The notes under the pieces: generated by a model
What the model was told of the DNA's origin: nothing
What the model saw: only the letters and a program-made list of their open reading frames with translations
Database searches by the model: none
IMG/VR virus record: IMGVR_UViG_2938655777_000006
Coordinates: 80,983-144,982 of that record
DNA length: 64,000 nt
From: a virus
Taxonomy: Duplodnaviria > Heunggongvirae > Uroviricota > Caudoviricetes
Direction: 5' to 3' (one strand)
Program-made: the position numbers and the translations under genes
Part shown: positions 1-64,000 of the stretch, one piece after another
Layout of the letters: the number at the start of each line of letters is the position of its first letter
How positions within the stretch are numbered: position 1 is the stretch's first letter

Positions 1-398
1 GCAAAGAGGAATGTGGGAATAAAATTTATAAATATCTTGATGAACCTGACTTCTTTTATAACCTGCCCGTAATGGAGGGATGCCAAGAAGTACTAAAAGA
101 ATTGAACTACAATTATAACATTTATATTGTGACAGCTCCATTCAACTTGAATAATGTCGTACCTAAATATAAATGGCTGGTAAAACACTTCCCTTTTTTA
201 GATGAAAATAAATTTGTATTTACAAGAGATAAATCTATAATAGCAGCCAATTATTTAATTGATGATAAGCCTAAAAATTTAGAGAATTTCAGAGGGAATA
301 AGATTCTGTATAATGCACCACACAATCATGACGAGAAGCGATTCTTTCGAGTAAACAACTGGAATGAAGTAAGAGAAATTTTGTTGGATTGGAAGTGA
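1..398 (+). CDS. 5'(3')-deoxyribonucleotidase, NT5C/HAD family (5'-partial, continues upstream of window)
   Basis: Frame open from window edge to stop at 396-398; C-terminal HAD-type sequence (...YLIDDKPKNLENFRGNKILYNAPHN...) resembles YorS-type dNMP nucleotidases of Bacillus phages. Confidence 0.5.
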   Translation, partial: KEECGNKIYKYLDEPDFFYNLPVMEGCQEVLKELNYNYNIYIVTAPFNLNNVVPKYKWLVKHFPFLDENKFVFTRDKSIIAANYLIDDKPKNLENFRGNKILYNAPHNHDEKRFFRVNNWNEVREILLDWK

Positions 399-543
399 TA
401 AAGGTGTTGGTATTTAATTTTGAAAGGCTATCTGATTTATATAAATATTTAGATATGGATGACATTGATTATGGAGAACTTCAAGAATTACGAGATAAGA
501 TTGATGATTTAAAGCAAATTGTTGAAGATAAAATGGATGTATA

Positions 544-732
544 TTGATGAGCAGAACTAAGACGATTAAATACATAAACGAAACTTCGGTTGATGAGATG
601 ATTGAGCAGATAATAGCTAAAGGTTCAAATATTAATCAGGTTATTGAAGCAGCAAAGGAATCAAGGACTGAGTATGGGTTAAAGGTACAGGAGTTTATCG
701 AACGATTAGGCGAGGTAGAGAGGAATGTATAA
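544..732 (+). CDS. hypothetical protein (62 aa)
   Basis: ORF in track, + strand, tight packing with neighbours. Confidence 0.35.
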   Translation: MMSRTKTIKYINETSVDEMIEQIIAKGSNINQVIEAAKESRTEYGLKVQEFIERLGEVERNV

Positions 733-933
733 GTGGATAGCATATGGCTTAAATATGGCTTAACTATGCCTAAAGATATTCTTTTTATTGACAAAAACAA
801 TGACGATATTTGGGCATCACATGATAAAGCTTTGGAACATTTAAAAGAGAATCGAATAGAATTTGATACTTTAAGTAATTATGATCCAAAAATAGACGTG
901 GACATTGACCTGATGTTAGTAATAGAAATTTAG
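733..933 (+). CDS. hypothetical protein (66 aa)
   Basis: ORF abuts previous stop (taaGTG). Confidence 0.35.
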   Translation: MDSIWLKYGLTMPKDILFIDKNNDDIWASHDKALEHLKENRIEFDTLSNYDPKIDVDIDLMLVIEI

Positions 934-972
934 TAAAACCTGTATTTCATGAAGAAAGGAGTTTAACGAAGT

Positions 973-1245
973 ATGAAAAAACTAATTGCAGTTTTACTTA
1001 TAACGCTAGGTTTGACAGGATGTACATCAGCAAGCATTCAAGACAAAGCGCAAGATGTTGATTCCAGATTCAAAATATTGAGTTCAAGTAATATCAACAG
1101 TAATCGTCATATTGCAATCTTGGAGGATAAGAAAACAGGTTGCAAATATATGTATGCATATGCCGAAAATAATAGTATTGGGACAGCATTAACTCCTCTG
1201 CTTAATGAACGTGGAGTTGCCGCTTGTTCAGAATATTCAAACTAG
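973..1245 (+). CDS. putative lipoprotein
   Basis: N-terminal signal peptide with lipobox LLITLGLTGC; RBS aaaggag upstream. Confidence 0.5.
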   Translation: MKKLIAVLLITLGLTGCTSASIQDKAQDVDSRFKILSSSNINSNRHIAILEDKKTGCKYMYAYAENNSIGTALTPLLNERGVAACSEYSN

Positions 1246-1272
1246 TGTTAAATTGATGTTTTAATAAAGGAT

Positions 1273-1560
1273 GTGCTTGCGATGGATATCATTGATGCTA
1301 TTCAGAGAGTAGTAAATGAGGTCGTTGAAAATGAATATAGACACGATGAATGCCCACCAGATTTTATAGTAAGCCTATTGTATGAAAAGTCTATTGTTCA
1401 GGAATTTGAAGAACGATCAGATAGGGATCATAGAATCATTTTAACAGTTAGACATTTGGGATCGTGCTTTAGCAAAGTAATCTTTCCTCAAGTAACTCAG
1501 GTATTTGGGTATGACTCCTTAAAAGAAGAGATGAAATACATGTATAACAGAACTATGTAA
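1273..1560 (+). CDS. hypothetical protein (95 aa)
   Basis: ORF in track. Confidence 0.4.
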   Translation: MLAMDIIDAIQRVVNEVVENEYRHDECPPDFIVSLLYEKSIVQEFEERSDRDHRIILTVRHLGSCFSKVIFPQVTQVFGYDSLKEEMKYMYNRTM

Positions 1561-1575
1561 ATGTGAGGTGTTTGT

Positions 1576-1788
1576 GTGAATGGGTTTTTGCTTAATTTAG
1601 CTGATGCCAAGCACAGTATTTATGAAAAATTGTACGGCTCAAATAGATTTGTGTTTTCAGAAAATGATTGTATTGAGCGAATTAAACTTATACATAAGTA
1701 TGAGATGTTGTTGGATGTTATATCAATGTTGCCACCAATAGAGCAAATAAATATACAGAAAATCATTAAAGGAATTTATGAAGAGTAG
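1576..1788 (+). CDS. hypothetical protein, paralog family A (with 3190..3417)
   Basis: Shares ~55-60% identity over ...CIERIKLIHKYEMLLDVISML... with the ORF at 3190. Confidence 0.45.
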   Translation: MNGFLLNLADAKHSIYEKLYGSNRFVFSENDCIERIKLIHKYEMLLDVISMLPPIEQINIQKIIKGIYEE

Positions 1789-1821
1789 ATTTATAATTTT
1801 GATGGAGAGGATGCGCTATTT

Positions 1822-2226
1822 ATGGCTACGCCTATTGATGGATATGCAAAAGTAGTAACAGATGATAAAGGAAATGTAATTCATATTTTCGATTATTATT
1901 TCAATAATGATAATCGTTTTGAAAAGTTTACAGATCAAAAGATTATTCAGTTAATTCATAATACAGGAATTGCTGACTCAGAACTTCTGGTAACGTTGCT
2001 ACATTGGCAATATGATGATAATGAAGGTTTAGATATCTATGAACAGTTTGTGCTTAAAGCAAACTACAAAGAGAGTTTAATTGAAGAAGTTGAAATTAAG
2101 AAAGATTTGATCGGGGATTGGACTTTTGAAGTTGGAGATTCTTTTGAGCCAGAAAAAATATACTTTCAAGTGGACGTAAGACGATTGTATGAAAAAATTT
2201 ATAAAGAAGACTACCCAGTAAAATAA
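1822..2226 (+). CDS. hypothetical protein (134 aa)
   Basis: ORF in track. Confidence 0.45.
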   Translation: MATPIDGYAKVVTDDKGNVIHIFDYYFNNDNRFEKFTDQKIIQLIHNTGIADSELLVTLLHWQYDDNEGLDIYEQFVLKANYKESLIEEVEIKKDLIGDWTFEVGDSFEPEKIYFQVDVRRLYEKIYKEDYPVK

Positions 2227-2258
2227 AGATTTTATTTTGAATTATCGGAGGGATAGCA

Positions 2259-2537
2259 ATTTATCAAGCTTTAACTAGTGCAGTTTTAGAAGACAGATTA
2301 GGTATAGCTCATCAGTTTTTAAAAGGTCACTTTTACAATATTGATACATACAGCACTGAGAAATTTATTACTACATATGGATCTAATTCAATTGGTTTTA
2401 TCGAAAGGGATTGTTACTTTCTAAGTGAAACACAAGTAAATAAATATTTCGAATACAAAGAGCCACTATATGTTTATGGTGGAGTAGGGAATCCCAAACG
2501 GTTAAATTGGAATATCAATGGAGGCAGTGTTATATGA
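2259..2537 (+). CDS. start-codon-less ORF (92 codons); candidate ATT-initiated gene or pseudogene
   Basis: Frame open 2241-2537 with no ATG/GTG/TTG; SD GGAGGG (2247-2252) + 6 nt + ATT (2259); stop overlaps next ATG as ATGA (2534-2537). Confidence 0.3.
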   Translation: MYQALTSAVLEDRLGIAHQFLKGHFYNIDTYSTEKFITTYGSNSIGFIERDCYFLSETQVNKYFEYKEPLYVYGGVGNPKRLNWNINGGSVI

Positions 2538-2794
2538 AAAAGCATTTGAAAAAACATTATTTAAGTTATATTTGGCTTTTTATTCTTTTGATAGCATCTA
2601 AAATTTTACCAGAAGCATCACTGACAATTACTGTGTTGGGCATGGCTGCTTGGATGTCAATATTCCTTTTGGTACATATATTTTCTTTTACATTAGTTTT
2701 TTTGGTTTATTTCATCATTTGGGGTGGGAATTTATCGGTTAGTGGTGAAGGGTTATTAAAGAAAATCAAGAACAAAAAAACCAAATCAAATTGA
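2534..2794 (+). CDS. small membrane protein
   Basis: MKKHLKKHYLSYIWLFILLIAS... two hydrophobic helices; RBS GGAGG 2520-2524. Confidence 0.45.
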   Translation: MKKHLKKHYLSYIWLFILLIASKILPEASLTITVLGMAAWMSIFLLVHIFSFTLVFLVYFIIWGGNLSVSGEGLLKKIKNKKTKSN

Positions 2795-2820
2795 TATTTC
2801 ATTTGAAAAGGAGAATGCTC

Positions 2821-3009
2821 ATGCTAAGAGGCTGGATTAGTGCTGATGTAGAGGATAGAGAAGAACTTGAAAAATTCGGAATTAGATTGGGGCAATATGA
2901 CTATGAAAATTGCGAATTTACAGAATGCCTTGTGAACGAAGAGGCTTTTACCCTACTTGAGCCGCTGTGGGGAGAATATGTATGGGGACTTGAGCTTGAA
3001 AAAAATTAA
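2821..3009 (+). CDS. hypothetical protein (62 aa)
   Basis: ATG 2821 7 nt after AAAGGAGA; track ORF 2791 uses upstream TTG. Confidence 0.4.
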   Translation: MLRGWISADVEDREELEKFGIRLGQYDYENCEFTECLVNEEAFTLLEPLWGEYVWGLELEKN

Positions 3010-3189
3010 AAAGAAAGGAAGATAACCTACGTTTAAAAAATTCAAAGAGTGTGTGTTGAATAAGGAGTATCGTAAAAGTGTTGTTGAGATTTATATTCTT
3101 TTGTACGCTTCTATTACGCTATCTCTAATCAACTTGTTACTGATAATTTTCAAATAAAATCGATCTTTGATCAAGAAAGGAGAACACAT

Positions 3190-3417
3190 ATGGACGATTT
3201 TCTCTATTATTTAGCCAAACAAAAATATCTTAGATATAAACAGCTCTACATTAACAATAGCTGTGCAGACCGAGAAGAAGAGTGCATCGACAGAATTAAA
3301 CAGATGCATAAATACGAGATGATTTTAGAAGTGATAGCTATGTTGTCTATCGATAATCAAATTGATTTAAAAGAAATTGAAAAGCAATGCTTTGGAGACG
3401 CGCCCTATGTATTCTAA
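3190..3417 (+). CDS. hypothetical protein, paralog family A (with 1576..1788)
   Basis: ...ECIDRIKQMHKYEMILEVIAML... paralogous to the 1576 ORF; RBS aaaggagaacacatATG. Confidence 0.45.
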   Translation: MDDFLYYLAKQKYLRYKQLYINNSCADREEECIDRIKQMHKYEMILEVIAMLSIDNQIDLKEIEKQCFGDAPYVF

Positions 3418-3718
3418 GAACCCGATTGAAAAAGAAGCGATCAACATGGGTGCGCATAGTGAAGTTTACACGGATAATGAGCATCCTTCTACTTACAAGC
3501 CAACAAAAATCAATAAGGATGTTTATACTGTGCTTGAAGTAGTATCTGTTGAGATATACCATTACCATGGTTCTTGGTTTAGGTACAAATATGATCTTGA
3601 TTTGCTTGACGCTGGCAGAAAGTTTTTAAAAATGAAGATTGATAGCTGGAATGAGTATGAGGATTTATTAGGAGAAGTCATTGAGTATGACGGTAACGTT
3701 TTTACGGTTCATAGCTGA
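3407..3718 (+). CDS. hypothetical protein
   Basis: ATG 3407 (MYSKNPIEKE...) overlaps previous stop by 11 nt; track ORF starts at an upstream TTG. Confidence 0.4.
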   Translation: MYSKNPIEKEAINMGAHSEVYTDNEHPSTYKPTKINKDVYTVLEVVSVEIYHYHGSWFRYKYDLDLLDAGRKFLKMKIDSWNEYEDLLGEVIEYDGNVFTVHS

Positions 3719-3751
3719 TAAATTCAGCATTTGACGTGGGAGGGGGATGCT

Positions 3752-3895
3752 ATGGTGACTAAGAAAAGTGATCATAAACATGAGTATGAGCTAATCGAAA
3801 TAAAAAAGAATGGTTGGTTTACTCATGAAAAGACATGTAAGATTTGTGGTCATGTAAATAACCGTTTGAGGGTAGAGCAATCGGAAATACGATGA
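3752..3895 (+). CDS. small hypothetical protein (47 aa)
   Basis: Translated by hand: MVTKKSDHKHEYELIEIKKNGWFTHEKTCKICGHVNNRLRVEQSEIR; RBS gggaggggg upstream. Confidence 0.3.
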   Translation: MVTKKSDHKHEYELIEIKKNGWFTHEKTCKICGHVNNRLRVEQSEIR

Positions 3896-3922
3896 AATGA
3901 AACTTTTACTAGAGGAGGTACA

Positions 3923-4171
3923 ATGAAGATTTATCACACACAAACCGCTAAAAATAAGCAGCATAAGTATCATATTTTGAGTGATATTGGTGAACGTGTA
4001 TATCATTCACTATGTAACTCTGGGAGCTTTTGGGTAGGTGGGTATCACAATGATAAACCCGCAATGAAGCCTAATTTAATTGATTTTGATAGTAACTATG
4101 CCAATGAACTATGTCCTTCTTGTGTATTACAAGCCTATAAAAACGGAATGATTGGAATTCATGAAAGGTAA
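3923..4171 (+). CDS. hypothetical protein (82 aa)
   Basis: RBS agaggaggtacaATG. Confidence 0.4.
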   Translation: MKIYHTQTAKNKQHKYHILSDIGERVYHSLCNSGSFWVGGYHNDKPAMKPNLIDFDSNYANELCPSCVLQAYKNGMIGIHER

Positions 4172-4180
4172 GGTGAGTAA

Positions 4181-4450
4181 ATGGCTACAGCAGAAGAGCG
4201 AGAAACAGTATGTGTATGTAACGATGAAGACAATACGTGGGAAGTTTACAGTTGTTCCCCCAAGACTATTACGAAAATCAAAAAGGCAGGTTTAGAGCTG
4301 CTTCGAGTTGATGCAGATGGTGGTCACTACTTTAAGGGTGACTATGGTCAGGTATCGTTCCGAGCTAAAAGTAATGGACGCAACTGGACACCTGAACAGA
4401 GACAGGCTGCCGCCGACAGAATGAGAGCAATAGCAAATAAAAATACATAG
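4181..4450 (+). CDS. hypothetical protein (89 aa)
   Basis: ORF in track; RBS aaggtgagtaaATG. Confidence 0.4.
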   Translation: MATAEERETVCVCNDEDNTWEVYSCSPKTITKIKKAGLELLRVDADGGHYFKGDYGQVSFRAKSNGRNWTPEQRQAAADRMRAIANKNT

Positions 4451-4463
4451 GAAGTGATGCTTA

Positions 4464-4955
4464 GTGAAAAAATTGAAAGAGGTCACGTTTGGTCTAGAGA
4501 ACTGTGAAGCGCTGTCTATTAAAGGTGAATATATAGGAAATTTCGGAGTAGAAAACATAAAAAGTAGCATTAGAAAACACTATAATAATATTTCTCACTT
4601 TAACGTTTGTGATACTTTTTCAATGGCGATAAATAGGGGAGCAAACAAGGGATACTATGCGTTTGACACAAAAGACGAACATTATAAACAAAATACTTTC
4701 AAACGATTAACTCAAGGGGATATTGTTTCGGTTGATATAATCTATGATGATGATACAAAGGATGAATTTTATGTCCATTGGGAAGGCGAAAACGATTATT
4801 TAAACGAAGCTCAAAAAACATACATAAGTGAACTTGGAGATTTATTTATAGTAGTGTCAAAAGACGAAACTGTTGAATCCGAATTCGGACATTGGAATAT
4901 CGATAGTGAAAAAGGAAGCATGAATACAATGTGGAAAATAAACTCGATCAAATAA
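4464..4955 (+). CDS. hypothetical protein (163 aa)
   Basis: GTG start 8 nt after AGGAAGTGA. Confidence 0.45.
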   Translation: MKKLKEVTFGLENCEALSIKGEYIGNFGVENIKSSIRKHYNNISHFNVCDTFSMAINRGANKGYYAFDTKDEHYKQNTFKRLTQGDIVSVDIIYDDDTKDEFYVHWEGENDYLNEAQKTYISELGDLFIVVSKDETVESEFGHWNIDSEKGSMNTMWKINSIK

Positions 4956-4982
4956 GAATTTTACATAGAAAAGAGGTAGTGA

Positions 4983-5693
4983 ATGAACCTGTTTAGAAAA
5001 GTGCTGAAGTATTTTAAACCCACAGAAATTATCGATGATGGGACTATGCATAATAATAAGTTGGAGTCCGTAAAAAGAGAGCTAGAGCGACAATACAATA
5101 TTTTTGAACTTCTACTTCCGAAAGAATTTATCTTAGAGTTTAGAAATAAATCATACATATCTGGTGGATGTATTTATAGTTTGTACCATGAGCATGAACC
5201 TAAAGATTATGACTTCTTCTTAACATCCAATGAGTTAGCAGAAAAACTCAAAACGTACTTTATGGATCAAGCTGGATATCATGGTTCAGATATTAGCGGT
5301 GGAACCTATAAAGGGTTACCATTAGTAATTACTAAAAATGCAATTTCAGTTGGCAAATTTCAAATTATCACTCAATGGATAGGTGAGCCTGAGGAAGTTG
5401 TTGGTGAATTCGATTTCAAACATAACCAATTCTATTATCACAATGGAGTTCTTGACGTTGCAATGTTGATTGACTGGTCGTATCTCAAGGGGAATAAGCT
5501 TTCATACAATGAAAATCGAGCAAGAGATATTGTTGGAACGATTTTGAGAACACCTAAATTTGTTGAACGAGGTATGACAATTACCCAAAGGGAAATGGCA
5601 AAAGTATTGTTGAGGCTTAATAGGGTTGGTTTTAGTGAAAAAGAAGTTGAGCAATTAGAAAGTCTTGATGTAGATAGACATTTTAGTTCATAG
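4983..5693 (+). CDS. putative nucleotidyltransferase (Pol-beta superfamily fold)
   Basis: G[GS]x10-13DxD-like motif ISGGCIYSLYHEHEPKDYDFFL, downstream acidic EFDF; RBS GAGGT 6 nt before ATG. Confidence 0.4.
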   Translation: MNLFRKVLKYFKPTEIIDDGTMHNNKLESVKRELERQYNIFELLLPKEFILEFRNKSYISGGCIYSLYHEHEPKDYDFFLTSNELAEKLKTYFMDQAGYHGSDISGGTYKGLPLVITKNAISVGKFQIITQWIGEPEEVVGEFDFKHNQFYYHNGVLDVAMLIDWSYLKGNKLSYNENRARDIVGTILRTPKFVERGMTITQREMAKVLLRLNRVGFSEKEVEQLESLDVDRHFSS

Positions 5694-5726
5694 AGTCATG
5701 ATTTTACAGAGCAAAGGAGTAATCAA

Positions 5727-5897
5727 TTGAAGCAAATTGTTCTCAATATTGATGAAAATGATCGCGTTAATTTGAAAGTTGAAGGCTTTAGTGATTCACT
5801 AAAAGATTTAGAAGAGATTTTCTATATATTGTCCAGCGGAACCCGAATGGTAGCAACAAAAGTTGAAGAGATGAAGTCTAAGGATGGGGAGAAGTAA
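5727..5897 (+). CDS. small hypothetical protein (56 aa, TTG start)
   Basis: Hand-translated MKQIVLNIDENDRVNLKVEGFSDSLKDLEEIFYILSSGTRMVATKVEEMKSKDGEK; AAAGGAG 7 nt upstream of TTG. Confidence 0.35.
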   Translation: MKQIVLNIDENDRVNLKVEGFSDSLKDLEEIFYILSSGTRMVATKVEEMKSKDGEK

Positions 5898-5898
5898 A

Positions 5899-6069
5899 AT
5901 GCGGAAAGTAGAGATTAAAGGATACATAATTTTCGACGAAGAAGAATTGAATCATGGTAGTGACATCATCGGTCAAATTGACCATGAACTATTTAATTTA
6001 GATGGAATTGTAGAATGGGAATTAGAAGAGGTAAATGATGTAGAAGTTGAATATGAACGAGAAGCATAA
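5899..6069 (+). CDS. hypothetical acidic protein
   Basis: ATG 5899 directly after previous stop (taaaATG); GGAG 8 nt upstream. Confidence 0.4.
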   Translation: MRKVEIKGYIIFDEEELNHGSDIIGQIDHELFNLDGIVEWELEEVNDVEVEYEREA

Positions 6070-6101
6070 AATCGCAATTTTACATAAAAGGAGTTTTTTA
6101 A

Positions 6102-6365
6102 ATGACATTCAATGAATATAAAGATATATGCAATAAATATATTGCTTTTTCAAAAAAAGTTGAGAGAAAGGAAAAGATTGATTTTAATGATATTGATAGT
6201 TTGTATCAAATTTTAGTTCAATTGAATTCTGTTAAATTTGATTACTCAGGTTTTTCAAAAAAAGAGAATTATGAGGCAAAGATTTTAGCAAAAGAAGTAA
6301 GAAGCATAGATCGGTTAAGATTAATTGCAAAGACTATAGAATCAGTGAATGATTTGTATAAATGA
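6102..6365 (+). CDS. hypothetical protein (87 aa)
   Basis: RBS aaaggag 8 nt before ATG. Confidence 0.4.
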   Translation: MTFNEYKDICNKYIAFSKKVERKEKIDFNDIDSLYQILVQLNSVKFDYSGFSKKENYEAKILAKEVRSIDRLRLIAKTIESVNDLYK

Positions 6366-6391
6366 GGATTTTTACCGCAAGGAGGACTGTA

Positions 6392-6814
6392 ATGACTATA
6401 TACGAAGATATGGATAGGCTGCGTAGAGAGGTAGAAGAAAAAGCAGCTTTATTAAAAGCGATGGAATCTAAGCATTTTGATGTTAATGGTATTTGGAAAT
6501 TCTCAACTGAAGGAGATTGTGAAGGTCGAAGCATAAAACAGCTTGGAACATACGAAGGCAATCTATACGATGGTATAAGATTATACAACAGAAGCAGCTA
6601 TTATTCTCTGACATGTGAAAGAGTTGGATATCTTTCGTTGTTAACTAATAAAAAGCCTGCTAAAAAGAAGGCTCACTTCCAAGTGAGGGATGAAACAATG
6701 AGAAAAGGCGATAATCAAGAAATAATAAAACAGTTGTTGTCAAGTGTACCAGATGGTTGCGCCTTAAGTACAAGTAATTATTATGGGTGCATTGCTTTGG
6801 AATGGGAGGAGTAG
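6392..6814 (+). CDS. hypothetical protein (140 aa)
   Basis: ATG 6392 after caaGGAGGactgta; track ORF begins at an upstream in-frame ATG. Confidence 0.45.
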   Translation: MTIYEDMDRLRREVEEKAALLKAMESKHFDVNGIWKFSTEGDCEGRSIKQLGTYEGNLYDGIRLYNRSSYYSLTCERVGYLSLLTNKKPAKKKAHFQVRDETMRKGDNQEIIKQLLSSVPDGCALSTSNYYGCIALEWEE

Positions 6815-6817
6815 TGT

Positions 6818-7000
6818 TTGATATTTACTGAGCAGGACATGTTTGATAGTTGCAGAGATGTGTTGCTGTTTAGGTCAATCTTTGATGGTCTTAGTAGAGG
6901 AGAAAAGATCGTAACGATTCTATTCTTTCCCATAGGCTATGTACTTGCAATGATTGGTCTAATTCTATTCTGGATAGCATTAAGACGAGATAAAATGTAA
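6818..7000 (+). CDS. small membrane protein (TTG start)
   Basis: GGGAGGAG 7 nt before TTG; C-terminal TM helix ILFFPIGYVLAMIGLILFWIAL. Confidence 0.35.
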   Translation: MIFTEQDMFDSCRDVLLFRSIFDGLSRGEKIVTILFFPIGYVLAMIGLILFWIALRRDKM

Positions 7001-7026
7001 ATTTGATAGGAAAAGGAGAGAAGTAA

Positions 7027-7926
7027 TTGAGTAATAAGAAATCAACACATGACGACAAGCTCAGATTGATTGTGATTAAAACTAAAAGTAAGGTGTATGT
7101 ATCAGATAACATAAATAATAGTTCGTATCATTACACTAAAATTAAAGAACTTATATTCGACGGTGTTAAGCCAATTCCGACTTATAGAGAGGATTGGTTT
7201 GAGATTAAAGAGGTTCCAAAAATGATTCAAAAGAAATTGCCTTCAGAGCGAATTAATTCTAGATATGAACTTAAAGAAGCGCATTATAACACTGGATTAC
7301 CCAAAGTTCTCCAATCATCAGATTTTAGTGAAGAAGGACAGTATGAGTCAGTTTATGGTCTATATGAACTAAAATATGAATTGACTGACCCCAAACTAGT
7401 AGAAATAGAGTTTGAGTTAAATGTCATTGCAGAAGACTTGGATTTTGAAATTGTTCGAAGCGACTACAACCTGCAACACTCCGTTTTAGATCAAATCATT
7501 ACACATCCCGTGTTATTATCAACTCGTCCATGCACACTATCCAGACAAGAAAGCTACAATATTGTTCGCAAATACATAAAAGCAAATATTGATCCAAGGT
7601 GGGCAACCATTACAAGTGACTATGACTTTTGTTTTACTGTCAGTAAAAATATCGAACATGAACCAGAAGAATATAGAGTTAACGTAGGAAAGCGTAAACC
7701 AAAGTATGAGACAAGATATACAAGAACTAGAACGGTTAAAGTTTACGAGACTTCTCCTAAATCGTATGATAGATATCCTATTATTGAGCCATTTGTAGGT
7801 AAAAACGAAGAAGATTTGAAGATGAATATTCAAAAATTTTTGGACGAGCTTATGGAAGTAATCAATAGACCATTGATCGAGTGTGAACATTGTAAGGGAT
7901 ATGGAGTGATCAATTATGAAGTTTAA
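7027..7926 (+). CDS. hypothetical protein with C-terminal CxxCxGxG zinc-finger-like motif
   Basis: TTG start after aaaaggagagaagtaa; C-terminus ...[15 protein letters not shown]. Confidence 0.45.
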   Translation: MSNKKSTHDDKLRLIVIKTKSKVYVSDNINNSSYHYTKIKELIFDGVKPIPTYREDWFEIKEVPKMIQKKLPSERINSRYELKEAHYNTGLPKVLQSSDFSEEGQYESVYGLYELKYELTDPKLVEIEFELNVIAEDLDFEIVRSDYNLQHSVLDQIITHPVLLSTRPCTLSRQESYNIVRKYIKANIDPRWATITSDYDFCFTVSKNIEHEPEEYRVNVGKRKPKYETRYTRTRTVKVYETSPKSYDRYPIIEPFVGKNEEDLKMNIQKFLDELMEVINRPLIECEHCKGYGVINYEV

Positions 7927-8152
7927 AAAGAATTTTCTGATAAATGAACTAGATTTGCCGTATAGTGCTTTAGTGGATGATATTACAGATACTTCTCGTT
8001 GGAGCATCCACCATGAAATTGTGTTTGAGCATGAAGGGAAATTTTATCAGACTCATTATTCTGAGGGAGCCACGGAAATGCAAGATGAGAGTCCGTGGGA
8101 GTATGAAGAAGACGTTGATTGTGACGAAGTTGAACTAAAAGAAGTAAAATAA
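7916..8152 (+). CDS. hypothetical acidic protein (78 aa)
   Basis: ORF overlaps previous stop. Confidence 0.4.
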
Positions 8153-8157
8153 TTGAA

Positions 8158-8640
8158 ATGGTTTCTCTACCCGAATCAATTGATCGCAAGGAATTTATCA
8201 CTCAGCAACATACCATACCTTCAACTGGAAAAAAGAAGACAGTAAGTGAAATGACGGTACGAGAAATTAGAGAAGTTAAAGCAACAAAAAAAGAGAACAC
8301 GCCAATAAAGTCGCATACGGGTACAAGCAACAAAGAGAAAGGAGTTGATGTAGATCAACAGATAGTATCGCCAACTGTGGCATCGACTCGTTTACTAGCT
8401 GCAAACAATAATCAGAAAAAAGATGATACAGATCAACTGTTAATTGAAAACGATAAACTTAAAAAAGAAATTGAATGCTTACAAAAAAGGAATGGCGAGC
8501 TTGAAGCTATCGAGAAAGAATATTATCTATTAATGAACATGTTGGAAAAGGTTAGAAAGGATGCTTTTATAGGCGACAGCACACCCAAGAAGTACAAAAT
8601 AGAGAGGAATGGAAATATTATTATTGAAAGGGCAATCTGA
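8158..8640 (+). CDS. hypothetical protein with C-terminal coiled coil
   Basis: ORF in track; ...[32 protein letters not shown]... Confidence 0.4.
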
Positions 8641-8682
8641 TCTATAATCTTTATAAAAGGTCTGTTTTATTCTACTGGAGGA

Positions 8683-8916
8683 ATGTTAATGGAACTATCT
8701 GAAATAAAAGATAGGATGAAAAAATGTTGTGTTGAGGCAATAATAAATACATACAGTTTAGACAATGAGGTAGCTAAAATAATTTTGAATAACTCATCAT
8801 GGAATGAACTTGTTGACGAGAGCGATTGCGATGAATTGAGATGGATTGGTCATTACCCTTTCGAATATTGGGCTGAGTATATATGGAATGAATATAAGGA
8901 GGCAATCAATGATTAA
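8683..8916 (+). CDS. hypothetical protein (77 aa)
   Basis: RBS ctggaggaatgttaATG. Confidence 0.4.
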   Translation: MLMELSEIKDRMKKCCVEAIINTYSLDNEVAKIILNNSSWNELVDESDCDELRWIGHYPFEYWAEYIWNEYKEAIND

Positions 8917-9358
8917 TATTGTTGAAGGTAATTTACTTGATGCAACCGAAGATATTATTGGACACCAAACGAACACTAAAGGTGTATGGGGGTCAGGAGT
9001 TGCTAAAGCAATAAAAGATAAATATCCAAATGCTTATCCTGCTTACCACGACCTCTGTTATGAATACGGAGATAAGTTGCTAGGTAACTGTTGGACAATT
9101 AAAGCGAGTGATAATAAGTTTATAGCTAATTTGTTTGGGCAAACAAACTATGGGAGAGATAAAAACAAGGTTTATACTCATTATGACGCGTTAAAGTTAA
9201 GTTTGGAAATCTTAAAAACCAGAGCTGAGAGGTTCGGATATTCGGTAGCATTACCTTATAATATTGGCTGCGGATTGGCTAATGGAGACTGGGATATTGT
9301 ATATGAGATTATTGATGCAGTGTTTAGTGATTATAAAGTAACACTTTATAAAATGTGA
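8909..9358 (+). CDS. macro-domain (ADP-ribose binding/processing) protein
   Basis: MINIVEGNLLDATEDIIGHQTNTKGVWGSGVAKAI... matches macro-domain N-terminal G-rich pocket pattern; ATG 8909 after ataaGGAGGcaatca. Confidence 0.5.
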   Translation: MINIVEGNLLDATEDIIGHQTNTKGVWGSGVAKAIKDKYPNAYPAYHDLCYEYGDKLLGNCWTIKASDNKFIANLFGQTNYGRDKNKVYTHYDALKLSLEILKTRAERFGYSVALPYNIGCGLANGDWDIVYEIIDAVFSDYKVTLYKM

Positions 9359-9437
9359 GCAGAACAGGAAGAAGAGATTTTTAGAGCAATACATAGAGAC
9401 TATCTAATAAATAGTGGCTCCAAGTAGGAGGAAATTG

Positions 9438-9683
9438 ATGTATAAGAAGTATTGGAAAGAAGATGGTAAACGATACATGATAAAAATTGATGAAGTCAGA
9501 GTTAATACGAGTAGAGAACATGGGATGACATACTACAAACTTATTCAAAAACTAAAAATATTTCAGAAAAAGAAATACTTCTTGGGTTGGAAGTGTATTT
9601 ATTTAAATCAATGGGACGAAGAAAAGGGAGCAGATTTAATTAAAAGAATCCGTGAGAGCACTAACGATTGTTTTGGTAAATAA
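9438..9683 (+). CDS. hypothetical protein (81 aa)
   Basis: ATG 9438 after taGGAGGaaattg. Confidence 0.4.
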   Translation: MYKKYWKEDGKRYMIKIDEVRVNTSREHGMTYYKLIQKLKIFQKKKYFLGWKCIYLNQWDEEKGADLIKRIRESTNDCFGK

Positions 9684-9698
9684 AGGAGAGAAAATTTA

Positions 9699-9983
9699 AT
9701 GACTATAAGTGTGCCAATTGAAATTATCAAAAATAATAAAACTCAGGAATTTATTGAGTTGCAATTAGCGCATGAACGTTTAGATAATGAATTACAAAGA
9801 TGCGCTATTAAACTGGAAGAGTTATACGCTGAACTTAAAAGGATAATTAGTCCAACTGATCGTTATGGTCATTCATACACTTACAATTATGAGTACTTTA
9901 AAAAATGCAAAGCATGGAGAGAAGCGCTACTTATGCAAAATGCGATTAACGAAGTCGTGAACGTAGAAGAAAAAATCCAATAA
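9699..9983 (+). CDS. hypothetical protein (94 aa)
   Basis: RBS aaaggagagaaaatttaATG. Confidence 0.4.
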   Translation: MTISVPIEIIKNNKTQEFIELQLAHERLDNELQRCAIKLEELYAELKRIISPTDRYGHSYTYNYEYFKKCKAWREALLMQNAINEVVNVEEKIQ

Positions 9984-10096
9984 GTAAACGCTGCATACAT
10001 AGAAGTCAGAGAGAAACTTAGAGTTATTTATAGGAAATGTGGTATGACAAATGTGGTTATTTAAGTGGTGGCTACAAGTAACTGTGGAGGAATCAG

Positions 10097-10404
10097 ATGA
10101 ACAAAACAATTAGAGTTAGTGGACGCATTTCAAAGGATGTAGAAGGAATTCTGCTTGGTTGTGAGGTTCTCGGTAAATATATAGTTAACGAATTAGCCCC
10201 GAACAATTTCCTAAGTATGGTGAAAATCGCTATTGTGGCGAGGGTAACGATGGAATATGGAAATTTTACAATCACCCCTTAGCTTTCGTTCAAATCTATT
10301 TATACAACAAAGAAGTTACATTTGAAGAGGTCATTGATTATCAAATCTTGAGTTCGATTGGTGAATTGGACATCCAAGTGGATTGGGTGGTTATTCAGAA
10401 CTAA
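10097..10404 (+). pseudogene. hypothetical gene split by a frame change (N-part 10097..10282, C-part frame open 10189..10404)
   Basis: Both frames hand-translated; they overlap across a CCCC run at 10197-10200; one extra base would fuse them into ~102 aa. Confidence 0.4.
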
Positions 10405-10600
10405 CAATTTCTTATTTCAGCACAGAGCACCTGACAGTAGGTGGACACGATATAGAAAAGATATTGTCTTCATATCTTGGTAAGTATGCAATAGTTAATA
10501 TTGAAATAAAAGACGAACACTAAGTGTCGGTAAAATGCGTGTTTTATAGTGAGGAAAATCAAGTAAATGAAAGTAAATAGGAGAATGGGGGAACAAAGGA

Positions 10601-11155
10601 ATGAAGGATAAATACAAGTTGTTTTTAAAAAGATTGGCTCAACTATCTGAAGAAACTGGTGTTTATATTGAAACTCATGATGATCCCAACTATTATCCAA
10701 CACTTACAACGGAACCTTCATTATATCAATCTGAAAAAGTTCATAACGTTGTTTGGATTTATTATGATAGAAGTAATGAAAAGTACGTTGGATTGGTGAA
10801 TAATCCATATAATGGAGAAACAATTGAGGAAGAGGATTTAATGTTTGGTAGTGGGAGTATCAAAACACCAGAGACACAATCTCCATTTACGGATTATTAT
10901 TGTTGGTGTGATACTGAGAATGGCAGAGATTGCTGGATTGAAGTCTTATCCGAAGAAAATATTTTAAACACTGAAGAGATGGAAAAGCAAATAGCTTACG
11001 GCAAGAAAGCACATGTGATCAATCACAGAGGTTATAGATCATTTGTTGTTTTAAATACCAATGATGAGATGGTTTGGTGTTATCCCCCTACTGGATATAA
11101 ATCAGATTATTATCAAAATGAAGACTCACAAAAATTACTATGGTTGATACGCTAA
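10601..11155 (+). CDS. hypothetical protein (184 aa)
   Basis: RBS aatgggggaacaaaggaATG. Confidence 0.45.
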   Translation: MKDKYKLFLKRLAQLSEETGVYIETHDDPNYYPTLTTEPSLYQSEKVHNVVWIYYDRSNEKYVGLVNNPYNGETIEEEDLMFGSGSIKTPETQSPFTDYYCWCDTENGRDCWIEVLSEENILNTEEMEKQIAYGKKAHVINHRGYRSFVVLNTNDEMVWCYPPTGYKSDYYQNEDSQKLLWLIR

Positions 11156-11243
11156 TCCGGTTTTTTAATCAATACAATATATCCGAATTGAAATGAAAAA
11201 CCATGAGAGAGGTGGAAAATGAAAGTAGACACAGATAGTTTGT

Positions 11244-11402
11244 TTGCAATGTGAGCATTTTTGGCATGAGTGTGGAGATCCCAGTCAACAAGAAGAGTAT
11301 CAATGCATTGAAACATGTAATAGTCCTGATGAGAATGTCCAAGCAAAATTTGATGATGAATATGAGATTGATGTATGTGAAGGTTTTGTTAAAGAGATTT
11401 AA
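11244..11402 (+). CDS. small Cys-rich acidic protein (52 aa, TTG start or fused to upstream 11-codon ORF)
   Basis: Hand-translated MQCEHFWHECGDPSQQEEYQCIETCNSPDENVQAKFDDEYEIDVCEGFVKEI; SD-led ATG 11219 opens an 11-codon ORF ending TGA in the -1 frame. Confidence 0.3.
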   Translation: MQCEHFWHECGDPSQQEEYQCIETCNSPDENVQAKFDDEYEIDVCEGFVKEI

Positions 11403-11470
11403 TATGAAATAAATATGTAAATGGAGATGTGATCTTGTTTAGTAATGAAATTATCGTAAAAGGAAATCAT

Positions 11471-11659
11471 ATGTCTGGAACAATTAAAAAGAACGATGGC
11501 AACAAAGATTCATCAAATCATCCATACATATTGCACAGTGGCTTGAATTTTGGTGGTCGTGGAGGAACAACATGGACTGCCGATAAGTTGAGGGAGATTA
11601 TTGAGGAAATACAGAATGTAATTGTTGAAATCGATAAGCAGAATGGAGATTTAAAATGA
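11471..11659 (+). CDS. hypothetical protein (62 aa)
   Basis: ATG 11471 after aaaaggaaatcat; track ORF uses upstream GTG. Confidence 0.4.
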   Translation: MSGTIKKNDGNKDSSNHPYILHSGLNFGGRGGTTWTADKLREIIEEIQNVIVEIDKQNGDLK

Positions 11660-11844
11660 CAACTGAAACCGAAAAAACTAATCCGCAAACCATTTACGTT
11701 GTCCAAGGGAGAAGTGGAATTGTGTTCTCTGCAACCTCTAACTATGAAGAGGCTTTGAAGGTTAAGAATAGTTTAAATGAGATCGAAAGCGATAGAGCTA
11801 AAATGTCATATTGGGAAAATAATAAGATTGTCTTGCAAGATTGA
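11656..11844 (+). CDS. hypothetical protein (62 aa)
   Basis: ATGA overlap with previous gene. Confidence 0.4.
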   Translation: MTTETEKTNPQTIYVVQGRSGIVFSATSNYEEALKVKNSLNEIESDRAKMSYWENNKIVLQD

Positions 11845-11923
11845 TAAATATTCAAGGTAAAATACATACTTTATCAATTGAGTAATTATAACCGATATTA
11901 AAAAAGTATAAAACTAAGAAGGG

Positions 11924-12175
11924 ATGATTATATTGAAAATCACTGGTAAGCATGTTTGCAATAGTAGTTTTAATGATTGTAATTACGAATACAATTGGGA
12001 GGCGCAAATCTCACAACATGTGTCATCGTCATCTTTTGAAGTAGAATTAATTGATGAAAATAAAGCTCAAGCATCAATTAAATCAAGTGATGATGGCGAG
12101 TTTTATGAGGTTAAAACCATCTGTCCAAGATGTTATCAGGATAATTTATTCAGATATCCAAAATCTCTAAACTAA
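11924..12175 (+). CDS. hypothetical protein (83 aa)
   Basis: ORF in track. Confidence 0.4.
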   Translation: MIILKITGKHVCNSSFNDCNYEYNWEAQISQHVSSSSFEVELIDENKAQASIKSSDDGEFYEVKTICPRCYQDNLFRYPKSLN

Positions 12176-12182
12176 AAATATA

Positions 12183-12235
12183 CCACCTGATCTGTGTCAA
12201 ATATTCTAAACTTCTCATTTTTACAGATCGGGTGG
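12183..12235. other. imperfect 13-bp inverted repeat (stem-loop)
   Basis: ccacctgatctgt ... acagatcgggtgg (12/13 complementary), 27-nt loop, after gene 11924..12175. Confidence 0.3.
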
Positions 12236-12270
12236 GATCAAAATAAAATGAACCTTTCAAGGAGATTTGG

Positions 12271-12453
12271 ATGAAAAATTTTCTAATAAGTTATTTGCTA
12301 ACTGCTTTAAATATGATAATGATTATGCTTGTTTGTTACTACCCTTTAAAATGGATATTTAGGATCAATAAGATGAAGATCAGTCTATTAGAATTTTATT
12401 ACATAACGCTCGCGAGTTTCCTTGTAGTTTCATTATTTAAATTTACACTATAA
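12271..12453 (+). CDS. small membrane protein
   Basis: Hydrophobic 60-aa ORF; RBS caaggagatttggATG. Confidence 0.4.
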   Translation: MKNFLISYLLTALNMIMIMLVCYYPLKWIFRINKMKISLLEFYYITLASFLVVSLFKFTL

Positions 12454-12604
12454 ATGAAGTGGGCGGTACAGTGTGGGTTTACTAAATTGATCACACCTGA
12501 ATACTATGAAATTCATATGGAAGATGACTGATAAAATTGGGCTTTTACGATGAAATATATTGAGATTAAGTTGGTACGAAAATTGAAGAAGGAGAAGTGA
12601 TAAC

Positions 12605-13069
12605 ATGGAGCTAGATAATTATTTGAATAATGCAGTTATCAGCAATGAACTGTCCAAGGCGATTAGTATTGCCGCAAATCTACATACAGGGCAATTTGAT
12701 AAGGGAGGAAATCCATACATACTTCATCCTCTCAGAGTAATGATGAAGATGGAAGATCGCACATCTATGATTGTTGCCGTGCTACATGACGTTTTGGAAG
12801 ACACTTTCTTTACTATTCATGATGCCGAGGATAGTGAATTTAGTGACAAAGTAATTGAAGCACTTAAGGCGATTACAAGAAAGAAAGACGAATCATACAT
12901 GGACTTCATTCGTCGCTGTAAGCAAAATGAATTGGCACGAAAAGTTAAGATTGCTGATATTGAAGATAACATGGATTTGAGTAGGATTGAGCAGCCAACA
13001 AAGAAGGATTATGAGCGAACAAAGAAATATGAAAAGGCATTAAAGGAGCTAATAAGCATTGAAGAGTGA
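12605..13069 (+). CDS. small alarmone hydrolase, RelA/SpoT-type HD domain ((p)ppGpp hydrolase-like)
   Basis: HTGQFDKGGNPYILHPLRV ... AVLHDVLEDT match the HD-domain signature of RelA/SpoT hydrolase domains; RBS gaAGGAGaagtga. Confidence 0.55.
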   Translation: MELDNYLNNAVISNELSKAISIAANLHTGQFDKGGNPYILHPLRVMMKMEDRTSMIVAVLHDVLEDTFFTIHDAEDSEFSDKVIEALKAITRKKDESYMDFIRRCKQNELARKVKIADIEDNMDLSRIEQPTKKDYERTKKYEKALKELISIEE

Positions 13070-13262
13070 TTTAGAATTGCTACAGCAGATTTATAAAGTA
13101 GCAAGTGCTCTGGATCTTGTATGTACTGTATTGAATCGTGGCGAAAGTACTATGAGTGGTGCAGAGTATGAAGAGTTAATGGAGTTGATGATTGAAGTGA
13201 AAGATTATTTAGAAGCTAAAGATCTGTAAAAGCATCGTTTTACCAAGATAGGAGAATACATA

Positions 13263-13547
13263 ATGGCAAAACAGAAGACCAATGTTCAGTATCAATTCCC
13301 ATCCAAAACAGACAATGTATTTCGCATTTACCTCAAGAAGAACCATTTGAACAATTTGATTGTAATTAGATTTGAGTTGCCAACTGGAGAGGAATACACA
13401 CGAAACTACGGAAACATTCCTTCAAATAAACTATTGGTTGGACACGAAGGAAAAGAATTTGAATTGTATATAGATGGCGACTATGTTGGACAAAGAGTTC
13501 TTATTGAGGCAGATGGGAATATGTTTAGATACGATGCTATTGAATAG
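13263..13547 (+). CDS. hypothetical protein (94 aa)
   Basis: RBS ataGGAGaatacataATG. Confidence 0.45.
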   Translation: MAKQKTNVQYQFPSKTDNVFRIYLKKNHLNNLIVIRFELPTGEEYTRNYGNIPSNKLLVGHEGKEFELYIDGDYVGQRVLIEADGNMFRYDAIE

Positions 13548-13593
13548 TTATTTAGTTAGTTGTACACTATAAGAACAAACGTTCTAGGAGTGT

Positions 13594-13986
13594 GTGTACA
13601 GCATGAGCAATTATATAACATCTAATGAGGACACTCAGCTTGTAATTGATTTTATACAGCTACCTTATGTGTTAGATGTGCTGGAGCTAAACTTAAAAAA
13701 GATTAAACAGTCTGACTTAAAAATGAAGGAATTGTTCGTGTTGTATCTAGAGGGCTTGCAAAGTAGAGTGTTGATGGATTTGAAAGTTGTTCGTCAAAAA
13801 ATGAGACAGCGAGGAATAAAGGTGTTTGATGGGGTTAGGTCAGACAAAGATTTGGTAACTGAGTACCTATGTCGTGGGTATACTCATACCATGCGATTCC
13901 TTTGGTCTAAGATCAGAAGAGATGTTGAAGTAAGAATAGCTGCCTATATGGAAATTGATATGAATAAACTGGTCAGGCTGGAATAA
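13594..13986 (+). CDS. hypothetical protein (130 aa)
   Basis: ORF in track (GTG 13594 or ATG 13603). Confidence 0.4.
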   Translation: MYSMSNYITSNEDTQLVIDFIQLPYVLDVLELNLKKIKQSDLKMKELFVLYLEGLQSRVLMDLKVVRQKMRQRGIKVFDGVRSDKDLVTEYLCRGYTHTMRFLWSKIRRDVEVRIAAYMEIDMNKLVRLE

Positions 13987-14278
13987 TTCAGCTTGACTTA
14001 AACAAACAAAAATAATAAAATTATTTATAGAGATGAAAAGTGAATTTGCGCCAGTACATAGGAAAATGTTGTATAATATGATGCAGAGGTAGGTGGCAGC
14101 AAGATGACAGAAGAAAATGAAAAGATAAGAGAGCATATTCACCAAGCAATACGAGCATTAGAACATTATCTTGAGTGCGAACTAGAAGATGAAGATAGAT
14201 ATTACAAGAGAATGCAATAACCTATTTTGAATCGATTATAGAGTAAAAAGATAATTTTATATAGATCGGAGAAAACTA

Positions 14279-14878
14279 ATGGATACGCAAACAGTAGATA
14301 CTCTGAATAAACTACTAACAATCGCCTTTCCTGCATCAATCTTGACAGCGATTTTAGCAAGTATATTTAACAAATTTACGAACGACAAGAATCAGTCTCT
14401 TAAATATATTACAGAGGAGAGAGCAAAATGGAGAGAATTTGTAAGGGATAGTGTTTCCAAAATTTGTGCCAGTAATTATGGCGAAGAGAGTAGGAAAGCG
14501 GTTATAACCAGGCTGAAATTGAGCTTAAACCCACTCGATGGTAAAAGGAATTTTCTGGATGTAAATATTTTGGATATATTAAATAAAATTCTTGATTACA
14601 AATCGACTCCTGATGATTTGAAGGAATTAAGCTATTTGGTTGGATTACTATTGAAGTATGATTGGGAAAGGTCAAAAAATGAAACTAAAAGTATACTAAA
14701 AAGGTGGTATCATAATTTCAAACTCAATGTTAAGTTTAGAGTTTTACGAAAGAGAATAAATGCTCCTCGTAAAACCGTTTCAGATGAAAATCTAGATGCC
14801 TGTGAAAAGATGAATGAATATGAACTATGGGAAACAGTTAGGAAAATTGCAGATCAAGGCATGAAAAAAACTAGATAA
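14279..14878 (+). CDS. hypothetical protein, N-terminal membrane anchor
   Basis: LLTIAFPASILTAILASIF hydrophobic N-term; RBS atcGGAGaaaactaATG. Confidence 0.45.
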   Translation: MDTQTVDTLNKLLTIAFPASILTAILASIFNKFTNDKNQSLKYITEERAKWREFVRDSVSKICASNYGEESRKAVITRLKLSLNPLDGKRNFLDVNILDILNKILDYKSTPDDLKELSYLVGLLLKYDWERSKNETKSILKRWYHNFKLNVKFRVLRKRINAPRKTVSDENLDACEKMNEYELWETVRKIADQGMKKTR

Positions 14879-14973
14879 AATATGACTTTCATTATAAACC
14901 TCATATTTGTTACTTTATATATATTTATTAGTCATCTAACTGACTGGAAATTATTCAAATAGGTGATTAGGCT

Positions 14974-15360
14974 ATGAAGAAAAAGACTAGGAAAATCTAC
15001 ATTGGAGAGAAAGAATACCTATATGTTATCAATCAAAAATATCATAATGGTATAAATGAAATTACTCTTTCTATATCATTAAAAGAACTAAAGAATACTA
15101 TAATTTCATTCCATTTTTGTACATATGATGACTCAATTGTAGGAAGCCCTCTTCTAGTAGGTGCCCCCTTAAAGGAAATAGTGACTGGAAATATTGAAAA
15201 TCTCAATCTGCATCACCCAAGAGTAGTCAGACTATTTGTATTATATGGATTGGAAAATGGATGGAATGAATTGAGCAGGATGGAGTTTGATGGCCTAAAA
15301 GCACTTTATGAACTGGGATATGATAGCTCATGGCTCAAACCAAAACACATGCCTGATTAA
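14974..15360 (+). CDS. hypothetical protein (128 aa)
   Basis: ORF in track. Confidence 0.4.
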   Translation: MKKKTRKIYIGEKEYLYVINQKYHNGINEITLSISLKELKNTIISFHFCTYDDSIVGSPLLVGAPLKEIVTGNIENLNLHHPRVVRLFVLYGLENGWNELSRMEFDGLKALYELGYDSSWLKPKHMPD

Positions 15361-15512
15361 TATTTCAAGGGTAAGATAACGGGCAGGATAATTTAATAAT
15401 AGTAACGATTTTTATAATGCGAGTCTACTGAATACTTAGTAAAATTAGTTTTGACTGATTTAATTAGTTTGGAAGTTAAGTGATAAAGCAAATATTTTAT
15501 AGGAGGTTCATA

Positions 15513-15740
15513 ATGATTGGTTTTCAATTGCCTACATATTATGGTATGAACATTACATATTTTAAAAATAACTCAAACTACTATATGTGTTTTGATGAAG
15601 GATACACGTCAGGAAAGACCCAGATATCAAAAGATTTTTACGAATCGGTTTTGAAAGAGTTTGGAGTCAAGCAAGAGTTGGTGTGGGATGAAGGAAAAGA
15701 AGATGAGGAAGTCACTGATATAATAAAAGAGTTTGGATAA
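15513..15740 (+). CDS. hypothetical protein (75 aa)
   Basis: ATG 15513 after atAGGAGGttcata. Confidence 0.4.
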   Translation: MIGFQLPTYYGMNITYFKNNSNYYMCFDEGYTSGKTQISKDFYESVLKEFGVKQELVWDEGKEDEEVTDIIKEFG

Positions 15741-15773
15741 ATCGTACATTTTATCGCAAAGGAAGCGACGAGG

Positions 15774-16385
15774 GTGCTGAAATACAAGCAACATGGTAGA
15801 TGGCAGCACATTTATTCTGGCAGTTATAAAGACAAGAATATCAATGAAGCAACGCATGAAAAGTATCTATTCTTCTCAAATGATAGAGGCTCACTGATTC
15901 AGATAGCTGAAACAGAAATAAAGCATAATGGATTCTATTGGGCTAAAGTAGTCGATGAACCTATGACACCCTCAAGTGGTTATGTCTTGTGTTTGTACTG
16001 GAATGATGATTCAAGATTGGATGAGCTTAAAGAGAGATATCATGACAAAATTAAATGGAAATCCGACGAGGATACTCGAAACGGAAAGTACTCTGAAGGT
16101 TACTCTGCATATGATCTAATGGGAAGTGTGCCGTTTGATATAAAAGATAGACGGCTTTACGAGGACTACTATAGAACATGGTTCCATGACAACCGCCATG
16201 ATGAAAAGTATAACTTTGATAAGATTATTGATGAAGTGGTAGATGAAATATGCGAGAACTTACCAGAGGAGTACTTAGCTAAAATGTCTCACTTTGACCT
16301 TTCGGTTATATCAATAAAGAAAAGTCATCGCAAGGTATATATTGAAGATCTCGTTGAGGCGTATAAAAACTCAAAGGAAAGATGA
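15774..16385 (+). CDS. hypothetical protein (203 aa)
   Basis: GTG start after gcaaaGGAAGcgacgaggGTG. Confidence 0.45.
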   Translation: MLKYKQHGRWQHIYSGSYKDKNINEATHEKYLFFSNDRGSLIQIAETEIKHNGFYWAKVVDEPMTPSSGYVLCLYWNDDSRLDELKERYHDKIKWKSDEDTRNGKYSEGYSAYDLMGSVPFDIKDRRLYEDYYRTWFHDNRHDEKYNFDKIIDEVVDEICENLPEEYLAKMSHFDLSVISIKKSHRKVYIEDLVEAYKNSKER

Positions 16386-16487
16386 AATGAAATTTGGTGA
16401 AAAGGTAATATCAATTAAAGGTGTTACTGTGAGGCAGTAAATCTGATGGGATTTTCCTTTCATTAGAATATAGAAAGAAGGATACAG

Positions 16488-16739
16488 GTGACACACGACT
16501 TTGATTCTGAGCGATTCTATACGATAGTTGGAAGGAATATTGAAAAGGCTAGAAAGAGTAAGAACCACACTTTACAATCTCTAGCGGATGAATTGGGAGT
16601 TACAAAGAAGACAGTTCATAGATACGAGAATGCAGAGATTAAAGTGAGTATTGATCGTTTAATACAAATGGCTGGTGTACTGAGTACAACAGTGGGGAAG
16701 CTCACTGAAGGTATTCTGTTGTATGATGAATCAAAGTAA
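16488..16739 (+). CDS. XRE-family helix-turn-helix transcriptional regulator
   Basis: LQSLADELGVTKKTVHRYENAE HTH signature; GTG start. Confidence 0.5.
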   Translation: MTHDFDSERFYTIVGRNIEKARKSKNHTLQSLADELGVTKKTVHRYENAEIKVSIDRLIQMAGVLSTTVGKLTEGILLYDESK

Positions 16740-16771
16740 AATCTTTCTTTTACCATAACAGAGGTGAGACA

Positions 16772-17203
16772 TTGCAACATTATCATTTGTTCAAGAAACT
16801 CAAGTCAGAAACATGGTGTTGGCATAACGAGAAGGATAATGAACTTTGGGATTTGATTGGAAAAGAGTTTGACAATGAACGTTGGCAATCTATCATGCAG
16901 TTGTTGGTTAATCAAAACATGTCAAAGAAAAATAAGGATATGATAACTAAGAACTCGTATAGACTGACTGTGAAAATTAAAGAGGAAACTGGTATAGAAG
17001 TTTTTCCTGTAATTCTTCAAATCAATTATGGAGCAACATCAAAGATGGAGAGGTATGGGTGGAAAATGTATTCGTTAGCCGAAGATCAATTAAGATATGT
17101 ATACTCCAATTGGTCACCAAAGGACTTGCTACCAAAGAAATATGAAATAGAAGATGAGGTAATTGGTGCATTAGATGTTGAACTGAATAGAAAATTGAGA
17201 TGA
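16772..17203 (+). CDS. hypothetical protein (143 aa)
   Basis: TTG start after cagaGGTGAgaca. Confidence 0.4.
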   Translation: MQHYHLFKKLKSETWCWHNEKDNELWDLIGKEFDNERWQSIMQLLVNQNMSKKNKDMITKNSYRLTVKIKEETGIEVFPVILQINYGATSKMERYGWKMYSLAEDQLRYVYSNWSPKDLLPKKYEIEDEVIGALDVELNRKLR

Positions 17204-17234
17204 AAGTTTACTTTGATAAAGAGGAGACTTCTTT

Positions 17235-17792
17235 ATGTTCGAGCTGACTAAAGAGAATATACCTATTTTGACATTGATAGTTTCGTTTGTCGGTCTTTTG
17301 TTAACAACTTATACGGCAACAATTAATGTTACAAGACAAAAGAAAGCGAACCTAGAGATTGAGAGAATTCGCATAAAAAGAGAAATGAAAATTGCAGCAT
17401 ATGATCGTATTTCCTCTTCTATTTTTAAGTTAATGCATTTCATACAACTGATTTTATCAAGCTCTTTAGATAGGAAAGAAGTTAAAGATGCAGAAAAAGA
17501 ATTCAGTAATCTTAAAGAAGTGTTTAGGAGTAGGGCGTATATATTTAAACAAACCTTTGCTTTTGAAGAGTCGGTCAGGAGTATGGAATCACTTTTTCAA
17601 CTCTTAGAATCACATTACCATCAAAGAGTACAAGTTATTTTTATGAAAGAGGATGTTAAAGATATTATTTTACCAGCTTATGATAATTTACGTTACTTAG
17701 AGTCTGATCTTCATCGTGATGTATTTGAAGAAATAAACTCCAATTCGCAAAGTGTGTTTATCAAAATGATTAAAAAAGTCCTGAAAAGATGA
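17235..17792 (+). CDS. membrane-anchored protein (185 aa)
   Basis: N-terminal TM IPILTLIVSFVGLLLTTYTA; RBS aagaggagacttctttATG. Confidence 0.45.
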   Translation: MFELTKENIPILTLIVSFVGLLLTTYTATINVTRQKKANLEIERIRIKREMKIAAYDRISSSIFKLMHFIQLILSSSLDRKEVKDAEKEFSNLKEVFRSRAYIFKQTFAFEESVRSMESLFQLLESHYHQRVQVIFMKEDVKDIILPAYDNLRYLESDLHRDVFEEINSNSQSVFIKMIKKVLKR

Positions 17793-17887
17793 ATCAATCA
17801 TGATCAACAAAAACGAGCAAGGTAGGATTCGAGAATTTTTCAGATCTGATTGCATTATAAGAACATGACAACAAGGAGACTACATCA

Positions 17888-18145
17888 ATGAGCGAACAAG
17901 AGTATAAGATTAAACTGCTTACCAGTAATCAATACAGTGAATTTTATTTTTATGCCTCTATCGATGAGCTAGAAGAGTATTTAAATGAAACGTTGGCAAT
18001 AACTCCAGAACAGTTTTTAGAGTGTTGCACTATGGGGCAGTCACGACAGTTTTTTGAATGGATTAAAGCGAAATCTAATCAAAGAATTCAGAATGAACAA
18101 AAGGAAACAAATGAAGAACCAACAGAAGGAAAAGAACAAGAATAG
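17888..18145 (+). CDS. hypothetical acidic protein (85 aa)
   Basis: RBS caaggagactacatcaATG. Confidence 0.4.
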   Translation: MSEQEYKIKLLTSNQYSEFYFYASIDELEEYLNETLAITPEQFLECCTMGQSRQFFEWIKAKSNQRIQNEQKETNEEPTEGKEQE

Positions 18146-18182
18146 TAAAAGGTTGATTCTGCTATGAGAAGGAGGTGATAAT

Positions 18183-18365
18183 TTGAGTCTATATGAAAAT
18201 CTATCGGAACTTTACCATCAATTAGGTTGGAAGTACGAGGAACTACATGTCGCAGTAGAAGATGATAATAAAAAAGAAATATTGCGACTTAATGATGAAA
18301 TTAATTCACTAATGCAACAAAGCGAAGAATTATATATTGAAAAAATACATACTAAATTGCCGTAA
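18183..18365 (+). CDS. hypothetical protein (60 aa, TTG start)
   Basis: gaaGGAGGTGAtaatTTG. Confidence 0.4.
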   Translation: MSLYENLSELYHQLGWKYEELHVAVEDDNKKEILRLNDEINSLMQQSEELYIEKIHTKLP

Positions 18366-18494
18366 GAATGTAGATTGGATATGAAGAAGAGATTTACTCG
18401 CTAGACATAAATACTTTGATAAAAGTTCAATTTTACTGATATACATAACTTACCGCAGAAATAGTATATACTCATTTGATATACTGTTAAATGG

Positions 18495-19331
18495 GTGATG
18501 AATATGTTTATATCTCCAATGCTCTTAGAGTACGCAGAGGACAATAAACCATTTAATGATGATAAGTATATAACAGAATTAAAACTAGATGGAATAAGAT
18601 TGATCGCTAGCAATATTGATCGGCCTAGATTGTATACGCGACACAATAATGAAATTACTTCAAATTTCCCTGAATTGATCGATTCGTTAACCATTCCAGC
18701 AGGTAGCATAATTGATTGTGAGCTGATCGTATCTGACATAGATGGTAAACCCAATTTTTCGGCAGTTATGGAGAGGTTCAAATCAAATAAAAGTAAGCAT
18801 AAAGTTACTGCTTGTGCGTTTGATATCATTAAATATAAAAATAAGGACATAACTAAGCTGTCTTTGATTGAACGCAAGGATTTACTTGATGAATCATTCA
18901 TTGAAAACACTTACTATACAAAATCCAAATTTCTTATTGGTAGAGGTATCGAGTATTTTGATTTGGTGAAACAGCAAGGATTAGAAGGAACCGTTCAAAA
19001 ACTGATTGACTCTAAATATGAAATAGGTAAAAGGTCTTCCGCATGGGTGAAAGTAATTGCTTATGAAATTGATGAATTTTTTATTGTTGGCTATCGAAAA
19101 GAAGATTTCGGATGGCTGCTATCAGATGGAGAGCGTGTACTAGGGGTAATGGAACTGGGAGTAGGAAAAGCAGAAAGACAAGCAGGTTATAAGGTTTTTC
19201 AACAACTCAAGACCAAAGAGACTCGTGATACGGTATATCTTCAGCCTGCTATTAAATGTATTGTTAAACATAGAGGTTATACCAAAAACAATATGTTGAG
19301 ATTGCCAGTGTTCGATAAATTCGCAATTTAA
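18495..19331 (+). CDS. lig: ATP-dependent DNA ligase (minimal, ~275 aa)
   Basis: Motif I ELKLDGIR (adenylation Lys), motif IV EGTVQK, motif V AWVKV; start GTG 18495 or ATG 18498/18504. Confidence 0.6.
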   Translation: MMNMFISPMLLEYAEDNKPFNDDKYITELKLDGIRLIASNIDRPRLYTRHNNEITSNFPELIDSLTIPAGSIIDCELIVSDIDGKPNFSAVMERFKSNKSKHKVTACAFDIIKYKNKDITKLSLIERKDLLDESFIENTYYTKSKFLIGRGIEYFDLVKQQGLEGTVQKLIDSKYEIGKRSSAWVKVIAYEIDEFFIVGYRKEDFGWLLSDGERVLGVMELGVGKAERQAGYKVFQQLKTKETRDTVYLQPAIKCIVKHRGYTKNNMLRLPVFDKFAI

Positions 19332-19344
19332 AGGAGGTGATAAG

Positions 19345-19950
19345 TTGGCTGAACGTTTATTAAAATGCCCCATATGCGGACAGTATGGGCGCAAAGTGGA
19401 CATGATTAGAGAAACAGATAAGCGGCATTACCATAGAGAATACTGTCATGAGAAATGGAAAAGGGAAAGAATTTTTAAACGAAAAGAGCAAGAGGAATTA
19501 GATTCGCTAACAGACACCATAGTAAAGATACATAAGCTACAAGGCAGGTACTCTGTACCTAAAACTTTTTATCCATTTATTCAAGACTTGAGAAATGATT
19601 CGGTGTTATTTGGTAGGTTGGATAAAAAGTATAAACAAGGAACTTCATATGAAGTAATCAAAAATACATATGAGTATTGTTCTGAAAAGATAGAGTGGGC
19701 TAGAGGGAATAAAGAATTTAAAAACTTAATGGCTGAATTAAAATATTGCTTTGCAATAGTAAAGAACAACATTGAGAACTCCATTAGAGCAAGTAGACAA
19801 ACTCAGCGAAACCAAGTTGAGTCTGAAGCATTAACTAAGCATATAGAAGCAATGAGTGATGTCCATGATAAAATAACTAAGATTCAAATTAGCAATGTAG
19901 CAACAAATGATGAGTCTGACCAGATTGATGTTACAACACTGTTTGATTGA
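19345..19950 (+). CDS. Zn-ribbon protein (possible helicase-associated/loader; inference)
   Basis: N-terminal CPICGQYG...HYHREYCH; TTG start after taaaGGAGGTGAtaag; immediately upstream of helicase. Confidence 0.45.
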   Translation: MAERLLKCPICGQYGRKVDMIRETDKRHYHREYCHEKWKRERIFKRKEQEELDSLTDTIVKIHKLQGRYSVPKTFYPFIQDLRNDSVLFGRLDKKYKQGTSYEVIKNTYEYCSEKIEWARGNKEFKNLMAELKYCFAIVKNNIENSIRASRQTQRNQVESEALTKHIEAMSDVHDKITKIQISNVATNDESDQIDVTTLFD

Positions 19951-21493
19951 GGAGGGCGATAACATTTCTGACGTAATATCTACAATTGAAGACATCTCTA
20001 CTGAAACGTTAGTGGTGGGAAGCTTTTATTTGAACCCTGATTTACTTTTAGACTATAGCGAAGTAATTAAATCAAAGTATGATTTTAATCAGCCAACGGC
20101 TAGGTTTATGTATGATTCATTACTTGATTTATATAGCCAACATGCAGGAACAGAAATAAATGAAGTAAAAATAAATATTTATATGAATTCAAATGATGAG
20201 CGAAAAAAGAAGTATGACTATTTGAAAGGCTATTCATACATAGATAGAATTACGAAGATTGTTGATTTGGATGATTTCCCTGTTTACTATGAAAAACTTA
20301 AAAAATTCTCTCTTCTTAGAGAGTTTGAGCGAAAAGGATTCCCAGTCCAAAAGTTAATGGACAGAAAAGATTTTGACAAGATTGGGACTGAAGACATTAT
20401 TAAAGGAATGGAGTATCAGATCAACACCATCGGTACAGTGATTGGTGGAGTCGAAGATAGTGTTATTTTGGGTCACAACATGCCTGAAAAGATTGAAGAA
20501 TGGAAGTTGGCTCCAGATGTGGGCATACCGATACCTTTTGAGATAATCAACACATTGCTACGTGGACTTAGAAGGAAAAAGTTTAATCTTTTTGGAATGC
20601 ACAGTGGATGTGGTAAGAGTCGTACTACAAGTAAAATTGCTTGTTATCTAGGTATTAAGTTGAAAATTCCTGTGTTGGTGCTAGTTAATGAACAGGATGA
20701 AAATGAATGGTTAGGTATGCAGATCAGCAGCGTTCTGAACAATCCTGAGTTTGGATTCGATATTCAAATGAAACGAAGGGGTATCGACGGAATTGATGAA
20801 ACGAAGATTGTAACTGGAACACTGACTGAGGACGAAGAAGAGATTGTTAAGGAAGCAGCCCGATACATAAAAGAGAACAGTAAAATCTATTTTTTAGAAT
20901 TAAATAAGTACGATGAAAATACACTCAAGCGACAAATCAAAAGACACAAGCTAAGAAATTGTCAGTTAATAATTTATGACACAATGAAAGCACCAGATCA
21001 TGATTGGATGACTTTCGTAAGAACTGCTGACATGCTTAAAGAGGTAGCAAGCACTGAAGACATTCCTGTTTGGTCTACTTTTCAATTGACTGACGACAGT
21101 TTGTTTAATGATATGTTGACAAGCCAAGCTATTGCTAATGGTAAGCATATTAAGCACGTAGCTGATGCGCTAATGATGGCTAAACCAATACCTAGGGATC
21201 AGTATGATAAGTTTGTGATATATAATCCTAACGATCCTTTTCTTGGCGAGTCTACAACACAATTAGAAATACATACAAACTATTATATGGTTGTTATTGA
21301 TAAAAACCGTGGCGGCAAGGACAAGGATATCTTATGCTTTGAGGTCGATAAAGGTAAAAATATATGGATTGAGAGGGGCTATCTTGTACCTTCTGAAAAC
21401 GAGAAGGAATTAAAACAACTCAAAAAAGAGAGCAAAAAGCTTAAAACAGAAAAGCAGGTCAAGGATTTGAAAAAGGCACTTAACAAAGAGTGA
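19907..21493 (+). CDS. DnaB-like replicative DNA helicase
   Basis: Walker A FGMHSGCGKSRTT, DnaB C-terminal RecA-like domain; start ambiguous (ATG 19907 overlaps previous gene by 44 nt without SD; in-frame ATT 19964 lies 8 nt after GGAGG). Confidence 0.6.
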   Translation: MMSLTRLMLQHCLIEEGDNISDVISTIEDISTETLVVGSFYLNPDLLLDYSEVIKSKYDFNQPTARFMYDSLLDLYSQHAGTEINEVKINIYMNSNDERKKKYDYLKGYSYIDRITKIVDLDDFPVYYEKLKKFSLLREFERKGFPVQKLMDRKDFDKIGTEDIIKGMEYQINTIGTVIGGVEDSVILGHNMPEKIEEWKLAPDVGIPIPFEIINTLLRGLRRKKFNLFGMHSGCGKSRTTSKIACYLGIKLKIPVLVLVNEQDENEWLGMQISSVLNNPEFGFDIQMKRRGIDGIDETKIVTGTLTEDEEEIVKEAARYIKENSKIYFLELNKYDENTLKRQIKRHKLRNCQLIIYDTMKAPDHDWMTFVRTADMLKEVASTEDIPVWSTFQLTDDSLFNDMLTSQAIANGKHIKHVADALMMAKPIPRDQYDKFVIYNPNDPFLGESTTQLEIHTNYYMVVIDKNRGGKDKDILCFEVDKGKNIWIERGYLVPSENEKELKQLKKESKKLKTEKQVKDLKKALNKE

Positions 21494-21511
21494 GTCAAGA
21501 GGTGATATAAA

Positions 21512-22549
21512 ATTGATGCTCAAACTTTAAAAGAAAACATAATAAGAGACAATAAAGTTGCAGATATTTTAACATCTCTCGGTTGTCACATTAATGATAG
21601 GATGTCTACCCATGGTGAAATAAGATCGACAAGGCCAGGAGGAGATAATCCTTCTAGCCTTCAGGTTTTTACTGACACTTTACTTGTAAATTGCTACACT
21701 AATCCTCTTCCCAAACTAGGGAGTGGGCATCCAGACATCATAACACTCGTTCAGCATTATAAGGATATCTCGTTTTCAAAGGCCATGTACTATATCTGTG
21801 AAGTTTGTGGATATAGTTACTACGCTGATTACAAACATACAAAAGTAGAAATAGATCCATGTCTTCAGTTCCTAGATTCAATAGAACCAAAGACCGAAGC
21901 TTACGATGAAGTCCCATTGAGAAAAGTAGATGATACTGTTCTGAACTCTTACATAGCTATCCCCAATAAACTATTTCTTGATGAAGGAATAAATTACGAA
22001 ACACAGAGATTGTTCGAAGTCGGGTATTCTCTTAGGGATAACTGTATAACAATACCGATCAGAGATGAGTTAGGAACGCTCGTTGGGGTCAAAGGAAGAA
22101 CTACGCTTGATTATAAAACATTAAAAACGTCGAAGTATTGGTTCCCTATACCTACCCCAAAGAGCCAAATACTATACGGTTTAGATAAGAGTTACGATCA
22201 CATCAAAAAGGCTGGCAAAGTAATTGTGTGGGAAGCTGAGAAGAGTGTCCAGAAGGCGTGGAGCTATGGTATTAAGCATACTGTGAGTGTTGGTGGACAT
22301 GAACTGAGCAAAACACAGGTTTTGAAGCTTGAACGTTTGGGGGTTGAGGTAATATTGGCTTTTGATAACAACATAAGCGCTTCTGATCTAAAAGAAGAGG
22401 CAAGTAAATTTGTCATTAGAGATAATGTTTATTGTATTTTAGCGCATAAAAACAGAAATATTCTTGAAGAGAAAGACGCTCCTATAGACAAAGGGATAGA
22501 CTTTTTTATGACATTAATGAACGAAGAAAAATACAAAATTCCTGTCTGA
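21512..22549 (+). CDS. DnaG-like DNA primase
   Basis: TOPRIM-like VIVWEAEKS / ILAFDNN; N-terminal Zn-finger-like LGCH...HGE lies upstream of the first ATG (21602) in a frame open from 21506 with no canonical start; SD GAGGTGA + 6 nt + ATT 21512. Confidence 0.5.
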   Translation: MDAQTLKENIIRDNKVADILTSLGCHINDRMSTHGEIRSTRPGGDNPSSLQVFTDTLLVNCYTNPLPKLGSGHPDIITLVQHYKDISFSKAMYYICEVCGYSYYADYKHTKVEIDPCLQFLDSIEPKTEAYDEVPLRKVDDTVLNSYIAIPNKLFLDEGINYETQRLFEVGYSLRDNCITIPIRDELGTLVGVKGRTTLDYKTLKTSKYWFPIPTPKSQILYGLDKSYDHIKKAGKVIVWEAEKSVQKAWSYGIKHTVSVGGHELSKTQVLKLERLGVEVILAFDNNISASDLKEEASKFVIRDNVYCILAHKNRNILEEKDAPIDKGIDFFMTLMNEEKYKIPV

Positions 22550-22574
22550 GTAAAATATAGTTTTTATCTAATTG

Positions 22575-22598
22575 GAGGCGTAAGAACCTCCTTTTTTA
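22575..22598 (+). terminator. rho-independent terminator
   Basis: GGAGG-cgtaagaa-CCTCC stem followed by TTTTTT, directly after the primase gene. Confidence 0.55.
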
Positions 22599-22648
22599 TA
22601 CTTCAAAATACTTTACTATATATAAATGAAAATAATGAAATAAAACTG

Positions 22649-22677
22649 TTGACTTATATTAAACAAATAAATATAAT
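22649..22677 (+). promoter_or_regulatory. consensus sigma-A-type promoter (early-type)
   Basis: TTGACT (22649-54) - 17 nt - TATAAT (22672-77), A/T-rich upstream element; drives gene at 22707. Confidence 0.55.
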
Positions 22678-22706
22678 GAAAATATGAAACAGAGAGGGAT
22701 GGTCAC

Positions 22707-22952
22707 ATGTCAAGTCATCAACTTGCTGACTTAGAGCCGACAGAGGACTTAGGTTTAGCAACTCATGTTTTGGTAACAAAGAATTTATGTGGTGGATTAG
22801 ATTTAACAGAGGGGGAGTTATATGTCTTAGGAAGGTGGGAATCTAGCATTAGCAGTATAGGTGAAGCCGAGTTGTTCATAGTAAATGATGCAGGGTTTGA
22901 ATCGAGTTCGTTCATGATGTGCTCCAGAAAAGTATTCTATAGAATAAAATAA
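22707..22952 (+). CDS. hypothetical protein (81 aa)
   Basis: First ORF downstream of the consensus promoter; RBS agagaggga. Confidence 0.45.
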   Translation: MSSHQLADLEPTEDLGLATHVLVTKNLCGGLDLTEGELYVLGRWESSISSIGEAELFIVNDAGFESSSFMMCSRKVFYRIK

Positions 22953-23064
22953 CAATTCGATACATAGTAGAGGTTGATCGTAAAACCATTCATAGCTAAC
23001 AACCTCTCAACTTGCTAATGTGACCATATAAAAGTTGGAATTTATAAGAATGGAGAGATGCTAA

Positions 23065-23523
23065 ATGAGCAAAAAGGCAATGTGCATTAATAACAATCAG
23101 GCAACGAAGAGTAGAAAAGAGTTTGTTCAATATCTAATGTCGCTGGACGAGCTAAAAAAGTCAGATGGCAATCATGTTTACTACTTGACGCATACATACA
23201 ACAACGATCCTAACAGGAAGCTTTACTTTAAGGCCCCCTATGATCTCGATACTATAAATGCAATTTGTGCCTATATTCAATTCGAATGTTCTGAAATTGA
23301 AATGTCTTATTCAATGGACGAGTCAGAGGTTATTGAGATCCTTGAGAAATTTTACAGTTGCAGTAGTACATTTTCTGCTGATAAAGGTGACGTTAAGACT
23401 GCTCAAAAGATTGATTTATATTTTAACTGGGAAACACATTGCGGTTCTAATGTTCAAACGGTGAGTTCATTGAAAAGAAAAGGAATGGACAAATATTTTA
23501 AAAGATATGTTGATGGCTTTTAA
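23065..23523 (+). CDS. hypothetical protein (152 aa)
   Basis: RBS aatGGAGagatgctaaATG. Confidence 0.45.
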   Translation: MSKKAMCINNNQATKSRKEFVQYLMSLDELKKSDGNHVYYLTHTYNNDPNRKLYFKAPYDLDTINAICAYIQFECSEIEMSYSMDESEVIEILEKFYSCSSTFSADKGDVKTAQKIDLYFNWETHCGSNVQTVSSLKRKGMDKYFKRYVDGF

Positions 23524-23573
23524 GTGAGGGTTTATAAAATTTGAATTTTACATAGAACGGAGGAAGTGATCCT

Positions 23574-23768
23574 TTGTGGAGAAAAATGTTTAAATTCTTT
23601 GGAGCAAAAGTTATATATACAGTTGATTATGATGGAGAGGTTAGAATTAGATTTGCTAATAAGCTCACTTATGATAGATGGGCCTGCTATGAGATAGACA
23701 AGAAAGTAGTTTTATTTAAAGACGGTTCATCTTCTGGGAACTATATAAAAAATTGGGGTTGGCTATAA
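23574..23768 (+). CDS. hypothetical protein (64 aa, TTG start)
   Basis: GGAGGAAGTGA 4 nt before TTG. Confidence 0.4.
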   Translation: MWRKMFKFFGAKVIYTVDYDGEVRIRFANKLTYDRWACYEIDKKVVLFKDGSSSGNYIKNWGWL

Positions 23769-23809
23769 AAGAAGAGTTTTACTTATAGACACAAAAGAAA
23801 GGAGACAAC

Positions 23810-24232
23810 ATGAGAATTAAATTGGAAGGACACGAATTCGTAGAAACAGCAAAGCAATATTTTAAAAATGAATATAACTCTGACTTATATAGTGTATCAG
23901 GCAATCTTGGTTACGATGTTTTACTAGAAGATTTTTATAAATGCGTGGAGTTAAATTATTCAAAACCGAATAATACACTATATAATATAAAACCTTGCAT
24001 GGAATATGCTTCTTATGAGTGTAATTTTGTTCGCAAGCTACGAACAGGAGATGTAGTCGGTATACTGGATAAACATTTGGAGAGTATGGGTATAAAGCGA
24101 GCTTCAATGCCCTCCTATGTATTTGTTCCAGATGAGAGAAGTAAATTCGCATTCATGAATCCATGTTCATTTACTAGTGGAGTTCTTAGTGGAATTATAC
24201 ATATTGAATTTGATATCAAAAATATGGACTAA
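23810..24232 (+). CDS. hypothetical protein (140 aa)
   Basis: RBS aaaGGAGacaacATG. Confidence 0.45.
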   Translation: MRIKLEGHEFVETAKQYFKNEYNSDLYSVSGNLGYDVLLEDFYKCVELNYSKPNNTLYNIKPCMEYASYECNFVRKLRTGDVVGILDKHLESMGIKRASMPSYVFVPDERSKFAFMNPCSFTSGVLSGIIHIEFDIKNMD

Positions 24233-24260
24233 TAAAAATATACTTTTAAGGAGAAACGAT

Positions 24261-24440
24261 ATGAAAAAGATTTTTGCTAGTTTTCTACTATTTGTTTTAT
24301 TGGTGGTTGTAAGTGCAGGGGTTGGTTATGGAATTGAAAAAATTAGCTCGGATATGATTTTCCCATTGTCAGCGATCTATGGGGCTGCCGCCTTTATGTT
24401 GTTTTCAAAGACCCAAAGAATCATAAACGATACACTGTAA
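24261..24440 (+). CDS. small membrane protein (59 aa)
   Basis: MKKIFASFLLFVLLVVVSAGVGYG...; RBS taAGGAGaaacgat. Confidence 0.4.
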   Translation: MKKIFASFLLFVLLVVVSAGVGYGIEKISSDMIFPLSAIYGAAAFMLFSKTQRIINDTL

Positions 24441-24542
24441 TAGCAAACTTTAAAACAAAAGGAGAATAATACATATGACTAAAATTGCAATTGTAAAACA
24501 CAACGGAAGTCAAACACATACACATTCTACACTGACATTGAT

Positions 24543-25043
24543 TTGGAAAAAGACGATTTGGTTGTTTGTGACACTCAAAAAGGCTATGAAACTGGTAGAG
24601 TATTGAGAGTTACTGAATCCATTCAAGGGGGTAAGCCTACAAGATGGATTGTGTCCAAGGTAGACACGAAGAGCCATGTAGAACGAGTAGGGAAAGAAAA
24701 ACGGATTAGTCACCTAAAGCAACAGATTGATATGAGAAGAAACGAATTCTCTGATGAATATATTAATGAATTGATTTCTTTGAAGGATAAAGCGATGTAC
24801 TCTCTACTAAAAGAACTTTATGAGCTAACTAACAAAAAAAGTAATAACACCAAAAATGACATTGAGTTAAAAGATTCATTTTATTTTGAAAATCAGAACG
24901 GCGATCAGCTTTTAGCAGTCAGAGAGAATAAACGATATGCTGTTTCTGTAGTAGGTCTTACAAAGGTATGGACATATTATTACCTCATTGAAAAAGTAAA
25001 AGAAATGATTTCTACAGGAGAATGGAAAGTGATTGACCAATGA
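24543..25043 (+). CDS. hypothetical protein; probable C-terminal part of a gene split from SD-led ATG 24475
   Basis: Strong SD AAAGGAGAA + 7 nt + ATG 24475 opens a 42-codon ORF in the +1 frame overlapping this ORF by 60 nt; this ORF has only a TTG. Confidence 0.4.
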   Translation: MEKDDLVVCDTQKGYETGRVLRVTESIQGGKPTRWIVSKVDTKSHVERVGKEKRISHLKQQIDMRRNEFSDEYINELISLKDKAMYSLLKELYELTNKKSNNTKNDIELKDSFYFENQNGDQLLAVRENKRYAVSVVGLTKVWTYYYLIEKVKEMISTGEWKVIDQ

Positions 25044-25258
25044 AAGATCTAAACGAATTTTGGTTGAGTAGTAAACAGATAAATAAAAAAATTCAGAGAA
25101 ACAAGATATTATATTTCTTGACTAGAAGAAAGAAGTACAAAAATGAAATTGAACGCTTGGCTGGGGCTAGTATGAGTAGTTATAAATTTAAAACTCGGTT
25201 TAGATACAAATATTGAAAAGTAAAAACAAGATTTTATAAAAAGGAGTGATGGGTAACT

Positions 25259-25444
25259 ATGAACAATGAAATGAGTATGACAATAGAAAGTATCTCAGTA
25301 ATTGATAAGCAGATGAAAAAGATTGAGAAAAAGATAAAAGAAGCCAGCAAAGGGTCAGTCGAATATGCTTTCTTGCTTAAAGAACAACTTAGATTGGCTC
25401 AAATGGAAATAAACATACTACGTCACAATATGAAGAATGGGTAA
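25259..25444 (+). CDS. hypothetical protein (61 aa)
   Basis: RBS aaaGGAGtgatgggtaactATG. Confidence 0.4.
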   Translation: MNNEMSMTIESISVIDKQMKKIEKKIKEASKGSVEYAFLLKEQLRLAQMEINILRHNMKNG

Positions 25445-25466
25445 AACTACTATTTTATAAGGAGCG

Positions 25467-25706
25467 ATGACAGCGATGACACAAGATTTAGAACCAACAA
25501 CTACACTAAAAGAAAAAGCGGATATTGTGTTTATCAAGATAACTTCAGGTGTTTATCGAATACATAAAGATAGAAAAGGAAGATTTTCAGGTAGATTCTA
25601 TGTAGGGACGCAGGAAGTTTTGGATGCTTTGAATTATGAGAATGTTGTTATTTTAAGAAAACATAAACACGGGGTATCCTTGCATGATAATTTCAATGAT
25701 TTTTGA
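25467..25706 (+). CDS. hypothetical protein (79 aa)
   Basis: RBS ataAGGAGcgATG. Confidence 0.4.
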   Translation: MTAMTQDLEPTTTLKEKADIVFIKITSGVYRIHKDRKGRFSGRFYVGTQEVLDALNYENVVILRKHKHGVSLHDNFNDF

Positions 25707-25728
25707 AAAGAAAAGGAGATAGCGAATA

Positions 25729-25875
25729 ATGAATGAACTGGAATTAAAATTAGGCATATACACAGACGTATTGTATTCAAAAGTGGAGCTGTTTCGGAAG
25801 CAAGGTAAGGAGGAAGTGGCAGATGAAATCATGATTATAATCAATGAGCTGCTTGCTATTCAAGGGATGATTTAG
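25729..25875 (+). CDS. small hypothetical protein (48 aa)
   Basis: Hand-translated MNELELKLGIYTDVLYSKVELFRKQGKEEVADEIMIIINELLAIQGMI; AAAAGGAGA 9 nt upstream. Confidence 0.3.
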   Translation: MNELELKLGIYTDVLYSKVELFRKQGKEEVADEIMIIINELLAIQGMI

Positions 25876-25891
25876 GAGAGTGGATAGAGCA

Positions 25892-26053
25892 ATGAATACA
25901 AGCGAAGTATTGACCGAGGAGCAACGACAAAACATGGTTAGCTTCATCAAAAGAACTTTTGGTAAGAGTGTAAATGATGGTGAATTAACAAATGATGATC
26001 AGATTAAAAATATCCATAACGAGGCTGTAAATTATTCGGATTGGGGATTGTAG
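25892..26053 (+). CDS. small hypothetical protein (53 aa)
   Basis: Hand-translated MNTSEVLTEEQRQNMVSFIKRTFGKSVNDGELTNDDQIKNIHNEAVNYSDWGL. Confidence 0.3.
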   Translation: MNTSEVLTEEQRQNMVSFIKRTFGKSVNDGELTNDDQIKNIHNEAVNYSDWGL

Positions 26054-26104
26054 TGAAGCGACAGCCGAATAAAGTTATAGTCCCTAGAGGGCGAGGAGAG
26101 GGGT

Positions 26105-26323
26105 ATGAAATATTTTCACATGGAAATTTATTTATCTGGCGGAAACATAATTGACATTTTGAAAGCAGATCAAGAATTAATGAATAAAATTGCAGACTTT
26201 GCAGTAATGGGTAGCGACGATAAATCATCACCTGATTGGCTTGTTTTCGACCACAACAAAGCAAAGTATAACATAAATCGTAATTTAATATGTGCGGTAA
26301 AGAGCTGGGAAACGGAAGTCTAA
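26105..26323 (+). CDS. hypothetical protein (72 aa)
   Basis: RBS gcgAGGAGAGGGGtATG. Confidence 0.4.
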   Translation: MKYFHMEIYLSGGNIIDILKADQELMNKIADFAVMGSDDKSSPDWLVFDHNKAKYNINRNLICAVKSWETEV

Positions 26324-26405
26324 ACCATATATAAGAAGTTATATAAAAAGTAGAAATAATGAATTATATGTCTTTAAACTAACCTGAACTGAGGAGTGAT
26401 TAGAT

Positions 26406-26537
26406 ATGGCAAGTATCAAAGTCATAAACAAACAGACAGGAAGGGAGAACAGGCATCTCACTTACAATTTTATGAAGGCAATTAACAATGATCTTAAAAT
26501 TACACTACCTGAAAAATTCAAAATAAGTATTCAATAA
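26406..26537 (+). CDS. small hypothetical protein (43 aa)
   Basis: Hand-translated MASIKVINKQTGRENRHLTYNFMKAINNDLKITLPEKFKISIQ; RBS tGAGGAGTGAttagat. Confidence 0.3.
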   Translation: MASIKVINKQTGRENRHLTYNFMKAINNDLKITLPEKFKISIQ

Positions 26538-26624
26538 ATTGGTGAAAGGAGTGATTCAACCATAGTTTGGAAGCAAAAGCAACCTAAAATTCCGTTTGAG
26601 TCTTACGACAATACATATAGTAAG

Positions 26625-28199
26625 TTGGCTAAAATTAATGGGATTGAAGATATTGATCAATTTCTCAATCCATTATCGAATGTGATATGCGATTCATATT
26701 TACTTAAAAATATTGATGCATTAGTAACCCGAATTATTTTGGCAATACGCAACCATGAAACAATCACAATATCAGGAGATCCTGATTTTGACGGGGCAAC
26801 ATCGCTAGTAGAACTGTACAAGTACCTTAAAAATTTCACAGACGATGTACATTATGTATGCAATGAACGAAGCGAAGGTCACTCGATCGATAATTTAATT
26901 GATCAAATTCCTAAACGAACAAAGTTGTTTATTGCTGTAGATAGTTCAAGTAATGATACAGAATCGATGAAGGCATTGGTTGATAAAGGTATTGACTGCT
27001 TAATTATTGATCATCACACCATTACTAACGATAATCCCTATGCGATTATAGTGAATCCTCAGCAAGAAGGATGTAAATATCTAAATAAAAATGCTTGTGG
27101 TGGATTACTTGTGTTCAAAGTTTGCGAGGTAATTGATGATTACATGAATACACATTATGCACATCAATTATCTGACTTGCCGGGATTTTCATTGATGGCA
27201 GACATGATGTCAATGATGGAGTTAGAGAATAGATATTTTGCGAAACTATCCTTGAAGGGATTACGACATGCAGGATTAAAAGCGCTATTTTCAGCTATGA
27301 ACTTTGACTTAAGCAACCTTTCTGCGACAGACTTTCTTTATGGTGTAAGCCCTGCTGTTACGGCAGCTACAAGAGCAGATAATATTCAATTAGCAATAGA
27401 CTTCTTAATGTGTGATGAAGACTCACCAGAGATTAAAACAATAGTAAAAGAATTGATCAAGTTAAATGAAAATCGTAAAGTAATCCAAACTGAAGCATTA
27501 GTTAGATTGAAGTCCTTGGTTAATGAAAACGACAAAGTTGTTATTGTTATTGATCATACTCTTGGAAAAGGGATGAATGGACTGGTGGCACAAGAACTGT
27601 CCAGAACATATAGTAGGCCAGCAATTGTACTTGGGAATGGAGACAGTGAAGATACATATGCAGGAAGCTTTCGAGGTTTAGAAGATTTTTCAATGTTAGA
27701 ACTATTAAATAGTTGTAAAAGCGTTAATTATGCGGCTGGACATGATGCTGCTGGTGGAATTCAATTACTCAAAAATAATATTGATGCATTACGCGAAGAA
27801 CTAAATGAAAAATTGAGGAACTTTGTTGCAGATAACTCTATATATTATGATCTTGACTTCGATCTAACAGAGGTAAATGAAAACTTAATTAATTATTTAT
27901 CAGAATTTTATCGTATTTCAGGCAACCAGTTCAAACAAGGTAAATTTCTCATAAAAGGTCTATTTGTATCAGATAAGAAGTTGATGGGTAAATCCAACAA
28001 CACAGTTAAGATTGACTGCGACAAGCTTCAGCTTATGAAGTTTAAGACTGACGTAGATTACTATAAAAGTGTTCCAGTCTTTAGTGAGATAGAAGCAATT
28101 GGAACGTTAAATATAAATGTATGGAAAGTTTACAGACCAAAATTCAAAGTTACTAAAACACTCCAATTATTTATAGAAGAATACAGAGAAAATAATTAA
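26625..28199 (+). CDS. RecJ-like DHH-family single-strand DNA exonuclease/phosphoesterase
   Basis: DHH motifs DPDFDGATS, LIIDHH, and DHHA1 AAGHDAAGG; TTG start after gaaAGGAGTGA... region. Confidence 0.6.
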   Translation: MAKINGIEDIDQFLNPLSNVICDSYLLKNIDALVTRIILAIRNHETITISGDPDFDGATSLVELYKYLKNFTDDVHYVCNERSEGHSIDNLIDQIPKRTKLFIAVDSSSNDTESMKALVDKGIDCLIIDHHTITNDNPYAIIVNPQQEGCKYLNKNACGGLLVFKVCEVIDDYMNTHYAHQLSDLPGFSLMADMMSMMELENRYFAKLSLKGLRHAGLKALFSAMNFDLSNLSATDFLYGVSPAVTAATRADNIQLAIDFLMCDEDSPEIKTIVKELIKLNENRKVIQTEALVRLKSLVNENDKVVIVIDHTLGKGMNGLVAQELSRTYSRPAIVLGNGDSEDTYAGSFRGLEDFSMLELLNSCKSVNYAAGHDAAGGIQLLKNNIDALREELNEKLRNFVADNSIYYDLDFDLTEVNENLINYLSEFYRISGNQFKQGKFLIKGLFVSDKKLMGKSNNTVKIDCDKLQLMKFKTDVDYYKSVPVFSEIEAIGTLNINVWKVYRPKFKVTKTLQLFIEEYRENN

Positions 28200-28236
28200 A
28201 TAAAAATAATACATATAAGAACGGAGAAATATACAT

Positions 28237-28458
28237 ATGAAATTTTACGGAATCGCAGTAAACACACAAAACAAAAACGTGGTAATCAACAATCTACCAA
28301 CTGACTATATTGGAGCAGTAAAAGAAGCAAAACGTATCGCGACTAAACAAGAATTGAAGTTTCAATTTGTTAAGCCTGCTGTGAATGGACAAAAAAAAGG
28401 GGCAACGCTCACGAAATTTGCAGCACAACGCAAGAATCGTAAGTCTGTAAAACGGTGA
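28237..28458 (+). CDS. small basic protein (possible DNA-binding)
   Basis: Lys/Arg-rich 73 aa; RBS aacGGAGaaatatacatATG. Confidence 0.4.
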   Translation: MKFYGIAVNTQNKNVVINNLPTDYIGAVKEAKRIATKQELKFQFVKPAVNGQKKGATLTKFAAQRKNRKSVKR

Positions 28459-28462
28459 TTTT

Positions 28463-29137
28463 ATGGGGAAAAAATTTATTGATATAACGGGTGAAAGATT
28501 TGGTGAACTGATAATCTTAAGAAGAGTTGCTCCTGTTGGGGGACAGACTTGTGCACACTGGCTTTGTCGATGTGATTGTGGAAATGAGTTTGTTTCACAG
28601 TCAGGAGCCTTGTTGAATGGATACACAAAAAGATGTATCAATTGTAGGCACTCATTAAGAAGAAAATGTAACAATAAAAGAATATTAAATACATGGAATC
28701 ATATGTTGCAAAGATGTTATGTAGAAAAATCAAAACACTATCACGATTACGGTGGCAGGGGAATAGTGGTTTGTGAGGAATGGCGCACTGATCCAAAAAA
28801 CTTTGAGAATTGGGCAGTACAAAATGGATATGCCGACAATCTAACAATAGACAGAATTGACGTTAATGGAAATTATGAACCCAACAATTGTAGATGGGCG
28901 ACTAATAAAGAACAACAAAATAATAAAAGAACTAATAGATATGTTGAATCAAACGGAAAAAGGCAAACCATCAAAGAATGGGCAGATGAATTGGGAATGA
29001 ATGAATATAGGATTAGATATCGCATGAATCAAGGAGTTACTGATCCAAATGTAATTCTTTCAAAAGAGAAAATATATAGATTATCACCATACATAAACCA
29101 AAAGCATGTAGAAAAGGAGGGAGCTGATGCGTATTAA
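28463..29137 (+). CDS. HNH homing endonuclease (free-standing)
   Basis: N-terminal Cys cluster CHWLCRCDCG...CINCRH; HNH_3-type core NLTIDRIDVNGNYEPNNCRWATNKEQQNN. Confidence 0.6.
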   Translation: MGKKFIDITGERFGELIILRRVAPVGGQTCAHWLCRCDCGNEFVSQSGALLNGYTKRCINCRHSLRRKCNNKRILNTWNHMLQRCYVEKSKHYHDYGGRGIVVCEEWRTDPKNFENWAVQNGYADNLTIDRIDVNGNYEPNNCRWATNKEQQNNKRTNRYVESNGKRQTIKEWADELGMNEYRIRYRMNQGVTDPNVILSKEKIYRLSPYINQKHVEKEGADAY

Positions 29138-29366
29138 AATCTCGGATCATGCGAAAATAAGATGTGAACAAAGCAACATTGGAGTGGGTCGCCTTATTAA
29201 AGAGGTGGCTTCACTCCCAAATGTTCAAGGCAAGATTAGATGGATGACTAGATATGGAGTAATTGTTCTGGAACGAGTAAATGAAGGATTGATTCTGATC
29301 AAAACGTTCATTGCCAAGTTTAAGTATAAAGGCAAACAATATCATAAAGGTTGCAGAACGTTCTAA
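29127..29366 (+). CDS. hypothetical protein (79 aa)
   Basis: Overlaps previous stop; RBS aaaaGGAGGGAgctgATG. Confidence 0.4.
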   Translation: MRIKISDHAKIRCEQSNIGVGRLIKEVASLPNVQGKIRWMTRYGVIVLERVNEGLILIKTFIAKFKYKGKQYHKGCRTF

Positions 29367-29598
29367 TACATACGAGAAAGAGTGATAAGTTTGACAACGG
29401 TACTTAAACATAAACTTACTGGTGAATATGGAACATTAGAATATTCTAGGTTTGGTTGAAGCGTACATTGGTTGGATGAAAAAGGGAATTTAGGTAAGGG
29501 ACTAGGTAGTCGATTAGATACTATTTTTAAACATTGGGATATCGTCGATTTACCTGAAGGATATGAAATTGGTGAGTGGGGAGGTGTAAGGAAATCTG

Positions 29599-29961
29599 AT
29601 GAACGAAGTAATTCATAAAGTTTATAAAATTAGGCACAAGGAGACAGGGTTATTTTCTAAAGGTGGGACTCATATTTATGGAATCTGGACAAAAGAAGGA
29701 AAATCTTGGTCTAACATCGGGCATTTGAAAAATCATCTTAATCAATTTGTGGGTTACGACAATCCTTACACTGATGCCGAAATAGTTGAAGTTGTTATCA
29801 ACTATGATATGTGTATAAAGATGGATGTAAGTGAGTTATTTGATGAAATAAAAGCTAACAAGACAAAAATTGAAGAGAAGTATAGATTACAGGCTCTAAA
29901 ATGGAAAGAAGAGCAGGAAAGGAAGCAACTAGAAGAACTTAAAATCAAGTATGAGTCTTAA
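29599..29961 (+). CDS. hypothetical protein (120 aa)
   Basis: RBS gtgggGAGGTGtaaggaaatctgATG. Confidence 0.4.
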   Translation: MNEVIHKVYKIRHKETGLFSKGGTHIYGIWTKEGKSWSNIGHLKNHLNQFVGYDNPYTDAEIVEVVINYDMCIKMDVSELFDEIKANKTKIEEKYRLQALKWKEEQERKQLEELKIKYES

Positions 29962-29990
29962 TAAAATACAAGTTCGATTAGAGGAAGTGA

Positions 29991-30263
29991 GTGTGTAGCC
30001 AATTGACTAAAAATAGAAATCTTTTGATTACTATTGAAGAAGTTGTAGAGAAAAAGAATCCATCTCAACCATACATGGCAGGGGATCATGTTGCTCAAAC
30101 GACATCAATTTACACGGAAATAGTTCATAACAATGAAATTGTAAATATGATTGTTGATAATACGGTTATTCATGAGGAAGAAAAAGAAAGATTCGTTAAG
30201 GTTAGTAGTGAAGATAAGGATATTTTTAAGCGAATATTGAATAAATATCTCAAAATAAAATAG
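29991..30263 (+). CDS. hypothetical protein (90 aa, GTG start)
   Basis: ORF in track; RBS gaGGAAGTGAgtGTG. Confidence 0.35.
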   Translation: MCSQLTKNRNLLITIEEVVEKKNPSQPYMAGDHVAQTTSIYTEIVHNNEIVNMIVDNTVIHEEEKERFVKVSSEDKDIFKRILNKYLKIK

Positions 30264-30290
30264 TGGTTTTACATTAAGAGGAGGATAGAA

Positions 30291-30557
30291 ATGGAGAAAA
30301 GTGTATTTCTACATGTAAGAGGCGATGACTATTCAGCCATGCTTTTTGATCAAAACTTTAATGCTCAGGAAATTTATGAAGACATGATTCGAAATGGTGA
30401 ATCCACAAGAACAATTGACGAAGAGGATTATATTGAAATTGATATTGTAGAATTTGAAAAAGTTGATACTAAGTTTATGAGTTGGATTAAAGGAAATCTT
30501 TGTGATTACGATCAATTAAAAGGGAGCGACATCTTTGAAGTTAAGCCCGTAAAATAA
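30291..30557 (+). CDS. hypothetical acidic protein (88 aa)
   Basis: RBS aagAGGAGGatagaaATG. Confidence 0.4.
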   Translation: MEKSVFLHVRGDDYSAMLFDQNFNAQEIYEDMIRNGESTRTIDEEDYIEIDIVEFEKVDTKFMSWIKGNLCDYDQLKGSDIFEVKPVK

Positions 30558-30579
30558 TGTAAAAAAGTAGACAGACAAT

Positions 30580-30963
30580 ATGGAGGAGAAGAAATTGAGC
30601 AATACAGAAGGATTACAATCAAATATACATTTAAAATTATCGAATGGATGCTTGACAATTTATTGTGATGAGAAATTCGATGCTGACGGTATTACCTATG
30701 AAAATGGACAAAAATTAAATGCTGAAGGTTTATTCAATCTATATCGACATCAACATTACTCAATTTATTTGGTATTGAGATTGTATAAAAGAGAGCATGA
30801 GGACAGTGAATATCTTAAAGGAGTGACTATCCCTGCATTAGAAAATTTTTTGTTGAAGATGATGCCTTTCGAAGAGCTAGAAAAAAAGAAAGAAGAAATG
30901 AGTAAATACAACGAAGAGCGGTTTGCTTGTGAGTTTTTTAAAAATGTTCTTGCGATTTCTTAA
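30580..30963 (+). CDS. hypothetical protein (127 aa)
   Basis: ORF in track; alternative TTG 30595 5 nt after GGAGGAG. Confidence 0.4.
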   Translation: MEEKKLSNTEGLQSNIHLKLSNGCLTIYCDEKFDADGITYENGQKLNAEGLFNLYRHQHYSIYLVLRLYKREHEDSEYLKGVTIPALENFLLKMMPFEELEKKKEEMSKYNEERFACEFFKNVLAIS

Positions 30964-31010
30964 CCATAAAATAATGCTTTTACTGGGATGACAAATTAGG
31001 AGGAATGAGT

Positions 31011-31310
31011 TTGAAGTATATCCGTCTACCTAGAGGATCAGGAAAGCCAGATACCATTATGAATTCAATCAAAGAAAAGATAGAAAAGGAGGAGCGGTTC
31101 ATCGTGTTAAATGATATGAATTATCTTGATATCGCCAAACGTTTGGAGAAGTTACGCAAGGATCGAGCGAAGATTGATCGTGAAATATGTGACCTAGAGA
31201 ATATGAAAAGTAGAAAACTATCTGAAGATATAAAATGGAATACATACGAGAAAGCAATGGCAGATTGGAAAGATTATGGTACAACATTTCCGAATACAAT
31301 TAGATGGTAA
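31011..31310 (+). CDS. hypothetical protein (99 aa, TTG start)
   Basis: AGGAGGA 6 nt before TTG 31011; track ATG 31005 sits inside the SD. Confidence 0.4.
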   Translation: MKYIRLPRGSGKPDTIMNSIKEKIEKEERFIVLNDMNYLDIAKRLEKLRKDRAKIDREICDLENMKSRKLSEDIKWNTYEKAMADWKDYGTTFPNTIRW

Positions 31311-31464
31311 AAACAATAAACTGGGCAATGCAATCAACTAGGAGTGTCGGCTTAAGCTGAGATGGAAAACACGACGACAGTGGGGATTGAACATGACTAA
31401 CAAGTGAATGAATCTCGATTTTGGGTGAGGCCAGTCATTATACATAGAAAAGGAAGTTTATAAG

Positions 31465-31608
31465 ATGCCGTTAATTGGTGGGATTATTATCCTTGCGATT
31501 CTGTTGTTTATATTGTGGTTTTTACTTAATCCAATTTTTAATGCTGTAGGATCAAAGGTAAATAAAATCAAAAAACTATTTAAAAATCAGGAGGAAGAAA
31601 ATGAATAA
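31465..31608 (+). CDS. small single-pass membrane protein (47 aa)
   Basis: Hand-translated MPLIGGIIILAILLFILWFLLNPIFNAVGSKVNKIKKLFKNQEEENE; RBS aaaGGAAGtttataag; stop overlaps next ATG. Confidence 0.35.
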   Translation: MPLIGGIIILAILLFILWFLLNPIFNAVGSKVNKIKKLFKNQEEENE

Positions 31609-32443
31609 CTTTAAAATCGGTGCATTTGTTACAGGCGGTATTATTTTGTTTGGAGTTATCTTAACTCCATTTTTTGTTACTACAATCGGTGCTGGTCATG
31701 CTGGTGTAGTCTATAACCGAAATGGTGGACTAGAACAACAAACATTGGGTCAAGGCTGGCACTTAGTTTCGCCATTTAAACGTGTAACTGAATATCCAAT
31801 TGCAACTGAAACGGTTAAATATGAAGATGTGACTATCGGTACAAAAGATGGTAAGCCAATTAAAACTACTTTTCAATACAACTACCATATTGAACCGACT
31901 AAACTTCCTGATATTTTTAATAAATTCAGAGGGGCTAATTCAGAGGTAATTGAAAATGGATTCTTAAAGTCTCGCTTAACTGAAATGGCAAAAGAGGTAA
32001 CGACTAAATATACGGTTCTTGAAATTCTTGGAGAGAAAAGCTCTGAGGTATCGCTGGGGATTCAAGAGAAATTTGCTGTAGACGCAAAAGAAATTGGCTT
32101 CATTGTTGAAGCAGTTACCTTTACGCCACCAGTACCAGATGAACAAACACAAAAAGCTATTCAGGCAAAAGTAGATGCACAGCAAAAACTAGAACAGGAA
32201 AAAGTAGAACTAGAGAAGGCTAAAGTTATTGCTCAAAAACAACGTGAAGAAGCTAAAGGTAAAGCCGATTCAGTTTTAATTGAAGCTGAAGGTCAAGCAA
32301 AAGCAAACCAAGTAATTAGACAGTCTTTGACTAATGAACTGGTTCAATATGAGACAGTGAAGAAATGGAACGGGACTTTGCCTCAAGTAAGTGGATCTAA
32401 TACACCAATTGTACAATTACCTACTGCAAATACAAGTAAATAA
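31601..32443 (+). CDS. SPFH/band-7 (prohibitin/stomatin/HflC-like) membrane protein
   Basis: N-terminal TM FVTGGIILFGVILTPFFV, SPFH core, C-terminal coiled coil AQQKLEQEKVELEKAKVIAQKQREEAKGKAD; RBS caGGAGGaagaaaATG. Confidence 0.6.
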   Translation: MNNFKIGAFVTGGIILFGVILTPFFVTTIGAGHAGVVYNRNGGLEQQTLGQGWHLVSPFKRVTEYPIATETVKYEDVTIGTKDGKPIKTTFQYNYHIEPTKLPDIFNKFRGANSEVIENGFLKSRLTEMAKEVTTKYTVLEILGEKSSEVSLGIQEKFAVDAKEIGFIVEAVTFTPPVPDEQTQKAIQAKVDAQQKLEQEKVELEKAKVIAQKQREEAKGKADSVLIEAEGQAKANQVIRQSLTNELVQYETVKKWNGTLPQVSGSNTPIVQLPTANTSK

Positions 32444-32484
32444 GCATGTAAAAGATATATTTGACTGAGAAAGGAATGTGAGAG

Positions 32485-32667
32485 ATGCCTATTAATATAG
32501 GAGATAGATTTAAATTGAAATCAACAGGACAGCGACTTGAGGTATCCGAGATAGTCACAATGTACAAGCTGTCTCCAGTAAGAGCAAAAGCACTTCATAC
32601 ACCCGCAATGACCGAGGAAAAATTGATTGAAAATTACGAACCTTATATTGAAGAGGAGACAAACTGA
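32485..32667 (+). CDS. hypothetical protein (60 aa)
   Basis: RBS gaaaGGAatgtgagagATG. Confidence 0.35.
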   Translation: MPINIGDRFKLKSTGQRLEVSEIVTMYKLSPVRAKALHTPAMTEEKLIENYEPYIEEETN

Positions 32668-32940
32668 ATGGCTGAAAGAATCTATGGCTACAACCATAAC
32701 AAAGATTACACTGGATTTGTATGTGAACTAACTCGGACACTTGAAGAGACAATGGAAAAATTGAAGGAGCTGGGTGTTACCCCTCCAGACGGTTGGATTC
32801 CACATCCAGAAGGATTTTCTGTAAAAGCGGATCATCGAGACGATATGCTGGTTCAATTTTGTAATATTGATACTGGCGAAGATATCGAGGGAGAAACATT
32901 CTGGATTAAATTTGAGGATGCTGTTTCGTATTGGGCATAG
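32668..32940 (+). CDS. hypothetical protein (90 aa)
   Basis: Starts 1 nt after previous stop. Confidence 0.4.
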   Translation: MAERIYGYNHNKDYTGFVCELTRTLEETMEKLKELGVTPPDGWIPHPEGFSVKADHRDDMLVQFCNIDTGEDIEGETFWIKFEDAVSYWA

Positions 32941-32949
32941 GAGGATAAT

Positions 32950-33324
32950 ATGAAAGAAGTCAAATCATATCAGGAAATATGGAAAGAAAAATGGGAAGAT
33001 ATTTGCACCAATCAAGATGGAACAATTAATCTAGATCAGATTCAACGTGAACTTGCAGATTATTCATTTATGCTCGATCAAGTACCCAAAGTCTATGAAG
33101 AGGTTGCTGGATTAAGCAAACCTAATGCATATGCAAGAGCAGTGATTGACCAATTTGAACGTATGAGAAAAGAGGCATTTAAGATGTGGCTAGAGGATTT
33201 TGTAGAAAATAATGAATGTATGTACGAAAGGCATATAAACAGTGATGACGAAATAGATAATGAGTTTGCCGAAGGCATTAGATGGACACTGGATGAATTA
33301 AAAGAGGATTTTGGTATTCGGTAA
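32950..33324 (+). CDS. hypothetical protein (124 aa)
   Basis: RBS atAGGAGGataatATG. Confidence 0.4.
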   Translation: MKEVKSYQEIWKEKWEDICTNQDGTINLDQIQRELADYSFMLDQVPKVYEEVAGLSKPNAYARAVIDQFERMRKEAFKMWLEDFVENNECMYERHINSDDEIDNEFAEGIRWTLDELKEDFGIR

Positions 33325-33367
33325 AGTGAGTAAAATGAGATTTTATAAATACAAGGAGAATGTAAGC

Positions 33368-33814
33368 ATGAAGAAATACGCAGATTGGTATTATGTACGA
33401 GAGGCAGAGAACGAAGGATTAGTTGCTTCTATGGATAATATAATTGAAAGAAATCGGACGGATCTAAACAAAAAGCTTAGTGCCTACTTTATAAGCAAAT
33501 TGCCCAATTATGATTCGATTTTTAATGAAAATGAAAGCGAAGATGTTTTGTATGCTATCAACGAATATATTCAAGAAAACAATATTGATAAACGTGAAAT
33601 TGATTTTCCTATTACGGAAGGCAGCGATGTTCATTTGTTGAAGATCACAGACAACCTTCAATTAAAAATCATTGTTGCTGATGAATATTATGGTAGCGGA
33701 GATTACAGCAAATACATTGCTATTGATCGCTTTATCATCAATGAAAATACTACAGAGAAAAATGTAGATTCATTAATTGAGTTTATTAAAAAATACCTTA
33801 ATAGCGTTCGATAA
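33368..33814 (+). CDS. hypothetical protein (148 aa)
   Basis: ATG 33368 8 nt after AAGGAGAA; track ORF begins at upstream in-frame ATG. Confidence 0.4.
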   Translation: MKKYADWYYVREAENEGLVASMDNIIERNRTDLNKKLSAYFISKLPNYDSIFNENESEDVLYAINEYIQENNIDKREIDFPITEGSDVHLLKITDNLQLKIIVADEYYGSGDYSKYIAIDRFIINENTTEKNVDSLIEFIKKYLNSVR

Positions 33815-33852
33815 AAGGCGTATTTGATTAAAAAACATAGGAGAATGAAAAG

Positions 33853-34209
33853 ATGGCTAAAATTAAGCTACCTAAAGATATCGTTCAAGTTCTAGATAAA
33901 TTTAAAGTTGAATTTAAACCCAAAGGTGTATCTTTTAAACTTGGGGCAACTAATTGGACTTTTCTTAGAGAAAGTTTCGAACAAGAACACAAAATTATTA
34001 TGGATCACATAGCTGGAGACAGTAAACATTGGGAAGATTATATGCTTTCACTAGTACATGGTTACGAAGAAATCACAGATGAAGAAATAGTAAAGGGATA
34101 CTATGAGAGAGCTACAGCGCTAACAGCGTTCGATCCTTGTTTGGCTTATCGTGCAGGGATGAGAGATTTTGCAAAAGTATATGGCTATAATTTTCGGTGG
34201 TTGTTGTAA
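33853..34209 (+). CDS. hypothetical protein (118 aa)
   Basis: RBS atAGGAGaatgaaaagATG. Confidence 0.4.
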   Translation: MAKIKLPKDIVQVLDKFKVEFKPKGVSFKLGATNWTFLRESFEQEHKIIMDHIAGDSKHWEDYMLSLVHGYEEITDEEIVKGYYERATALTAFDPCLAYRAGMRDFAKVYGYNFRWLL

Positions 34210-34287
34210 GGCAATAAAGGAGGAAGCTAATGCACTGGACAACATGAATTACAAGCAGACAATTATAGATTAGGGAGGGCTTATTGA

Positions 34288-35313
34288 TTGAAATCTAATA
34301 TTATAATTCCAGAAACAATTAAGGTTGGCTTTCAAAACAGAGACAGTACGTACACTAAGAAACTGGCCTATGTTATTTACTACGATCATAAAGGCGTTTT
34401 AAGAAAAGAAGCTTCATGGAATAGCTGGAGAGACAAAGACATTCCCGATTTGTCGCTATCAAATATTCCAACATCAGGATTTGTACTAAATAAAAAAGCG
34501 GGTGGGTACTCAAGTGGATGGAATCACAGACAAACATATGTCAGAGTGTATGATCCAAGAGACTTTGAATTTGAAATTAGCGTACCCAACCTGCTGTATA
34601 TCCTAGAAAATACTAACTCCATCAAAGGAAAAGGACTGGAAGGCGAATTTGTTTATGGGTGGGATGGTACTGAATTAGTTCTAATCCCAACCTCTTCTCC
34701 TGATTATAGTGAGATTATTCAATTCAATGGCATCCTTAAAGAGAAGAAACACATTAAAGGGAAAGAGCTATTGCTAGGCGCTACATATAAGACCAAAGAT
34801 AATAGGGAGCTTGTCTACTTAGGTAGATTCGATTATTACGGATGGAAAGGAGAAAAGGAAGCTAAGAAGTACTTCTTTTACAATAAAGATAAATATTCAT
34901 ACCTTGAAACGATAAAAACACTGGGAGATAAGATAATCAGCGTAGTGTCAGAAGAATGTGTTGAAAATTATGCTGAGTTGATGGACAAGCTAGAGTCTGA
35001 TTCACACTACTCACCGTATGATGAATCAAAAGATGAATTTGTTGATTGTGACTATGATGTTTTCAAAAGCAAAGTTACGAATGATAGATGGGGTACGAAG
35101 TTTTATAGTAGAGGTAGCATTATCAAAGTATCAGAAAATTATCCCGATCCAAGTTTATTTAAAGTATCTACCGAAGCCATGTCTTCATGGGGCTACAGCA
35201 GAGATGAAGTGATCTATGAAGGTTCGCTAGAAGATATCTACGAAACCTATAAACCAAAACGAAAAAATAAATATTTAACTAATGGGAAACTCTATCAAAA
35301 AGATATTATTTAA
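34288..35313 (+). CDS. hypothetical protein (341 aa, TTG start)
   Basis: ttaGGGAGGGcttattgaTTG. Confidence 0.45.
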   Translation: MKSNIIIPETIKVGFQNRDSTYTKKLAYVIYYDHKGVLRKEASWNSWRDKDIPDLSLSNIPTSGFVLNKKAGGYSSGWNHRQTYVRVYDPRDFEFEISVPNLLYILENTNSIKGKGLEGEFVYGWDGTELVLIPTSSPDYSEIIQFNGILKEKKHIKGKELLLGATYKTKDNRELVYLGRFDYYGWKGEKEAKKYFFYNKDKYSYLETIKTLGDKIISVVSEECVENYAELMDKLESDSHYSPYDESKDEFVDCDYDVFKSKVTNDRWGTKFYSRGSIIKVSENYPDPSLFKVSTEAMSSWGYSRDEVIYEGSLEDIYETYKPKRKNKYLTNGKLYQKDII

Positions 35314-35328
35314 AAGGAGAAATACATA

Positions 35329-35739
35329 ATGGTAATTAACAATGATCAAAAAATTCTGGAACTTAAAAAGCAGATTGAAGCTAAGAAGAAACAAATTAGC
35401 AAGTCAAAAAAGTTTGCGCCAGTAACAAACTGTTCAATTGAGTTGGATGGAGTAAGATATAACATTCAAGTGTTAACGAAAGAGCAAGTCGTCTCTTTAA
35501 TGGTAAAGCTTAATTCATATGCTATGTCGGCAGACGATTTGGGACTATTACATAATTACACTATTAGTGGGTTTAATGTAGCGGAATGGATTGACGATCT
35601 AAAGTCTAAACTTGATTTCATGTCTAGAAAAGAAGAAGAACAAAAACTTAAAACAATGGAATCAAAACTTGATAAGTTGCTCTCGAATGATAAGAAGGTT
35701 GAACTTGAAATAAGTGAGATTGAATCCCTGCTTAATTAG
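35329..35739 (+). CDS. coiled-coil protein (136 aa)
   Basis: RBS aaaAGGAGaaatacataATG; heptad-rich sequence. Confidence 0.4.
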   Translation: MVINNDQKILELKKQIEAKKKQISKSKKFAPVTNCSIELDGVRYNIQVLTKEQVVSLMVKLNSYAMSADDLGLLHNYTISGFNVAEWIDDLKSKLDFMSRKEEEQKLKTMESKLDKLLSNDKKVELEISEIESLLN

Positions 35740-35783
35740 TTAGTAAAAACCGATTTTACAATAATAAAAAAGGAGAAATTTAA

Positions 35784-35999
35784 ATGAGTGTTATTGATAG
35801 TATTAAAGCAAAAATCGAAGATTTACGAGAAGATATTATAGAAATTAATGAACAAATCGAAGATGATTTCAATCCTATGGACTGGTCTGGCGGAAATTTT
35901 GATGATTGTTATGATCTAGGGTATGGACATGGAAAGAAATTTGGTCGTATGGCAGCCTACAAAGAAATTCTTTCAATTCTTGAAAGTGATCGTCAATAG
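35784..35999 (+). CDS. hypothetical protein (71 aa)
   Basis: RBS aaaaAGGAGaaatttaaATG. Confidence 0.4.
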   Translation: MSVIDSIKAKIEDLREDIIEINEQIEDDFNPMDWSGGNFDDCYDLGYGHGKKFGRMAAYKEILSILESDRQ

Positions 36000-36038
36000 A
36001 AATCGTAAAAGTCAAATTTTATAAAGATGGGAGCGCTT

Positions 36039-36800
36039 ATGATGAAATTAAGTAAAGTTAAAGGCTATGAAGATCGGACTATGTTAATGGTTAAGTTCAC
36101 AGAAGAAAAATATGTTAATGATATTTATGACGGTAAACTGTTTTTTAATCCACTCAAGTACTTTGTAGATTTACATGAAGGTACGGGAATCAAAGGGCAA
36201 GGTGACAAATATGAAGGCGCAAATATCATTAATAATGTCTCTGTAAAGCTTATTAATCAGGATTGCAACATTCCTGTGCTAGAAGGGATGTTTGGGAAAA
36301 TTATTGAAAGAAATGGTATATCTGATCATATACCTGTATTTTGTTTAACAACTTTCACAGCAGATAATTTTGAAATCATCGATGAAACAAATGAATCATA
36401 TCGAGCAATTTTTAATGTAGATAAAAACACAAGAAATAAAATTGAAGAAAATTTTGGTAACAGGGCTGTTGTGATTAACCCGGTTTCATTTATAAAAGGT
36501 ATAAATCAAAGCTGCAAAGACAACGGAATTAGCTATGCATCTAAGAAAGTGAAATATGAAGACATATTCATTAACAGAAGAGAGAGAATAACTAATTATA
36601 ATAATTTAACAATTGATTCACTGTTTATTAAAGATAAATATTTTGAATATCAAAATGAATTCAGAATTGCCTTGTTTGATACCCGTATAAACAAAGGTGA
36701 ATTTTTTAAGATGGACAAAATAAAAGAAAGTGTTCTTGTAGACATAGACACGAAAGATTTTTTTGAAAATTATTTTATTGAAGTAGAAAAACACATTTAA
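36039..36800 (+). CDS. hypothetical protein (~254 aa), first gene of DpdA block
   Basis: ATG 36039/36042 5-8 nt after GGGAG; no recognisable motifs. Confidence 0.45.
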   Translation: MMKLSKVKGYEDRTMLMVKFTEEKYVNDIYDGKLFFNPLKYFVDLHEGTGIKGQGDKYEGANIINNVSVKLINQDCNIPVLEGMFGKIIERNGISDHIPVFCLTTFTADNFEIIDETNESYRAIFNVDKNTRNKIEENFGNRAVVINPVSFIKGINQSCKDNGISYASKKVKYEDIFINRRERITNYNNLTIDSLFIKDKYFEYQNEFRIALFDTRINKGEFFKMDKIKESVLVDIDTKDFFENYFIEVEKHI

Positions 36801-36837
36801 GTAAAATGCACATTTGACTGAGAGAAGAGGGATTGGA

Positions 36838-37269
36838 TTGAAACGATCAATAGCGTTAATTAGTTGTGGGAAAAACAAATCGTCTCAAAAAGCACAGGCG
36901 AAGGATTTGTATATCGGAGACTTATTTAAAAAGGCCAGAAAATACTCTGAGAAAGTGCATTCAGAATTCTATATTTTAAGTGCTCTTCATGAATTGGTGC
37001 AGCCAGAAAAATTATTAGAGCCTTATAACTACACGTTAAATGATTTAAACAAACAAGAAATTGTTTCATGGTCACATAATGTATATAAACAAATAAAAGA
37101 CATAATTAAAGAAGGAGAAGAAGTAGAAATTTATATATACGCAGGTGACAAGTATCGTAAATTTCTAGTTCCGCTCCTAGAAGCAGATGGACTAAAAGTG
37201 AATATTCCACTCAAAGGTTTGGGAATTGGACGGCAGCTATCATGGTTTAAAAACAACATCGGAGAGTGA
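36838..37269 (+). CDS. hypothetical protein (143 aa) adjacent to DpdA
   Basis: TTG 36838 6 nt after AGAGGG; conserved-looking N-term IALISCGKNKSS...DLYIGDLF; stop 5 nt before DpdA start. Confidence 0.4.
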   Translation: MKRSIALISCGKNKSSQKAQAKDLYIGDLFKKARKYSEKVHSEFYILSALHELVQPEKLLEPYNYTLNDLNKQEIVSWSHNVYKQIKDIIKEGEEVEIYIYAGDKYRKFLVPLLEADGLKVNIPLKGLGIGRQLSWFKNNIGE

Positions 37270-37273
37270 TTAA

Positions 37274-38086
37274 TTGAGGCTATATCTATCAAAATGCAAT
37301 GACAAGTTAAATACAAAAGAATTAAATACTGAATTTATTACACAAAGCGTATGCTTAAATCCGAAATATAAAGGAATCACCATAAAAAATCCTGATACAA
37401 AAATTTTAATGGATAGTGGAGCATTTCAGGATACAGATAAAGATAAGCGCATTTCTGTTGAAGAGGCATTAGAACGCCAATTAAAACTTGAAAAAAAGAT
37501 TGATATGGTTAGTGAAAGAATTGTTGCTTACGACCACATTGGAAATGTTGAAGACACAATTATGGCAAATAACTACTTAGTCTCTAGACGTGAAGAATTG
37601 AGACCAAGACAATTGGTGCTTATGATTCAGGGCGCAACAATTAAGGACTACATCTACTGCTTAATTGAAACTCTAAAAGTGGCTTCACCTGAAGATTGTA
37701 TTGGGTTAGGTGGGGTCGCAATGTCTGGAAGAGTGAATGATATAAAGTTCAAATTGCTGGATGCAATTAAAATTGGCTTACCAATCATTTGTAATTCTAA
37801 AGTTAAGGATGTTCACATATTTGGGGTGGGTACATTCAACGTATTAAAAGAAGTAGCATACATAAAAGATGTAATAGGAATGGCTGGAGTAGACACAGAG
37901 CAATTAAACATTAGTTGCGATACTTCATCATTTGAAATTATGTCCACAATGGGCAGTGTCATTGATGAGGTACAAGAGAAATGGGTTAAGGTGTACTCGA
38001 AACAGCAAAAATACATAGATTACCATCCAGCAGATTTAACAATTGAAAATATGAAGAAAGCAAAAAAGATAATTGAAAGAATTTAG
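37274..38086 (+). CDS. dpdA: DpdA-like tRNA-guanine-transglycosylase-fold protein (7-deazaguanine DNA transglycosylase candidate)
   Basis: TGT catalytic-region signatures LMDSGAFQ (cf. TGT ..TDSGGFQ), IGLGGVAMSG (cf. GGLAVGE), HIFGVGT (cf. YLMGVG); no Zn-binding CxCxxC tail, as in phage DpdA; TTG start 8 nt after GGAGAG. Confidence 0.6.
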   Translation: MRLYLSKCNDKLNTKELNTEFITQSVCLNPKYKGITIKNPDTKILMDSGAFQDTDKDKRISVEEALERQLKLEKKIDMVSERIVAYDHIGNVEDTIMANNYLVSRREELRPRQLVLMIQGATIKDYIYCLIETLKVASPEDCIGLGGVAMSGRVNDIKFKLLDAIKIGLPIICNSKVKDVHIFGVGTFNVLKEVAYIKDVIGMAGVDTEQLNISCDTSSFEIMSTMGSVIDEVQEKWVKVYSKQQKYIDYHPADLTIENMKKAKKIIERI

Positions 38087-38096
38087 GAGGAAATAG

Positions 38097-38618
38097 ATGT
38101 TTAGAATTATTCTTTATATTGCAGCAATCGTTATCGCAAATGTAGTTACAGCAAGTTTCCAGCCAATTACAGTCTGGAGATTTATTGTTCCGATGGGGAC
38201 TGTATTTATTGGCGCTACTTTTATTCTTAGAGATTTGGTGCAGCAAAAGTATGGGCGCAAAAATACGTATGTCATTATTTTCGTTGCACTGCTTTTTTCT
38301 GCGCTAGCCTCTTGGTCGTTGGGAGATACATTATGGATTGTAGCCGCAAGTGCGATTACTTTTATATTCTCAGAAACGTTTGATACAGAAGTGTTTACTC
38401 GGCTTAAGTGCTCTTTTGAGAAGAGAGTATTAATCAGTGGAACCATAGGTGGAGTTGTTGATTCTGGCTTGTTTGTAATTATTGGATTGTCGCCGTTGGG
38501 AGCTGGGTTTATTCCATGGGCAGCAGTAGGGTATGCAATCTTTGGTCAGGTAGTTGTCAAAACAGTCATGCAGTTTGTAGGCTATCTAACAGCCAGAAAG
38601 TTTATCAAGTTCAAATAA
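38097..38618 (+). CDS. yhhQ: YhhQ/VUT-family queuosine-precursor (preQ0/preQ1) transporter
   Basis: 6-TM protein; collinear with E. coli YhhQ motifs: ILRDLVQQKYG (cf. ATDLTVRIFG), TFDTEVFTRLK (cf. ILDVHVFNRLR), GGVVDSGLFV (cf. GNVSDTLAFF); RBS ttAGGAGGaaatagATG. Confidence 0.55.
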   Translation: MFRIILYIAAIVIANVVTASFQPITVWRFIVPMGTVFIGATFILRDLVQQKYGRKNTYVIIFVALLFSALASWSLGDTLWIVAASAITFIFSETFDTEVFTRLKCSFEKRVLISGTIGGVVDSGLFVIIGLSPLGAGFIPWAAVGYAIFGQVVVKTVMQFVGYLTARKFIKFK

Positions 38619-38650
38619 ATTGTACCTTTTAAACAAAACGAGGATGGGAG

Positions 38651-39028
38651 ATGTTCACTATAAATTTTGGTCAACAAGTATGGGGATCGATTGACATCAA
38701 TACACCGATTCCCTTCTCAAGCAACAACTACGAGTTTACATTTGCAATCGATGAAAAGACTTACACAATAACAATTCCAGTCGGCACATACAAAACAGTC
38801 AGAGAACAACACAGTTCAGAGCTTGTTTCTATTTTGAACACTCTAGCTAATGATGTAAATGCCCCTGTAGAGTTTAAATTGGGGGGAATGCATTACGATC
38901 AAAAATATAATGTCGTTGTAATTGAACACAATGATAAGTCTACGGGTCATGTAATTGATGGTTTTGGCGGTACAGCTAAAGACTTAATCTTTGGTGAAAC
39001 TAAATTCAATCTATCACCGAGAGATTGA
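38651..39028 (+). CDS. hypothetical protein (125 aa)
   Basis: RBS acgAGGAtGGGAGATG. Confidence 0.4.
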   Translation: MFTINFGQQVWGSIDINTPIPFSSNNYEFTFAIDEKTYTITIPVGTYKTVREQHSSELVSILNTLANDVNAPVEFKLGGMHYDQKYNVVVIEHNDKSTGHVIDGFGGTAKDLIFGETKFNLSPRD

Positions 39029-39038
39029 AAATAAACAG

Positions 39039-39067
39039 TTGACTTAAATTATATAAACAAATATAAT
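39039..39067 (+). promoter_or_regulatory. consensus sigma-A-type promoter (early-type), near-duplicate of 22649 promoter
   Basis: TTGACT (39039-44) - 17 nt - TATAAT (39062-67); ~125-nt leader to gene at 39193. Confidence 0.55.
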
Positions 39068-39192
39068 GATATTATAAATAAAAAAAAGGTGGTTATCGCA
39101 TAGATTACATTTACTACTGGTATGCAACAGAAAACTACTCTTTATTATTCATACTAAGATGATAATTTCGCACTGAAAGCGAGGACTCAATT

Positions 39193-39396
39193 ATGAGCCA
39201 AGAGACAAATAAGTTACTTGTAAATGTTGCACTGTTAAAAGAGTCATTGGAAAGATTGAATAGAAATCTGGATTTACAAACAGAAGCCAGAATTAGACTG
39301 GAGAAGGCTCAAAGAGACAAACTAGACTTTATTAATGAAAGATTGGGACATATCAACATACAGAAGTGGAAGAAAGCAAATGACCGTAAGTTTTGA
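39193..39396 (+). CDS. hypothetical protein (67 aa)
   Basis: RBS aagcGAGGactcaattATG. Confidence 0.4.
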   Translation: MSQETNKLLVNVALLKESLERLNRNLDLQTEARIRLEKAQRDKLDFINERLGHINIQKWKKANDRKF

Positions 39397-39601
39397 ATTA
39401 GCCGAACATCTGATTAACTGTTTTTTGGATGACGTTGGCACAGAAAGTGAAAGAAAGCTACACGAAGACAATTACATAAAGAAAAAACTTAAAAAACACT
39501 TAGGCGATAAAAATTTTGATAAGTACGATGCATTAAAAGAACAAGTATGGAAAGATGCATGGAGAGAATTTGATAAAGTAGCAATAAACAAAAATACATA
39601 A
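39380..39601 (+). CDS. hypothetical protein (73 aa)
   Basis: ATG 39380; track ORF 39335 starts earlier in same frame. Confidence 0.35.
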   Translation: MTVSFELAEHLINCFLDDVGTESERKLHEDNYIKKKLKKHLGDKNFDKYDALKEQVWKDAWREFDKVAINKNT

Positions 39602-39618
39602 TGATTGGATAATTAAAT

Positions 39619-39879
39619 ATGAATGATGAGCTGAAACGGTTTATTGTTGAGGGCATGTTGCCACGAGAAGTTGAAGCGTTGACTATTGCTGCTGATTCAT
39701 TGTATTTAAAGAGAGATAAGGATAGGGAGTATTTAGATGACTGGTGGCTAGTGGTTAGAGCCTTGCTAGGAGAAAGAGTAGAAGAATTTAGAAACTGTCG
39801 GATTGTAAATGAATTGTATAATTATTTAAATCATAGACAGGAAAATGAGGAGGCAAGGAAGCATGAATTATGGTATTAG
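39619..39879 (+). CDS. hypothetical protein (86 aa)
   Basis: ORF in track. Confidence 0.4.
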   Translation: MNDELKRFIVEGMLPREVEALTIAADSLYLKRDKDREYLDDWWLVVRALLGERVEEFRNCRIVNELYNYLNHRQENEEARKHELWY

Positions 39880-40324
39880 AGATATCATTGATCTGCATGT
39901 GTTTGATGAGACAGGAAAATTTGTTTCAACTATCACTACCCTGAAAAAAGGGAGCATAAGTGTAGCAAATAGAACGATCAGGGTAAAAGACGCTCTTTTG
40001 AATGGTGACATGCTTAAGTTTCTGAATAAATCAGTAACCGATGTGTCGGATTATGATAAGTTCTTTAGCACAACGCAAAATTACGAAACAATTGTATTTA
40101 ATCGTAAAGTTGTCAATTGTAAACTGATTGCTGAAGGGTTCTATAGAAAACAAGAAAACCAAGAAGATGTATTAGTACAATATGAAATACCACAATGCAG
40201 TATTGTAAGTAATTATGATTTCAATCACTCTACTGTTGGCAACGCAGATGAGTTTGATTATGTATTTGAAATAAAAGAGTTTAATGAAGAAGGCGATTTA
40301 TTCAAGCTTCATATTGAAAAGTAA
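39863..40324 (+). CDS. hypothetical protein (153 aa)
   Basis: ATG 39863 after GAGGAGGcaaGGAAGc. Confidence 0.4.
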   Translation: MNYGIRDIIDLHVFDETGKFVSTITTLKKGSISVANRTIRVKDALLNGDMLKFLNKSVTDVSDYDKFFSTTQNYETIVFNRKVVNCKLIAEGFYRKQENQEDVLVQYEIPQCSIVSNYDFNHSTVGNADEFDYVFEIKEFNEEGDLFKLHIEK

Positions 40325-40366
40325 TACATAGCATTTCAGATAAAACAGTTCTTTTACGCAGACCAA

Positions 40367-42562
40367 ATGGAGATGATACGTACGCAAGTTACTAAAAGAG
40401 ATGGTTCAGTTGTTGCGTTTAATCAACAAAAGATTGTTGATGCTATTTTCAAAGCAATGAGTAGAACAAAAAAAGGTATTGATAAGCAATTAGCAGCCAA
40501 TGTCACCAATGAAGTTGTAGCAATACTTAACAATGTAGCTAACATAGACATTGAAGCTATCCAAGATGCAGTAGTAGATGTTCTTATGCAAAGCGAGAGA
40601 AAAGATGTAGCCAAAGAGTACATAGGATATCGAGAAGTACGGAATCTGAAACGAAGAGAAAGAAGCAGCCTAGATAAAAAAGTATCTGGATTACTGGACA
40701 TGTCCAATGAGGAAGTATTAAAAGAAAACTCAAACAAAGATGGGCAGACGATTCCCACACAACGAGATCTTCTAGCAGGTATTATGGCAAAGGACTATGC
40801 TCAAGCTTATATGATGCCAAAACGAGTTGTTGAAGCTCACAATAGAGGAGATTTACATTTTCACGATCAAGATTATTCACCCTATTTTTCAATGACAAAC
40901 TGTATGTTGATTGATTTAAAGGGAATGTTGGAGAATGGATTTAAGCTTGGTAATGCTCAAATAGAAACTCCAAAATCTATTACAACAGCAGCGGCAGTTA
41001 CTGCACAAATTATTGCACAAGTAGCTAGTCATATCTACGGCGGTAACACAATTAATGAAATTGATAAGATCTTGGCTCCATATGTGAGAGCCTCATTTAT
41101 TAAACATTTTAGAGTGGGAATGAAATGGTTTGAGAGTAATCCAAACGATCATATACTTGAAAGCCAAGTGTATCCAGAAAGTTTAATCTTCAAGACCAGA
41201 TTTATAAAAGAATATAATTACGCGATTCAAATGACAGAAAAAGAGACATTGGATGCATTCCAATCACTTGAATATGAGATCAATACTTTGGTTTCCGCAA
41301 ATGGACAAACGCCTTTTTCAACCTTTGGTTTTGGGAGAGGGACAAGATGGGAAGAAAGACAGATACAAATTGCAATACTTAAAAATAGAATTAGAGGATT
41401 GGGCAAAGAAGGCAGTACTCCTATATTTCCAAAATTGATTTTTGCTCTAGAAGAAGGAGTTAATCTGAATCCCCAAGATATCAATTATGACATTAAGCAA
41501 CTAGCAATCAAATGTAGTACGTTGAGAATGTATCCTGATATCCTTTCAGTCCCAAAAGTTAAAGAAGTAACAGGTTCATTTAAGTTCCCGATGTCATGCC
41601 GCAGCTTTTTAAGTAAATACATAGAAAATAATGAAGAACTACATGATGGACGATTTAATATGGGGGTAGTGACTCTTAACTTGCCACGGATTGCAATTCG
41701 CGCAAAGAATAGTGAAGCAGAATTTTATAATCTATTGGATGATGAATTAGAAATTTGTAAAGAAGCGTTAATGTTTAGAATAAATCGCCTGAAGGGAGTC
41801 AAAGCAAAAGTTGCACCGATCCTCTATATGGAGGGAGCGGTAGGAGTCAGATTAAAGCCCGAAGATACAATTGACCAACTATTGGAAAATGACAGAGCAA
41901 GTATTTCACTTGGATACATAGGTCTACATGAAACCATATTGGCGTTATTTGAGAAACACATTTTTGATGACTCTTTTATGCATCAAAAAGGATTGAATAT
42001 TGTAAAATATCTTAGCGACAAAGCAAACAAATGGAAAAATGAAACTGGCTATGGGTTTAGTTTATATTCTACGCCAGCAGAATCGCTATGTTATCGTTTT
42101 TGTGAACTAGATAAGAACAAGTATGGTCTAATTAAAGGTGTTACTGACAAAGGATACTATACCAATTCGTTTCATTTAGATGTCAACAAAAAGGTAACGC
42201 CATTCGAAAAGATTGAGTTTGAAAAAGAATACCCTCAATATGCAAGTGGTGGTTTTATATCTTATTGTGAATTTGATTCATTAGTAAAAAATCCAGAAGC
42301 ATTAGAAGCTGTATGGGATTTTGCTTATGAGAGAGTACCGTACTTTGGAACAAATACTCCAGTAGACAAGTGTTATGAATGTGGGTATGAAGGAGAGTTT
42401 AAGGCAACAAATCAAGGCTTCAAGTGTCCAAATTGCAATAATAATGATCCCAAAACAAGTTCAGTCATAAGACGCTGCTGTGGTTATCTTTCAGAGCCTT
42501 CACAAAGACCTTTTAATAAAGGAAAGCAAAAAGAGGTTGTGTCGAGAGTGAAACATAACTAA
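40367..42562 (+). CDS. nrdD: anaerobic ribonucleoside-triphosphate reductase (class III RNR) NrdD
   Basis: N-terminal ATP-cone (IRTQVTKRDGSVVAFNQQKIVDAI), C-terminal Zn ribbon CYECGY...CPNCNN and glycyl-radical motif RRCCGYL. Confidence 0.7.
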   Translation: MEMIRTQVTKRDGSVVAFNQQKIVDAIFKAMSRTKKGIDKQLAANVTNEVVAILNNVANIDIEAIQDAVVDVLMQSERKDVAKEYIGYREVRNLKRRERSSLDKKVSGLLDMSNEEVLKENSNKDGQTIPTQRDLLAGIMAKDYAQAYMMPKRVVEAHNRGDLHFHDQDYSPYFSMTNCMLIDLKGMLENGFKLGNAQIETPKSITTAAAVTAQIIAQVASHIYGGNTINEIDKILAPYVRASFIKHFRVGMKWFESNPNDHILESQVYPESLIFKTRFIKEYNYAIQMTEKETLDAFQSLEYEINTLVSANGQTPFSTFGFGRGTRWEERQIQIAILKNRIRGLGKEGSTPIFPKLIFALEEGVNLNPQDINYDIKQLAIKCSTLRMYPDILSVPKVKEVTGSFKFPMSCRSFLSKYIENNEELHDGRFNMGVVTLNLPRIAIRAKNSEAEFYNLLDDELEICKEALMFRINRLKGVKAKVAPILYMEGAVGVRLKPEDTIDQLLENDRASISLGYIGLHETILALFEKHIFDDSFMHQKGLNIVKYLSDKANKWKNETGYGFSLYSTPAESLCYRFCELDKNKYGLIKGVTDKGYYTNSFHLDVNKKVTPFEKIEFEKEYPQYASGGFISYCEFDSLVKNPEALEAVWDFAYERVPYFGTNTPVDKCYECGYEGEFKATNQGFKCPNCNNNDPKTSSVIRRCCGYLSEPSQRPFNKGKQKEVVSRVKHN

Positions 42563-43065
42563 TGTACATAGCTGACTATAAAACATTTGATGTAATAAAC
42601 GGCATTGGTTTGAGACAGTCATTGTTTGTATCTGGATGCACTCACCATTGTAAAGGGTGCTTCAATGCTTCAGCATGGAATTCACACTATGGAATTAAAT
42701 ATACGGATGAATTAGAGAATAAGATTATCAGTGATTTGAAGATTGATTATGTACAAATAGCTGGATTATCAGTGTTAGGTGGTGAACCATTTCAAAGTAT
42801 TAATGGACTGCTACCACTTTTGAAACGAGTAAAGAATGAGTGTAAAGATAAGACAATTTGGATATGGTCGGGTTATACGTTTGAAGAAATTCTAAAAGAT
42901 AGTTCAAAGAAAGATATGTTATCTCTTTGCGATGTTTTAATTGATGGCAAATTTGAATTAAATAAAAAAGACTTAACTCTAAAATGGCGTGGTTCCAGTA
43001 ACCAAAGAGTTATCGATGTACAAAAGAGCCTAGAGCTACAGATGGCTATGCTGTTTGAGGATTGA
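42562..43065 (+). CDS. nrdG: anaerobic RNR activating enzyme NrdG (radical SAM)
   Basis: CxxxCxxC cluster SGCTHHCKGCFN; start overlaps nrdD stop (taATG). Confidence 0.65.
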   Translation: MYIADYKTFDVINGIGLRQSLFVSGCTHHCKGCFNASAWNSHYGIKYTDELENKIISDLKIDYVQIAGLSVLGGEPFQSINGLLPLLKRVKNECKDKTIWIWSGYTFEEILKDSSKKDMLSLCDVLIDGKFELNKKDLTLKWRGSSNQRVIDVQKSLELQMAMLFED

Positions 43066-43107
43066 TAATAATGGGCGGGCGGTAGGGCATAAGGAGGAGA
43101 TGTTCAT

Positions 43108-45435
43108 TTGACAAAAGTACTAAAAGACAGAAAAAGTTATACCCAACGATCAGATTTTGACCATGAAAGATTTGAACGTTTCTTCCACGAAATTGTTATG
43201 GATAGCGGCAAATCATTTGAAGAGAATGACTTGCAAGAGATGAAAGATAAAATCATCTCAGAAGTAGTGTCTAAGCAAGAAGTAAAAGCAGATTACTTGT
43301 TTGATTTGATTATTCGCGAATCAAACGATAGAATCAATCAATTCACACCACAATTTACCTACTTATCAGCTTCAACATTCAGACGTAAAAAATACAAAGA
43401 AGCTTCAAGAGAACGAGGATTCGACTACAAGGTTGGATATGGTGATTACTACACCCTTGTTAAAATGTTAACTGAAAAAGGAATATACTCAGAAGATATA
43501 TTGAACAGCTACAACAAAGATGAGATAGAATACGCTGGTGGATTTATTGACAGAGAAAGAGATCGAAAATTTAGCTACGCAGGTTTGTTCCTGTTTAACA
43601 AAAACTATTTGGCAAAAGGATACAATGAAGAAACCCTTGAGTTATTTCAAGAAAGATATCTAACATGTGCTCTTTATCTATTAAAAGACGAAGACAAAGA
43701 GAAGAGAATGGGTCTTGTTAAAGAAGCATATGATGTTTTAAGTCTTCATTTGGTGGGGCTTGCTACTCCAACGCTTGCTAATGCTGGTAGAGTAACTGGA
43801 ACTCTAAGTTCATGTCATATTATTACGATTGACGACAGTCTGCAAAGTATTATGGATGCAGTGAAAGACGCTTCAACATTTAGTCAGAATGGTGCTGGAT
43901 TGGGGATTTATCTTGGTCGTCTCAGATCTCATGGAAGTTGGATTCGTGGCTATAAAGGTCGATCTACTGGTGTAGTTGGCCCAGCTAAATTATTTAATGA
44001 AATTGCTACATACGTAAACCAACTCAATATGAGACCGGGTGGAGTAGCACTTTACCTACCATTATGGCACGCTGACATTTTTGACTTTCTAGATTTGAGA
44101 ATGAAAACTGGTTCACAGGAACGCAGAGCGCATTCCATTTTTACAGCAGTAAATGTACCCGATGAATTTATGCGTAGACTAAACGCACGAGACAATTGGA
44201 CTATATTTGATCCTTACGAAGTAAATAATAAACTCGGGATCGATATAAATAAATTGTATGACAAGAGAAAACTTCGTGACGGAGAAACACCAAACGAGAT
44301 AGATCATTCATTTACATACTACTATCGTGAGATTGAAAAAAATGACACCTTGGAATTGAAAAAAGTTGTTAAAGCAACTGATATCTATAAATCAATTTTT
44401 GAAGCTCAAAAAACTGGTGGTACACCTTACATGTATTATGTGGATACGGCTGCTCGTATGAATCCAAACAATCATGTAGGTATTCCGATTTCTTCTAATC
44501 TTTGCTCAGAGATTGTTTTAAACTGCGATTATGATGAATTTGTGAGCAAGGAGTTAAGTGAAGACGGTGTAGTAACTGAAAAGAAGAAAGGTTCTGGACT
44601 GGTAACTTGTAATCTAAGTTCCATTTCATTACCTGCCGTATTCGGTAATGATAATGTAGACCTTCAAAAAGTAATTGATATTCAATTTCGTCTATTAGAC
44701 AACGTAATTTCGTTGAATCGCACAGTTGTTGAACAAGCAACCCATACGAACAATATTTATCGTAGTGTGGGTGCTGGAGCTATGGGGCTAGCAAATCTCT
44801 TAGCAGAGAAAGGAATTCGATGGGAATCCGAAGCTGCTTCAGAATACGTAAAAGAAATTTTTGAAAAGTTAAACTATGCTCATATTCTTGCTAGTCATAA
44901 ACTAGCAGTGGAAAAAGGGTCATATAAGATGTATGAGGGTTCTGACTGGAATACAGGCGAATACTTTGAAAAGAGAAACTACAATTCCCCTGAATGGCTA
45001 GAACTAAAACAAATGGTTATGCAACAAGGAATTAGAAACGGTAATTTGAGTTGCGTTGCTCCTACTGGATCTAATAGTCTAATCAACAATGTCTTTGCTT
45101 CTCTAGATGCACCATATGAAGTAATCTTCCAAGAAGAAAAACAGGGAATGAATGTAACAGTTATTCCTGCAAACTATAGCGCTAAAACTAAATGGTACTA
45201 TAAATCAGGATTTGAGATGGATGAATTGTGGTCGCTGAAGATTGTTGCTGCGGCTCAAAAGGGAATAGATCAATCCATTTCTCATAATGTTATGGTGCAT
45301 GAATCAGTTAAAGCTAGTGAGATGTTGAAAATCCACACATTCGCTTGGGATTCTGGATGCAAATCTTTGTATTATACATATGTAGATAAAAATTCGGTAA
45401 ATAGAAAAGAAAACTGTGAGTCTTGTGCTGGATAA
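43108..45435 (+). CDS. nrdE: class Ib ribonucleotide reductase alpha subunit NrdE
   Basis: Active-site ISSNLCSEIVL, catalytic-loop regions; TTG start 7 nt after AAGGAGGAGA; C-terminal CESC pair. Confidence 0.7.
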   Translation: MTKVLKDRKSYTQRSDFDHERFERFFHEIVMDSGKSFEENDLQEMKDKIISEVVSKQEVKADYLFDLIIRESNDRINQFTPQFTYLSASTFRRKKYKEASRERGFDYKVGYGDYYTLVKMLTEKGIYSEDILNSYNKDEIEYAGGFIDRERDRKFSYAGLFLFNKNYLAKGYNEETLELFQERYLTCALYLLKDEDKEKRMGLVKEAYDVLSLHLVGLATPTLANAGRVTGTLSSCHIITIDDSLQSIMDAVKDASTFSQNGAGLGIYLGRLRSHGSWIRGYKGRSTGVVGPAKLFNEIATYVNQLNMRPGGVALYLPLWHADIFDFLDLRMKTGSQERRAHSIFTAVNVPDEFMRRLNARDNWTIFDPYEVNNKLGIDINKLYDKRKLRDGETPNEIDHSFTYYYREIEKNDTLELKKVVKATDIYKSIFEAQKTGGTPYMYYVDTAARMNPNNHVGIPISSNLCSEIVLNCDYDEFVSKELSEDGVVTEKKKGSGLVTCNLSSISLPAVFGNDNVDLQKVIDIQFRLLDNVISLNRTVVEQATHTNNIYRSVGAGAMGLANLLAEKGIRWESEAASEYVKEIFEKLNYAHILASHKLAVEKGSYKMYEGSDWNTGEYFEKRNYNSPEWLELKQMVMQQGIRNGNLSCVAPTGSNSLINNVFASLDAPYEVIFQEEKQGMNVTVIPANYSAKTKWYYKSGFEMDELWSLKIVAAAQKGIDQSISHNVMVHESVKASEMLKIHTFAWDSGCKSLYYTYVDKNSVNRKENCESCAG

Positions 45436-45499
45436 ATGATGAAATAGAAGAGAGGACTGTCTCTCTCTTCTTAATAATTTGTAGATAGGATGATGAGTA

Positions 45500-46525
45500 T
45501 TGGCTTTTAGAGTATTTAACGGAGAAGTGAATAATAAAGCAACCAAGATTTTTGGTGGTGAGGCAAGCGGTATATGTGATTGGGATGATATCAAATATCC
45601 TCATATGCTGACTCTGTATAAAGAATTATTTGGTAATTATTGGATTGAAGATGAGATTAGGCTTACTTCCGACCTTAAGCAATACCGTGACGGCCTAACA
45701 GAAAAAGAAAGATATACTTATAACGTTGTAACGGGAATGTTGACATCATTGGATTCTGTAGCTAATCGCTTTAATTTTACAATTGGGCATACCTGTACAG
45801 ATCCAAGTGTTGCAGCAGTCATCCAAATCATTGGTGCTTTTGAGGGATTACATGCTAGATCATATCAGTACTTAACTTCAACCATGCTTAACTCTGAACA
45901 AAAGAAACAGGCATTTAATGCGCCAAAAGAAATTCCGCTATTGCGAAAAAGAAACGATATCATTTTTAAAAAGATTCAAAACTTTATTGACGATCCAACC
46001 AACTTGGAAAAACTATATCATGCACTGCTTGCAAACTTAGTGCTCGAAGGTGTATTTTTCACCGGGGCATTTGTTTACTTTAATTCTCTTGCACGTTCAA
46101 ACAGAATGATTGGCTCCAATAACATGGTCAATCTCATTAAAACTGATGAGAATTTTCATTCGGTCTTTTATGGAGATGTAATGAAGATTCTGATGTTGGA
46201 AAACCCCGAATTAAATACTGAATTGAATCACAAAGAAGCTGTATCTTTTATCAAATCATGTGTAGAAAAAGAAAAAGAGTGGGCAGAATATATTTTTGAA
46301 GGAATAGATACGTTGTCTGTTCCAGAATATAAAGATTACGTTGAATATCTTGCAAATGTTATTTGTAGAAATGCTGGTATTCAAGAAGTTTATCCAGACA
46401 ATAAAGAACTGAAATCAAAATGGATTATTACCTATGGCTCAAAAGGTGGTAATACAAAAAGTGATTTCTTCCAAACGAATGTAATTTCATATGGACATGA
46501 AAGCGGCGATGGATTTGACCTATAA
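45500..46525 (+). CDS. nrdF: class Ib ribonucleotide reductase beta subunit NrdF
   Basis: Di-metal ligand motifs (EGLHARSY, ENFHSVF), ferritin-like fold; TTG start. Confidence 0.7.
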   Translation: MAFRVFNGEVNNKATKIFGGEASGICDWDDIKYPHMLTLYKELFGNYWIEDEIRLTSDLKQYRDGLTEKERYTYNVVTGMLTSLDSVANRFNFTIGHTCTDPSVAAVIQIIGAFEGLHARSYQYLTSTMLNSEQKKQAFNAPKEIPLLRKRNDIIFKKIQNFIDDPTNLEKLYHALLANLVLEGVFFTGAFVYFNSLARSNRMIGSNNMVNLIKTDENFHSVFYGDVMKILMLENPELNTELNHKEAVSFIKSCVEKEKEWAEYIFEGIDTLSVPEYKDYVEYLANVICRNAGIQEVYPDNKELKSKWIITYGSKGGNTKSDFFQTNVISYGHESGDGFDL

Positions 46526-46925
46526 CAATAAGGCTATCTATTATTATTCAATGTCTGGTAACACAAAAGCATTGGTAGCACTAGCTAATACACATGGTTA
46601 TGATATATATAATATGGCAACAATCCATCCAGATAATTTAGATTTTAAGAATTACGATATTTTGCTGATCGGTACGTCTACAGTTGGTCGAGGAGTTCCG
46701 CATAGATATTTCAAGGATATTTACCCTCTGATAAATGGTTTAACTGGCAGAAAAGTGGGATTGTTCGGCAGTGGGAATTCTATTTATGACGTTTACTGTG
46801 GAGCATTAGATTTATTAGAATCAGTTCTTCAAGATAATAACACCATCATATTCAAACTCAAATTTGAAAGTTACCCCACCAAAAAAGTGATTAAAGAGTT
46901 TAATGACTTGATTGGAGGAATTTGA
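46491..46925 (+). CDS. nrdI: NrdI-like flavodoxin
   Basis: FMN-loop IYYYSMSGNTK; real start probably ATG 46509; overlaps nrdF end. Confidence 0.5.
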   Translation: MDMKAAMDLTYNNKAIYYYSMSGNTKALVALANTHGYDIYNMATIHPDNLDFKNYDILLIGTSTVGRGVPHRYFKDIYPLINGLTGRKVGLFGSGNSIYDVYCGALDLLESVLQDNNTIIFKLKFESYPTKKVIKEFNDLIGGI

Positions 46926-46929
46926 ATTA

Positions 46930-47670
46930 TTGAAAGAAGCTCATGGAGGTATTTATTACTTAAGATTTAACGACAGGTATTATGTTGGCAAGGATTCTAA
47001 AGTAACAATTGATAAAAGAAAAAGAGAACATTTAAATCTATTGAGGCAAAATAGGCATTATAACTATAAGCTCCAAGAAGCATTTAATAATCTAGGAGAA
47101 GAGAATCTTGACTATGGAATAATTACATCTTCCCCAGATTATTCTCTTGATGAATTGGAACGTTTAGAGATTAAATACATAGAAGAGTACGATGCATATA
47201 CAAAGGGTTACAACCTAACACGTGGTGGATACGGAATGAATGGATACATTCTCACCCCAACTCAATGCCAACAGAGATCAGACAGTACTTATGGCGAAAA
47301 AAATGGAATGTCTAAGCTTACTAACGCGCAATTTTATGAAATAGTTGAGATGTTTAAAGAGGGCAAAGAGAATAAAGATATAGCTATTAAGTATGGTTTA
47401 CACGACCGTTATGTTTCATTATTAAGACACAAGAAAAGATTTAATAGACTCTGGCAAACTATTAAGGACTATACACCAGAAATTTCACATGGTAACGATA
47501 GAGCGAAATCAGTATCTCCAGAAGAGTTTGTAGAAATTGTAGTTAAAATTAAAAATGGAGCGACAAACGCTTCAGTAGAAAGAGAATATGGCTTATCATC
47601 TGGAACTGGGAGTCGAATTAGAAATAAGAAGCTTTACAGAGATTACTGGAGAAAATACTTTAATGAGTAA
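46930..47670 (+). CDS. GIY-YIG homing endonuclease (free-standing)
   Basis: GIYYLRFNDRYYVGKD...YNLTRGG GIY-YIG core; C-terminal basic DNA-binding repeats; TTG 46930 after GGAGG. Confidence 0.55.
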   Translation: MKEAHGGIYYLRFNDRYYVGKDSKVTIDKRKREHLNLLRQNRHYNYKLQEAFNNLGEENLDYGIITSSPDYSLDELERLEIKYIEEYDAYTKGYNLTRGGYGMNGYILTPTQCQQRSDSTYGEKNGMSKLTNAQFYEIVEMFKEGKENKDIAIKYGLHDRYVSLLRHKKRFNRLWQTIKDYTPEISHGNDRAKSVSPEEFVEIVVKIKNGATNASVEREYGLSSGTGSRIRNKKLYRDYWRKYFNE

Positions 47671-47694
47671 AAATATAAGGGAGCCAAAATACAT

Positions 47695-48522
47695 ATGACA
47701 ACTAAAAATAACAAGCAAGTAAAACAACCATTTTACGAAATTAATGAGACAGTTTATATCAAACCACTTAAGGTAAAAGGTGTTGTTAAGGGATATTTGG
47801 ATGGTTTGACAGTGGTAACATTTTTTATTAAAGGCAAAAGACGTACAAACAAGTTTGAAGACTCCTTGCTACGCCATTACAAAGAAAAAACAAATAAGTT
47901 AATCAGTATGCCAAAATTATTTAGAGGCGAACTTGTCCTTAATAAAAAAGATACAGAGACAATTACTAAAATCACTGAAATTTTAAAATCTTCAGTTAAT
48001 AACCCAATAGTACCTGAATCTATTTCCGACTTCTTTAAAGTACGCGAGTTCCAAAAAGCGTTTAATTGCCCTGCTCCAGATGTGCCAACTATCCTGTCAG
48101 ATAAATTGGCAATCAATCGTGCCTCTTTTATTCTTGAGGAAGTGATTGAGTTGTTGTATGCTACTGCTGGCAACAAAAAGAGATTCGATAAGTTTTTTGC
48201 TGAATTAATCTTGAATGCAGAAGAAACATATAAAAAACAACTCACTAAGCCTTTCCCTGAAGATCGTCTAATTGGGCAAATCGATGCTCTTATTGATATC
48301 AAGTATTTTGCTGAAGGAGGACTTGTTGAGGCTTCTGTTGTTCCTGATAGAATTTTTGATTTGGTTCATCAAGCAAATATGTCAAAAATTTTTCCCGATG
48401 GGAAGCCACATTATAATGAAGTAGGCAAGGTAATTAAACCTGAAGGATGGGAAGCTCCAGAACCTAAAATCGAAGAAGAAGTGAAGCGGCAAATTAAACT
48501 TGGCTCTAAACGATTCAATTGA
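47695..48522 (+). CDS. MazG-like NTP pyrophosphohydrolase (all-alpha) with N-terminal extension
   Basis: C-terminal region ...FQKAFNCPAPDVPTILSDKLAINRASFILEEVIELLYA... resembles MazG/dimeric dUTPase-type fold; RBS ataaGGGAGccaaaatacatATG. Confidence 0.45.
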   Translation: MTTKNNKQVKQPFYEINETVYIKPLKVKGVVKGYLDGLTVVTFFIKGKRRTNKFEDSLLRHYKEKTNKLISMPKLFRGELVLNKKDTETITKITEILKSSVNNPIVPESISDFFKVREFQKAFNCPAPDVPTILSDKLAINRASFILEEVIELLYATAGNKKRFDKFFAELILNAEETYKKQLTKPFPEDRLIGQIDALIDIKYFAEGGLVEASVVPDRIFDLVHQANMSKIFPDGKPHYNEVGKVIKPEGWEAPEPKIEEEVKRQIKLGSKRFN

Positions 48523-48583
48523 TTATAATGTGCTTGGGCGGTGGTAATTCCACTGCCTTTATTTATGAAGAGGAGTAGATAAT

Positions 48584-49372
48584 ATGTCATCCGTTGATAA
48601 CCAATATTTAGCGCTCGTAAGAGATATTCTAGAGAATGGATACGAAGATACCAATAGAACAGCAGATCGTAGCAAAAAAGTGTTTGGAAAAGTATTGCGT
48701 TTTAATCTTGCTGAAGAGTTCCCTCTTCTCACACTTAAATTCACTGGCTATAAAACACTAACTAAAGAAATGCTATGGATTTATCAGCAGGGATCGAATG
48801 ATGTACAGTGGCTAAATGATAGAGGTATTAAAATTTGGGATGAATGGAAGTTGCCCGATGGTACTATAGGCGAAGCTTATGGCGCTCAAATCAAAAAGCA
48901 TAATCAAATCAATAAGTTGATTAACGAACTTAAAAATAACCCCCAATCTAGAAGAATGGTTATTGATTTGTGGGCTGTTGCCGATTTGGATAAAATGTCG
49001 TTAACTCCTTGTATGTTTAATCACATTGCTGATGTGAATGATGGGAAGCTGAATTGGCATACAACAATTAGATCTTCTGATGTAGCTCTGGGCTTACCAT
49101 ACAATATAGCTCAGACAGCCATTCTAGTGCATATGATTGCACAAGTAGCTGGGTTACAAGTGGGAGAATTGATGATAGCAATAACTAATGCTCATCTGTA
49201 TGAACAACACTATGAGCCTATAAAGGAAATCTTCAACCGTACATCATATCCTGCACCTAAGTTGTGGCTTGATCCAACAGTAACAGATTTTCATGAATTT
49301 GATGTAGACAAACACGTTAAAGTGTTTAATTACCAATCACATCCGTCAATAAAAATGCGAGTATCAGTATGA
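48584..49372 (+). CDS. thyA: thymidylate synthase ThyA-family enzyme (TS or dUMP hydroxymethylase)
   Basis: Collinear with E. coli ThyA: IWDEW, RRMVIDLWAVADLDKMSLTPC (catalytic Cys), RSSDV, GLPYNIAQ (Asn = dUMP specificity), HLY; His after the Cys is replaced by Met. Confidence 0.65.
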   Translation: MSSVDNQYLALVRDILENGYEDTNRTADRSKKVFGKVLRFNLAEEFPLLTLKFTGYKTLTKEMLWIYQQGSNDVQWLNDRGIKIWDEWKLPDGTIGEAYGAQIKKHNQINKLINELKNNPQSRRMVIDLWAVADLDKMSLTPCMFNHIADVNDGKLNWHTTIRSSDVALGLPYNIAQTAILVHMIAQVAGLQVGELMIAITNAHLYEQHYEPIKEIFNRTSYPAPKLWLDPTVTDFHEFDVDKHVKVFNYQSHPSIKMRVSV

Positions 49373-49860
49373 GTATTATTGTTATAGCCGCTTTTGACAA
49401 GAATGGTTTGATAGGTAACGGCAATGAACTGCCTTGGAAGATTAAAACTGACATGGACTTTTTTAAGACACAAACCATAGGAAATAATGTTGTAATGGGC
49501 AGAAAAACATTTGAGAGTATTGGAAAGCCGCTTAAAAACAGAGTTAATATAATTCTCACAAGAAATATTGGCTATAAGGCAGATGGGTGCTTAGTCTTTA
49601 ATAGTATAGATGACATATTGAACTTCGCAAAAAAATCTGACAAAGAAACATTTATAATAGGTGGCAAAGAGGTATATGATTTATTTATGCCATATTCAGA
49701 TAAAATGATACTGACACAAATAGATGGGGAGTTTATCGGGGATACATATTTCCCTTTGTATGATTATAATAAGTGGAGAAAGGTCAACAGCATTGATATT
49801 GAAGCAGAAAAGCCTTACGACTATACAATAAGAATTGTATACTATGAATTAAATAAATAA
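49369..49860 (+). CDS. folA: dihydrofolate reductase
   Basis: IVIAAFDKNGLIGNGNELPW...VVMGRKTFESIG classic DHFR; ATGA overlap with thyA. Confidence 0.7.
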   Translation: MSIIVIAAFDKNGLIGNGNELPWKIKTDMDFFKTQTIGNNVVMGRKTFESIGKPLKNRVNIILTRNIGYKADGCLVFNSIDDILNFAKKSDKETFIIGGKEVYDLFMPYSDKMILTQIDGEFIGDTYFPLYDYNKWRKVNSIDIEAEKPYDYTIRIVYYELNK

Positions 49861-49877
49861 AAATAATGAAATACATA

Positions 49878-49906
49878 TATACAAAAATAATTAAATATGA
49901 TAATAT
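49878..49906 (+). promoter_or_regulatory. promoter, TATACA-17-TGaTAATAT (extended -10) with upstream TAATGAAATA element
   Basis: Same architecture and ~27/30-nt shared upstream sequence as promoter at 59062; predicted +1 falls inside left arm of the terminator hairpin. Confidence 0.4.
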
Positions 49907-49908
49907 GA

Positions 49909-49939
49909 GTACAGGTTAAATCAAGCCTGTACTTTTTTT
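49909..49939 (+). terminator. rho-independent terminator
   Basis: GTACAGG-ttaaatcaag-CCTGTAC followed by TTTTTTT, 49 nt after DHFR stop. Confidence 0.5.
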
Positions 49940-49981
49940 ATTAGGAGGTTGATAGTTTGAAAGAGTTGGCAAGGGAAGGAA

Positions 49982-50503
49982 GTGAAGAGTACGCTTTTCT
50001 TCATAACAAACATTGTACCTACGATCATATTGGGATTAATGATGAGGTATGGTCGTCGAATATTCAAAGAAGATTTTTCTCAAATAAATTCAAAATTAAA
50101 TAGAGAATCAATCTTCAATTCATTTTGTTTTGCCATTATGGGCTTCTCGATTATATCAAAATTATCTTCATTAGTGGTAGCACAGCAACCAGTAACACCG
50201 CATATTCAAACACCGATTATGTATGTGTATGCCATAGCATTTAGTCCTGTTTTTGAAGAATTAATTTGTAGAAAGTATATATTCACGAAACTACATAAAC
50301 GCTACAACTTTTGGCTGTCAGCAATTTTAAGTTCCATCATATTTGCAATTCCACACTTTAACGCAGTTAATTTTATAGCATACGTGTTTATTGGAATTGT
50401 ATGGAGTTGGTATTATAAAAAGACAGATAACATCCTAGTACCAATATTCAGCCATTTATTATTTAATTACTTCGTCATTTTATTTATGTCACTGAGAGGA
50501 TGA
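49982..50503 (+). CDS. CPBP (CAAX protease/Abi) family intramembrane metalloprotease
   Basis: Motifs EELICRKYIF (EExxxR), FAIPHF (FxxxH), HLLFN (HxxxN) in multi-TM protein; GTG start; strong SD AGGAGG at 49943 instead serves an out-of-frame TTG 49957. Confidence 0.5.
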   Translation: MKSTLFFITNIVPTIILGLMMRYGRRIFKEDFSQINSKLNRESIFNSFCFAIMGFSIISKLSSLVVAQQPVTPHIQTPIMYVYAIAFSPVFEELICRKYIFTKLHKRYNFWLSAILSSIIFAIPHFNAVNFIAYVFIGIVWSWYYKKTDNILVPIFSHLLFNYFVILFMSLRG

Positions 50504-50509
50504 AAAAAC

Positions 50510-50740
50510 ATGCAATTAAGTCATGAAGCACAAACACTGCTGGATATCTGTTGGGTTGATGGTGATCCTAGATCAACAACATTTATTATTGGAGAAAAGA
50601 CAAATTTTAAAGGCACAGAATTTAAGCCTAACGAAGAAACCTATAATGAATTATTGGAATATCAGTCCAGCTCTCCAAGACCATATAAGATTGAGAAGTT
50701 TGGCAAGTTCGTTAATCTCACGGGAAGGAAGGTGAAATAA
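50510..50740 (+). CDS. hypothetical protein (76 aa)
   Basis: Preferred over overlapping ORF 50523..50735. Confidence 0.35.
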   Translation: MQLSHEAQTLLDICWVDGDPRSTTFIIGEKTNFKGTEFKPNEETYNELLEYQSSSPRPYKIEKFGKFVNLTGRKVK

Positions 50741-50742
50741 AT

Positions 50743-50925
50743 TTGATTCACAACATTATACATAAAATATTCTGGAGTAAAGCATTTGAGGAAGTCAGAG
50801 AAGGACACAGGAAAATGTGCTATGAGCTAGGCATTAAAGATGGTCAGGATGAATTTGATAAAAATAATAAATTCTATAAAGAGTTTGCAGAAGCATATAA
50901 CAATGAATCAATCATATCAAATTAA
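50743..50925 (+). CDS. hypothetical protein (60 aa, TTG start)
   Basis: ORF in track. Confidence 0.35.
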   Translation: MIHNIIHKIFWSKAFEEVREGHRKMCYELGIKDGQDEFDKNNKFYKEFAEAYNNESIISN

Positions 50926-50953
50926 AATTAAATAATACATAGGAGAACAGTTG

Positions 50954-51241
50954 ATGAAAGTGAGTAACAGAGTTATTGAGCAGTATAAAGTGTGTTGTCC
51001 AATTAGTTTTTTAAAGTGTGATTCAATCACTGATGTTGAATACAAAATTAAAAGGGCAGTTACATTGGGAAGGAAATTTGCTGAACATGAAGACAGAAAA
51101 TATATACAATACCATTACCTTCAGTTTACAGTACAAAACGACAAAGTGGTTGATCTGACCAAAGATTATGATAAATACATAGAAGTCAGCGAAAGTATAA
51201 AAAACGCATATGATCGACTAGAAGGAAAGTTGCTAGTATAG
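50954..51241 (+). CDS. hypothetical protein (95 aa)
   Basis: ATG 50954 7 nt after AGGAGAA. Confidence 0.4.
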   Translation: MKVSNRVIEQYKVCCPISFLKCDSITDVEYKIKRAVTLGRKFAEHEDRKYIQYHYLQFTVQNDKVVDLTKDYDKYIEVSESIKNAYDRLEGKLLV

Positions 51242-51269
51242 CTCTTCGTAAAAGCCGTCTTTTATTAAA

Positions 51270-51878
51270 ATGGGAAATACATATAACAAGGTATTGATAA
51301 TACTAAAAGAGTTGATTTACATGATAGAAACTAAGAATATAGAGTTGACTACTCACGCTTTTGAACGAGTACAAGAGAGATTTGAGGATTATGGGAAAAA
51401 TAAAAAAATGGCAACAGATTATGTTAAAAAACTACTAAGAAGCTCTGAATACATTGGGTTAATTTCAGACAGAGATGAGGTAGACGCAGACTTTTATGTT
51501 TACAATAATGAGATAGCAATTCTAATAAGACCTAATACTACGCTGGTAGCAACCATATACAGTATTGATAGAGACAATCGACAATCCATTGGTTTTAGAG
51601 ATAAGGTGGTCGATTTATATAAAAAAGAATTAAGAAAAACTCATAGACTAGAAATGGCAAGACGAAGAAAAGTTGAAATTATAGAAGCCAAAAATGAAGC
51701 AGAAATAGCCATTCTAAAATTCAAACGGTTAACAACAAGATCAGAGAACGTAAAAAAAGAATGCAATAATAAGATTATTAAACTACAAAATGAAACATGG
51801 AATTATAAGAAAGAAATCAAGGACATACAGACACAGAAAAGGAACATTGCTTTTGCTATTGCAACTAATAATTTTTAA
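51270..51878 (+). CDS. hypothetical protein with C-terminal coiled coil
   Basis: ORF in track; alternative ATG 51321. Confidence 0.4.
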   Translation: MGNTYNKVLIILKELIYMIETKNIELTTHAFERVQERFEDYGKNKKMATDYVKKLLRSSEYIGLISDRDEVDADFYVYNNEIAILIRPNTTLVATIYSIDRDNRQSIGFRDKVVDLYKKELRKTHRLEMARRRKVEIIEAKNEAEIAILKFKRLTTRSENVKKECNNKIIKLQNETWNYKKEIKDIQTQKRNIAFAIATNNF

Positions 51879-51916
51879 ATAATACATAGAATATAATAAA
51901 TATAGAGGAGTAATGA

Positions 51917-52489
51917 ATATGCTCAACTGGATACGCAAGTGATATTTACGAGGGAAAAGAAGTACACGCAAAAGATTTTATTTTGAAATGTACAAGAGCA
52001 TTTGTAGCAACCGATATGAGAGATGCGCCATTGGATAAAGAAATTCCAGCACTTATGTTCTCTCCATACCACAAAGAATCACTAGGTAGGGTTATGGAGA
52101 GATTGGATTATTATCAAAAAATGACACTTGAAGAAGCGAAAGTTTTTGCAGAAGAGGAGTTCTTAGATTCAGTTGCAACTTATAACGATAGACTTAAATC
52201 AAAGCGACTGCTAAGAAAGAGGTATGAAGTTCTACTAGATGAAGTGATCTTGTGGAATCCTCCAACAGCAGAGCACACAGAACTAAAGAAATTTTGTGTA
52301 AATCAGATTAAAGATAGTATTGAATTGGACTGCGATGAAAGATTCATAAGTGTTCCATCTGGAAAACACCAGAGGAGTATATCGCTAATGGAATTAAGTC
52401 TGCTCAAAATGATATTGAATACTACACAAGAAAGCATAAAGAAGAAGTTGAACGAGTCAATAAGTGTAATCAATGGGTACAAGAATTGA
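51917..52489 (+). CDS. hypothetical protein; frame open from 51917 with no canonical start before TTG 51983
   Basis: SD AGAGGAG (51904-10) + 6 nt + ATA 51917; SD-led ATG 51919 in +1 frame gives only MLNWIRK*; protein-like sequence continues upstream of TTG 51983. Confidence 0.35.
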   Translation: MCSTGYASDIYEGKEVHAKDFILKCTRAFVATDMRDAPLDKEIPALMFSPYHKESLGRVMERLDYYQKMTLEEAKVFAEEEFLDSVATYNDRLKSKRLLRKRYEVLLDEVILWNPPTAEHTELKKFCVNQIKDSIELDCDERFISVPSGKHQRSISLMELSLLKMILNTTQESIKKKLNESISVINGYKN

Positions 52490-52745
52490 AGAGTTCTCTA
52501 TAAAAAATAAATATAACATATCGGAGGATAAATTTAATGGGAAAAGTGATTTTTGGAGCCACTAAAGAAGTGGTTGGAATGTATATGGATTAGATATTAG
52601 AGAAATATGATGACAGTTTAATGGTATTGGCTCCACCTTCAGGGACAATAAACACATACGCGCCATCCAAGAAAGGAAAAAGCAAGGGTTATGAACGAGT
52701 AAAACTGTGAATCAACAATAGATCATACCAAGGAGGGATATACAG

Positions 52746-52895
52746 ATGATCGGATGGTTTAAGAGATTAATATGCAAATACAGAGGGCACAAGTGGGAAA
52801 CGTATACGGTTAGCACGGGTTACTACAGTTACGACATAGAACAAGCAGGATATTGCACACGATGCAGCTATGACACTCATGGAGAATACGAATAG
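52746..52895 (+). CDS. small Cys/His-containing protein (49 aa)
   Basis: Hand-translated MIGWFKRLICKYRGHKWETYTVSTGYYSYDIEQAGYCTRCSYDTHGEYE; RBS caAGGAGGGatatacag. Confidence 0.3.
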   Translation: MIGWFKRLICKYRGHKWETYTVSTGYYSYDIEQAGYCTRCSYDTHGEYE

Positions 52896-52909
52896 GGGAG
52901 AATATGTAG

Positions 52910-53296
52910 ATGACACAAACATTGACAAGGGAGCAAGTTTTGGCGATGGAGCCAGTGGAAATCGACCGTCATATTCACATGATTTTGTTTGATGGCGAAG
53001 ATTTAACAGGATTTAAGTATAAACGTGTAACTTATACAATACCCGAAAGACGCACATTTGTTAAAGAAATTGATACGGGCGTGGTATGGAGAGAATGCCT
53101 AGCTTACTCTTTAGAGATTTCATCTGCATGGGAAGTTGAAGAAAAGATCAAGGAACTGAGGTTACAGGCTAAATATTGCATAGCATTAAAACAGGTTGTG
53201 ATTGGCACAGGAGAATATGTGGGAATGTTTGATTATATCCACGCAACTCCTGAACAACGTTGCAAAGCCGCGTTGTTGGCTGTACTGGACATTTAG
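52910..53296 (+). CDS. hypothetical protein (128 aa)
   Basis: RBS GGGGAGAAtatgtagATG. Confidence 0.4.
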   Translation: MTQTLTREQVLAMEPVEIDRHIHMILFDGEDLTGFKYKRVTYTIPERRTFVKEIDTGVVWRECLAYSLEISSAWEVEEKIKELRLQAKYCIALKQVVIGTGEYVGMFDYIHATPEQRCKAALLAVLDI

Positions 53297-53309
53297 GAGG
53301 ATGTTAAAG

Positions 53310-53714
53310 ATGAGCAATAAACACCGTGGTAAACACGTTCAAACAGGTGAATGGGCTTACGGTTATCTTATCGGAGATGATGTAATTGTTGGTGAGATTG
53401 TAGATTGGCATGATGAGTACTTTAACACTACACATTGGTATCTTGTAGAACCGACTACTGTTAGTAAATGTATAGAACTAAAAAATAAAAATGGCGTTGA
53501 AGCATACGATAAAGACATATTTAAAGTTCCCGATCTATATGAGACACCTGAGAATACATACCCAACATATCATTATGAGATGATTGAATATAGGGAATTT
53601 GCATGGCATTTGGGAGACCAGCCATTGTGCTACGACTATGATTTTGTATCAGATGTATGTGAGATCATTGGTAACATTCACGATAATCCTGAATTATTGG
53701 AGGCACGAACATGA
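53310..53714 (+). CDS. hypothetical protein (134 aa)
   Basis: ATG 53310 after ttAGGAGGatgttaaag; track ORF starts upstream inside previous gene. Confidence 0.4.
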   Translation: MSNKHRGKHVQTGEWAYGYLIGDDVIVGEIVDWHDEYFNTTHWYLVEPTTVSKCIELKNKNGVEAYDKDIFKVPDLYETPENTYPTYHYEMIEYREFAWHLGDQPLCYDYDFVSDVCEIIGNIHDNPELLEART

Positions 53715-53977
53715 AAGAAAAGCAATTCATATTTAATGGTTATCCAAGTGGAGATCACGAAGCATTTTGTTTTGATGTAGACAAAATTGATTTTAAACAA
53801 ATCACTGGAAGACAACCCAATAAATTTAATAAGGCGGTATTTAACAAAGGAATGTATATGGTTTATCCAAATGACTTGTTAGATGGGTTAACTGAGTCAG
53901 GAAAAAGGTATAAATTTGAAATCTCTATAAAGGTAATCGAAGAAGATATCTCAAAGGAGGGGAATGACAATGAATGA
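53711..53977 (+). CDS. hypothetical protein (88 aa)
   Basis: ATGA overlap. Confidence 0.4.
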   Translation: MKEKQFIFNGYPSGDHEAFCFDVDKIDFKQITGRQPNKFNKAVFNKGMYMVYPNDLLDGLTESGKRYKFEISIKVIEEDISKEGNDNE

Positions 53978-54339
53978 AATTCTAACAATCATAAAAAAGC
54001 TTAAAAAAGGTAAAAGAGTTATGTTTAAAAAAGTCAGCAAGAAGAATGCAGTATGTGCGCTATTAAATGAATATAAAATTACTACATATATTGAAGGGAT
54101 CTTTTGTGCAGATCGGCTATCAACATACAGATGAATATGAGAAGGAGAATATCAAACAATGAGTTGCTTAGAAGTTACTATGCGTGGATTGTCTAATATG
54201 CTCTACAACATCTCGCAAAACCCATGCAAAGAGAATTGCAATGTCATGTTGGACAGCATTAAGCGAACTCTTGTTGACTATAATAAAGTGGGTGGGAACA
54301 TCAATATTAAAGATTTTAGAGAAAAGGAGTAATCGAATA

Positions 54340-54705
54340 ATGTTTAAAAAAGAAGAAGTTGAATTATATTTAAACCTACACGATGATGTTACAAATAAGA
54401 TTTATGACATAATTCATTTACATAGTGCAATTGATAATAAATATTATGAAGTCAATGAAATACAATATAAAAATAACGTCATCATAGTGGATGTTGAATA
54501 TTATAAATATGGAGATCTTGAGTACGATTGCATACATATTGATCCACGAATGCTGTACGAAGAAGAATATTTTAATGAACTCAAGAATGAGACCGAGCAA
54601 GTGGAAAATGAACGATTAAATCAAATTAAAACTAAAGAGCAGCAGAGAATAAAAGAAGAATTAGAAAAGGCGCGCCAGTTAATTGCTAAGTATGAACATC
54701 AATAA
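54340..54705 (+). CDS. hypothetical protein (121 aa)
   Basis: ATG 54340 after AAAAGGAGtaatcgaata. Confidence 0.4.
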   Translation: MFKKEEVELYLNLHDDVTNKIYDIIHLHSAIDNKYYEVNEIQYKNNVIIVDVEYYKYGDLEYDCIHIDPRMLYEEEYFNELKNETEQVENERLNQIKTKEQQRIKEELEKARQLIAKYEHQ

Positions 54706-54742
54706 GATAAAAGTCTAGTTTTATCACTAAGAGGGATAAATT

Positions 54743-54982
54743 GTGGAAGAAGAATATGAATATCTTAAAGTGATCAACGATACTTTAGTTAATAAAGGTG
54801 AATACATTTTTAAGGAAGAAAATGCTGCTCAAAAATTTGCAAGAGAAGTGTTATCAGAGGCAGAAAACCAATACTCAGATGAGGGCTATTATCACGAATA
54901 CGAAGACTTTAAAGATTTCCTTTATACTCATCATGTTGATAGTATCGCATACTTCATTTATGGAGATAAGTATTCAAACTAA
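54743..54982 (+). CDS. hypothetical acidic protein (79 aa, GTG start)
   Basis: ctaAGAGGGAtaaattGTG. Confidence 0.4.
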   Translation: MEEEYEYLKVINDTLVNKGEYIFKEENAAQKFAREVLSEAENQYSDEGYYHEYEDFKDFLYTHHVDSIAYFIYGDKYSN

Positions 54983-55038
54983 TTCGTAGCCGATCAAATA
55001 CCTGTTTTACTAAAATAAAAATAAAGGAGAAATGTTGA

Positions 55039-55782
55039 ATGACATTAGAAAATAATATTAAAGATGTAATCAGTAAAAAACTTGAGGACGGAACTGTTGA
55101 ACGTTTAATTAGCGAACAACTTGAAAAAGGAGTCATTAATGCATTAGATAATATGTTCAGACCCTATGGAGATGTAACAAAGGTTATCGAAGAGCAAGTG
55201 AAGTCAGTTATGGTTCCATATATCGAATCTTATGATTATTCAAAATACATAATCAAAATGGACAGCGTACTAATAGATGTGTTGGATAGTTCGGCACTCG
55301 AAAATAAAAATCTACTTAAAAATTTTAAAACAGTGATTGAATTTGATGAACAAAAAGAAATTAAAGCCTCTGAACTTTATGAAAAATGGATGAAGTATGT
55401 GTCTGAAAATGTAGACACAAGCGAGTTAGAAGTAAATACCGATGACGGAGTAAGTTATGAATATGTCGATGTTCATCTTAGTATTGACCGAGATGAAAGT
55501 AGAAGTTGGAGTAGTTACGAGTATGCCAATCTAATTTTTGAATGTGAGCAAGATGAAGACGTGAATCAATCTATTCGTCTTTACAGATGGAAAGATGAGA
55601 AGAATAAAGGTTGGGATATTGAACGACACGAAATAAGAGATATTAAATCACTTAGATATTTAGACGAATTCGAATTGTTGCTTATGAATCTCTCCCAAAA
55701 CCGCACCAAAATTATTGTTGATACTGACGAAGAAAGTGATGAAGTTTTACCTGAAGCAGAACCAGAAGTGAGCTTTAGTTAA
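55039..55782 (+). CDS. hypothetical acidic protein (247 aa)
   Basis: RBS AAGGAGA 8 nt before ATG. Confidence 0.45.
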   Translation: MTLENNIKDVISKKLEDGTVERLISEQLEKGVINALDNMFRPYGDVTKVIEEQVKSVMVPYIESYDYSKYIIKMDSVLIDVLDSSALENKNLLKNFKTVIEFDEQKEIKASELYEKWMKYVSENVDTSELEVNTDDGVSYEYVDVHLSIDRDESRSWSSYEYANLIFECEQDEDVNQSIRLYRWKDEKNKGWDIERHEIRDIKSLRYLDEFELLLMNLSQNRTKIIVDTDEESDEVLPEAEPEVSFS

Positions 55783-55817
55783 TACATATTACTGTAAAAC
55801 ACTTGTTTTATAGAACT

Positions 55818-55849
55818 TGCTGCTCCTCAGGAGTCTATAAGGAGCAGCA
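55818..55849 (+). terminator. stem-loop (possible terminator, no clear U-run)
   Basis: ttgctgctcct-caggagtctata-aggagcagcaa perfect 10-bp stem 36 nt after gene 55039..55782. Confidence 0.3.
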
Positions 55850-56081
55850 CACTTATTAATGGGTTAATTCGAGAACAATTTCAAGCAATACATCAAATAG
55901 AACTTCTTTTAATTCCCATGTTGAATCGATAAAACGACTTGGAAAGATTACATTTACGTAGAAAGAAATGCAGATTTTGCGATAGGTATTAGATAAATGA
56001 GTAAAAATGATCAAGGTGTAACCACTCCTTTATTTTGTGACTCCTACACCTTGATTTCCTAGACAAGTTTGCGCTCTATAT

Positions 56082-56166
56082 ATGAGTACATTGTTAATTT
56101 TTATAGACAGACACGTTTTTGTGAGAAAGTGTTTCATTTTAGTGAGTACAATTGTTATTTATGGAC
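56082..56166 (+). repeat. two copies of a ~25-bp direct repeat upstream of sigma-factor gene
   Basis: aTGAGTACAtTGTTAaTTTtTAtaGAC (56082-56108) and gTGAGTACAaTTGTTATTTATGGAC (56142-56166); preceded by 10-bp inverted repeat tcaaggtgta/tacaccttga (56011-56054). Confidence 0.35.
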
Positions 56167-56228
56167 TACAAAATGATTTTAGCGAAGGAAAATGCAAAAA
56201 ATATCATTATACATAGAGGCGAAATAGC

Positions 56229-56870
56229 ATGATTAACAAGACATTAAATTATAAAAGAGATCCTAGCTTGAACAACGAAGAGATGATTAAAGAAGCAAAA
56301 CTAACTAACAATAAAGAACTTAGGGATAAGATTATAAATAACAATATTCCTTTTGTTAAAAGCCTAGCTGACCGTTGGTATAAGCGTGGAGTCCCAGAAG
56401 AGTTTGATGATTTATTAGGCATGGGAATGGTAGCACTAATGAAGGCTTACTATACATATGACACGAATAAGAATATTAAATTTGCCTCATATCTTGGAAA
56501 AGTAGTATGGAAAGAATTTATGGCACATTCTAGGTACAAAAGCATGAAATGTCGTAGCAAATACTCCAGTATTAGTTTCAATGAAACTCTTCATAAAACA
56601 AAAGGAACAGTCGAAGAAAAGCTGCTTGCTGAAGTTATTCCTAATGACAGTCACTTAGATTATCTGACAGTTGAAGATGAGATGTTCAATACACATTTAG
56701 TCGAACAAATGGATGGATTGTTGGCGAAAAAGGAGAGAATTGTTGCTGACAAATACTTTTTCGAAGGGAAAAGCATATCGGAAATTGGGGTTGAACTTGG
56801 TGTGTCGCGTCAGGCAGCGCATCAAGCTTTTCAAAGAACGATTAAGAGGCTAACGCCAATATATACATAA
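56229..56870 (+). CDS. sigma-70-family RNA polymerase sigma factor (phage-encoded)
   Basis: Region 2-like FDDLLGMGMVALMKAYYTYD; region 4.2 HTH SISEIGVELGVSRQAAHQAFQRTIKRL. Confidence 0.6.
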   Translation: MINKTLNYKRDPSLNNEEMIKEAKLTNNKELRDKIINNNIPFVKSLADRWYKRGVPEEFDDLLGMGMVALMKAYYTYDTNKNIKFASYLGKVVWKEFMAHSRYKSMKCRSKYSSISFNETLHKTKGTVEEKLLAEVIPNDSHLDYLTVEDEMFNTHLVEQMDGLLAKKERIVADKYFFEGKSISEIGVELGVSRQAAHQAFQRTIKRLTPIYT

Positions 56871-56996
56871 AAGTAAAACTCATATTTTATGAAGAAAGGG
56901 ATGGCATAGAACAGGGTACGACACAAAATCCATTGTAATATTCTCTCATAGATATAAAATAACCATTATAAAACAAATCTTATGGGGGAAAAGCCA

Positions 56997-57572
56997 ATGA
57001 ACAAAAGAGTAAGAACGTTGTCAATAAATGAAATGAATATCTTAATTTCTTCTTCTGCGCTAATTTCTACAATTATGCTTTTAGTTTTTTTGTACTCACC
57101 CTTTTGCGTGATCGCAGCATTGATAGTGTATTGTATTTTCTTTTTCTGGATATTTAAACTTCTTTGGATGATGTTTTATTCCAAATGGATATTGAAGTTG
57201 CCCGGAAAATCAATACTTAGAACAAGAAAATTGATCGAAGTGCATGTCGGTGATTTAGCAAAAAACGAAGCATCAAAATTCTTGTCAATAAATTCAAAAT
57301 CGGTTTTAGTAGCACACCAACTAAAAAAAGATGCAGTTTTTTATTCATGGCATCGCAGCCCAGAAAAATACAAGGAATTCTTCGGTGATTGTGCAGATAT
57401 TGTGACTGTGGAAGGGTTTGAGAGATTTGCACAATTGTTTAGAAACCGATCTTACAAGCCTGAAGAGGTGGAATATCCTTTAACGAGAGTGTATGTGTTC
57501 TGGAATAAACTTGACGACCACACAATTGCTAAGTTGGAGAGACATGTGAAAAGAGGAAGGTCTGCTGCTTAG
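56997..57572 (+). CDS. membrane protein (2 TM) with soluble C-terminal domain
   Basis: ATG 56997 7 nt after GGGGGA; TM helices LISSSALISTIMLLVFLY, IAALIVYCIFFFWIF. Confidence 0.4.
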   Translation: MNKRVRTLSINEMNILISSSALISTIMLLVFLYSPFCVIAALIVYCIFFFWIFKLLWMMFYSKWILKLPGKSILRTRKLIEVHVGDLAKNEASKFLSINSKSVLVAHQLKKDAVFYSWHRSPEKYKEFFGDCADIVTVEGFERFAQLFRNRSYKPEEVEYPLTRVYVFWNKLDDHTIAKLERHVKRGRSAA

Positions 57573-57675
57573 TTTTAGGGGGGCAAGTATCCCCCTAAAA
57601 ATTTTAGCTTTAGTGAGCATGAAGTGAAAAGATGATTAAGGGAAAAGTTATTTCTATCAAGGAAGAAGGGATAAG

Positions 57676-58254
57676 GTGACAACTTGGTACACAAGCGATA
57701 CACATTTTAGTCATAAAAATATTATTCAGCATGAAAGTAGGCCGTTTAATTCTGTTGAACAGATGGATGAAGCTCTCATTGATAATTGGAACCGTCACAT
57801 TAAAAATGATGATATAGTGTACCATCTAGGCGATTTTGTATTTGGCGGTATTTCAAAATGGGAAAATATTATTCCACGATTAAAAGGCAAGATTCATTTA
57901 GTAGTTGGAAACCACGATAACGATAAGGTATTGAAAAAGGTATCTCATTATTTTGAATCAATTGAAAACATAATCGTTAAGAAAATCGATAAGCAGCATT
58001 TGTTTTTGTTCCATTATCCCATAGAGGTTGGATTAACTCCAAATGCTTATTCAATACATGGTCATATCCACTCACGTCCCTCAAATATGATTAATCAAAT
58101 AAATGTAGGTGTAGACAGCGATTTTACCAAAGAGAAGGTTGGTTTTGGAAACCCGATTCCTGAAGATGTTATTCTACGTGAACTATTGATTAGAAAAGAA
58201 GCTATATTGCAACTTAGAGGCAGTAGTAGAGGTGATCGACATAGAGATAAATAA
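57676..58254 (+). CDS. calcineurin-like metallophosphoesterase
   Basis: Motifs SDTHFSH (DxH), GDFVFGG (GDxx), GNHDND (GNH[DE]); GTG start after AAGGAAGAAGGGAtaag. Confidence 0.55.
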   Translation: MTTWYTSDTHFSHKNIIQHESRPFNSVEQMDEALIDNWNRHIKNDDIVYHLGDFVFGGISKWENIIPRLKGKIHLVVGNHDNDKVLKKVSHYFESIENIIVKKIDKQHLFLFHYPIEVGLTPNAYSIHGHIHSRPSNMINQINVGVDSDFTKEKVGFGNPIPEDVILRELLIRKEAILQLRGSSRGDRHRDK

Positions 58255-58267
58255 ATACATGGAGATT

Positions 58268-58393
58268 ATGAACAATAAAAAGGACACAAAGCAAATTACA
58301 GATGAACAATATGCAAAATACATAAGCAAACTTTGGCAGTGGCAAATAAACAGCAGTACAGAATATTATCAATCGGAGGACGATCACTTTTGA
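58268..58393 (+). CDS. small hypothetical protein (41 aa)
   Basis: Hand-translated MNNKKDTKQITDEQYAKYISKLWQWQINSSTEYYQSEDDHF; RBS catGGAGattATG. Confidence 0.3.
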   Translation: MNNKKDTKQITDEQYAKYISKLWQWQINSSTEYYQSEDDHF

Positions 58394-58408
58394 TGATCAA
58401 TAATACAT

Positions 58409-58864
58409 ATGAAATTTCTAAACCAAAATGATATTTTTCAAATTTTAAAGAAGTCTCTCAAGAAGCATTATGGCAATTTCACGAGCGAACCCAAGATTGA
58501 AATTGATGTTGATGTAATGACTAGTAAATATGATTTTTATTCGAGAAAAATTAGTTTTAGTGGAAAGATTGTATCTTTTAAATATAGTGAGGAAATCTAT
58601 AAGAGAAGACTTACTTTGAAAGAAATTGAGGGAATGATTGAATTAGAGTTAGGTGGAGAAGTAAATGTTGCAGCATACATAAATGAGATTGAAGAAGTCT
58701 TAACAAGAGATAGTTACAATAACCACACTGTTTTAGTAGCTACAGTGACAAACGAAAAACTTTCATTAGATAAAGATTGCATCATGACTTTAATTGACAT
58801 AGCTATTGATATGAACGATAAAGAGTGGTTTATTGAGCTAACAAATAAATATAATCAATTATGA
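58409..58864 (+). CDS. hypothetical protein (151 aa)
   Basis: ORF in track. Confidence 0.4.
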   Translation: MKFLNQNDIFQILKKSLKKHYGNFTSEPKIEIDVDVMTSKYDFYSRKISFSGKIVSFKYSEEIYKRRLTLKEIEGMIELELGGEVNVAAYINEIEEVLTRDSYNNHTVLVATVTNEKLSLDKDCIMTLIDIAIDMNDKEWFIELTNKYNQL

Positions 58865-59019
58865 ATTAAACTAACGTTTGACGACATCAAGAATGTAAAT
58901 TATATCAAGAATAATGAGTAGAACTACATTGATACATATATAAAACTCAATGTTTATAAGGGTTTTTCGATAGTAATTTCTACGTAAAATCCTGATTTTA
59001 TTCATTGCTCAATACTACT

Positions 59020-59103
59020 CTTATAGGATCTAAATATTATATAAATAAATATAATGAAATATATACAAAATAATAAAGCCGTGATATAATCATCTTATAG
59101 GAT
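59020..59103 (+). repeat. 11-bp exact direct repeat TCTTATAGGAT flanking the promoter (candidate operator/centromere-like iterons)
   Basis: Copies at 59020-59030 and 59093-59103; additional ATCAAGAAT x2 at ~58893-58920. Confidence 0.4.
59062..59090 (+). promoter_or_regulatory. promoter, TATACA-17-TGaTATAAT (extended -10)
   Basis: TATACA 59062-67, TG 59082-83, TATAAT 59085-90; upstream TAATGAAATA element shared with 49878 promoter; ~75-nt leader to ParM-like gene. Confidence 0.45.
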
Positions 59104-59172
59104 GTATTACATTGTACGACACTGTTGAGCTACTGTCATACTTTGATACTCATTGTATTTGGAGGTAATATC

Positions 59173-60138
59173 ATGGCTTTAACTGTAGTGAAAAATTTAA
59201 GTGTGATTGATCTCGGATTTAGCTACACCAAGGGGAAAACAGGCAATACAATGTATCTTCAGCCTTCTATCTCCGGCGATGTTCAACCAATGTTTGAAGA
59301 AAACATCAAACCAAATGATTTTTTCTATAACGACGAATTATTTGTAGGGAATGTCGCCCTAAGGCACAGTGAGATTAAATATTTCACACTTAAAAATAAT
59401 AAGAGTGAAGCGATGACTTCTGACGTTTTGCTGAAAACTGGATTAGGATATTTAAATAAAAACAACCCATTTAATATGGTAACTGGACTACCTGTATTAT
59501 TCTATTTCAATCAAAAAAGTGATATGGAAAAGATGTTGGATCGAATAAACAGAGAGGATGCTTACAGCCTTAAGAAAGGCAGGGGAAATTATTCAGAAAT
59601 TAAACTTCATATAAATAAATATAAACTTGTTCCACAGGGATATGGCATAGCTATGGATTATCTGCTAGACAATAAAGGAAAGATCCAAAAAGTACATATT
59701 GCAAATAAAAAGGTATTGGTAATTGACTTAGGATTCTATACGTTAAACCTTTTGGGTTTAGATAAACTAGAAATAATGAAAGAATCAACAAGCCTTCTTT
59801 TGGGTGTTGAAAAGGCATATCAGTTATTGCGTAAGTACTTAATGAATGCTATAGGCAAGGCTCCAGCTATTTATGAACTGGACAAGTATGTGATAAGCGG
59901 TATATACGAAGGACGAAATATAAAACCATTAATAGCAAAAGCATTTAAATCACTAGCGATCCAAATTCAAAATGAGGTTGACGGACTAAATATAAATTTT
60001 GATTATTATCTAATTGGTGGAGGTGCAGCACATCAGATTTATAACACACTTAACTTCAAGAATAAAGTACTTTTCGATCAGCTTTCACAAATAAGAGGGT
60101 ATGAAAAAATTGGAGTTAGAGCATGGGGAAGAAACTAG
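59173..60138 (+). CDS. actin-like ATPase, ParM/Alp (StbA) family
   Basis: Phosphate-1 VIDLGFSYTK, phosphate-2 VLVIDLGFYTLNL, adenosine YYLIGGGAA, collinear with ParM; ATG 59173 7 nt after GGAGG. Confidence 0.55.
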   Translation: MALTVVKNLSVIDLGFSYTKGKTGNTMYLQPSISGDVQPMFEENIKPNDFFYNDELFVGNVALRHSEIKYFTLKNNKSEAMTSDVLLKTGLGYLNKNNPFNMVTGLPVLFYFNQKSDMEKMLDRINREDAYSLKKGRGNYSEIKLHINKYKLVPQGYGIAMDYLLDNKGKIQKVHIANKKVLVIDLGFYTLNLLGLDKLEIMKESTSLLLGVEKAYQLLRKYLMNAIGKAPAIYELDKYVISGIYEGRNIKPLIAKAFKSLAIQIQNEVDGLNINFDYYLIGGGAAHQIYNTLNFKNKVLFDQLSQIRGYEKIGVRAWGRN

Positions 60139-60401
60139 TTAGCGCAAGACTCAGAAACGGAAAGGATGATGACCTCAAAATAGCACTGAGTAAACTTCCT
60201 ATATATTATGATGAGAGCGACATCGTAAGAGAAGCGCTGAGACAGTTCTTATTTGGACACAAGGGTAGAAAACCTGAAATATTAGGGAGCAAAGTTGTAA
60301 TTGATGATGAACTTGTTGTAAATAAAGAAGAATTAGAAGAGGTTGATTTTATATCTCAATCAGATCTCGATAAAAGCTTAGATGATTTTATAGGGACTTG
60401 A
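60123..60401 (+). CDS. ribbon-helix-helix (CopG/Arc-like) DNA-binding protein, ParR/adaptor-like
   Basis: N-terminal beta-strand + helices KKLVSARLRNGKDDDLKIALSKL...SDIVREALRQFL; overlaps ParM-like stop. Confidence 0.45.
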   Translation: MGKKLVSARLRNGKDDDLKIALSKLPIYYDESDIVREALRQFLFGHKGRKPEILGSKVVIDDELVVNKEELEEVDFISQSDLDKSLDDFIGT

Positions 60402-60584
60402 GTAGGCTTCGGCCTACAATACATAAAATGAGGAAAGCTACAAGGATTAAAATCAAAATTAAACTGAATATCTGAGGTTCTAAGTGAATAAGTGTTATGT
60501 TAATGGCATTAAATATTTGATAAAACATATCAGCATGTCATAGCCCATATTAGGCATATACTGTCTCAACGAGAGGTGATTACT

Positions 60585-61559
60585 GTGGATGAAAACTCCA
60601 GAAGGATTACTGTTAATGAATCAAGAATTAATGTTGTCTTTAAAAGTCAAGAAGCTTATGAAACAATATCTGAGCAAAACGAAGAAGTTCCATTAACCAG
60701 TAATCATTACGAATCCGCAGCAGACATATTTAAGGATTTAGACGAAATGATTGGCCTTGAAAAGGTAAAAGATCTTGTGTATGAGATTTATGCATTGATA
60801 CAGGTGCAAAAACTTAGAAGTGAAGAAGGTTTGAAAAATAGTAGTCAGGTATACCATATGATATTCAAAGGAAATCCCGGTACAGGGAAGACGACAGTGG
60901 CAAGAATAGCTTCTAAATTGCTAAACAGAATGGGCATCCTTAGTAAAGGTCATCTGATTGAGGTGGAACGAGCAGACTTAGTTGGAGAATACATCGGTCA
61001 CACCGCACAAAAAACACGAGATCTTGTTAAGAAAGCTATGGGAGGAATCCTTTTTATCGATGAAGCCTACAGTTTGGCTAGGGGAGGTGATAAAGATTTT
61101 GGAAAGGAAGCAATAGACTGTCTTGTAAAAGTCATGGAGGATAGAAGTGATGATTTAATAATTATCCTTGCAGGCTATCCAGATGAGATGGGGATGTTCC
61201 TTAGAACAAATACTGGTCTTCCATCCCGGTTTCCAATACAAATAGATTTTCAGGATTACACAACAGATGAGTTAATGTTAATTGCAGTAAAGATGGCATA
61301 TGAAAAAGACTACAACATTACCTCTGATGCACTGATAAAACTAAGAGAAATAATTCAGATTGAGAAAGACTCAAGAAGTAATTTTAGTAATGCACGCTAT
61401 GTTCGTAACGTGATTGAAAAAGCGATTCGGCACCAAGCTGTCAGAATAATGAGTAGACGTGTAAAAATCTCTAAGCAAAATTTAATGGATATTTTGCCAC
61501 GAGATATATCAAATTCAAATATTGAAATGAATAAAAGAGAGTCTGTCATAATGCCATAA
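60585..61559 (+). CDS. AAA+ ATPase, SpoVK/CbbX-like
   Basis: Walker A GNPGTGKTT, Walker B ILFIDEAYSL, sensor/arginine-finger region; GTG 60585 5 nt after GAGAGGTGA. Confidence 0.6.
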   Translation: MDENSRRITVNESRINVVFKSQEAYETISEQNEEVPLTSNHYESAADIFKDLDEMIGLEKVKDLVYEIYALIQVQKLRSEEGLKNSSQVYHMIFKGNPGTGKTTVARIASKLLNRMGILSKGHLIEVERADLVGEYIGHTAQKTRDLVKKAMGGILFIDEAYSLARGGDKDFGKEAIDCLVKVMEDRSDDLIIILAGYPDEMGMFLRTNTGLPSRFPIQIDFQDYTTDELMLIAVKMAYEKDYNITSDALIKLREIIQIEKDSRSNFSNARYVRNVIEKAIRHQAVRIMSRRVKISKQNLMDILPRDISNSNIEMNKRESVIMP

Positions 61560-61576
61560 ATTAAAATGTATTTGTC

Positions 61577-61633
61577 CATAAAGAACAATCATACTTATTC
61601 AACTTAGCAGAAATCCATTGATTGTTCTTTATG
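61577..61633. repeat. perfect 15-bp inverted repeat (cataaagaacaatca / tgattgttctttatg) with 27-nt loop
   Basis: 18 nt after AAA-ATPase stop; no U-run; followed by strong SD AAGGAGGTGA (61651-60) and a 9-codon GTG uORF (61664-61693). Confidence 0.4.
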
Positions 61634-61752
61634 AAGCCTTATAAATATTAAAGGAGGTGAGAGGTGCAAAGTGTTCATATAGGATTTAATTAAAATCAAT
61701 ATTTTATAGGAAAGCGAGGTAAGCAACAATAGATAACTATGTAATTTATCAC

Positions 61753-64000
61753 TTGCATTCTGATGATAGTAATCCATCGACATCAATGGCTGTAGACTCA
61801 GTTACTAAATTTAAACAATACATAGACGCAGCAGAGCAAGCACAGATGAGTACAATTTGTTTTTCAGAACATGGGAACGTGTTTAACTGGGTTAAAAAGA
61901 AACAAACAATTGAAGAAAAAGGTATGAAATATATCCATGCCAACGAAGTGTATCTAACTGAACATAACGACAGAGAACGAGGATTAATTCGAGACAATTT
62001 CCACTACATGCTTATAGCCAAAAATTGGGACGGTGTAAAAGAGCTAAATCGATTAACCTCTATATCTAACAATAAAGAAGATGGGCATTATTATTACAAT
62101 CCAAGATTAACATTCGATGAGTTATTTAATACTTCAGACAATATCATTATGACATCTGCATGTTTAGCTTCACCACTATGGAGAGCAATAAAAAACGATA
62201 ACAAACAGATGTACAACCGACTAATGGATTTCTTCATGAAAAACAAACATCGGATGTTCTTTGAAATTCAGTATCATACACATCCTGAACAAAAGTCGTT
62301 TAATCAGCACTTATACAACATTTCTAAAGAGACTGGAATTCCACTTATTGCTGGAACGGATACACATGCACTTAATCAAGCTCATGCAGAAGCCAGAACC
62401 ATTCTTATGAGAGCAAAGGGTGCTACATATGGAGACGAAGACACTTTTGATTTAACATTCAAAACTTATCCCGAATTAGTTAAAATGTTTGAGGAACAAA
62501 ATTCAATACCAAGAAGTGCTTACCTTGAAGCAATTCATAATACGAATGTTATGGCGAACATGATAGAAGAATTTACGATCGATTCATCTCCAAAGTACCC
62601 AAAACTATATGATGATCCAGAAAAAGTTTTTAAGGAAAAGATAAATGTTGGTGTAGTTGAAAGAGGAGTAAACAAGTTTGAAGCAGAAAAGAAACATCGT
62701 TATTTTAAAAGAATTAGAGAAGAGTTTGATACATATAAGAAAGTTGGAGCAATTGATTATATGCTGCTTCAAAAAGATGTGGTCGATTGGGCGCATAAAA
62801 ATGGGATATATCAAGGATATGGACGTGGTTCTGTAAACGGAAGCTTGATCGCCTATCTATTGAAGATTACAGAGATGGATAGTATTAAGCATAAGCTAAA
62901 TTTCTTTCGCTTCCTGAATCCAGAGCGCATTTCACTCGCTGATATAGATTTAGACTGGCCTCCTTCAAAGAGACAAGATGTAATTGACTATGTAGCAACT
63001 ATTCCGGGTATTTACTTCTCTGAAATTATAACTTTTAATACGGTGGCTTTAAAAGGAGCAATAAGAGAAGTTGGTAGGGCGCTCAATATGGATTTATCAG
63101 TTGTAGATGGAATCGCAAAGGCTGTTTTTAAAAATGATAACAGGAAAGATGAAATCGATAAGCAATACCGCGAAAGCTATCCTGATTTATTTAAATATGT
63201 AGACTTGGTTCAAGGAGTTATTGTAAGCATAGGATCACATCCGTCTGGATATGTAGTTTCACCTATAAGTCTGCAAGATAATATAGGATTATGTTACACA
63301 AAAGAAAGTAAATATCCTGTGAGCCAGATTAATATGAAAGAGCTTGATAGCCTTAACTATGTCAAGCTTGATATTTTAGGTTTAGATAATATTGAAATCA
63401 TCAATGAAACTTGTAAGTTAGCGAATATTCCTCGTTTAGTCCCTGACAATATGAACGTAGATGACGAAGAAGTTTGGAGTTCTATTAGAGAGTCAGGCTT
63501 AGGAGTTTTTCAATGGGAGTCAACAAGTGCTGGAGCATATTTAAAAGACTTGTTGAGTCCTGAAACAATAAAAAGAATAAAAGAACAATACCCGAATTTC
63601 AGCTATATCCAATTGTTCTCAATTGGAAATGCTGCCATTCGTCCTTCTGGAGCTTCGTACAGAAATGATTTATCGCAGGGGATATTTAAAGATCATGGAT
63701 ATGATGCATTAAACGCTCATCTGAAGAGTACACTTGGATATCTTATATTTCAAGAATCAATAATGCAGTTCTTGGTAGACTTTTGTGACTTTACAATGCC
63801 TGAAAGCGATTCTGTTCGACGAGGGATGAGTAAAAAAGAGGGTACGGAAAAAGAGCTTCCAAAGATAAGAAAAAGGTTTATTGAGAAGCTAATGCGCGAT
63901 TACAGTGAGACCGAAGAAGCAGCTACTGCCGTCCTTGAACCATTTATTCAAGTTATCATAGATGCTAAAGATTATGGCTTCTCTGACAACCACTCAAACC
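61753..64000 (+). CDS. dnaE: DnaE-like DNA polymerase III alpha subunit (3'-partial, continues past window); start uncertain
   Basis: PHP YHLHSDDS, GRGSVNGSLIAYLL, catalytic ADIDLDW, GSHPSGYVVS, LDILGL, IFQESIMQ, RRGMSKK; frame opens at 61723, only in-frame candidates ATA 61729 (8 nt after GAGGT), ATT 61744, TTG 61753. Confidence 0.6.
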   Translation, partial: MHSDDSNPSTSMAVDSVTKFKQYIDAAEQAQMSTICFSEHGNVFNWVKKKQTIEEKGMKYIHANEVYLTEHNDRERGLIRDNFHYMLIAKNWDGVKELNRLTSISNNKEDGHYYYNPRLTFDELFNTSDNIIMTSACLASPLWRAIKNDNKQMYNRLMDFFMKNKHRMFFEIQYHTHPEQKSFNQHLYNISKETGIPLIAGTDTHALNQAHAEARTILMRAKGATYGDEDTFDLTFKTYPELVKMFEEQNSIPRSAYLEAIHNTNVMANMIEEFTIDSSPKYPKLYDDPEKVFKEKINVGVVERGVNKFEAEKKHRYFKRIREEFDTYKKVGAIDYMLLQKDVVDWAHKNGIYQGYGRGSVNGSLIAYLLKITEMDSIKHKLNFFRFLNPERISLADIDLDWPPSKRQDVIDYVATIPGIYFSEIITFNTVALKGAIREVGRALNMDLSVVDGIAKAVFKNDNRKDEIDKQYRESYPDLFKYVDLVQGVIVSIGSHPSGYVVSPISLQDNIGLCYTKESKYPVSQINMKELDSLNYVKLDILGLDNIEIINETCKLANIPRLVPDNMNVDDEEVWSSIRESGLGVFQWESTSAGAYLKDLLSPETIKRIKEQYPNFSYIQLFSIGNAAIRPSGASYRNDLSQGIFKDHGYDALNAHLKSTLGYLIFQESIMQFLVDFCDFTMPESDSVRRGMSKKEGTEKELPKIRKRFIEKLMRDYSETEEAATAVLEPFIQVIIDAKDYGFSDNHSN

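Follow-up and report, generated by a model that had tools for sequence, protein, structure and literature searches.

The window, by which we mean the whole 64-kb stretch of DNA that was analysed, is part of an SPbeta-like prophage of Paenibacillus. Its SPbeta-like features include genes for YorH-like, YorK-like RecJ and YopX products, and an MrpR repressor gene located upstream of the region described below. No sequenced phage is closely related to the element: megablast comparison of the 10-16 kb part of the window with GenBank phages gave no match, and the RecJ-like protein shares at most 40% identity with its counterparts in large phages of Bacillus and Alicyclobacillus. A close relative of the element sits in a 5.29-Mb chromosome. 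The prophage is rich in nucleotide-metabolism genes, with a cluster at 40-50 kb, and no tRNA genes or Rfam families were found within the window. The last portion, from 61.6 to 64 kb, is seemingly ORF-free but appears by eye to be one long ORF that continues past the window end and encodes a DnaE-like polymerase. The following features surround the gene of interest.

4983..5693, + strand: Gad2-like nucleotidyltransferase (PF26128 precomputed match; nucleotidyltransferase PHROGs)
7027..7926, + strand: Gad1 (PF25705, E 2e-120)
8846..9358, + strand: DarG-like macrodomain protein (Pfam Macro, 8e-7; PADLOC DarG, 3.4e-16; NCBIfam antitoxin_DarG, 3.3e-12)
12590..12594, + strand: ribosome-binding site AGGAG, 10 nt 5' of the ATG, read from the sequence
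12605..13069, + strand: hydrolase CDS with an ATG start and 154 aa (ORF list), a small alarmone hydrolase very probably of the Aph1 family
13059..13229, + strand: 56-aa ORF overlapping the hydrolase stop (gene calls)
13263..13547, + strand: 94-aa ORF (gene calls)
13594..13986, + strand: 130-aa YhjD-like protein (gene calls, PF26325)

The Gad2, Gad1 and DarG-like macrodomain genes lie 3-7 kb 5' of the hydrolase gene in a same-strand region, and the proteins encoded directly 5' of it are 60-83 aa long and of unknown function. Searches of the immediate neighbours with PHROG, NCBIfam and PADLOC returned nothing beyond two matches of the YhjD-like ORF, to phrog_34234 (unknown function) and, weakly, to PADLOC HEC-02B (E 0.0045). 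Across 2.4 kb, the block with the ORFs 3' of the hydrolase gene shares 86.6% nucleotide identity with a prophage of P. polymyxa, and the hydrolase gene is among the few kept across three mosaic Paenibacillus prophages. A scan of the surroundings of the gene for promoters and terminators stayed at chance level: it counted 14 promoter-like sites where 12.6 would be expected, and no terminator was detected. Judged from gene order, the hydrolase would be expressed early in phage development.

The 154-aa ORF is confirmed as genuine, its motifs and profile matches being far above chance, and the same protein is on record, with identical sequence, in Paenibacillus sp. EKM208P. The HD motifs quoted in the initial annotation are all present in the translation, which carries H27-T-G-Q30, G35-N-P-Y-I-L-H41-P-L and L60-H61-D62-V-L-E65-D66-T67. 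The protein consists of an HD domain only, with no synthetase, TGS or ACT domain. As it has no synthetase domain, the GenBank label "GTP pyrophosphokinase" attached to it is misleading, and wrong.

Profile searches matched the protein to PHROG 990 'metal-dependent phosphohydrolase' (E 1e-52) and to NCBIfam TIGR00691 spoT_relA (E 7e-15), the latter match being confined to positions 1-104 of the 687-position model, that is to its N-terminal hydrolase part. Pfam HD_4 (PF13328), one of the profiles suggested as a check in the initial annotation, scored 25.6 bits, under the gathering cut-off of 27.2 (E 1.1e-5; precomputed match tagged 'weak'). This single profile is missed only narrowly, and the PHROG, NCBIfam, PDB and fold results carry more weight. 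The generic Pfam HD profile gave an E value of 0.17, and no PADLOC model matched the hydrolase. Among solved structures, the best relative was Aph1 of Bacteroides caccae (PDB 7SMG; phmmer E 2.9e-33), which aligned without gaps over 137 residues at 44-45% identity; the next-best PDB matches were Rel/SpoT hydrolase domains (phmmer E 1e-11 to 1e-8).

The AlphaFold model of the hydrolase (pLDDT 94.2) comprises eight helices over residues 3-150, which leaves no space for a synthetase or regulatory domain and bears out the single-domain architecture first proposed. Foldseek comparison with 7SMG gave TM values of 0.86/0.94, the second being normalised to the 7SMG target, with an rmsd of 1.0 A and 44% identity, and the model matches the compact eight-helix topology of Aph1, which lacks the C-terminal helix 9 of other small alarmone hydrolases (SAHs). 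MESH1 was more distant (TM 0.69, rmsd 3.3 A), and the first HD protein from outside the RelA/SpoT homologue (RSH) group appeared at E 0.49. Helix 1 is extended N-terminally by 13 residues, an extension common to the Paenibacillus prophage relatives and absent from Aph1. Aph1 is a homotetramer built via its N- and C-termini (PMC10083569), and the extension could change an Aph1-type tetramer interface.

The protein is a single-domain RelA/SpoT-type HD hydrolase, and every significant match, by sequence or by fold, is to an RSH hydrolase domain or a small alarmone hydrolase. The initial proposal of a stand-alone hydrolase of this superfamily on phage DNA agrees with the PHROG, TIGR00691, 7SMG and fold matches, the phage DNA being here an integrated SPbeta-like prophage. 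Membership of the Aph1 family can be assigned with high confidence. This family was defined via the C-terminal ~53 residues (Aph1 Y90-E143), a segment without the HD motif (Ahmad et al., PMC10083569), and in the 7SMG alignment the corresponding query segment Y98-L149 shows, without gaps, 26 identities over 52 positions.

Database searches identified 2324 homologues at E<=1e-10, and residue conservation was counted among the best 120 of them. The codons of catalytic and specificity residues are listed below with these counts.

12698..12700, + strand: D32, equivalent to Aph1 D24 (Asp in 119/120 homologues; Arg in (p)ppGpp hydrolases)
12725..12727, + strand: H41, first metal-ligand His, in motif Y-I-L-H-P (invariant in the best 120 of 2324 homologues), which we take to correspond to RelSeq H53
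12785..12802, + strand: H61-D62-V-L-E65-D66, HD metal motif and ED catalytic pair (H61, D62, E65 and D66 each in 120/120)
12914..12916, + strand: R104, equivalent to Aph1 R96 in the ungapped 7SMG alignment (120/120)
12956..12970, + strand: D118-I-E-D121-N122, last metal-ligand Asp and ribose-contacting Asn, equivalents of Aph1 D110 and N114
12974..12985, + strand: D124-L-S-R127, D124 and R127 being equivalent to Aph1 D116 and R119 in the ungapped 7SMG alignment
13025..13030, + strand: K141-Y142, equivalent to Aph1 K133 and Y134 in the ungapped 7SMG alignment

The RSH-spaced residues H41, H61-D62, E65-D66, D118 and N122 align with those of Aph1, Rel and SpoT and are at least 99% conserved among the best 120 homologues (D118 and N122 in 119 each); D121 occurs in 118 of these sequences, and H27 is likewise invariant. 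In Aph1, mutation of the HD motif abolishes protection, and N114 contacts the ribose (PMC10083569). By analogy with the family, Mg2+ or Mn2+ would be held by H41, H61, D62 and D118, with assistance from the E65-D66 pair.

Specificity in Aph1 has been traced to a six-residue signature consisting of D24, R96, D116, R119, K133 and Y134 (PMC10083569), and the hydrolase has all six (D32, R104, D124, R127, K141, Y142). Among the same best 120 homologues, R127 and Y142 are invariant, D124 is found in 98 (with Asn in a further 19) and K141 in 98 (with Arg in a further 20). The sequence around D32 reads GQFDKGG, as compared with GQIDKAG in Aph1, GQFRKNG in S. aureus Rel and GITRKSG in SpoT. Aph1 and 12 of 12 homologues assayed hydrolysed ppApp, with modest ppGpp activity in only two of the 12; wild-type Aph1 had undetectable ppGpp activity and gained it only with the double change D24R + R119A (PMC10083569). 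This signature predicts hydrolysis of (p)ppApp rather than (p)ppGpp by the 154-aa protein, and adenosine 3'-pyrophosphates are its likely substrates. The initial annotation had named (p)ppGpp and (p)ppApp side by side; D32 and Aph1-family membership favour the latter and speak against the former.

Aph1 shares with the hydrolase an eight-helix HD fold, the six specificity residues, the HD/ED catalytic residues and a prophage location, but its host belongs to the Bacteroidota and not to the Bacillota. Its gene lies directly 3' of that of the cognate MuF-Apk2 toxin, for which it serves as the immunity protein (PMC10083569), whereas the gene described here lies among anti-defence and replication genes. 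The best phage-database matches (41-45% identity) are the MuF-Apk2 immunity hydrolases of Streptococcus pneumoniae, Pasteurella multocida and Mannheimia haemolytica prophages, which turn pppApp into ATP and can stand in for one another across strains (PMC12226406). Their genes belong to the head-morphogenesis module and follow the MuF toxin gene at a short distance, a context that was not found around the present gene. In Streptococcus phage phiARI0462, for instance, the homologue (44% identical) lies two genes 3' of that for a 527-aa MuF 'minor head protein', with one small ORF between.

The protein gp220 of the Salmonella phage PVP-SE1, likewise an orphan phage hydrolase with no adjoining synthetase, is 41.7% identical to the hydrolase over residues 13-154. 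It keeps five of the six Aph1 signature residues, with Gly at the position of R104, and has a longer C-terminus; it differs in coming from a virulent Gram-negative myovirus, where its gene lies beside a thymidylate kinase gene and outside any anti-defence cluster. When co-expressed in E. coli, this stand-alone SAH neutralised FaRel, FaRel2, PhRel, PhRel2 and CapRel, i.e. all five toxSAS classes (PMC7229694). The identity of 41.7% would indirectly group the 154-aa protein with phage hydrolases such as gp220, classed as PbcSpo by Jimmy et al. The type IV SAH antitoxin ATfaRel of Cellulomonas marina has been described as following a like strategy, degrading the product of the toxin instead of binding the toxin; it is part of a three-gene FaRel toxSAS operon, unlike the orphan hydrolase. 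MESH1, the P. aeruginosa SAH and the Rel/SpoT hydrolase domains have in common with the hydrolase the HD fold and the catalytic H...HD...ED...D...N residues, but they are much weaker matches (E 1e-11 to 1e-3, TM 0.6-0.76), have nine or more helices, carry Arg at the D32 position and either use (p)ppGpp as substrate or are promiscuous.

Taken as a whole, the reading that we consider fairly probable is that of an orphan Aph1-family adenosine-3'-pyrophosphate hydrolase aimed at toxSAS toxins that make (p)ppApp or pyrophosphorylate tRNA. The enzyme would be made during phage development as an antitoxin mimic. Its Aph1-type pocket (D32, D124, R127, K141, Y142) would pick adenine over guanine, and it would remove the 3'-pyrophosphate of adenosine nucleotides, turning pppApp and ppApp into ATP and ADP as expected from the family. 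In this way it would clear what toxic RSH synthetases of the toxSAS or Apk type produce, namely free (p)ppApp, which depletes ATP and blocks purine synthesis. Analogy with other SAHs makes 3'-pyrophosphorylated tRNA A76 a probable further substrate, and abortive-infection or toxin attacks that rely on toxic RSH synthetases would then fail. The toxSAS families FaRel, FaRel2 and PhRel2 are present in Firmicutes (PMC7229694).

A role in phage counter-defence, which we put at about an even chance, is suggested by the position of the gene amid the known anti-defence genes Gad2, Gad1 and DarG-like macrodomain. Against it stands the function of Aph1 and of the nearest homologues from Streptococcus and Pasteurella phages, which confer immunity to a phage-borne toxin (PMC10083569, PMC12226406). 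Both roles proposed in the initial annotation can be weighed here: neutralisation of toxSAS, for which gp220 provides a precedent (PMC7229694), is favoured over a reset of the stringent response, since the Aph1 family mostly spares (p)ppGpp and D32 replaces the guanine-contacting Arg.

The hydrolase could otherwise be a lysogenic-conversion factor, protecting the host as an 'orphan immunity' against (p)ppApp-synthetase toxins of competitors, whether delivered by T7SS/LXG, contact-dependent or phage-injected MuF systems. The predicted biochemistry is identical to that of the counter-defence reading, the element is integrated, with its close relative residing in a chromosome, and there are known cases of exported RSH synthetases that bear LXG and MuF domains. 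Hydrolase-type immunities are moreover interchangeable between strains (PMC12226406), and Aph1 also guards against the unrelated T6SS toxin Tas1 (PMC10083569). However, the gene is co-oriented in a long run of lytic-cycle genes 3' of the MrpR-type repressor gene, suggesting that it would be repressed in the lysogen. The chance-level scan showed no promoter or terminator separating it from its neighbours, and the nearby Gad1 and Gad2 serve the phage and not the host. On balance, this explanation is unlikely.

It is less likely still that the hydrolase confers immunity to a (p)ppApp-synthetase toxin of the same prophage (Apk2/MuF-type polymorphic toxin), shielding the producer cell. This arrangement is that of Aph1, its closest characterised relative, encoded just 3' of a MuF-fused Apk2 toxin in Bacteroides caccae (PMC10083569); the phiARI0462 homologue is found near a MuF 'minor head protein' gene, and the top Pasteurella phage matches are experimentally studied Apk2 systems (PMC12226406). 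The search for a partner toxin, which covered the 64 kb of prophage and 8 kb upstream, argues otherwise. No match to a RelA_SpoT synthetase or MuF domain was obtained among the 127 called ORFs of the window, and tblastn with the MuF and Apk2tox parts of phiARI0462 gave chance-level matches only in the window, the 8 kb upstream and two related prophage loci. Three nearby proteins of ~200 aa, considered as hidden synthetases on account of their size, had chance matches only in a PDB sequence search and resembled no solved RSH. Based on the window scan and tblastn, the gene does not occupy a MuF-Apk2-adjacent position; it lies amid replication-side and anti-defence genes, outside the head-morphogenesis module. 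MuF adjacency is also the exception in this family, being reported for just 0.4% of Aph homologues (Ahmad et al., PMC10083569).

A (p)ppGpp hydrolase that resets the stringent response, and so keeps translation and replication going for the phage, is very unlikely. Membership in the RSH hydrolase superfamily, the labelling of homologues as ppGpp enzymes in source databases and the modest ppGpp hydrolysis by two of 12 Aph homologues (PMC10083569) would be compatible with this activity, but the hydrolase has D32 where Rel/SpoT have their guanine-contacting Arg and it retains R127, the equivalents of the two positions that must both be changed in Aph1 before ppGpp is hydrolysed (PMC10083569). Least credible is an HD phosphohydrolase with a different substrate, either NADPH or PAPS, as in a MESH1-like phosphatase, or dNMPs and dNTPs, as in a YfbR/OxsA-type hydrolase of nucleotide metabolism: MESH1 is structurally related (TM 0.69) and has non-alarmone substrates, and the prophage has many nucleotide-metabolism genes, but the Aph1 match is far above that of MESH1, the gene lies outside the 40-50 kb cluster, and proteins of the YfbR/OxsA type, which the initial annotation had named as the finding that would overturn it, are absent from the Pfam, NCBIfam, PDB sequence and fold matches.

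The counter-defence reading can be extended, more tentatively, to the whole anti-defence island. Gad2, Gad1, the DarG-like macrodomain protein and the Aph-type hydrolase may together form an anti-defence island of a Gram-positive temperate phage, in which two orphan antitoxin mimics undo DNA ADP-ribosylation by DarT and toxSAS-mediated 3'-pyrophosphorylation of adenosine nucleotides and tRNA, the main substrate during infection possibly being pyrophosphorylated tRNA A76 and not free (p)ppApp. In vitro, MESH1 and ATfaRel strip the 3'-pyrophosphate from the CCA end of tRNA (bioRxiv 10.1101/2021.04.30.441581); they are the only two enzymes for which this activity has been demonstrated, and no proven Aph1-signature protein is among them.

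The enzyme family, its structure and specificity code, and the idea of phage use against toxSAS are already published, and the present hydrolase is thus not a discovery of a new kind. The analysis corrects a misleading database name for a protein without a synthetase domain and provides, from sequence, a clear specificity prediction for ppApp rather than ppGpp. In the literature searched, the action of an orphan phage hydrolase against toxSAS was represented by heterologous co-expression only, and the Paenibacillus prophage offers a tractable Gram-positive system in which to ask if such enzymes really overcome toxSAS immunity when a phage infects. If pyrophosphorylated tRNA A76 were indeed the main substrate, the Aph1 family would widen from nucleotide hydrolases to phage RNA-repair enzymes. 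The placement of an Aph1-type hydrolase in SPbeta-like Paenibacillus prophages, beside validated anti-defence genes, supports the mining of such islands for counter-defence genes.

The hydrolase is encoded by an ORF whose position and length match those proposed by the initial annotation, and a ribosome-binding site lies 10 nt 5' of the start codon:

12590..12594, + strand, ribosome-binding site AGGAG
12605..13069, + strand, hydrolase ORF (ORF list; ATG start, 154 aa)

Every motif previously claimed for this protein was found in the translation, namely H27-x-x-Q30, G35-N-P-Y-I-L-H41-P-L, and L60-H61-D62-V-L-E65-D66-T67. Profile searches matched the protein to PHROG 990 'metal-dependent phosphohydrolase' (E 1e-52) and to the N-terminal hydrolase region only of TIGR00691 spoT_relA (E 7e-15), while Pfam HD_4 scored slightly below its gathering threshold (E 1e-5, 25.6 bits versus 27.2). 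Together with 2324 database homologues at E<=1e-10, the two former profiles place the predicted hydrolase signal well beyond chance.

The top match among all PDB sequences was 7SMG, the structure of Aph1, a (p)ppApp hydrolase from a Bacteroides caccae prophage (E 2.9e-33, ungapped, 137 residues), followed by the hydrolase domains of Rel and SpoT (1e-11 to 1e-8), and then by further small alarmone hydrolases (SAHs), MESH1 among them. An AlphaFold2 model built from 120 homologues (mean pLDDT 94.2, pTM 0.89) displayed exactly eight helices. Aph1 is itself an eight-helix HD enzyme, whereas relatives hydrolysing (p)ppGpp have nine or more (Ahmad et al., PMC10083569). Foldseek ranked 7SMG first (TM 0.86 query-normalised and 0.94 target-normalised, rmsd 1.0 A, 44% identity), with MESH1, SpoT, RelSeq, and a P. 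aeruginosa SAH below it (TM 0.6-0.76). Because the significant PDB and Foldseek matches belonged to the RelA/SpoT homologue (RSH) group and the first HD protein outside it appeared in Foldseek at E 0.49, a YfbR/OxsA-type dNMP/dNTP hydrolase, a placement returned by none of the profile, PDB, or Foldseek searches, does not fit this single-domain protein.

Six residues distinguish the Aph1 family (D24, R96, D116, R119, K133, and Y134), and the double mutant D24R+R119A gained ppGpp hydrolysis (PMC10083569). Since the 7SMG alignment is ungapped, these residues map directly onto the query with a constant offset of +8, and all six are present. Among the 120 nearest homologues, R104, R127, and Y142 were kept in 120/120, D32 in 119/120, D124 in 98/120 (Asn in 19), and K141 in 98/120 (Arg in 20). 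In the PDB-search alignments, the D32 position is occupied by Arg in S. aureus Rel and SpoT. The C-terminal segment, considered as family-defining by Ahmad et al. (PMC10083569), is identical to that of Aph1 at 26/52 positions. In the same study, ppApp was cleaved by 12/12 purified Aph1 homologues, with modest ppGpp activity in two of the 12 (PMC10083569). By every available sequence and structural criterion, the protein is a predicted Aph1-family adenosine 3'-pyrophosphohydrolase, a complete and conserved single-domain HD enzyme that, according to the model, has the Aph1 fold along with its specificity residues. The initial annotation, which saw a phage-borne, stand-alone alarmone hydrolase either resetting the stringent response or neutralising toxic RSH synthetases (toxSAS), is supported overall and its hydrolase identity stands; D32 and the Aph1 signature point to (p)ppApp/adenosine 3'-pyrophosphate rather than (p)ppGpp as the predicted substrate.

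An identical protein occurs in Paenibacillus sp. EKM208P (GCA_011066295.1, contig JAAMNT010000006.1 of 406.5 kb, 93,610-94,074), where its GenBank name is 'GTP pyrophosphokinase'. In GenBank and UniRef, the query and many homologues carry this label or 'bifunctional (p)ppGpp synthetase/hydrolase'. As these proteins have no synthetase domain, the Aph1 family is systematically misannotated in both databases.

The window has a G+C content of 34%, and all its non-nested ORFs of at least 100 aa are on the + strand. Replication genes include a DnaB-type helicase, with a YorH-family gene 5' of it, a primase, a YorK-like RecJ exonuclease, and an ATP-dependent ligase. NrdD/G, NrdE/F/I, ThyA, DHFR, and a MazG-like pyrophosphohydrolase serve nucleotide metabolism; YopX, a ParM-like actin, and a sigma factor are encoded as well. 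One stretch upstream of the window completes this picture:

Contig positions 72,827-74,541 (1..1715 of upstream stretch L009), DndB-family protein, MrpR-type gene, then AgrB-like gene

The MrpR-type gene is recombinase-like and belongs to the SPbeta master-repressor family. The element is SPbeta-like, since the MrpR-type, DndB, and AgrB-like genes lie directly upstream of the window. A near relative of the locus resides within a 5.29-Mb P. polymyxa chromosome (hydrolase 82% identical), and this integration, with the MrpR, DndB, and YorH context, identifies the element as an SPbeta-like prophage. No close sequenced phage relative was found by nucleotide search of GenBank phages or by RecJ-like protein comparison.

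Several other genes of the window were observed. The MazG-like nucleotide pyrophosphohydrolase (47695..48522; PRA-PH domain, phrog_671) is encoded next to ThyA and DHFR; such enzymes are sometimes linked to (p)ppGpp degradation in the phage literature. After a ParM/ALP-type actin-like gene (59125..60138; ALP_N 1.6e-18, phrog_691 'partition protein') comes one for a SpoVK/CbbX-like AAA+ ATPase that carries AAA_lid_6 (60576..61559), a pair unusual in an integrated prophage that may reflect a plasmid-like stage or phage DNA positioning. An SPFH/Band-7 membrane protein (31601..32443) and a CAAX/Rce1-like intramembrane protease (49982..50503) occur amid the replication genes. A DUF6884 gene (36814..37269, E 1e-44) adjoins a 270-aa protein without Pfam, PHROG, or NCBIfam match (37274..38086) and a Vut_1/YhhQ-like membrane transporter (38097..38618); because YhhQ-type transporters import queuosine precursors, this trio could be a 7-deazaguanine DNA-modification module. 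The region 61700..64000, which has no listed ORF, appears to hold the 5' part of a long ORF that continues past the window end, and its translation, judged by eye, resembles a PHP-domain DnaE-type DNA polymerase (YorL-like).

Three genes upstream of the hydrolase share its orientation:

4983..5693, + strand, Gad2-like nucleotidyltransferase (PF26128, precomputed hits)
7027..7926, + strand, full-length Gad1, Gabija anti-defence 1 (PF25705, E 2e-120)
8846..9358, + strand, stand-alone macrodomain nearest the DarG antitoxin macrodomain (PADLOC DarG 3.4e-16; NCBIfam antitoxin_DarG 3.3e-12, far under the equivalog cut-off)

The Gad1 and Gad2-like pair suggests an anti-defence island, and the hydrolase gene lies among these anti-defence genes without an adjacent synthetase toxin. 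Two Gad2-family genes were observed in the related P. silvae locus. No DarT was found near the macrodomain gene, which may encode an orphan anti-DarT enzyme stripping DNA ADP-ribosylation. Three proteins of ~200 aa near the hydrolase resembled no solved structure in a PDB sequence search. The hydrolase region is mosaic across three Paenibacillus prophages: the P. polymyxa element shares a 2.4-kb block (86.6% identity) comprising an 80-aa ORF, the hydrolase, 56-aa and 94-aa ORFs, and a YhjD-like ORF, and nucleotide alignment with the P. silvae element covers no more than three genes, among them those of the hydrolase and Gad2. That the hydrolase gene is kept despite this turnover suggests selection.

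Homologues were detected by tblastn in 540 GenBank phage records, every one below 60% identity; experimental work exists for two groups of them, the MuF-Apk2 immunity hydrolases and an orphan phage hydrolase, PVP-SE1 gp220. Brevibacillus chromosomes (two loci) carry 140-aa homologues, about 60% identical to the query, near a KptA/Tpt1 RNA 2'-phosphotransferase, a NADAR-domain protein, RlaP, and a Lon/ChlI-type ATPase, genes typical of RNA-repair and conflict islands. PVP-SE1 gp220, a stand-alone SAH of a Salmonella phage, is 41.7% identical to the query over residues 13-154 and retains 5/6 Aph1 signature residues, the exception being Gly in place of R104. Classed as PbcSpo, it neutralised all five toxSAS classes upon co-expression, and incoming phages were proposed to evade alarmone-based abortive infection via such hydrolases (Jimmy et al., PMC7229694). 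Four of these five classes pyrophosphorylate the tRNA CCA end, a modification undone in vitro by the SAHs MESH1 and ATfaRel (Kurata et al., bioRxiv 10.1101/2021.04.30.441581). The host phylum offers plausible targets, since FaRel, FaRel2, and PhRel2 are found in Firmicutes (PMC7229694).

By analogy with its family, the metal centre (H41, H61, D62, and D118) and the E65-D66 pair would hydrolyse 3'-pyrophosphates on adenosine nucleotides, guanine being kept out by the D32/D124/R127 pocket. Context and precedent suggest that the enzyme would be produced during phage development and erase what toxic RSH synthetases make, free (p)ppApp and, probably, tRNA bearing a 3'-pyrophosphate, acting as an antitoxin mimic just as the DarG-like macrodomain encoded nearby would counter DarT.

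Protection of the lysogen from incoming (p)ppApp toxins would involve identical chemistry, with timing and beneficiary alone differing, and is regarded as unlikely. Immunity against a toxin of the same prophage would fit the closest characterised relatives. In the Streptococcus phage phiARI0462, the gene order runs from a 527-aa MuF 'minor head protein' through a single small ORF to the homologue, and the Pasteurella prophage homologues are MuF-Apk2 immunity hydrolases of the same system type. Such hydrolases, which counter a (p)ppApp-synthetase toxin, convert pppApp to ATP and are exchangeable between strains (PMC12226406). The local context speaks against this role, making it quite improbable: a Pfam scan of 127 ORFs found neither RelA_SpoT synthetase nor MuF profiles in the window, and tblastn queries taken from the phiARI0462 protein, its MuF and Apk2tox parts, gave nothing above chance level in the window, the 8 kb upstream, or two related prophage loci. 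A (p)ppGpp hydrolase resetting the stringent response is contradicted by the specificity residues and appears very unlikely. Action on other HD substrates, for which the searches with the hydrolase gave no supporting matches, is scarcely credible.

The Aph1 family, its structure and specificity code, as well as phage-encoded SAHs and their neutralisation of toxSAS, have already been published. In the literature searched for an anti-defence role of phage alarmone hydrolases, the sole match was a genome description that speculates on function. The hydrolase of the window is an uncharacterised protein with a wrong GenBank name, and the putative antitoxin mimic, an Aph1-type hydrolase within an SPbeta-type anti-defence region, represents a useful, though incremental, observation.

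Follow-up and report, generated by a model that had tools for sequence, protein, structure and literature searches.

The window, i.e. the whole stretch of 64,000 nucleotides that was analysed, carries a phage replication module in which a ligase-like gene, a gene for a protein of unknown function, a DnaB-like helicase gene and a primase gene are followed further on by the gene for a RecJ-like DHH exonuclease. Megablast of the region against annotated phages returned no match, i.e. there is no near relative in that collection, and no tRNA genes were found within the 64,000-nt window. In the public databases the primase is a 315-amino-acid "DNA primase" (NCBI, Paenibacillus sp. EKM208P) which begins at an internal methionine. 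The features around its start are as follows:

21491..21493, + strand: TGA that ends the upstream DnaB-like helicase gene, at a distance of 18 nt from the primase start
21499..21506, + strand: extended Shine-Dalgarno sequence (SD) GAGGTGAT, an 8-nt perfect complement to the 3' tail of Bacillus-type 16S rRNA
21512..21514, + strand: ATT (AUU), putative initiation codon of the primase, from the alignment of homologue starts and the conservation of ATH
21512..22549, + strand: complete coding sequence of the primase (345 codons and the stop)
21513..21530, + strand: +1-frame mini-ORF TTG ATG CTC AAA CTT TAA, a by-product of ATT-GAT-G
21515..21601, + strand: the 29 codons that separate the AUU from the first ATG, considered coding from purifying selection, a structural model and homology
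21602..21604, + strand: internal ATG, the start chosen by gene callers (NCBI protein of 315 aa)

The primase frame is closed upstream by the TGA at 21503–21505, the next codons being TAT AAA ATT GAT GCT, and its translation from 21506 reads YKIDAQTLKENIIRDNKVADILTSLGCHINDR-MSTHGE... The first in-frame canonical codon (ATG, GTG or TTG) is the ATG at 21602, at which the open reading frame listing begins (21602..22549), and the 29 codons that precede it are missing from the public annotation. The initial annotation of this locus had described the frame as open from 21506 with no ATG, GTG or TTG upstream of 21602, which the translation bears out. It had also drawn attention to GAGGTGA (21499–21505), followed after six bases (TATAAA) by the ATT at 21512; this arrangement stands, with the pairing extending to 21506. 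The computed duplex energy of GAGGTGAT with the anti-SD is -13.1 kcal/mol. The in-frame TGA sits inside this SD, and the ATT follows 9 nt past the GAGG core and 5 nt past the end of the SD pairing. Relatives keep the 18-nt gap between the helicase stop and the primase start. Outside the primase frame, the TTG at 21513 and the ATG at 21516 encode (M)MLKL, which ends at the TAA at 21528–21530. That the latter ATG is out of frame and yields MLKL and a stop had been recognized correctly, but its assignment to the -1 frame was in error, since 21516 is codon start 21515 plus one and hence in the +1 frame relative to the primase. The RNA around the primase start showed no structure beyond that of shuffled controls (local fold z = -0.02).

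Three probable AUH start codons in one module

Every ORF of 120 codons or more, on either strand of the window, was surveyed, and SD energies were computed for ATG, GTG and TTG candidates and for ATH candidates (ATT, ATA or ATC; AUH in the transcript). In only three ORFs did an ATH with a strong SD (-12.7 to -16.1 kcal/mol) surpass every canonical candidate by more than 6 kcal/mol:

ATT 19964 (helicase): SD -12.7 kcal/mol, best canonical candidate -6.3 kcal/mol
ATT 21512 (primase): SD -13.1 kcal/mol, best canonical candidate -1.6 kcal/mol
ATA 26562 (RecJ-like exonuclease): SD -16.1 kcal/mol, best canonical candidate -3.4 kcal/mol

This rarity in the window indicates that the arrangement at ATT 21512 is not fortuitous. 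The other ATH candidates from this survey and from a looser motif scan (e.g. 7204, 8912, 12719 and 28511) were discarded, a canonical codon with a comparable SD being available at each. The start regions of the two further genes are:

19950..19966, + strand: helicase start, with SD AGGAGGG (19950–19956), 7 nt and ATT 19964
26546..26564, + strand: RecJ-like exonuclease start, with SD AAAGGAGTGAT (26546–26556), 5 nt and ATA 26562

Read from its ATT, the DnaB-like helicase coding sequence occupies 19964–21493. The gene upstream ends in DVTTLFD and a stop, a C-terminus conserved in its own frame, and the AGGAGGG and the ATT follow this stop. The ORF finder's helicase start, ATG 19907, lies inside this upstream gene, has no SD and was rejected. 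In seven relatives at 79–88% identity, a closed frame without any canonical codon precedes the homologous ATT or ATC, and more distant helicase loci carry ATT and ATA. With a pN/pS of 0.23 over helicase codons 2–14 as well, these comparisons make ATT 19964 the likely true start of the helicase.

The RecJ-like DHH exonuclease, read from its ATA, spans 26562–28199, and its first canonical codon is the TTG at 26625, 21 codons downstream. The GTG start of the homologue in Alicyclobacillus phage KKP_3916 aligned exactly on ATA 26562. In related prophage loci the corresponding codon is ATA in 11 of 14 and TTG in the other three, codons 2–21 have a pN/pS of 0.11, and the RecJ-like proteins of Paenibacillus relatives are variably truncated in the databases. 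ATA 26562 is likely to be the true start of this gene also.

Each of the three AUH codons lies 13–24 nt after the stop of the preceding ORF (19948–19950 to 19964, 21491–21493 to 21512 and 26535–26537 to 26562), with a spacing that is conserved in relatives, and this placement suggests that coupling to upstream translation probably assists initiation at each of them. Taken further, the same conserved placement could mean that the AUH codons are used essentially only by ribosomes which have just finished the upstream gene, i.e. by termination-reinitiation, giving a fixed ratio of products and not an attenuation sensitive to IF3. We regard this as rather doubtful, though it is the most serious of the alternatives: the strength of the SDs suffices for 30S subunits to bind de novo, and the models are not cleanly separable, reinitiation in E. 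coli also being cut by IF3 overexpression (PMC2268962).

Start and N-terminal domain of the primase in its relatives

Annotated phage homologues of the primase align from residues 2–5 of the extended frame (TBLASTN). The annotated start in Geobacillus virus E3 reads AAGGTGAGATAGG ATG GAT GCT as against GAGGTGATATAAA ATT GAT GCT in the window, which puts the E3 ATG opposite ATT 21512, codon by codon. Phage c-st likewise has an in-frame ATG, preceded by an SD of its own, that aligns on this codon, and the deposited c-st primase start is 16 codons too far downstream. Alignment to homologous phage primases, which had been proposed as a check on the start, thus supports ATT 21512. Among 120 homologous protein clusters, the distant ones (36–45% identity) almost all begin with a methionine aligned to the isoleucine of the window, while 40 of the 44 closest (P0001–P0044; 43–100% identity) are called short, by 5–97 residues, because gene callers disallow AUH starts. 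The missing N-terminal length in the close clusters varies with the position of a chance ATG, GTG or TTG. Variable truncation in close relatives together with full-length distant ones indicates that the whole clade lacks a canonical start.

The codon aligned to residue 1 of the query was then read in the DNA of 98 primase loci, drawn from genomes of isolates, from IMG/VR, from one metagenome and from Logan assemblies. At identities of at least 69%, all 17 loci have an SD of the GAGGTGAT type (in one of them, L006, the SD is AGGTGATC), 5 nt and ATT. On a neighbour-joining tree, 27 distinct sequences from independent genomes and metagenomes, at 46–100% identity, form one clade in which 24 of the 27 carry ATH (19 ATT, 2 ATA and 3 ATC). 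Its more distant members include ATT (L025, L022, L097, L093 and L095), ATA (L019 and L021) and ATC (L020, L096 and L090/91) representatives. In L090/91 a TTG lies two codons upstream of the ATC, crowded against the SD; the start in P. vulneris, with its TTG two codons upstream of ATC, is ambiguous. The exceptions, one each, are ATG (L092), TTG (L023) and GTT (L094); at the last of these no canonical alternative exists at the site, and the logic of AUH starts gives no account of GTT. Outside the clade, ATG, TTG or GTG is found at the site or a few codons away in 56 of 58 sequences, the other two having ATH (ATT in the L029–L034 lineage at 39% identity, and ATA in L046). ATH across the clade and in these separate lineages indicates that the weak start is an old and selectively maintained trait of this clade of primases, and that it arose more than once in the family. 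The third base seems to drift among U, A and C and almost never to G, a pattern which, with few inferred changes, is not statistically strong.

The residues ahead of the internal methionine evolve as coding sequence. Over codons 2–30, in 13 members of the tight clade, pS is 0.449 and pN 0.054 in the primase frame (pN/pS 0.12), as against pN/pS values of 4.8 and 1.9 for the same bases in the two other frames. Codons 2–7 (DAQTLK) are conserved in the primase frame, with synonymous changes. Where this frame overlaps the mini-ORF, the changes GCT to GCC and AAA to AAG leave the primase sequence unaltered; the former is a leucine-to-proline replacement in the mini-ORF frame, in which CTC to CCC in L004/L005 is non-synonymous as well. 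Homology also links the extension to the N-termini of distant primases.

The protein belongs to the DnaG-type primases, its N-terminal domain being ZBD-like and its core of the RNA-polymerase/Toprim kind. A family profile matched the catalytic cores of DnaG chains in the PDB (E-values of 1e-17 to 1e-8), and PHROG 47 "DNA primase" was matched at 4.8e-33; single-sequence matches to Pfam Toprim fell below the curated cut-offs. The AlphaFold2 model, built from 69 sequences, has a mean pLDDT of 91.5, and its Foldseek matches include 2au3, 4edg, 5guj and 1dde. The best PDB match is the ZBD plus RPD of Aquifex DnaG (2au3; E-value=1.5e-15, 391 aligned columns), and the isolated ZBD of B. stearothermophilus DnaG was also matched (1d0q_A; TM 0.58, normalised to the target). 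Residues 1–30 are modelled at a pLDDT of 93–97 and supply the helices 3–12 and 16–22 of the N-terminal domain. These helices, together with the structural matches to DnaG, place the first 30 residues within a predicted folded domain of the DnaG-ZBD type.

The initial annotation had likened this region to the N-terminus of DnaG and to a CHC2-type zinc finger. The likeness holds for the fold and not for the canonical CHC2 motif, to which the "GCH" of the extension does not correspond. The DnaG zinc motif is CPFHxExTPSF...CFGCG, and the corresponding TRPGGDNPSS...NCYTN of the window, compared by eye, keeps one of the four zinc-ligand positions. The profile search against PDB DnaG chains likewise gave no match to the ZBD at the sequence level. 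C25, C96 and C99 are conserved in the family, and the canonical CHC2 ligands appear, from the comparison by eye, to be largely lost in this lineage; "ZBD-like fold" is a better term than "zinc finger". No C-terminal DnaB-binding domain was detected, the 345-aa protein ending about 60 residues past the Toprim core, and binding of the helicase may be achieved in another way.

A true start at ATG 21602 would leave a primase of 315 aa and make the upstream open frame a relic. This ATG is the first canonical start codon and the choice of gene callers and NCBI, but it has no usable SD (an AGG abuts the ATG), and its methionine is not conserved, being serine in L006 and glycine in more distant members of the clade. 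Relatives are called from 5 to 97 residues in, wherever a chance ATG, GTG or TTG happens to fall, and homologues do not begin at the position of Met 21602 with unconserved residues upstream, which had been named as the outcome that would overturn an AUU start. A relic is also hard to reconcile with 29 codons which are under purifying selection, align with distant N-termini and form two confidently predicted helices. We consider this start very improbable.

Still less probable is that the ATT is an artefact or a recent lesion, whether through sequencing error, 1-nt indel or a recent ATG to ATT mutation, in a gene that is broken or decaying. A single G to T change suffices to turn the ATG GAT GCT of E3 into the ATT GAT GCT of the window, and an out-of-frame ATG lies 4 nt downstream of the ATT; an indel directly after this ATG had been offered in the initial annotation as the alternative to an AUU start. 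Against any such lesion, ATT, ATA or ATC is found in at least 24 distinct sequences from isolates, IMG/VR contigs and metagenomes, down to 46% identity, and a systematic error shared by all assemblies and sequencing platforms across 50% divergence is implausible. The extension and the rest of the primase gene are under purifying selection, and two neighbouring genes have the same feature. The indel in particular is contradicted by the recurrence of the same arrangement in many independent genomes, by the absence of the +1 ATG from relatives with GAC as second codon (L009, L019 and L097), and by substitutions in the overlap that alter the mini-ORF product and leave the primase unchanged.

Recoding has an equally slight chance: a start at the +1 UUG 21513 or AUG 21516 followed by a frameshift, or UGA readthrough (21491, 21503) into a helicase-primase fusion, could be entertained from the plausible SD distances of the TTG and the ATG and from the helicase and primase sharing one frame in the window, with no more than TGA GTC AAG AGG TGA between them, but there is neither a slippery heptamer nor structured RNA at the primase start, the +1 ATG is lost in the three GAC relatives, both TTG and ATG are lost in one of these (L019, ATA GAC), TTG is absent from the ATA and ATC loci, DAQTLK is already in the primase frame from codon 2, and the helicase stop is out of the primase frame in L025, L022 and L097. 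A tRNA of the phage's own that would decode AUH as an initiator was likewise rejected, the 64,000-nt window holding no tRNA gene.

The start on AUU that the initial annotation had proposed is thus upheld by the alignment of homologue starts on ATT 21512, by ATH in 24 of the 27 clade members, and by an extension which is both selected in the primase frame and part of a confidently folded N-terminal domain. With a high degree of confidence, AUU 21512 is the start of the primase.

Proposed initiation mechanism and comparison with known systems

In the mechanism that we propose, the extended SD GAGGTGAT would hold the 30S subunit with the AUU in the P site at normal spacing, and initiator fMet-tRNA would pair with this codon, the third-position mismatch being proofread by IF3 as is inferred from established work. 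The product would have 345 and not the annotated 315 amino acids, the additional residues contributing the first two helices of the N-terminal domain. The helicase (AUU 19964) and the RecJ-like exonuclease (AUA 26562) would use the same device in the same replication module. By extrapolation from other species and genes, output from AUH would be below that from AUG and sensitive to IF3 and to initiation fidelity, and the low output would keep replisome proteins scarce or in set proportions. Among the primase loci, the median SD energy is -13.1 kcal/mol with ATH and -11.5 kcal/mol with canonical starts (p = 2e-4, uncorrected for phylogeny), which fits an extended SD that compensates for a weak codon. 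At loci where the ATT is followed by G, the overlapping canonical UUG (21513 in the window) could capture many initiations.

By analogy with genes studied elsewhere, translational attenuation is a somewhat favoured role for AUU 21512. The explanation as a whole, i.e. the AUU start of the primase, the same device in the helicase and RecJ-like genes, and attenuation, is one that we hold to be likely. Conserved non-canonical starts are rare and usually regulatory, and the presence of three AUH starts in one module suggests that weak codons set the stoichiometry or timing of the replisome, possibly through IF3. More speculatively, and probably an overstatement, the three, instead of being separate attenuations, could constitute a module-wide "start-codon code" which places the replisome under host control of initiation fidelity (the balance of IF3 and IF2). 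If this were true, the replication proteins would be produced at low and fixed proportions, or chiefly under relaxed fidelity (e.g. under stress or on induction), and the codons would form a translational gate on prophage replication, long maintained and re-evolved in the L029–L034 lineage and in L046.

There are practical consequences. Across a whole group of Paenibacillus prophages, public databases carry mis-called versions of the primase, helicase and exonuclease, and structure prediction or expression cloning from such entries would deal with proteins that are missing part of a folded domain. The signature seen here, close relatives that are variably truncated at the N-terminus and distant ones that are full-length, is a simple means of finding more such genes.

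No specific report of a phage primase or helicase gene starting on AUU or ATT came up in the literature search, and the SPP1 genome paper reports only canonical starts. The mechanism of AUH initiation is known; what is new is the gene family, the depth of conservation, the occurrence in three genes of one module and the systematic mis-annotation.

The primases of large Firmicute phages and SPbeta-like prophages have ATG, TTG or GTG at the codon which is ATT here. This group, of YorJ homologues, GP98 of Geobacillus virus E3 and CST059 of C. botulinum phage c-st, shows full-length homology to the window's primase at 35–41% identity, and the c-st annotation names the helicase and primase of that phage as homologues of SPbeta YorI and YorJ. 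The gene order helicase, primase, RecJ-like exonuclease is also shared; in E3 an additional small ORF follows the helicase.

In E. coli, reporters starting with AUH yield 1–2% of the expression from AUG (bioRxiv 10.1101/063800), and the AUU starts of infC and pcnB limit expression through discrimination by IF3 (PMC5499595). The present genes share with infC and pcnB an AUU initiation codon, which in those genes limits expression and presents a mismatch proofread by IF3. They differ in that infC is autoregulated by its own product, and no such feedback is evident for the primase, helicase or exonuclease; the host here, moreover, is Gram-positive, with a stronger dependence on the SD.

Closer parallels are found in Gram-positive chromosomes. 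In S. aureus, infC (AUA), cvfC1 (AUU), ccpN (AUA) and citZ (AUA) combine such codons with an extended SD and reach about 10% of the expression given by AUG, and for one AUU/AUA-started gene the growth medium affects the yield (PMC13009471). The ebpA gene of E. faecalis has an ATT start with the annotated ATG 120 bp downstream (PMC4447247). As in these cases, the AUH codons of the window lie at normal spacing behind strong extended SDs and are conserved among orthologues and, as with ebpA, annotation pipelines choose a downstream canonical codon. Unlike those single chromosomal genes, the ones described here belong to a prophage and are three genes of one replication module; the weak start persists in a clade that reaches down to about 46% identity, its third base varying among U, A and C, and the starts are predicted from sequence.

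A functional counterpart may be the E. coli dnaG gene, which lies in the rpsU-dnaG-rpoD operon and whose primase is kept scarce relative to the products of its neighbours by post-transcriptional means. These are a weak ribosome binding site, rare codons and mRNA processing, and a non-canonical start codon is not known to be among them. A scarce primase would, by analogy, be common to E. coli and to this prophage, and the means of achieving it differ.

Helicase and exonuclease starts

Besides the primase ATT at 21512, two genes of the window appear to open on ATT, ATA or ATC (AUH) codons. Their features are:

19950-19966, start region of the DnaB-like helicase (CDS 19964-21493): AGGAGGG, then ATT 19964
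26406-26537, predicted 43-aa ORF, ending 24 nt upstream of the exonuclease ATA
26546-26564, start region of the RecJ-like DHH exonuclease (CDS 26562-28199): AAAGGAGTGAT, then ATA 26562

ATT 19964 is most likely the start of the helicase as well. The start chosen by the ORF finder, ATG 19907, lies inside the upstream gene and lacks an SD; the relatives carry ATT, ATC or ATA at the helicase start site and lack a canonical start codon upstream of it. The exonuclease, a homolog of SPbeta YorK, most likely begins at ATA 26562, where AAAGGAGTGAT precedes the codon. The NCBI start of this gene, TTG 26625, is 21 codons short, and in related prophage loci the start codon is ATA in 11 of 14 cases and TTG in the remaining 3. 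With the stop of the predicted 43-aa ORF 24 nt upstream of this ATA, each of the three AUH starts has a stop codon a short distance ahead of it.

The helicase-primase junction and the primase N-terminus

The helicase and primase lie in one frame, separated only by TGA GTC AAG AGG TGA TAT AAA (21491-21511), and at one related locus (L006) they are parted by a single TAG. A readthrough fusion of the two proteins is unlikely, because the common frame is not kept in more distant relatives. The primase AUU shares two bases with a canonical UUG (AUUG) that begins a 5-codon ORF in the +1 frame (21513-21530). In loci with ATT-G this UUG could compete with the primase start; the overlapping UUG is not kept in ATA and ATC loci.

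Three primase cysteines are kept in the family, namely C25 (21584-21586), which falls within the newly added N-terminal extension, C96 (21797-21799) and C99 (21806-21808). The canonical DnaG CHC2 positions seem to have been lost, and C25, C96 and C99 could represent a relocated metal site.

Primase starts in relatives

Independent AUH cases within the primase family were also observed outside the clade of the window, at L029-L034 (locus position 1501) and L046 (1378). In the former lineage, whose identity is 39%, ATT follows AAGGTGA after a gap of 6 nt, and 67 codons separate the ATT from the first canonical in-frame codon; the start site of L046 is ATA.

In one clade member, L094 (Logan assembly SRR13870166), the codon that corresponds to the family start is GTT (position 550), preceded by AAAGAGGTGAT, and no canonical or AUH codon is available in its primase frame; the GTT could reflect an assembly error, a pseudogene or a still weaker start. 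The Paenibacillus vulneris loci (L090 and L091, 1501-1509) read TGA TTG AAA ATC GAT GCA. Their called start is the TTG, which precedes the homologous ATC by two codons but follows the SD core by only about 3 nt; either of these codons may be the one used. Clostridium botulinum phage c-st (AP008983.1; L002) possesses an in-frame ATG after TAGGTGA (locus position 1495) which aligns with the family start; the deposited start of its primase gene CST059 (1543) probably cuts off the first 16 codons.

Follow-up and report, generated by a model that had tools for sequence, protein, structure and literature searches.

A predicted importer, DpdA-like transglycosylase and DUF6884 module for salvage-type 7-deazaguanine modification of DNA in an SPbeta-like Paenibacillus prophage

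The 7-deazaguanine modifications of DNA are one of the main routes by which phages get past restriction enzymes and Cas9. In the bacterial Dpd restriction-modification system, preQ0 is inserted into DNA by DpdA (PDB 7ui4), a protein of 413 aa encoded in a defence island together with dpdD-K. It retains a CXCX2CX22H zinc site and requires the DndB/ParB-like ATPase DpdB for insertion, and DpdC of the same system acts on DNA, where it converts preQ0 to the amide ADG (PMC10164549). Phage-borne DpdA enzymes, which are tied to deazaguanine genes and include short forms such as the 259-aa DpdA3 of phiST, have been divided into DpdA1, DpdA2 (Vibrio phage nt-1), DpdA3 (Cellulophaga phage phiST and Campylobacter phages) and DpdA4 (DUF6610, archaeal viruses). 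In Enterobacteria phage CAjan, a gene for a YhhQ-type transporter lies inside the dPreQ0 cluster of the Seuratvirus group (folE, queD, queE, queC, yhhQ and dpdA) and is dispensable (PMC7544227). Phages with DpdA alone may take up their precursors, as Hutinet et al. suggested (PMC6884629).

Here, we analysed a 64,000-nucleotide stretch of DNA (the window) from a large, integrated SPbeta-like prophage of Paenibacillus and find that it probably encodes a three-gene module, made up of an importer, a DpdA-like transglycosylase and a DUF6884 protein, for 7-deazaguanine in DNA from a salvaged precursor. The module is surrounded by replication and nucleotide-metabolism genes in the same orientation, among them ribonucleotide reductases, ThyA, DHFR and DNA ligase. 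The four open reading frames of the original prediction are all present on the + strand (36027/36039..36800, 36814/36838..37269, 37274..38086 and 38097..38618), the genes called by NCBI on this DNA likewise start at 36039 and 36838, and each frame has a GGAG-type ribosome-binding site. The intergenic gaps are 4-39 nt, and the description of the block as translationally coupled was therefore right about the tight packing but overstated as to coupling, since the genes do not overlap. A claimed early promoter at the end of the block corresponds to a sigma-A-type promoter-like site (TTGACT-17-TATAAT, 39039..39067, + strand) that rests on a consensus match only; with 11 of 12 positions matching, it is the best such site in 33500..40500, a region where promoter-like sites are no more numerous than in shuffled sequence. 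The tight packing of the genes ends at this site, which does not come directly after the transporter: the last gene before it is a small one of unknown function (38651..39028, + strand, 125 aa, phrog_19400), which is not conserved beside the module and has a homologue about 6 kb from the module in a close relative (L009).

The 270-aa product of 37274..38086 is very probably a 7-deazaguanine transglycosylase, and the predicted structure, the motifs and the gene context together support placing it in the TGT/DpdA fold superfamily. The AF2 model (pLDDT 95.6, pTM 0.92) is a minimal TGT-type TIM barrel, (beta/alpha)8, which in Foldseek matched TGT and DpdA with E values of 2.6e-8 to 2e-5, compared with 4e-4 or worse for other folds. 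The best structural match was a DNA-acting enzyme, and the fold matches in BFVD comprised 34 phage DpdA-like models, including phiST DpdA3 (M4SLA5) and nt-1 DpdA2 (R9TGF0), so that the fold is common to the window enzyme and the described phage subfamilies. The three signatures noticed in the sequence, LMDSGAFQ (residues 44-51), IGLGGVAMSG (143-152) and HIFGVGT (181-187), were all found, and in 39 homologues the invariant columns include D47 S48 G49, G144 G146 G147, H181 F183 G184 and D216, with D87 and the QG, GxGG and HxFG motifs likewise invariant. The active sites of TIM barrels lie at the C-terminal ends of the beta-strands, and in the model D47 (in DSGAF), D87 and D216 occupy this position on successive predicted strands, equivalent by alignment and model to the three active-site aspartates of the superfamily. 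From the motif alignment and the predicted model, we propose that D47 would be the general acid/base, F51 the gate, D87 the base-recognition residue and D216 the nucleophile. The D47-x3-F51 spacing is that of Asp95/Phe99 in Salmonella DpdA (PMC10164549), and an hhalign comparison with phiST DpdA3 was collinear and paired all three aspartates, although the match was weak (E 9e-4, 23% probability, 20% identity).

No sequence profile bore out the fold assignment. The HMM searches put forward as a check on the DpdA/TGT identity failed, and the enzyme was missed by every sequence profile that we tried: no TGT/DpdA match was obtained in Pfam (including TGT PF01702 and DUF6610), NCBIfam or PADLOC, no significant one in PHROGs, where phrog_887, which appears to be the DpdA1 group, reached only E 0.042, and nothing among the PDB sequences with either phmmer or the 39-sequence profile. 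Single-sequence hhalign comparisons with E. coli Tgt (2.9% probability) and with the TGT of Fusobacterium phage phiFN37 (4%) aligned the expected motifs without significance. The enzyme does not match phrog_20335, the PHROG of phiST DpdA3, and showed no significant similarity to CGPG_00065 of the DpdA3 type or to its relatives. A tblastn search with phiST DpdA3 found 11 phage records, none of them related to the window, and tblastn and megablast of 50,697 phage genomes found no relative of the window enzyme. It is thus a sequence member of none of the phage subfamilies, despite being close to DpdA3 in size, and it belongs to a small family that accounts for 324 clusters (50% identity) among 1.84 billion and for 3 loci when 185,579 species genomes are considered.

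The zinc subdomain is missing, as had been noticed: there is no CxCxxC...H motif, and the 54 residues past D216 contain no cysteine and one histidine. To read this loss as the DpdA pattern does not hold in general, because bacterial DpdA keeps its site; in size, the window enzyme is comparable only to short forms such as phiST DpdA3. Compared with that enzyme, to which it is 13% identical with no sequence profile linking the two, the window enzyme also lacks the conserved large insertions, and it lies in a phage lytic string instead of a defence island, with no adjacent gene for a DpdB ATPase. Our search for a DpdB-like gene adjoining the module found none. A DndB-family gene about 45 kb upstream was considered for this role and rejected; it is a homologue of the conserved SPbeta YopQ, also carried by SPbeta-like phages in which tblastn found no relative of the transglycosylase.

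The 173-aa protein encoded by 38097..38618 (+ strand) exceeded both curated cut-offs as a Vut_1/YhhQ-type queuosine-precursor (preQ0/preQ1) permease, in Pfam Vut_1 PF02592 (7e-12, 46.4 bits, cut-off 27.2) and in NCBIfam TIGR00697, queuosine precursor transporter (3e-14, 53.3 bits, cut-off 50.95), which bears out the YhhQ assignment that had been made from the sequence alone. It also matched phrog_4899 (1e-31) and has about six hydrophobic segments on the Kyte-Doolittle scale, as a polytopic membrane protein would. Pairwise similarity to E. coli YhhQ, a longer protein of 221 aa, is weak (21% identity, E 0.025), and among phages it is closest to the transporters found in Streptococcus phage Dp-1/MS1 and in the CAjan/Seurat group. 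The pairing of a YhhQ-type transporter with DpdA is thus shared with CAjan, whose transporter is a detectable relative. CAjan differs in having genes for the complete preQ0 pathway, and its named genes include none for DUF6884; here, no gene near the module other than that of the transporter would supply precursor. We annotated nearly every ORF of 70 aa or more with Pfam and ran phmmer searches with the E. coli proteins, and found no queC, queD, queE or folE in the window, as originally stated, and likewise no queF; the same held for 6-9 kb on each side (contig positions ~72-151 kb). The window contained no preQ1 riboswitch or other Rfam family. The suggestion that the phage imports a host-made precursor agrees with our reading as regards import, but "host-made" is imprecise, since what a membrane importer takes up comes from outside the cell.

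In relatives, the genes around the transglycosylase-transporter pair link it to 7-deazaguanine metabolism. Among 20 distinct related loci of the transglycosylase family, with homologues down to 38% identity, a Vut_1/YhhQ gene adjoins the transglycosylase in 11 and a DUF6884 gene does so in 8. One relative, L013, whose enzyme is 67% identical, has the order queD-queE-queC-DUF6884-x-transglycosylase and no transporter, and synthesis and import therefore seem to replace each other; this swap of a transporter at most loci for queD-queE-queC at L013 is a natural experiment that supports the salvage idea. At other loci, a QueF-like gene adjoins the transglycosylase (L023) or a Q_salvage gene lies 5 kb away (L004). 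DNA-modification genes are found as well, with an N6_N4 methylase and Mom beside the module genes of L013 and MT-A70 in L016, and two distant relatives of the transglycosylase are fused to ParB_N and HTH_ParB.

The gene at 36838..37269 (+ strand) had been put down as unknown. It encodes a standalone DUF6884 protein, DUF6884 being the domain of DpdC, and thus a known kind of partner. The protein has 143 aa (151 from an alternative TTG at 36814) and matches Pfam PF21818 at 4.6e-46 over profile positions 1-134 of 135, and PADLOC PDC-M57A at 2e-39. The CxxxK and ILSA motifs, of which CxxxK and LSA are shared with DpdC, are intact, and C10, K14 and I46-L47-S48-A49 do not vary among 11 phage copies; in the window copy, the G of Pfam's LSAxxG motif is replaced by E. 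Linkage to a DpdA-like enzyme is likewise common to both proteins. However, the C-terminal domain of DpdC is absent: the PADLOC DpdC models matched at 7e-9 to 3e-5 over residues 21-83 only (~60 residues), corresponding to positions 47-111 of ~312, and the core domain alone, ~145 aa against ~310 DpdC positions, makes up half the length. The authors of Pfam ascribe DNA binding and base flipping to DUF6884. By analogy with DpdC, the protein is a candidate enzyme for tailoring the inserted base within DNA, although its chemistry here is a guess, since DUF6884 also occurs in Caulobacter phage W2 and Bradyrhizobium phage BDU-MI-1, in which no transglycosylase is seen nearby. DUF6884 is missing from five lineages that do have the enzyme and transporter, which argues for a tailoring step and not for an obligate cofactor or helper.

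The first gene of the block, 36039..36800 (+ strand), which encodes 253 aa (257 from an ATG at 36027), had been suggested as a new accessory factor of the module. It turned out not to be a conserved partner; it adjoins the module only in the window phage, and homologues are absent from all the other related loci. The protein matches phrog_26561, of unknown function (2e-33), has no match in Pfam, gave a poor AF2 model (pLDDT 55) and has three database proteins among 5.8 billion, one of which is identical to the query, leaving two non-identical relatives. The relative whose context we examined lies between tail genes and holin/amidase lysis genes of an unrelated siphophage. Because of this absence elsewhere and the homologue in an unrelated region, we rejected the near-orphan as a component of the module, and it is most likely an unrelated accessory gene outside it.

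Taken together, we infer a course in which the permease would take up a free 7-deazaguanine base during lytic growth, most likely preQ0 and possibly preQ1 or a relative, an import that would be needed because no queC/D/E/F or folE lies near the module. The transglycosylase would then swap guanines in double-stranded phage DNA for the imported base by the double displacement of TGT, with D216 as the nucleophile forming a covalent deoxyribosyl-enzyme intermediate, D47 acting as general acid/base, F51 as a gate and D87 reading the Watson-Crick edge. That DNA is the target seems likely, given that DUF6884 is the DpdC domain, that relatives are fused to ParB domains and have DNA-modification neighbours, and that a search of the window turned up no tRNA gene. 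The DUF6884 protein may next act on the inserted base in the DNA, where, as with DpdC, it could hydrate the nitrile of dPreQ0 to give the amide dADG, a final product that we suggest only tentatively. The modified DNA would be resistant to restriction enzymes and other DNA-targeting defences.

A different chemistry with the same enzyme and transporter is rather unlikely, and it is the strongest of the alternatives. The base could be preQ1, queuine or another derivative, and the DUF6884 product could be something other than dADG, or the protein could be a DNA-binding helper that replaces DpdB. Members of Vut_1 differ in the queuosine-related base that they transport, and Dp-1, whose DNA is dPreQ1-modified, has one of the nearest phage transporters. 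The presence of only the DpdC core domain, and the occurrence of DUF6884 in phages with no transglycosylase seen nearby, point in the same direction. Furthermore, the substrate differs among DpdA subfamilies (PMC10516641). Against this, L013 pairs the DUF6884 and transglycosylase genes with queD-queE-queC and no queF, and preQ0 is therefore the expected precursor there, and the five lineages without DUF6884 are at odds with an obligate helper.

It is very doubtful that the module is instead an auxiliary metabolic unit acting on tRNA, which would increase queuosine-type modification at position 34 of host tRNAs and tune phage translation while phage DNA stays unmodified. The enzyme lacks not only the zinc subdomain but any of the C-terminal elements of tRNA-acting enzymes, its best structural match acts on DNA, and its conserved DpdC-like partner has a DNA-acting domain; the ParB fusions, the DNA methylases and Mom beside relatives and the lack of tRNA genes in the window are further points against this role. 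Equally improbable is a prophage-borne system for defence or self/non-self marking, either a Dpd-like restriction-modification system marking lysogen DNA or a Cap10-like protein deazaguanylation. Near the module we found neither restriction genes of the dpdD-K type nor a CD-NTase or a QueC-like Cap9, and its genes share one orientation within a lytic replication and nucleotide-metabolism string. The Cap10-like role was rejected as a main reading because CD-NTase and Cap9 are absent and because the QueC of L013 is canonical (8e-72 to E. coli QueC) and accompanied by QueD and QueE.

Returning to DNA modification by salvage, the same trio is encoded in one string in Fusobacterium phage phiFN37 (OR492271.1), next to a ParB-like gene and in a different order (TGT-DUF6884-Vut_1). 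Its DUF6884 and Vut_1 proteins match their families at 6e-41 and 3e-47, and its transglycosylase, 267 aa long and without a Pfam match, belongs to phrog_887 (3.7e-46) and can hardly be aligned with the window family (hhalign E 0.01). In the literature that we searched, phiFN37 is named only in a review on an unrelated topic. A bolder reading, which we put forward tentatively, is that the 270-aa protein represents a fifth DpdA lineage, unconnected by detectable sequence similarity to those known, that together with a YhhQ importer and a pared-down DpdC-like enzyme may form a self-contained module writing dADG or an undescribed 7-deazaguanine derivative into the DNA of temperate SPbeta-like phages, from scavenged base only and with no DpdB-type ATPase; the trio would have been assembled independently in phiFN37, and DUF6884 would be a general phage solution for preQ0 tailoring.

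In conclusion, the module is most likely a new version of a known anti-restriction strategy, in which the phage swaps bases in its own DNA for a base obtained from outside. Surveys of phages with 7-deazaguanine modification use DpdA sequence profiles, and since this lineage is invisible to such profiles, current surveys would miss it together with its 324 cluster representatives. If the proposed function is true, the DUF6884 protein would be the first tailoring enzyme of the DpdC type to be found in a phage, phages would have two routes to dADG in their DNA, this one and that of the Campylobacter phages, and the transglycosylase would be a compact DNA base-exchange enzyme of 270 aa with neither a zinc site nor DpdB, and hence a possible tool. 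It would also mean that DNA hypermodification can be sustained purely by base import, so that the protection of the phage depends on what the microbial community supplies.

The original prediction of a DpdA-like transglycosylase at 37274..38086 (plus strand, 270 aa) is borne out by predicted structure, whereas sequence methods fail to place the protein. Profile searches yielded no family-level assignment: Pfam, PHROGs, NCBIfam and PADLOC gave no above-threshold family match (the best PHROG was phrog_887, "queuine tRNA-ribosyltransferase," with an E value of 0.042), and PDB sequences gave no match, a search with a 39-sequence profile included. An AlphaFold2 model built with 39 homologues in the alignment reached a pLDDT of 95.6, and Foldseek searches with it separated TGT/DpdA structures from other folds. 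In a viral structure library, 34 matches had an E value of 0.001 or better, and these included models annotated as queuine tRNA-ribosyltransferase as well as the phiST and nt-1 proteins. The predicted structure clearly places the protein among the TGT/DpdA enzymes. The family formed by its homologues is small, with 73 clusters at 90% identity among 5.8 billion proteins (0/73 with a Pfam domain), 324 representatives among 1.84 billion clusters at 50% identity and just 3 loci in 185,579 species genomes.

Within this family, D47-S48-G49, D87, G120, G144/G146/G147, H181/F183/G184 and D216 are invariant, and Q119 is nearly so. In the predicted model the conserved residues lie at the C-terminal ends of successive strands. 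Their order is the one known from active sites of TGT and DpdA, and D47-x3-F51 has the spacing of Asp95/Phe99 in Salmonella DpdA (PMC10164549). The zinc motif is absent from the protein, as had been predicted, and the chain stops 54 residues past D216. However, bacterial DpdA keeps its zinc site (PMC10164549), so the loss of zinc is not a general DpdA trait. DpdA3 of phiST, at 259 aa, is similarly compact. Judged by its sequence, the protein lies outside all described DpdA subfamilies.

The ORF at 38097..38618 (plus strand) was confirmed as a YhhQ-type transporter with about six hydrophobic segments, scoring above the curated cutoffs of both Pfam Vut_1 and the TIGR00697 "queuosine precursor transporter" equivalog. 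Among phages, the transporters nearest to it are encoded by Streptococcus phages Dp-1 and MS1, by the CAjan/Seurat group (where they bear the annotation preQ0 transporter) and by a set of Rhizobium phages. The predicted lack of precursor synthesis genes also held, since Pfam annotations and phmmer searches with the E. coli proteins found no QueC, QueD, QueE, QueF or FolE at ~72 to 151 kb of the contig, that is, in the window and 6 to 9 kb on each side. No Rfam family, and therefore no preQ1 riboswitch, was detected in the window, nor were any tRNA genes.

Upstream of the transglycosylase, the ORF at 36814/36838..37269 (plus strand; NCBI start, 36838) is not the unknown partner that had been proposed but a full-length DUF6884 domain (4.6e-46), which is the Pfam domain of DpdC. 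According to the Pfam curators, its DNA-binding fold resembles YaaA, carries the motifs CxxxK and LSAxxG and is predicted to flip a base into the active site; the C, the K and LSA are kept in the window copy. The PADLOC DpdC models matched residues 21 to 83 only, and the protein is half their length.

The remaining ORF of the string, 36027/36039..36800 (plus strand; NCBI start, 36039; 253 aa), had been put forward as a possible accessory factor, a role we rejected because no homologue was present in any other module-carrying locus examined. It has two nonidentical relatives among 5.8 billion proteins, one of them encoded by a siphophage, where its gene occupies a moron position flanked by tail genes and lysis genes. 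The motifs KGQGD, FC(L/M)T and Q.E(F/Y)R are conserved, while the AlphaFold2 model was poor and gave no fold assignment. We take it to be an accessory gene that has no part in the module.

All four predicted ORFs are present, separated by 4 to 39 nt and each preceded by a GGAG-type ribosome-binding site; the NCBI gene calls are for identical DNA. As the ORFs do not overlap, close packing describes them better than the strict translational coupling that had been suggested. The promoter thought to end the block does exist as a candidate, the top-scoring promoter-like match of the region (TTGACT-17-TATAAT, 39039..39067, plus strand), but one more small gene (38651..39028) lies between the transporter and this site.

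H6F38_14565, encoded on a 406.5-kb contig of Paenibacillus sp. EKM208P, has the same sequence as the 270-aa transglycosylase. All window genes are on the plus strand, the G+C content is ~0.33, and the set of genes is characteristic of a temperate SPbeta-like phage: YorH, DNA ligase, Gad1, a macro-domain protein, YopX, a sigma factor, an actin-like protein, ThyA, DHFR and two ribonucleotide reductases. To the left (L036, the adjoining contig piece, 248..2564; contig ~72.2 to 74.5 kb) are an MrpR-family master repressor and a DndB-family protein homologous to SPbeta YopQ. A large serine recombinase lies ~2 to 4 kb past the right end (L037, the piece on that side, 16193..17917; ~147.3 to 149.0 kb of JAAMNT010000006.1, where the window ends at 145.0 kb), followed by a 90-aa AAA_lid_6 fragment and then the host hflX and a Met gamma-lyase family gene. 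These host genes show that the element is integrated, and the source is an SPbeta-like prophage in Paenibacillus. At the nucleotide level, 35000..40000 matched no deposited phage.

Several neighbors outside the module are worth recording. Ahead of the modification module, the early region of the prophage holds an anti-defense gene cluster consisting of Gad1 (Gabija anti-defense 1; PF25705, 1.5e-120; 7027..7926) and, ~1.3 kb away, a Gad2-family protein (PF26128; 5046..5693). Directly 3' of the module is a large nucleotide supply block (40367..46925 and 47695..49860) with the anaerobic ribonucleotide reductase NrdD and its activase, class Ib-type large and small subunits with an NrdI-like flavodoxin, a PRA-PH/MazG-like pyrophosphohydrolase, thymidylate synthase and DHFR. 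At 59125..61559, the gene for an actin-like protein of the ALP/ParM type (ALP_N, 1.8e-18) is succeeded by a short ORF and then by the gene for an AAA+ ATPase that carries AAA_lid_6; the alpha subunit of a phage DNA polymerase III is encoded just outside the window.

The main functional evidence comes from gene neighborhoods at 20 distinct loci encoding members of the transglycosylase family. A Vut_1/YhhQ gene adjoins the transglycosylase in 11 of them, with homologues as low as 38% identity, and DUF6884 does so in 8/20. At L015, a YhhQ more like that of E. coli precedes the enzyme. Five lineages pair enzyme and transporter without DUF6884, which speaks for a role of DUF6884 in tailoring and against one as a cofactor. 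On a 152-kb viral contig (L013, IMGVR_UViG_3300025000_000061, 6138..11676), the enzyme is 67% identical to that of the window, and the gene order is N6_N4 DNA methylase, QueD, QueE, QueC, DUF6884, a 73-aa ORF, transglycosylase and a Mom-family protein (8.5e-44). The transporter is absent there, so that synthesis and import substitute for each other. This locus is a compact DNA hypermodification island in which three different DNA modification chemistries adjoin. At L016, an MT-A70 methylase lies two genes (about 280 nt) 3' of the enzyme. Fusion to ParB_N plus HTH_ParB occurs twice among distant members (L023 and the proteins P0094, P0108 and P0104), where fusion to DUF3102 is also seen; at L023 (9854..12592) the enzyme carries the ParB fusion, and a QueF-like gene lies upstream of it. 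Such a ParB fusion brings to mind the bacterial DpdA-DpdB partnership. Several proteins of 1000 to 1270 aa carry the transglycosylase domain and no other recognizable Pfam domain.

Much of the background to this module is already described, namely, DpdA enzymes, phage-encoded YhhQ, DpdC and the proposal that DpdA-only phages rely on precursor uptake (Hutinet et al., PMC6884629); in CAjan, phage-encoded YhhQ is dispensable beside a full pathway (PMC7544227). A parallel in an isolated phage is Fusobacterium phage phiFN37 (OR492271.1; L033, 3712..6021), with consecutive genes for ParB-like, TGT, DUF6884 and Vut_1 proteins. Its 267-aa TGT is a phrog_887 member that can hardly be aligned with the window family, and the three-part design therefore recurs on two distinct small-transglycosylase lineages. 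The annotations of the phiFN37 genes are automatic in style, an example being the category label "moron; auxiliary metabolic gene," and the only mention of the phage in the literature searched is in a single review of a different subject. The sequence-orphan lineage of the window enzyme is apparently undescribed: tblastn against 50,697 phage genomes gave no match, so that no phage isolate among them carries the family, and the literature searched does not mention a "DpdA5."

The analysis shows the fold, conserved residues, family memberships and gene linkage; the activities, target and product of the module we infer. The permease would bring in preQ0 or a related base, the transglycosylase would swap it for guanine in phage DNA via a covalent Asp216 intermediate, and DUF6884 would alter the inserted base within DNA, most simply by nitrile hydration to dADG. 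A variant of this model, and not a competitor to it, is that the base is preQ1 or another derivative and the DUF6884 product something other than dADG, which we consider possible though the less probable chemistry. A role in defense or marking is improbable. A PADLOC match (PDC-M57A), a similarity to Cap10 and nuclease-helicase neighbors in two distant branches speak for it, but the lytic-gene setting does not fit and restriction genes are lacking near the module. In those branches (L004, a metagenomic contig, 4841..8798; L040, a Thermoplasmata MAG, 8001..12739), the DpdA-like gene adjoins a convergent pair of PD-(D/E)XK nuclease and UvrD-family helicase genes, which could be a modification-dependent defense or repair arrangement; at L004, Q_salvage (PF10343) is encoded 5 kb off as well. 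A tRNA-directed role is equally doubtful, as the enzyme misses the tRNA-binding parts, its partner is DNA acting, relatives have ParB fusions and DNA modification genes are neighbors. The coupling of this DpdA-like lineage to a standalone DpdC-like protein in phages, and a module with an importer as its sole supply gene, are likewise apparently undescribed. Under the model of precursor import, base exchange and tailoring, the modified phage DNA would be resistant to restriction.

Follow-up and report, generated by a model that had tools for sequence, protein, structure and literature searches.

The DNA analysed (hereafter the window) is a stretch of 64,000 nucleotides of the virus record IMGVR_UViG_2938655777_000006 (positions 80,983 to 144,982 of that record). 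Its G+C content is 31–36%, and every ORF of appreciable coding potential lies on the + strand. The window encodes NrdD, a class I RNR, ThyA, DHFR, YopX, a sigma factor and an AlfA-like actin, and also Pol III alpha, YorH and homologues of Gad1 and Gad2; we infer that it lies in a large SPbeta-like prophage within a 406.5-kb contig. Comparison with the genome of Paenibacillus sp. EKM208P (GCA_011066295.1, JAAMNT010000006.1) showed that the two are identical (0 mismatches in 20,459 nt), with position 1 of the window corresponding approximately to position 81,006 of JAAMNT010000006.1.

Direct reading of the sequence showed that the SD sequence AGAGGAG is followed by TAATGA and then by ATA 51917–51919, which is the first sense codon of a long reading frame after an in-frame TAA and an in-frame TGA. 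The translation of this long frame begins ICSTGYASDIYEGKEVHAKDFILKCTRAF..., and its earliest canonical start is TTG 51983. The ATG at 51919–51921 is in another frame, in which it reads ATG CTC AAC TGG ATA CGC AAG TGA, and a ribosome starting there requires a +1 shift to reach the long frame. This layout (SD, ATA, ATG 51919 with its seven codons and TGA, TTG 51983) is as reported in a preliminary description made from the sequence alone, which had considered it a recurring arrangement of an SD, 6 nt and an ATA start. A second frameshift, at 52363–52366, lies beyond what that description had noticed. The features of the gene at this locus (designated as gene X, 51919–52503) and of its neighbour (designated as gene Y) are as follows:

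51904..51910, + strand: SD of gene X, AGAGGAG, 8 nt before the ATG; it aligns with AAAGGAG of the P. polymyxa homologue.
51919..51921, + strand: ancestral ATG start of gene X, as aligned with the ATG at position 10001 of the P. polymyxa locus (L001).
51919..51942, + strand: 7-codon remnant ORF (MLNWIRK and TGA at 51940–51942), by translation the predicted present product of the SD-led ATG.
51922..51923, + strand: site of the 1-nt insertion in codon 2, the extra base being C51922 or T51923 (single-column gap in the pairwise DNA alignment).
51923..52366, + strand: gene X codons 2–149 (STGYASDIY...ISVPSGK), now +1 relative to the ATG (tblastn; dN/dS 0.19).
52363..52366, + strand: site of the 1-nt deletion, an A4 run (DNA alignment with the P. 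polymyxa homologue).
52366..52503, + strand: C-terminal 45 codons of gene X (TPEEYIANGIK...WVQELKSSL) and TAA (second tblastn HSP; dN/dS 0.16).
52367..52489, + strand: out-of-frame tail (HQRSISLM...VINGYKN and stop) of the annotated fragments KAF6630668.1 and P0183.
52537..52710, + strand: pseudogene Y, with TAG at codon 19 and homology ending after codon 57.

The long frame matched phrog_8905 from profile position 3, which corresponds to the Thr codon at 51926 (E = 9e-36), and the frame-corrected gene X protein matched the same family with residues 4–195 against positions 3–210 of the 215 in the profile (E = 9.3e-36). Among 1.84 billion representatives searched with the profile, 4991 belong to this family. 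The best 150 of the 4991 are about 195–205 aa long, each matches as one stretch, and the whole profile is covered from residue 1 in nearly all 150. With tblastn, the family was detected in 33 phage records (Bacillus, Pseudomonas, Sinorhizobium, Caulobacter, Streptomyces and others), 31 of which match at least 80% of the query in one unbroken place. The AlphaFold model of the gene X protein (pLDDT 95.4) is predicted to be all-helical, with long coiled-coil helices. No Pfam family was found for the corrected protein or for 92 family members, a PDB sequence search with the family profile revealed no relative, and Foldseek against the PDB gave generic coiled-coil matches (E > 0.3) and no significant fold match. 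Taken together, these results indicate that gene X is a member of a widespread family of phage proteins of about 200 aa, predicted to be all-helical.

A word-index protein search with gene X matched four proteins. The closest intact homologue (P0001), from P. polymyxa, has 195 aa, shares 69% aa identity with gene X and reads MPTGYTSDIYEGREVHAKDF...ELKSSL, and two intact full-length metagenomic members (P0003 and P0004) start with MSTGYTA.... The fragment that NCBI annotated on the window's own record, KAF6630668.1 (P0002), starts at TTG 52031 and ends in the out-of-frame tail ...VINGYKN; a Logan gene call for the same fragment (P0183) starts at ATG 52015. Closer relatives in the protein database were limited to the 69% homologue and the fragments from EKM208P itself, and megablast of 50900–53300 against phage records gave no match. 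No near-identical intact copy of gene X was found in the genome contigs or IMG/VR searched, and the ancestral state of the gene was therefore reconstructed from the 69%-identical homologue and the family profile.

The nucleotide alignment with the P. polymyxa locus paired AAAGGAG-agctaaat-ATG-CCA-ACA-GGA-TAT of the homologue with AGAGGAG-taatgaat-ATG-C[T]CA-ACT-GGA-TAC of the window. The 8-nt spacer and the position of the ATG are equal in the two, and the window has one additional base in codon 2. The SD, the 8-nt spacer and the ATG correspond base for base to those of an intact homologue, and the layout is not a chance one. The preliminary description had suspected a 1-nt indel after ATG 51919, and the alignment revealed it as the extra base at 51922/3, which displaces the coding frame by one base right after the ATG. 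At 443 nt downstream, the window reads GG-AAAACACC and the homologue GGTAAAACACC, showing that one base is missing from the A-run at 52363–52366; base 52366 is required by both frames. From about this base onward the homologous reading is found in the ATG frame (TPEEYIANGIKSAQNDIEYYTRKHKEEVERVNKCNQWVQELKSSL and stop), so that the true C-terminus of gene X, TPEEYIANGIK...ELKSSL with its stop at 52501–52503, is back in the frame of ATG 51919, and the last 41 codons of the long frame are out-of-frame junk. The tblastn search with the P. polymyxa protein also gave two HSPs in separate frames, one for residues 3–150 in frame +2 (67% identity) and the other for residues 148–195 in frame +1 (77% identity). 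By alignment, these data show that ancestral gene X would have been a single ORF from the SD-led ATG 51919 to TAA 52501–52503, into which one base was inserted at codon 2 and from which one base was deleted in the A-run.

The family supports ATG 51919 as the SD-led start that the preliminary description had seen in it: it aligns with the ATG of the homologue, and the N-terminal motif M-x-[ST]-G-[YF] is at residue 1 in 140 of the 152 members examined, with MPTGYT in 105 of the 152. Homologues starting at the position of TTG 51983, an outcome that had been considered, were not seen in the N-terminal alignment, in which the starts fall at the ATG-equivalent position.

Comparison of the reconstructed gene X with the P. 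polymyxa homologue by the Nei–Gojobori method gave a dN/dS of 0.18 for the whole gene, with 0.19 in the middle and 0.16 in the C-terminal segment; codons 2–8 contain four synonymous and two non-synonymous differences. Purifying selection across all three segments suggests that gene X evolved as one ORF in the frame of the homologue and that the lesions are recent relative to its split from that homologue. Gene X deviates at three of the 31 columns that are conserved at 90% or more (T6A, A25T and G29V), and only 10 of 92 members have three or more such deviations; this may reflect relaxed constraint, yet the overall dN/dS against the 69%-identical homologue is still at the low value given above.

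Lesions were also found elsewhere in the window. Two 1-nt deletions, one in a C-run near 10197–10200 and the other in a G-run near 10387–10389, divide gene 10097–10523 among three frames, and an intact homologue of 142 aa is present in IMGVR_UViG_2919361683_000002 (L014). The 61-aa gene call at 10097–10282 on the NCBI contig is just the first fragment of this gene, and the layout of ATG 10250 and ATA 10255 falls mid-gene. Gene 11219–11401 is small and Cys-rich; its six IMG/VR homologues read MKVNTDSICLKCEHFWHECGD... and carry M-K-[VI]-N-T-[DS]-S-I-C-L-K-C... in one frame. Against four of the six intact homologues, the window gene is 2 nt short in Ile codon 8 (at about 11240) through a deletion, and ATG 11219 now opens an 11-codon ORF ending in TGA, with the gene body in the +1 frame. 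The statement of the preliminary description that the layout at 51919 recurs at 11219/11244 was correct, and a frameshift lesion underlies it there as well. In total, at least five indels occur across three small genes (10097, 11219 and gene X). The long conserved genes are intact, including those for NrdD (731 aa) and RNR (775 aa), ORFs of 528 and 524 aa, and others. This clustering fits selection on a still largely functional phage genome with a few dispensable genes, and not random sequencing error. For the other start-less ORFs of the window, PHROG and tblastn searches against phages found nothing, and the IMG/VR scans gave relatives.

The neighbour of gene X is also damaged. The family of gene Y has 29 members of 93–104 aa, and gene Y was aligned with a 93-aa protein of this family. 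The TAG at codon 19 (52591–52593) is CAA or CAG in the relatives, and a different module stands in place of the last 36 codons, with the mosaic junction just upstream of the DUF1660 gene at 52746. The neighbourhood is mosaic in relatives too, with gene X present in the P. polymyxa locus (L001) and absent from three others (L003–L005). The gene X locus is a mosaic accessory region of the prophage.

The homologues of gene X are single ORFs, the indels can be aligned, the fragments lie in different frames, and the lesion is present in an independent assembly (see below). Given these findings, gene X (51919–52503) is very probably an ordinary frameshift pseudogene in the EKM208P prophage. The cause of the layout would then be ordinary. 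Like gene X, prophage genes annotated by PGAP as 'frameshifted' or as truncated ORFs have intact single-ORF homologues and 1–2-nt indels. Several lesions affect a gene and its neighbours in both cases, and the remnants are annotated as short hypothetical proteins, here KAF6630668.1 (152 aa). There is no essential difference between them; the oddity of gene X is that one indel is in codon 2, and the SD and ATG, themselves intact, now lead into a 7-codon ORF resembling a recoding site.

Ribosomes loading at the SD would be expected to start at ATG 51919, to make MLNWIRK and to stop at UGA 51940–51942. The body of gene X would then be untranslated, or at most weak internal or near-cognate starts would give traces of a product with neither the true C-terminus nor the near-invariant N-terminus. 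In the displaced frame, ATA 51917 would be no more than the first sense codon to follow two stops. At the level of the prophage, a few dispensable accessory genes would each gather several inactivating lesions and the large conserved genes would stay intact.

It is possible that gene X is intact in the organism and that both indels are errors of the draft sequence, which came from a proprietary pipeline. EKM208P was sequenced by Illumina NovaSeq (150-bp paired-end, 136x) and assembled with EvoCAT, and the draft comprises 2,164 contigs and 6.75 Mb, compared with 102–208 contigs and 5.6–5.9 Mb in six sister strains (PMC7441237). The number of contigs and the excess size of about 1 Mb suggest contamination or a mixed culture, and one of the two indels is in a short homopolymer (A4). 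However, P0002 shares its 90% cluster with a protein from Logan, which assembles public runs independently, and the Logan contig from SRR11051674 (the EKM208P reads) is identical to window 42016–61427, with 0 mismatches in 19,412 nt. This stretch takes in both gene X indels and the neighbouring TAG, and an assembler artefact is excluded for the gene X indels. The simple in-frame ATG that resequencing might have given was likewise not seen, as the independent assembly of the same reads gives the same sequence. Because the two assemblies were built from one set of reads, a mixed culture or a systematic read error is conceivable; however, the consensus indel rate of Illumina NovaSeq is very low, and a read-level error behind the indels is very unlikely given this platform and the 136x depth. 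In addition, neither the insertion in codon 2 nor the 2-nt deletion at 11240 is in a homopolymer. All five indels are confined to three small genes, and the long conserved genes are free of them; random error would not give such a distribution, and the adjoining gene Y has a substitution-type nonsense codon and a structural truncation. We therefore consider a sequencing or assembly artefact improbable.

Another possibility is that the long frame starts at AUA 51917 by non-AUG initiation, giving M-C-S-T-G-Y.... The distance of 6 nt from the SD is workable, AUA is a near-cognate codon, and the product would keep the conserved TGY motif with one extra residue; moreover, ORF 2241–2537 of the window looks like a case of a conserved non-AUG (ATT) start. 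In infC, translation is initiated at an AUU start codon, and gene X resembles infC in having a near-cognate AUN codon 6 nt after an SD. Unlike infC, gene X has a competing canonical start on the same SD: AUG 51919 overlaps the AUA and, at the ancestral and better spacing of 8 nt, would capture initiation. AUA is among the weakest of the near-cognate start codons. The homologues start at the AUG, with M-[PS]-T-G-Y at the ATG-equivalent position, and among the 152 family members examined, three have 11–30 extra residues ahead of the motif, one has two (P0027, MGMPTGY) and none has exactly one. Translation from the AUA would, furthermore, still reach the second frameshift, and the 45 conserved C-terminal residues would be missing from the product. 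The proposed recurring ATA start thus found no support at this locus, where the ATA simply follows two stops, and initiation at AUA 51917 is very improbable.

Programmed frameshifting would produce a regulated full-length protein by an early prfB-like +1 shift using UGA 51940 and a later −1 shift at GGA-AAA-C. In the programmed +1 shift of prfB (RF2), a short 0-frame ORF ends in UGA within a CUU-UGA-C site, with an SD-like stimulator 3 nt upstream. Gene X shares with prfB the short 0-frame ORF, with a UGA soon after the start, and the main frame in +1, but it lacks both a CUU-UGA-type slippery codon and an internal SD 3 nt upstream, and the AAG before its UGA cannot re-pair at +1. Homology places the shift of gene X at codon 2 (S/P-T-G-Y in the long frame from 51923), 18 nt upstream of UGA 51940–51942. 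The −1 shifts of dnaX and IS elements rely on A AAA AAG together with an upstream SD and a downstream hairpin. In gene X, too, the second indel is at an A-run: if tRNA-Lys slipped by −1 on A-AAA, exactly the ...GKTPEEY... of the homologue would be restored. However, gene X has just A-AAA-C, in the context U GGA AAA C, with no X XXY YYZ heptamer and no hairpin, and the homologues are one base longer and are read straight through. Downstream RNA structure at the two gene X sites was no better than in shuffles (z +2.33 and +0.06); the 83 nt downstream of the second site gave −4.1 kcal/mol (z +2.33), thus folding worse than shuffles. No Rfam family reached threshold in 51000–53000. Neither shift was found in the closest homologue, in 31 of the 33 phage records or in the best 150 of the 4991 representatives, and there would be no precedent for a gene that has two efficient shifts but lacks conserved signals. 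The +1 recoding at the UGA put forward in the preliminary description did not hold, given that the shift is at codon 2, that no homologue shares it and that the gene has a second, opposite indel. Programmed frameshifting of gene X is hardly credible on this evidence.

We give equally little credence to a residual, low-level decoding of the gene, in which the long frame would be entered at AUA 51917, or by an immediate +1 slip after AUG 51919, and tRNA-Lys would then slip spontaneously by −1 on GGA-AAA-C, so that a near-full-length protein might be made. If this were true, the double frameshift would be a strong attenuator of a possibly harmful lysogen accessory gene and not a complete knock-out. 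Stop-codon reassignment or a suppressor tRNA was rejected, as the window has no tRNA genes, stop usage is normal (TAA 45, TGA 26, TAG 15, with dense intact ORFs under table 11), and a frame that reads TGA 51940 as sense still meets a TAA shortly after.

With gene X read as a frameshift pseudogene, the combination of an SD, an out-of-frame ATG and a start-less long frame in this window would mostly be a footprint of small indels (10097, 11219 and 51919). The pattern implies no new mode of initiation or recoding. Its biological consequence is slight, although the negative result is useful. For annotation, it implies that KAF6630668.1 is a fragment of a frameshifted gene and should be treated as a pseudogene of the phrog_8905 family, and that 52537–52710 is a second pseudogene. 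The analysis also sets these indel cases apart from ORF 2241–2537, whose non-AUG layout is conserved in relatives and may merit attention.

ORF 2241–2537 has 98 codons and good coding potential, and contains no in-frame ATG, GTG or TTG. The SD GGAGGG at 2247–2252 precedes ATT 2259, and there is no out-of-frame ATG nearby. The same start-less layout (SD, ATAGCA and ATT) is present in two IMG/VR relatives, of which one (L015) is identical across the ORF. The other (L016) has 95% aa identity, a different upstream gene and 16 nt differences, nine of them at third codon positions. A scan of the genome contigs for this ORF gave one weak match without meaning. These observations suggest that ORF 2241–2537, unlike the 51919 site, is a candidate for genuine AUU (non-AUG) initiation, and for an infC-type mechanism it is the better candidate of the two in the window.

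Homologues of the anti-Gabija proteins Gad2 (PF26128) and Gad1 (PF25705) and a Macro-domain protein are encoded in the early prophage region (5046–5693, 7027–7926 and 8909–9358), and the P. polymyxa relative carries a second Gad2-like gene (L001 15602–16576). A CPBP/Rce1-like gene encodes 173 aa in the window (49982–50740) and 120 aa in the P. polymyxa relative (L001 8824–9422), where its call runs about 100 nt into the following one; this suggests a separate lesion or rearrangement in the relative.
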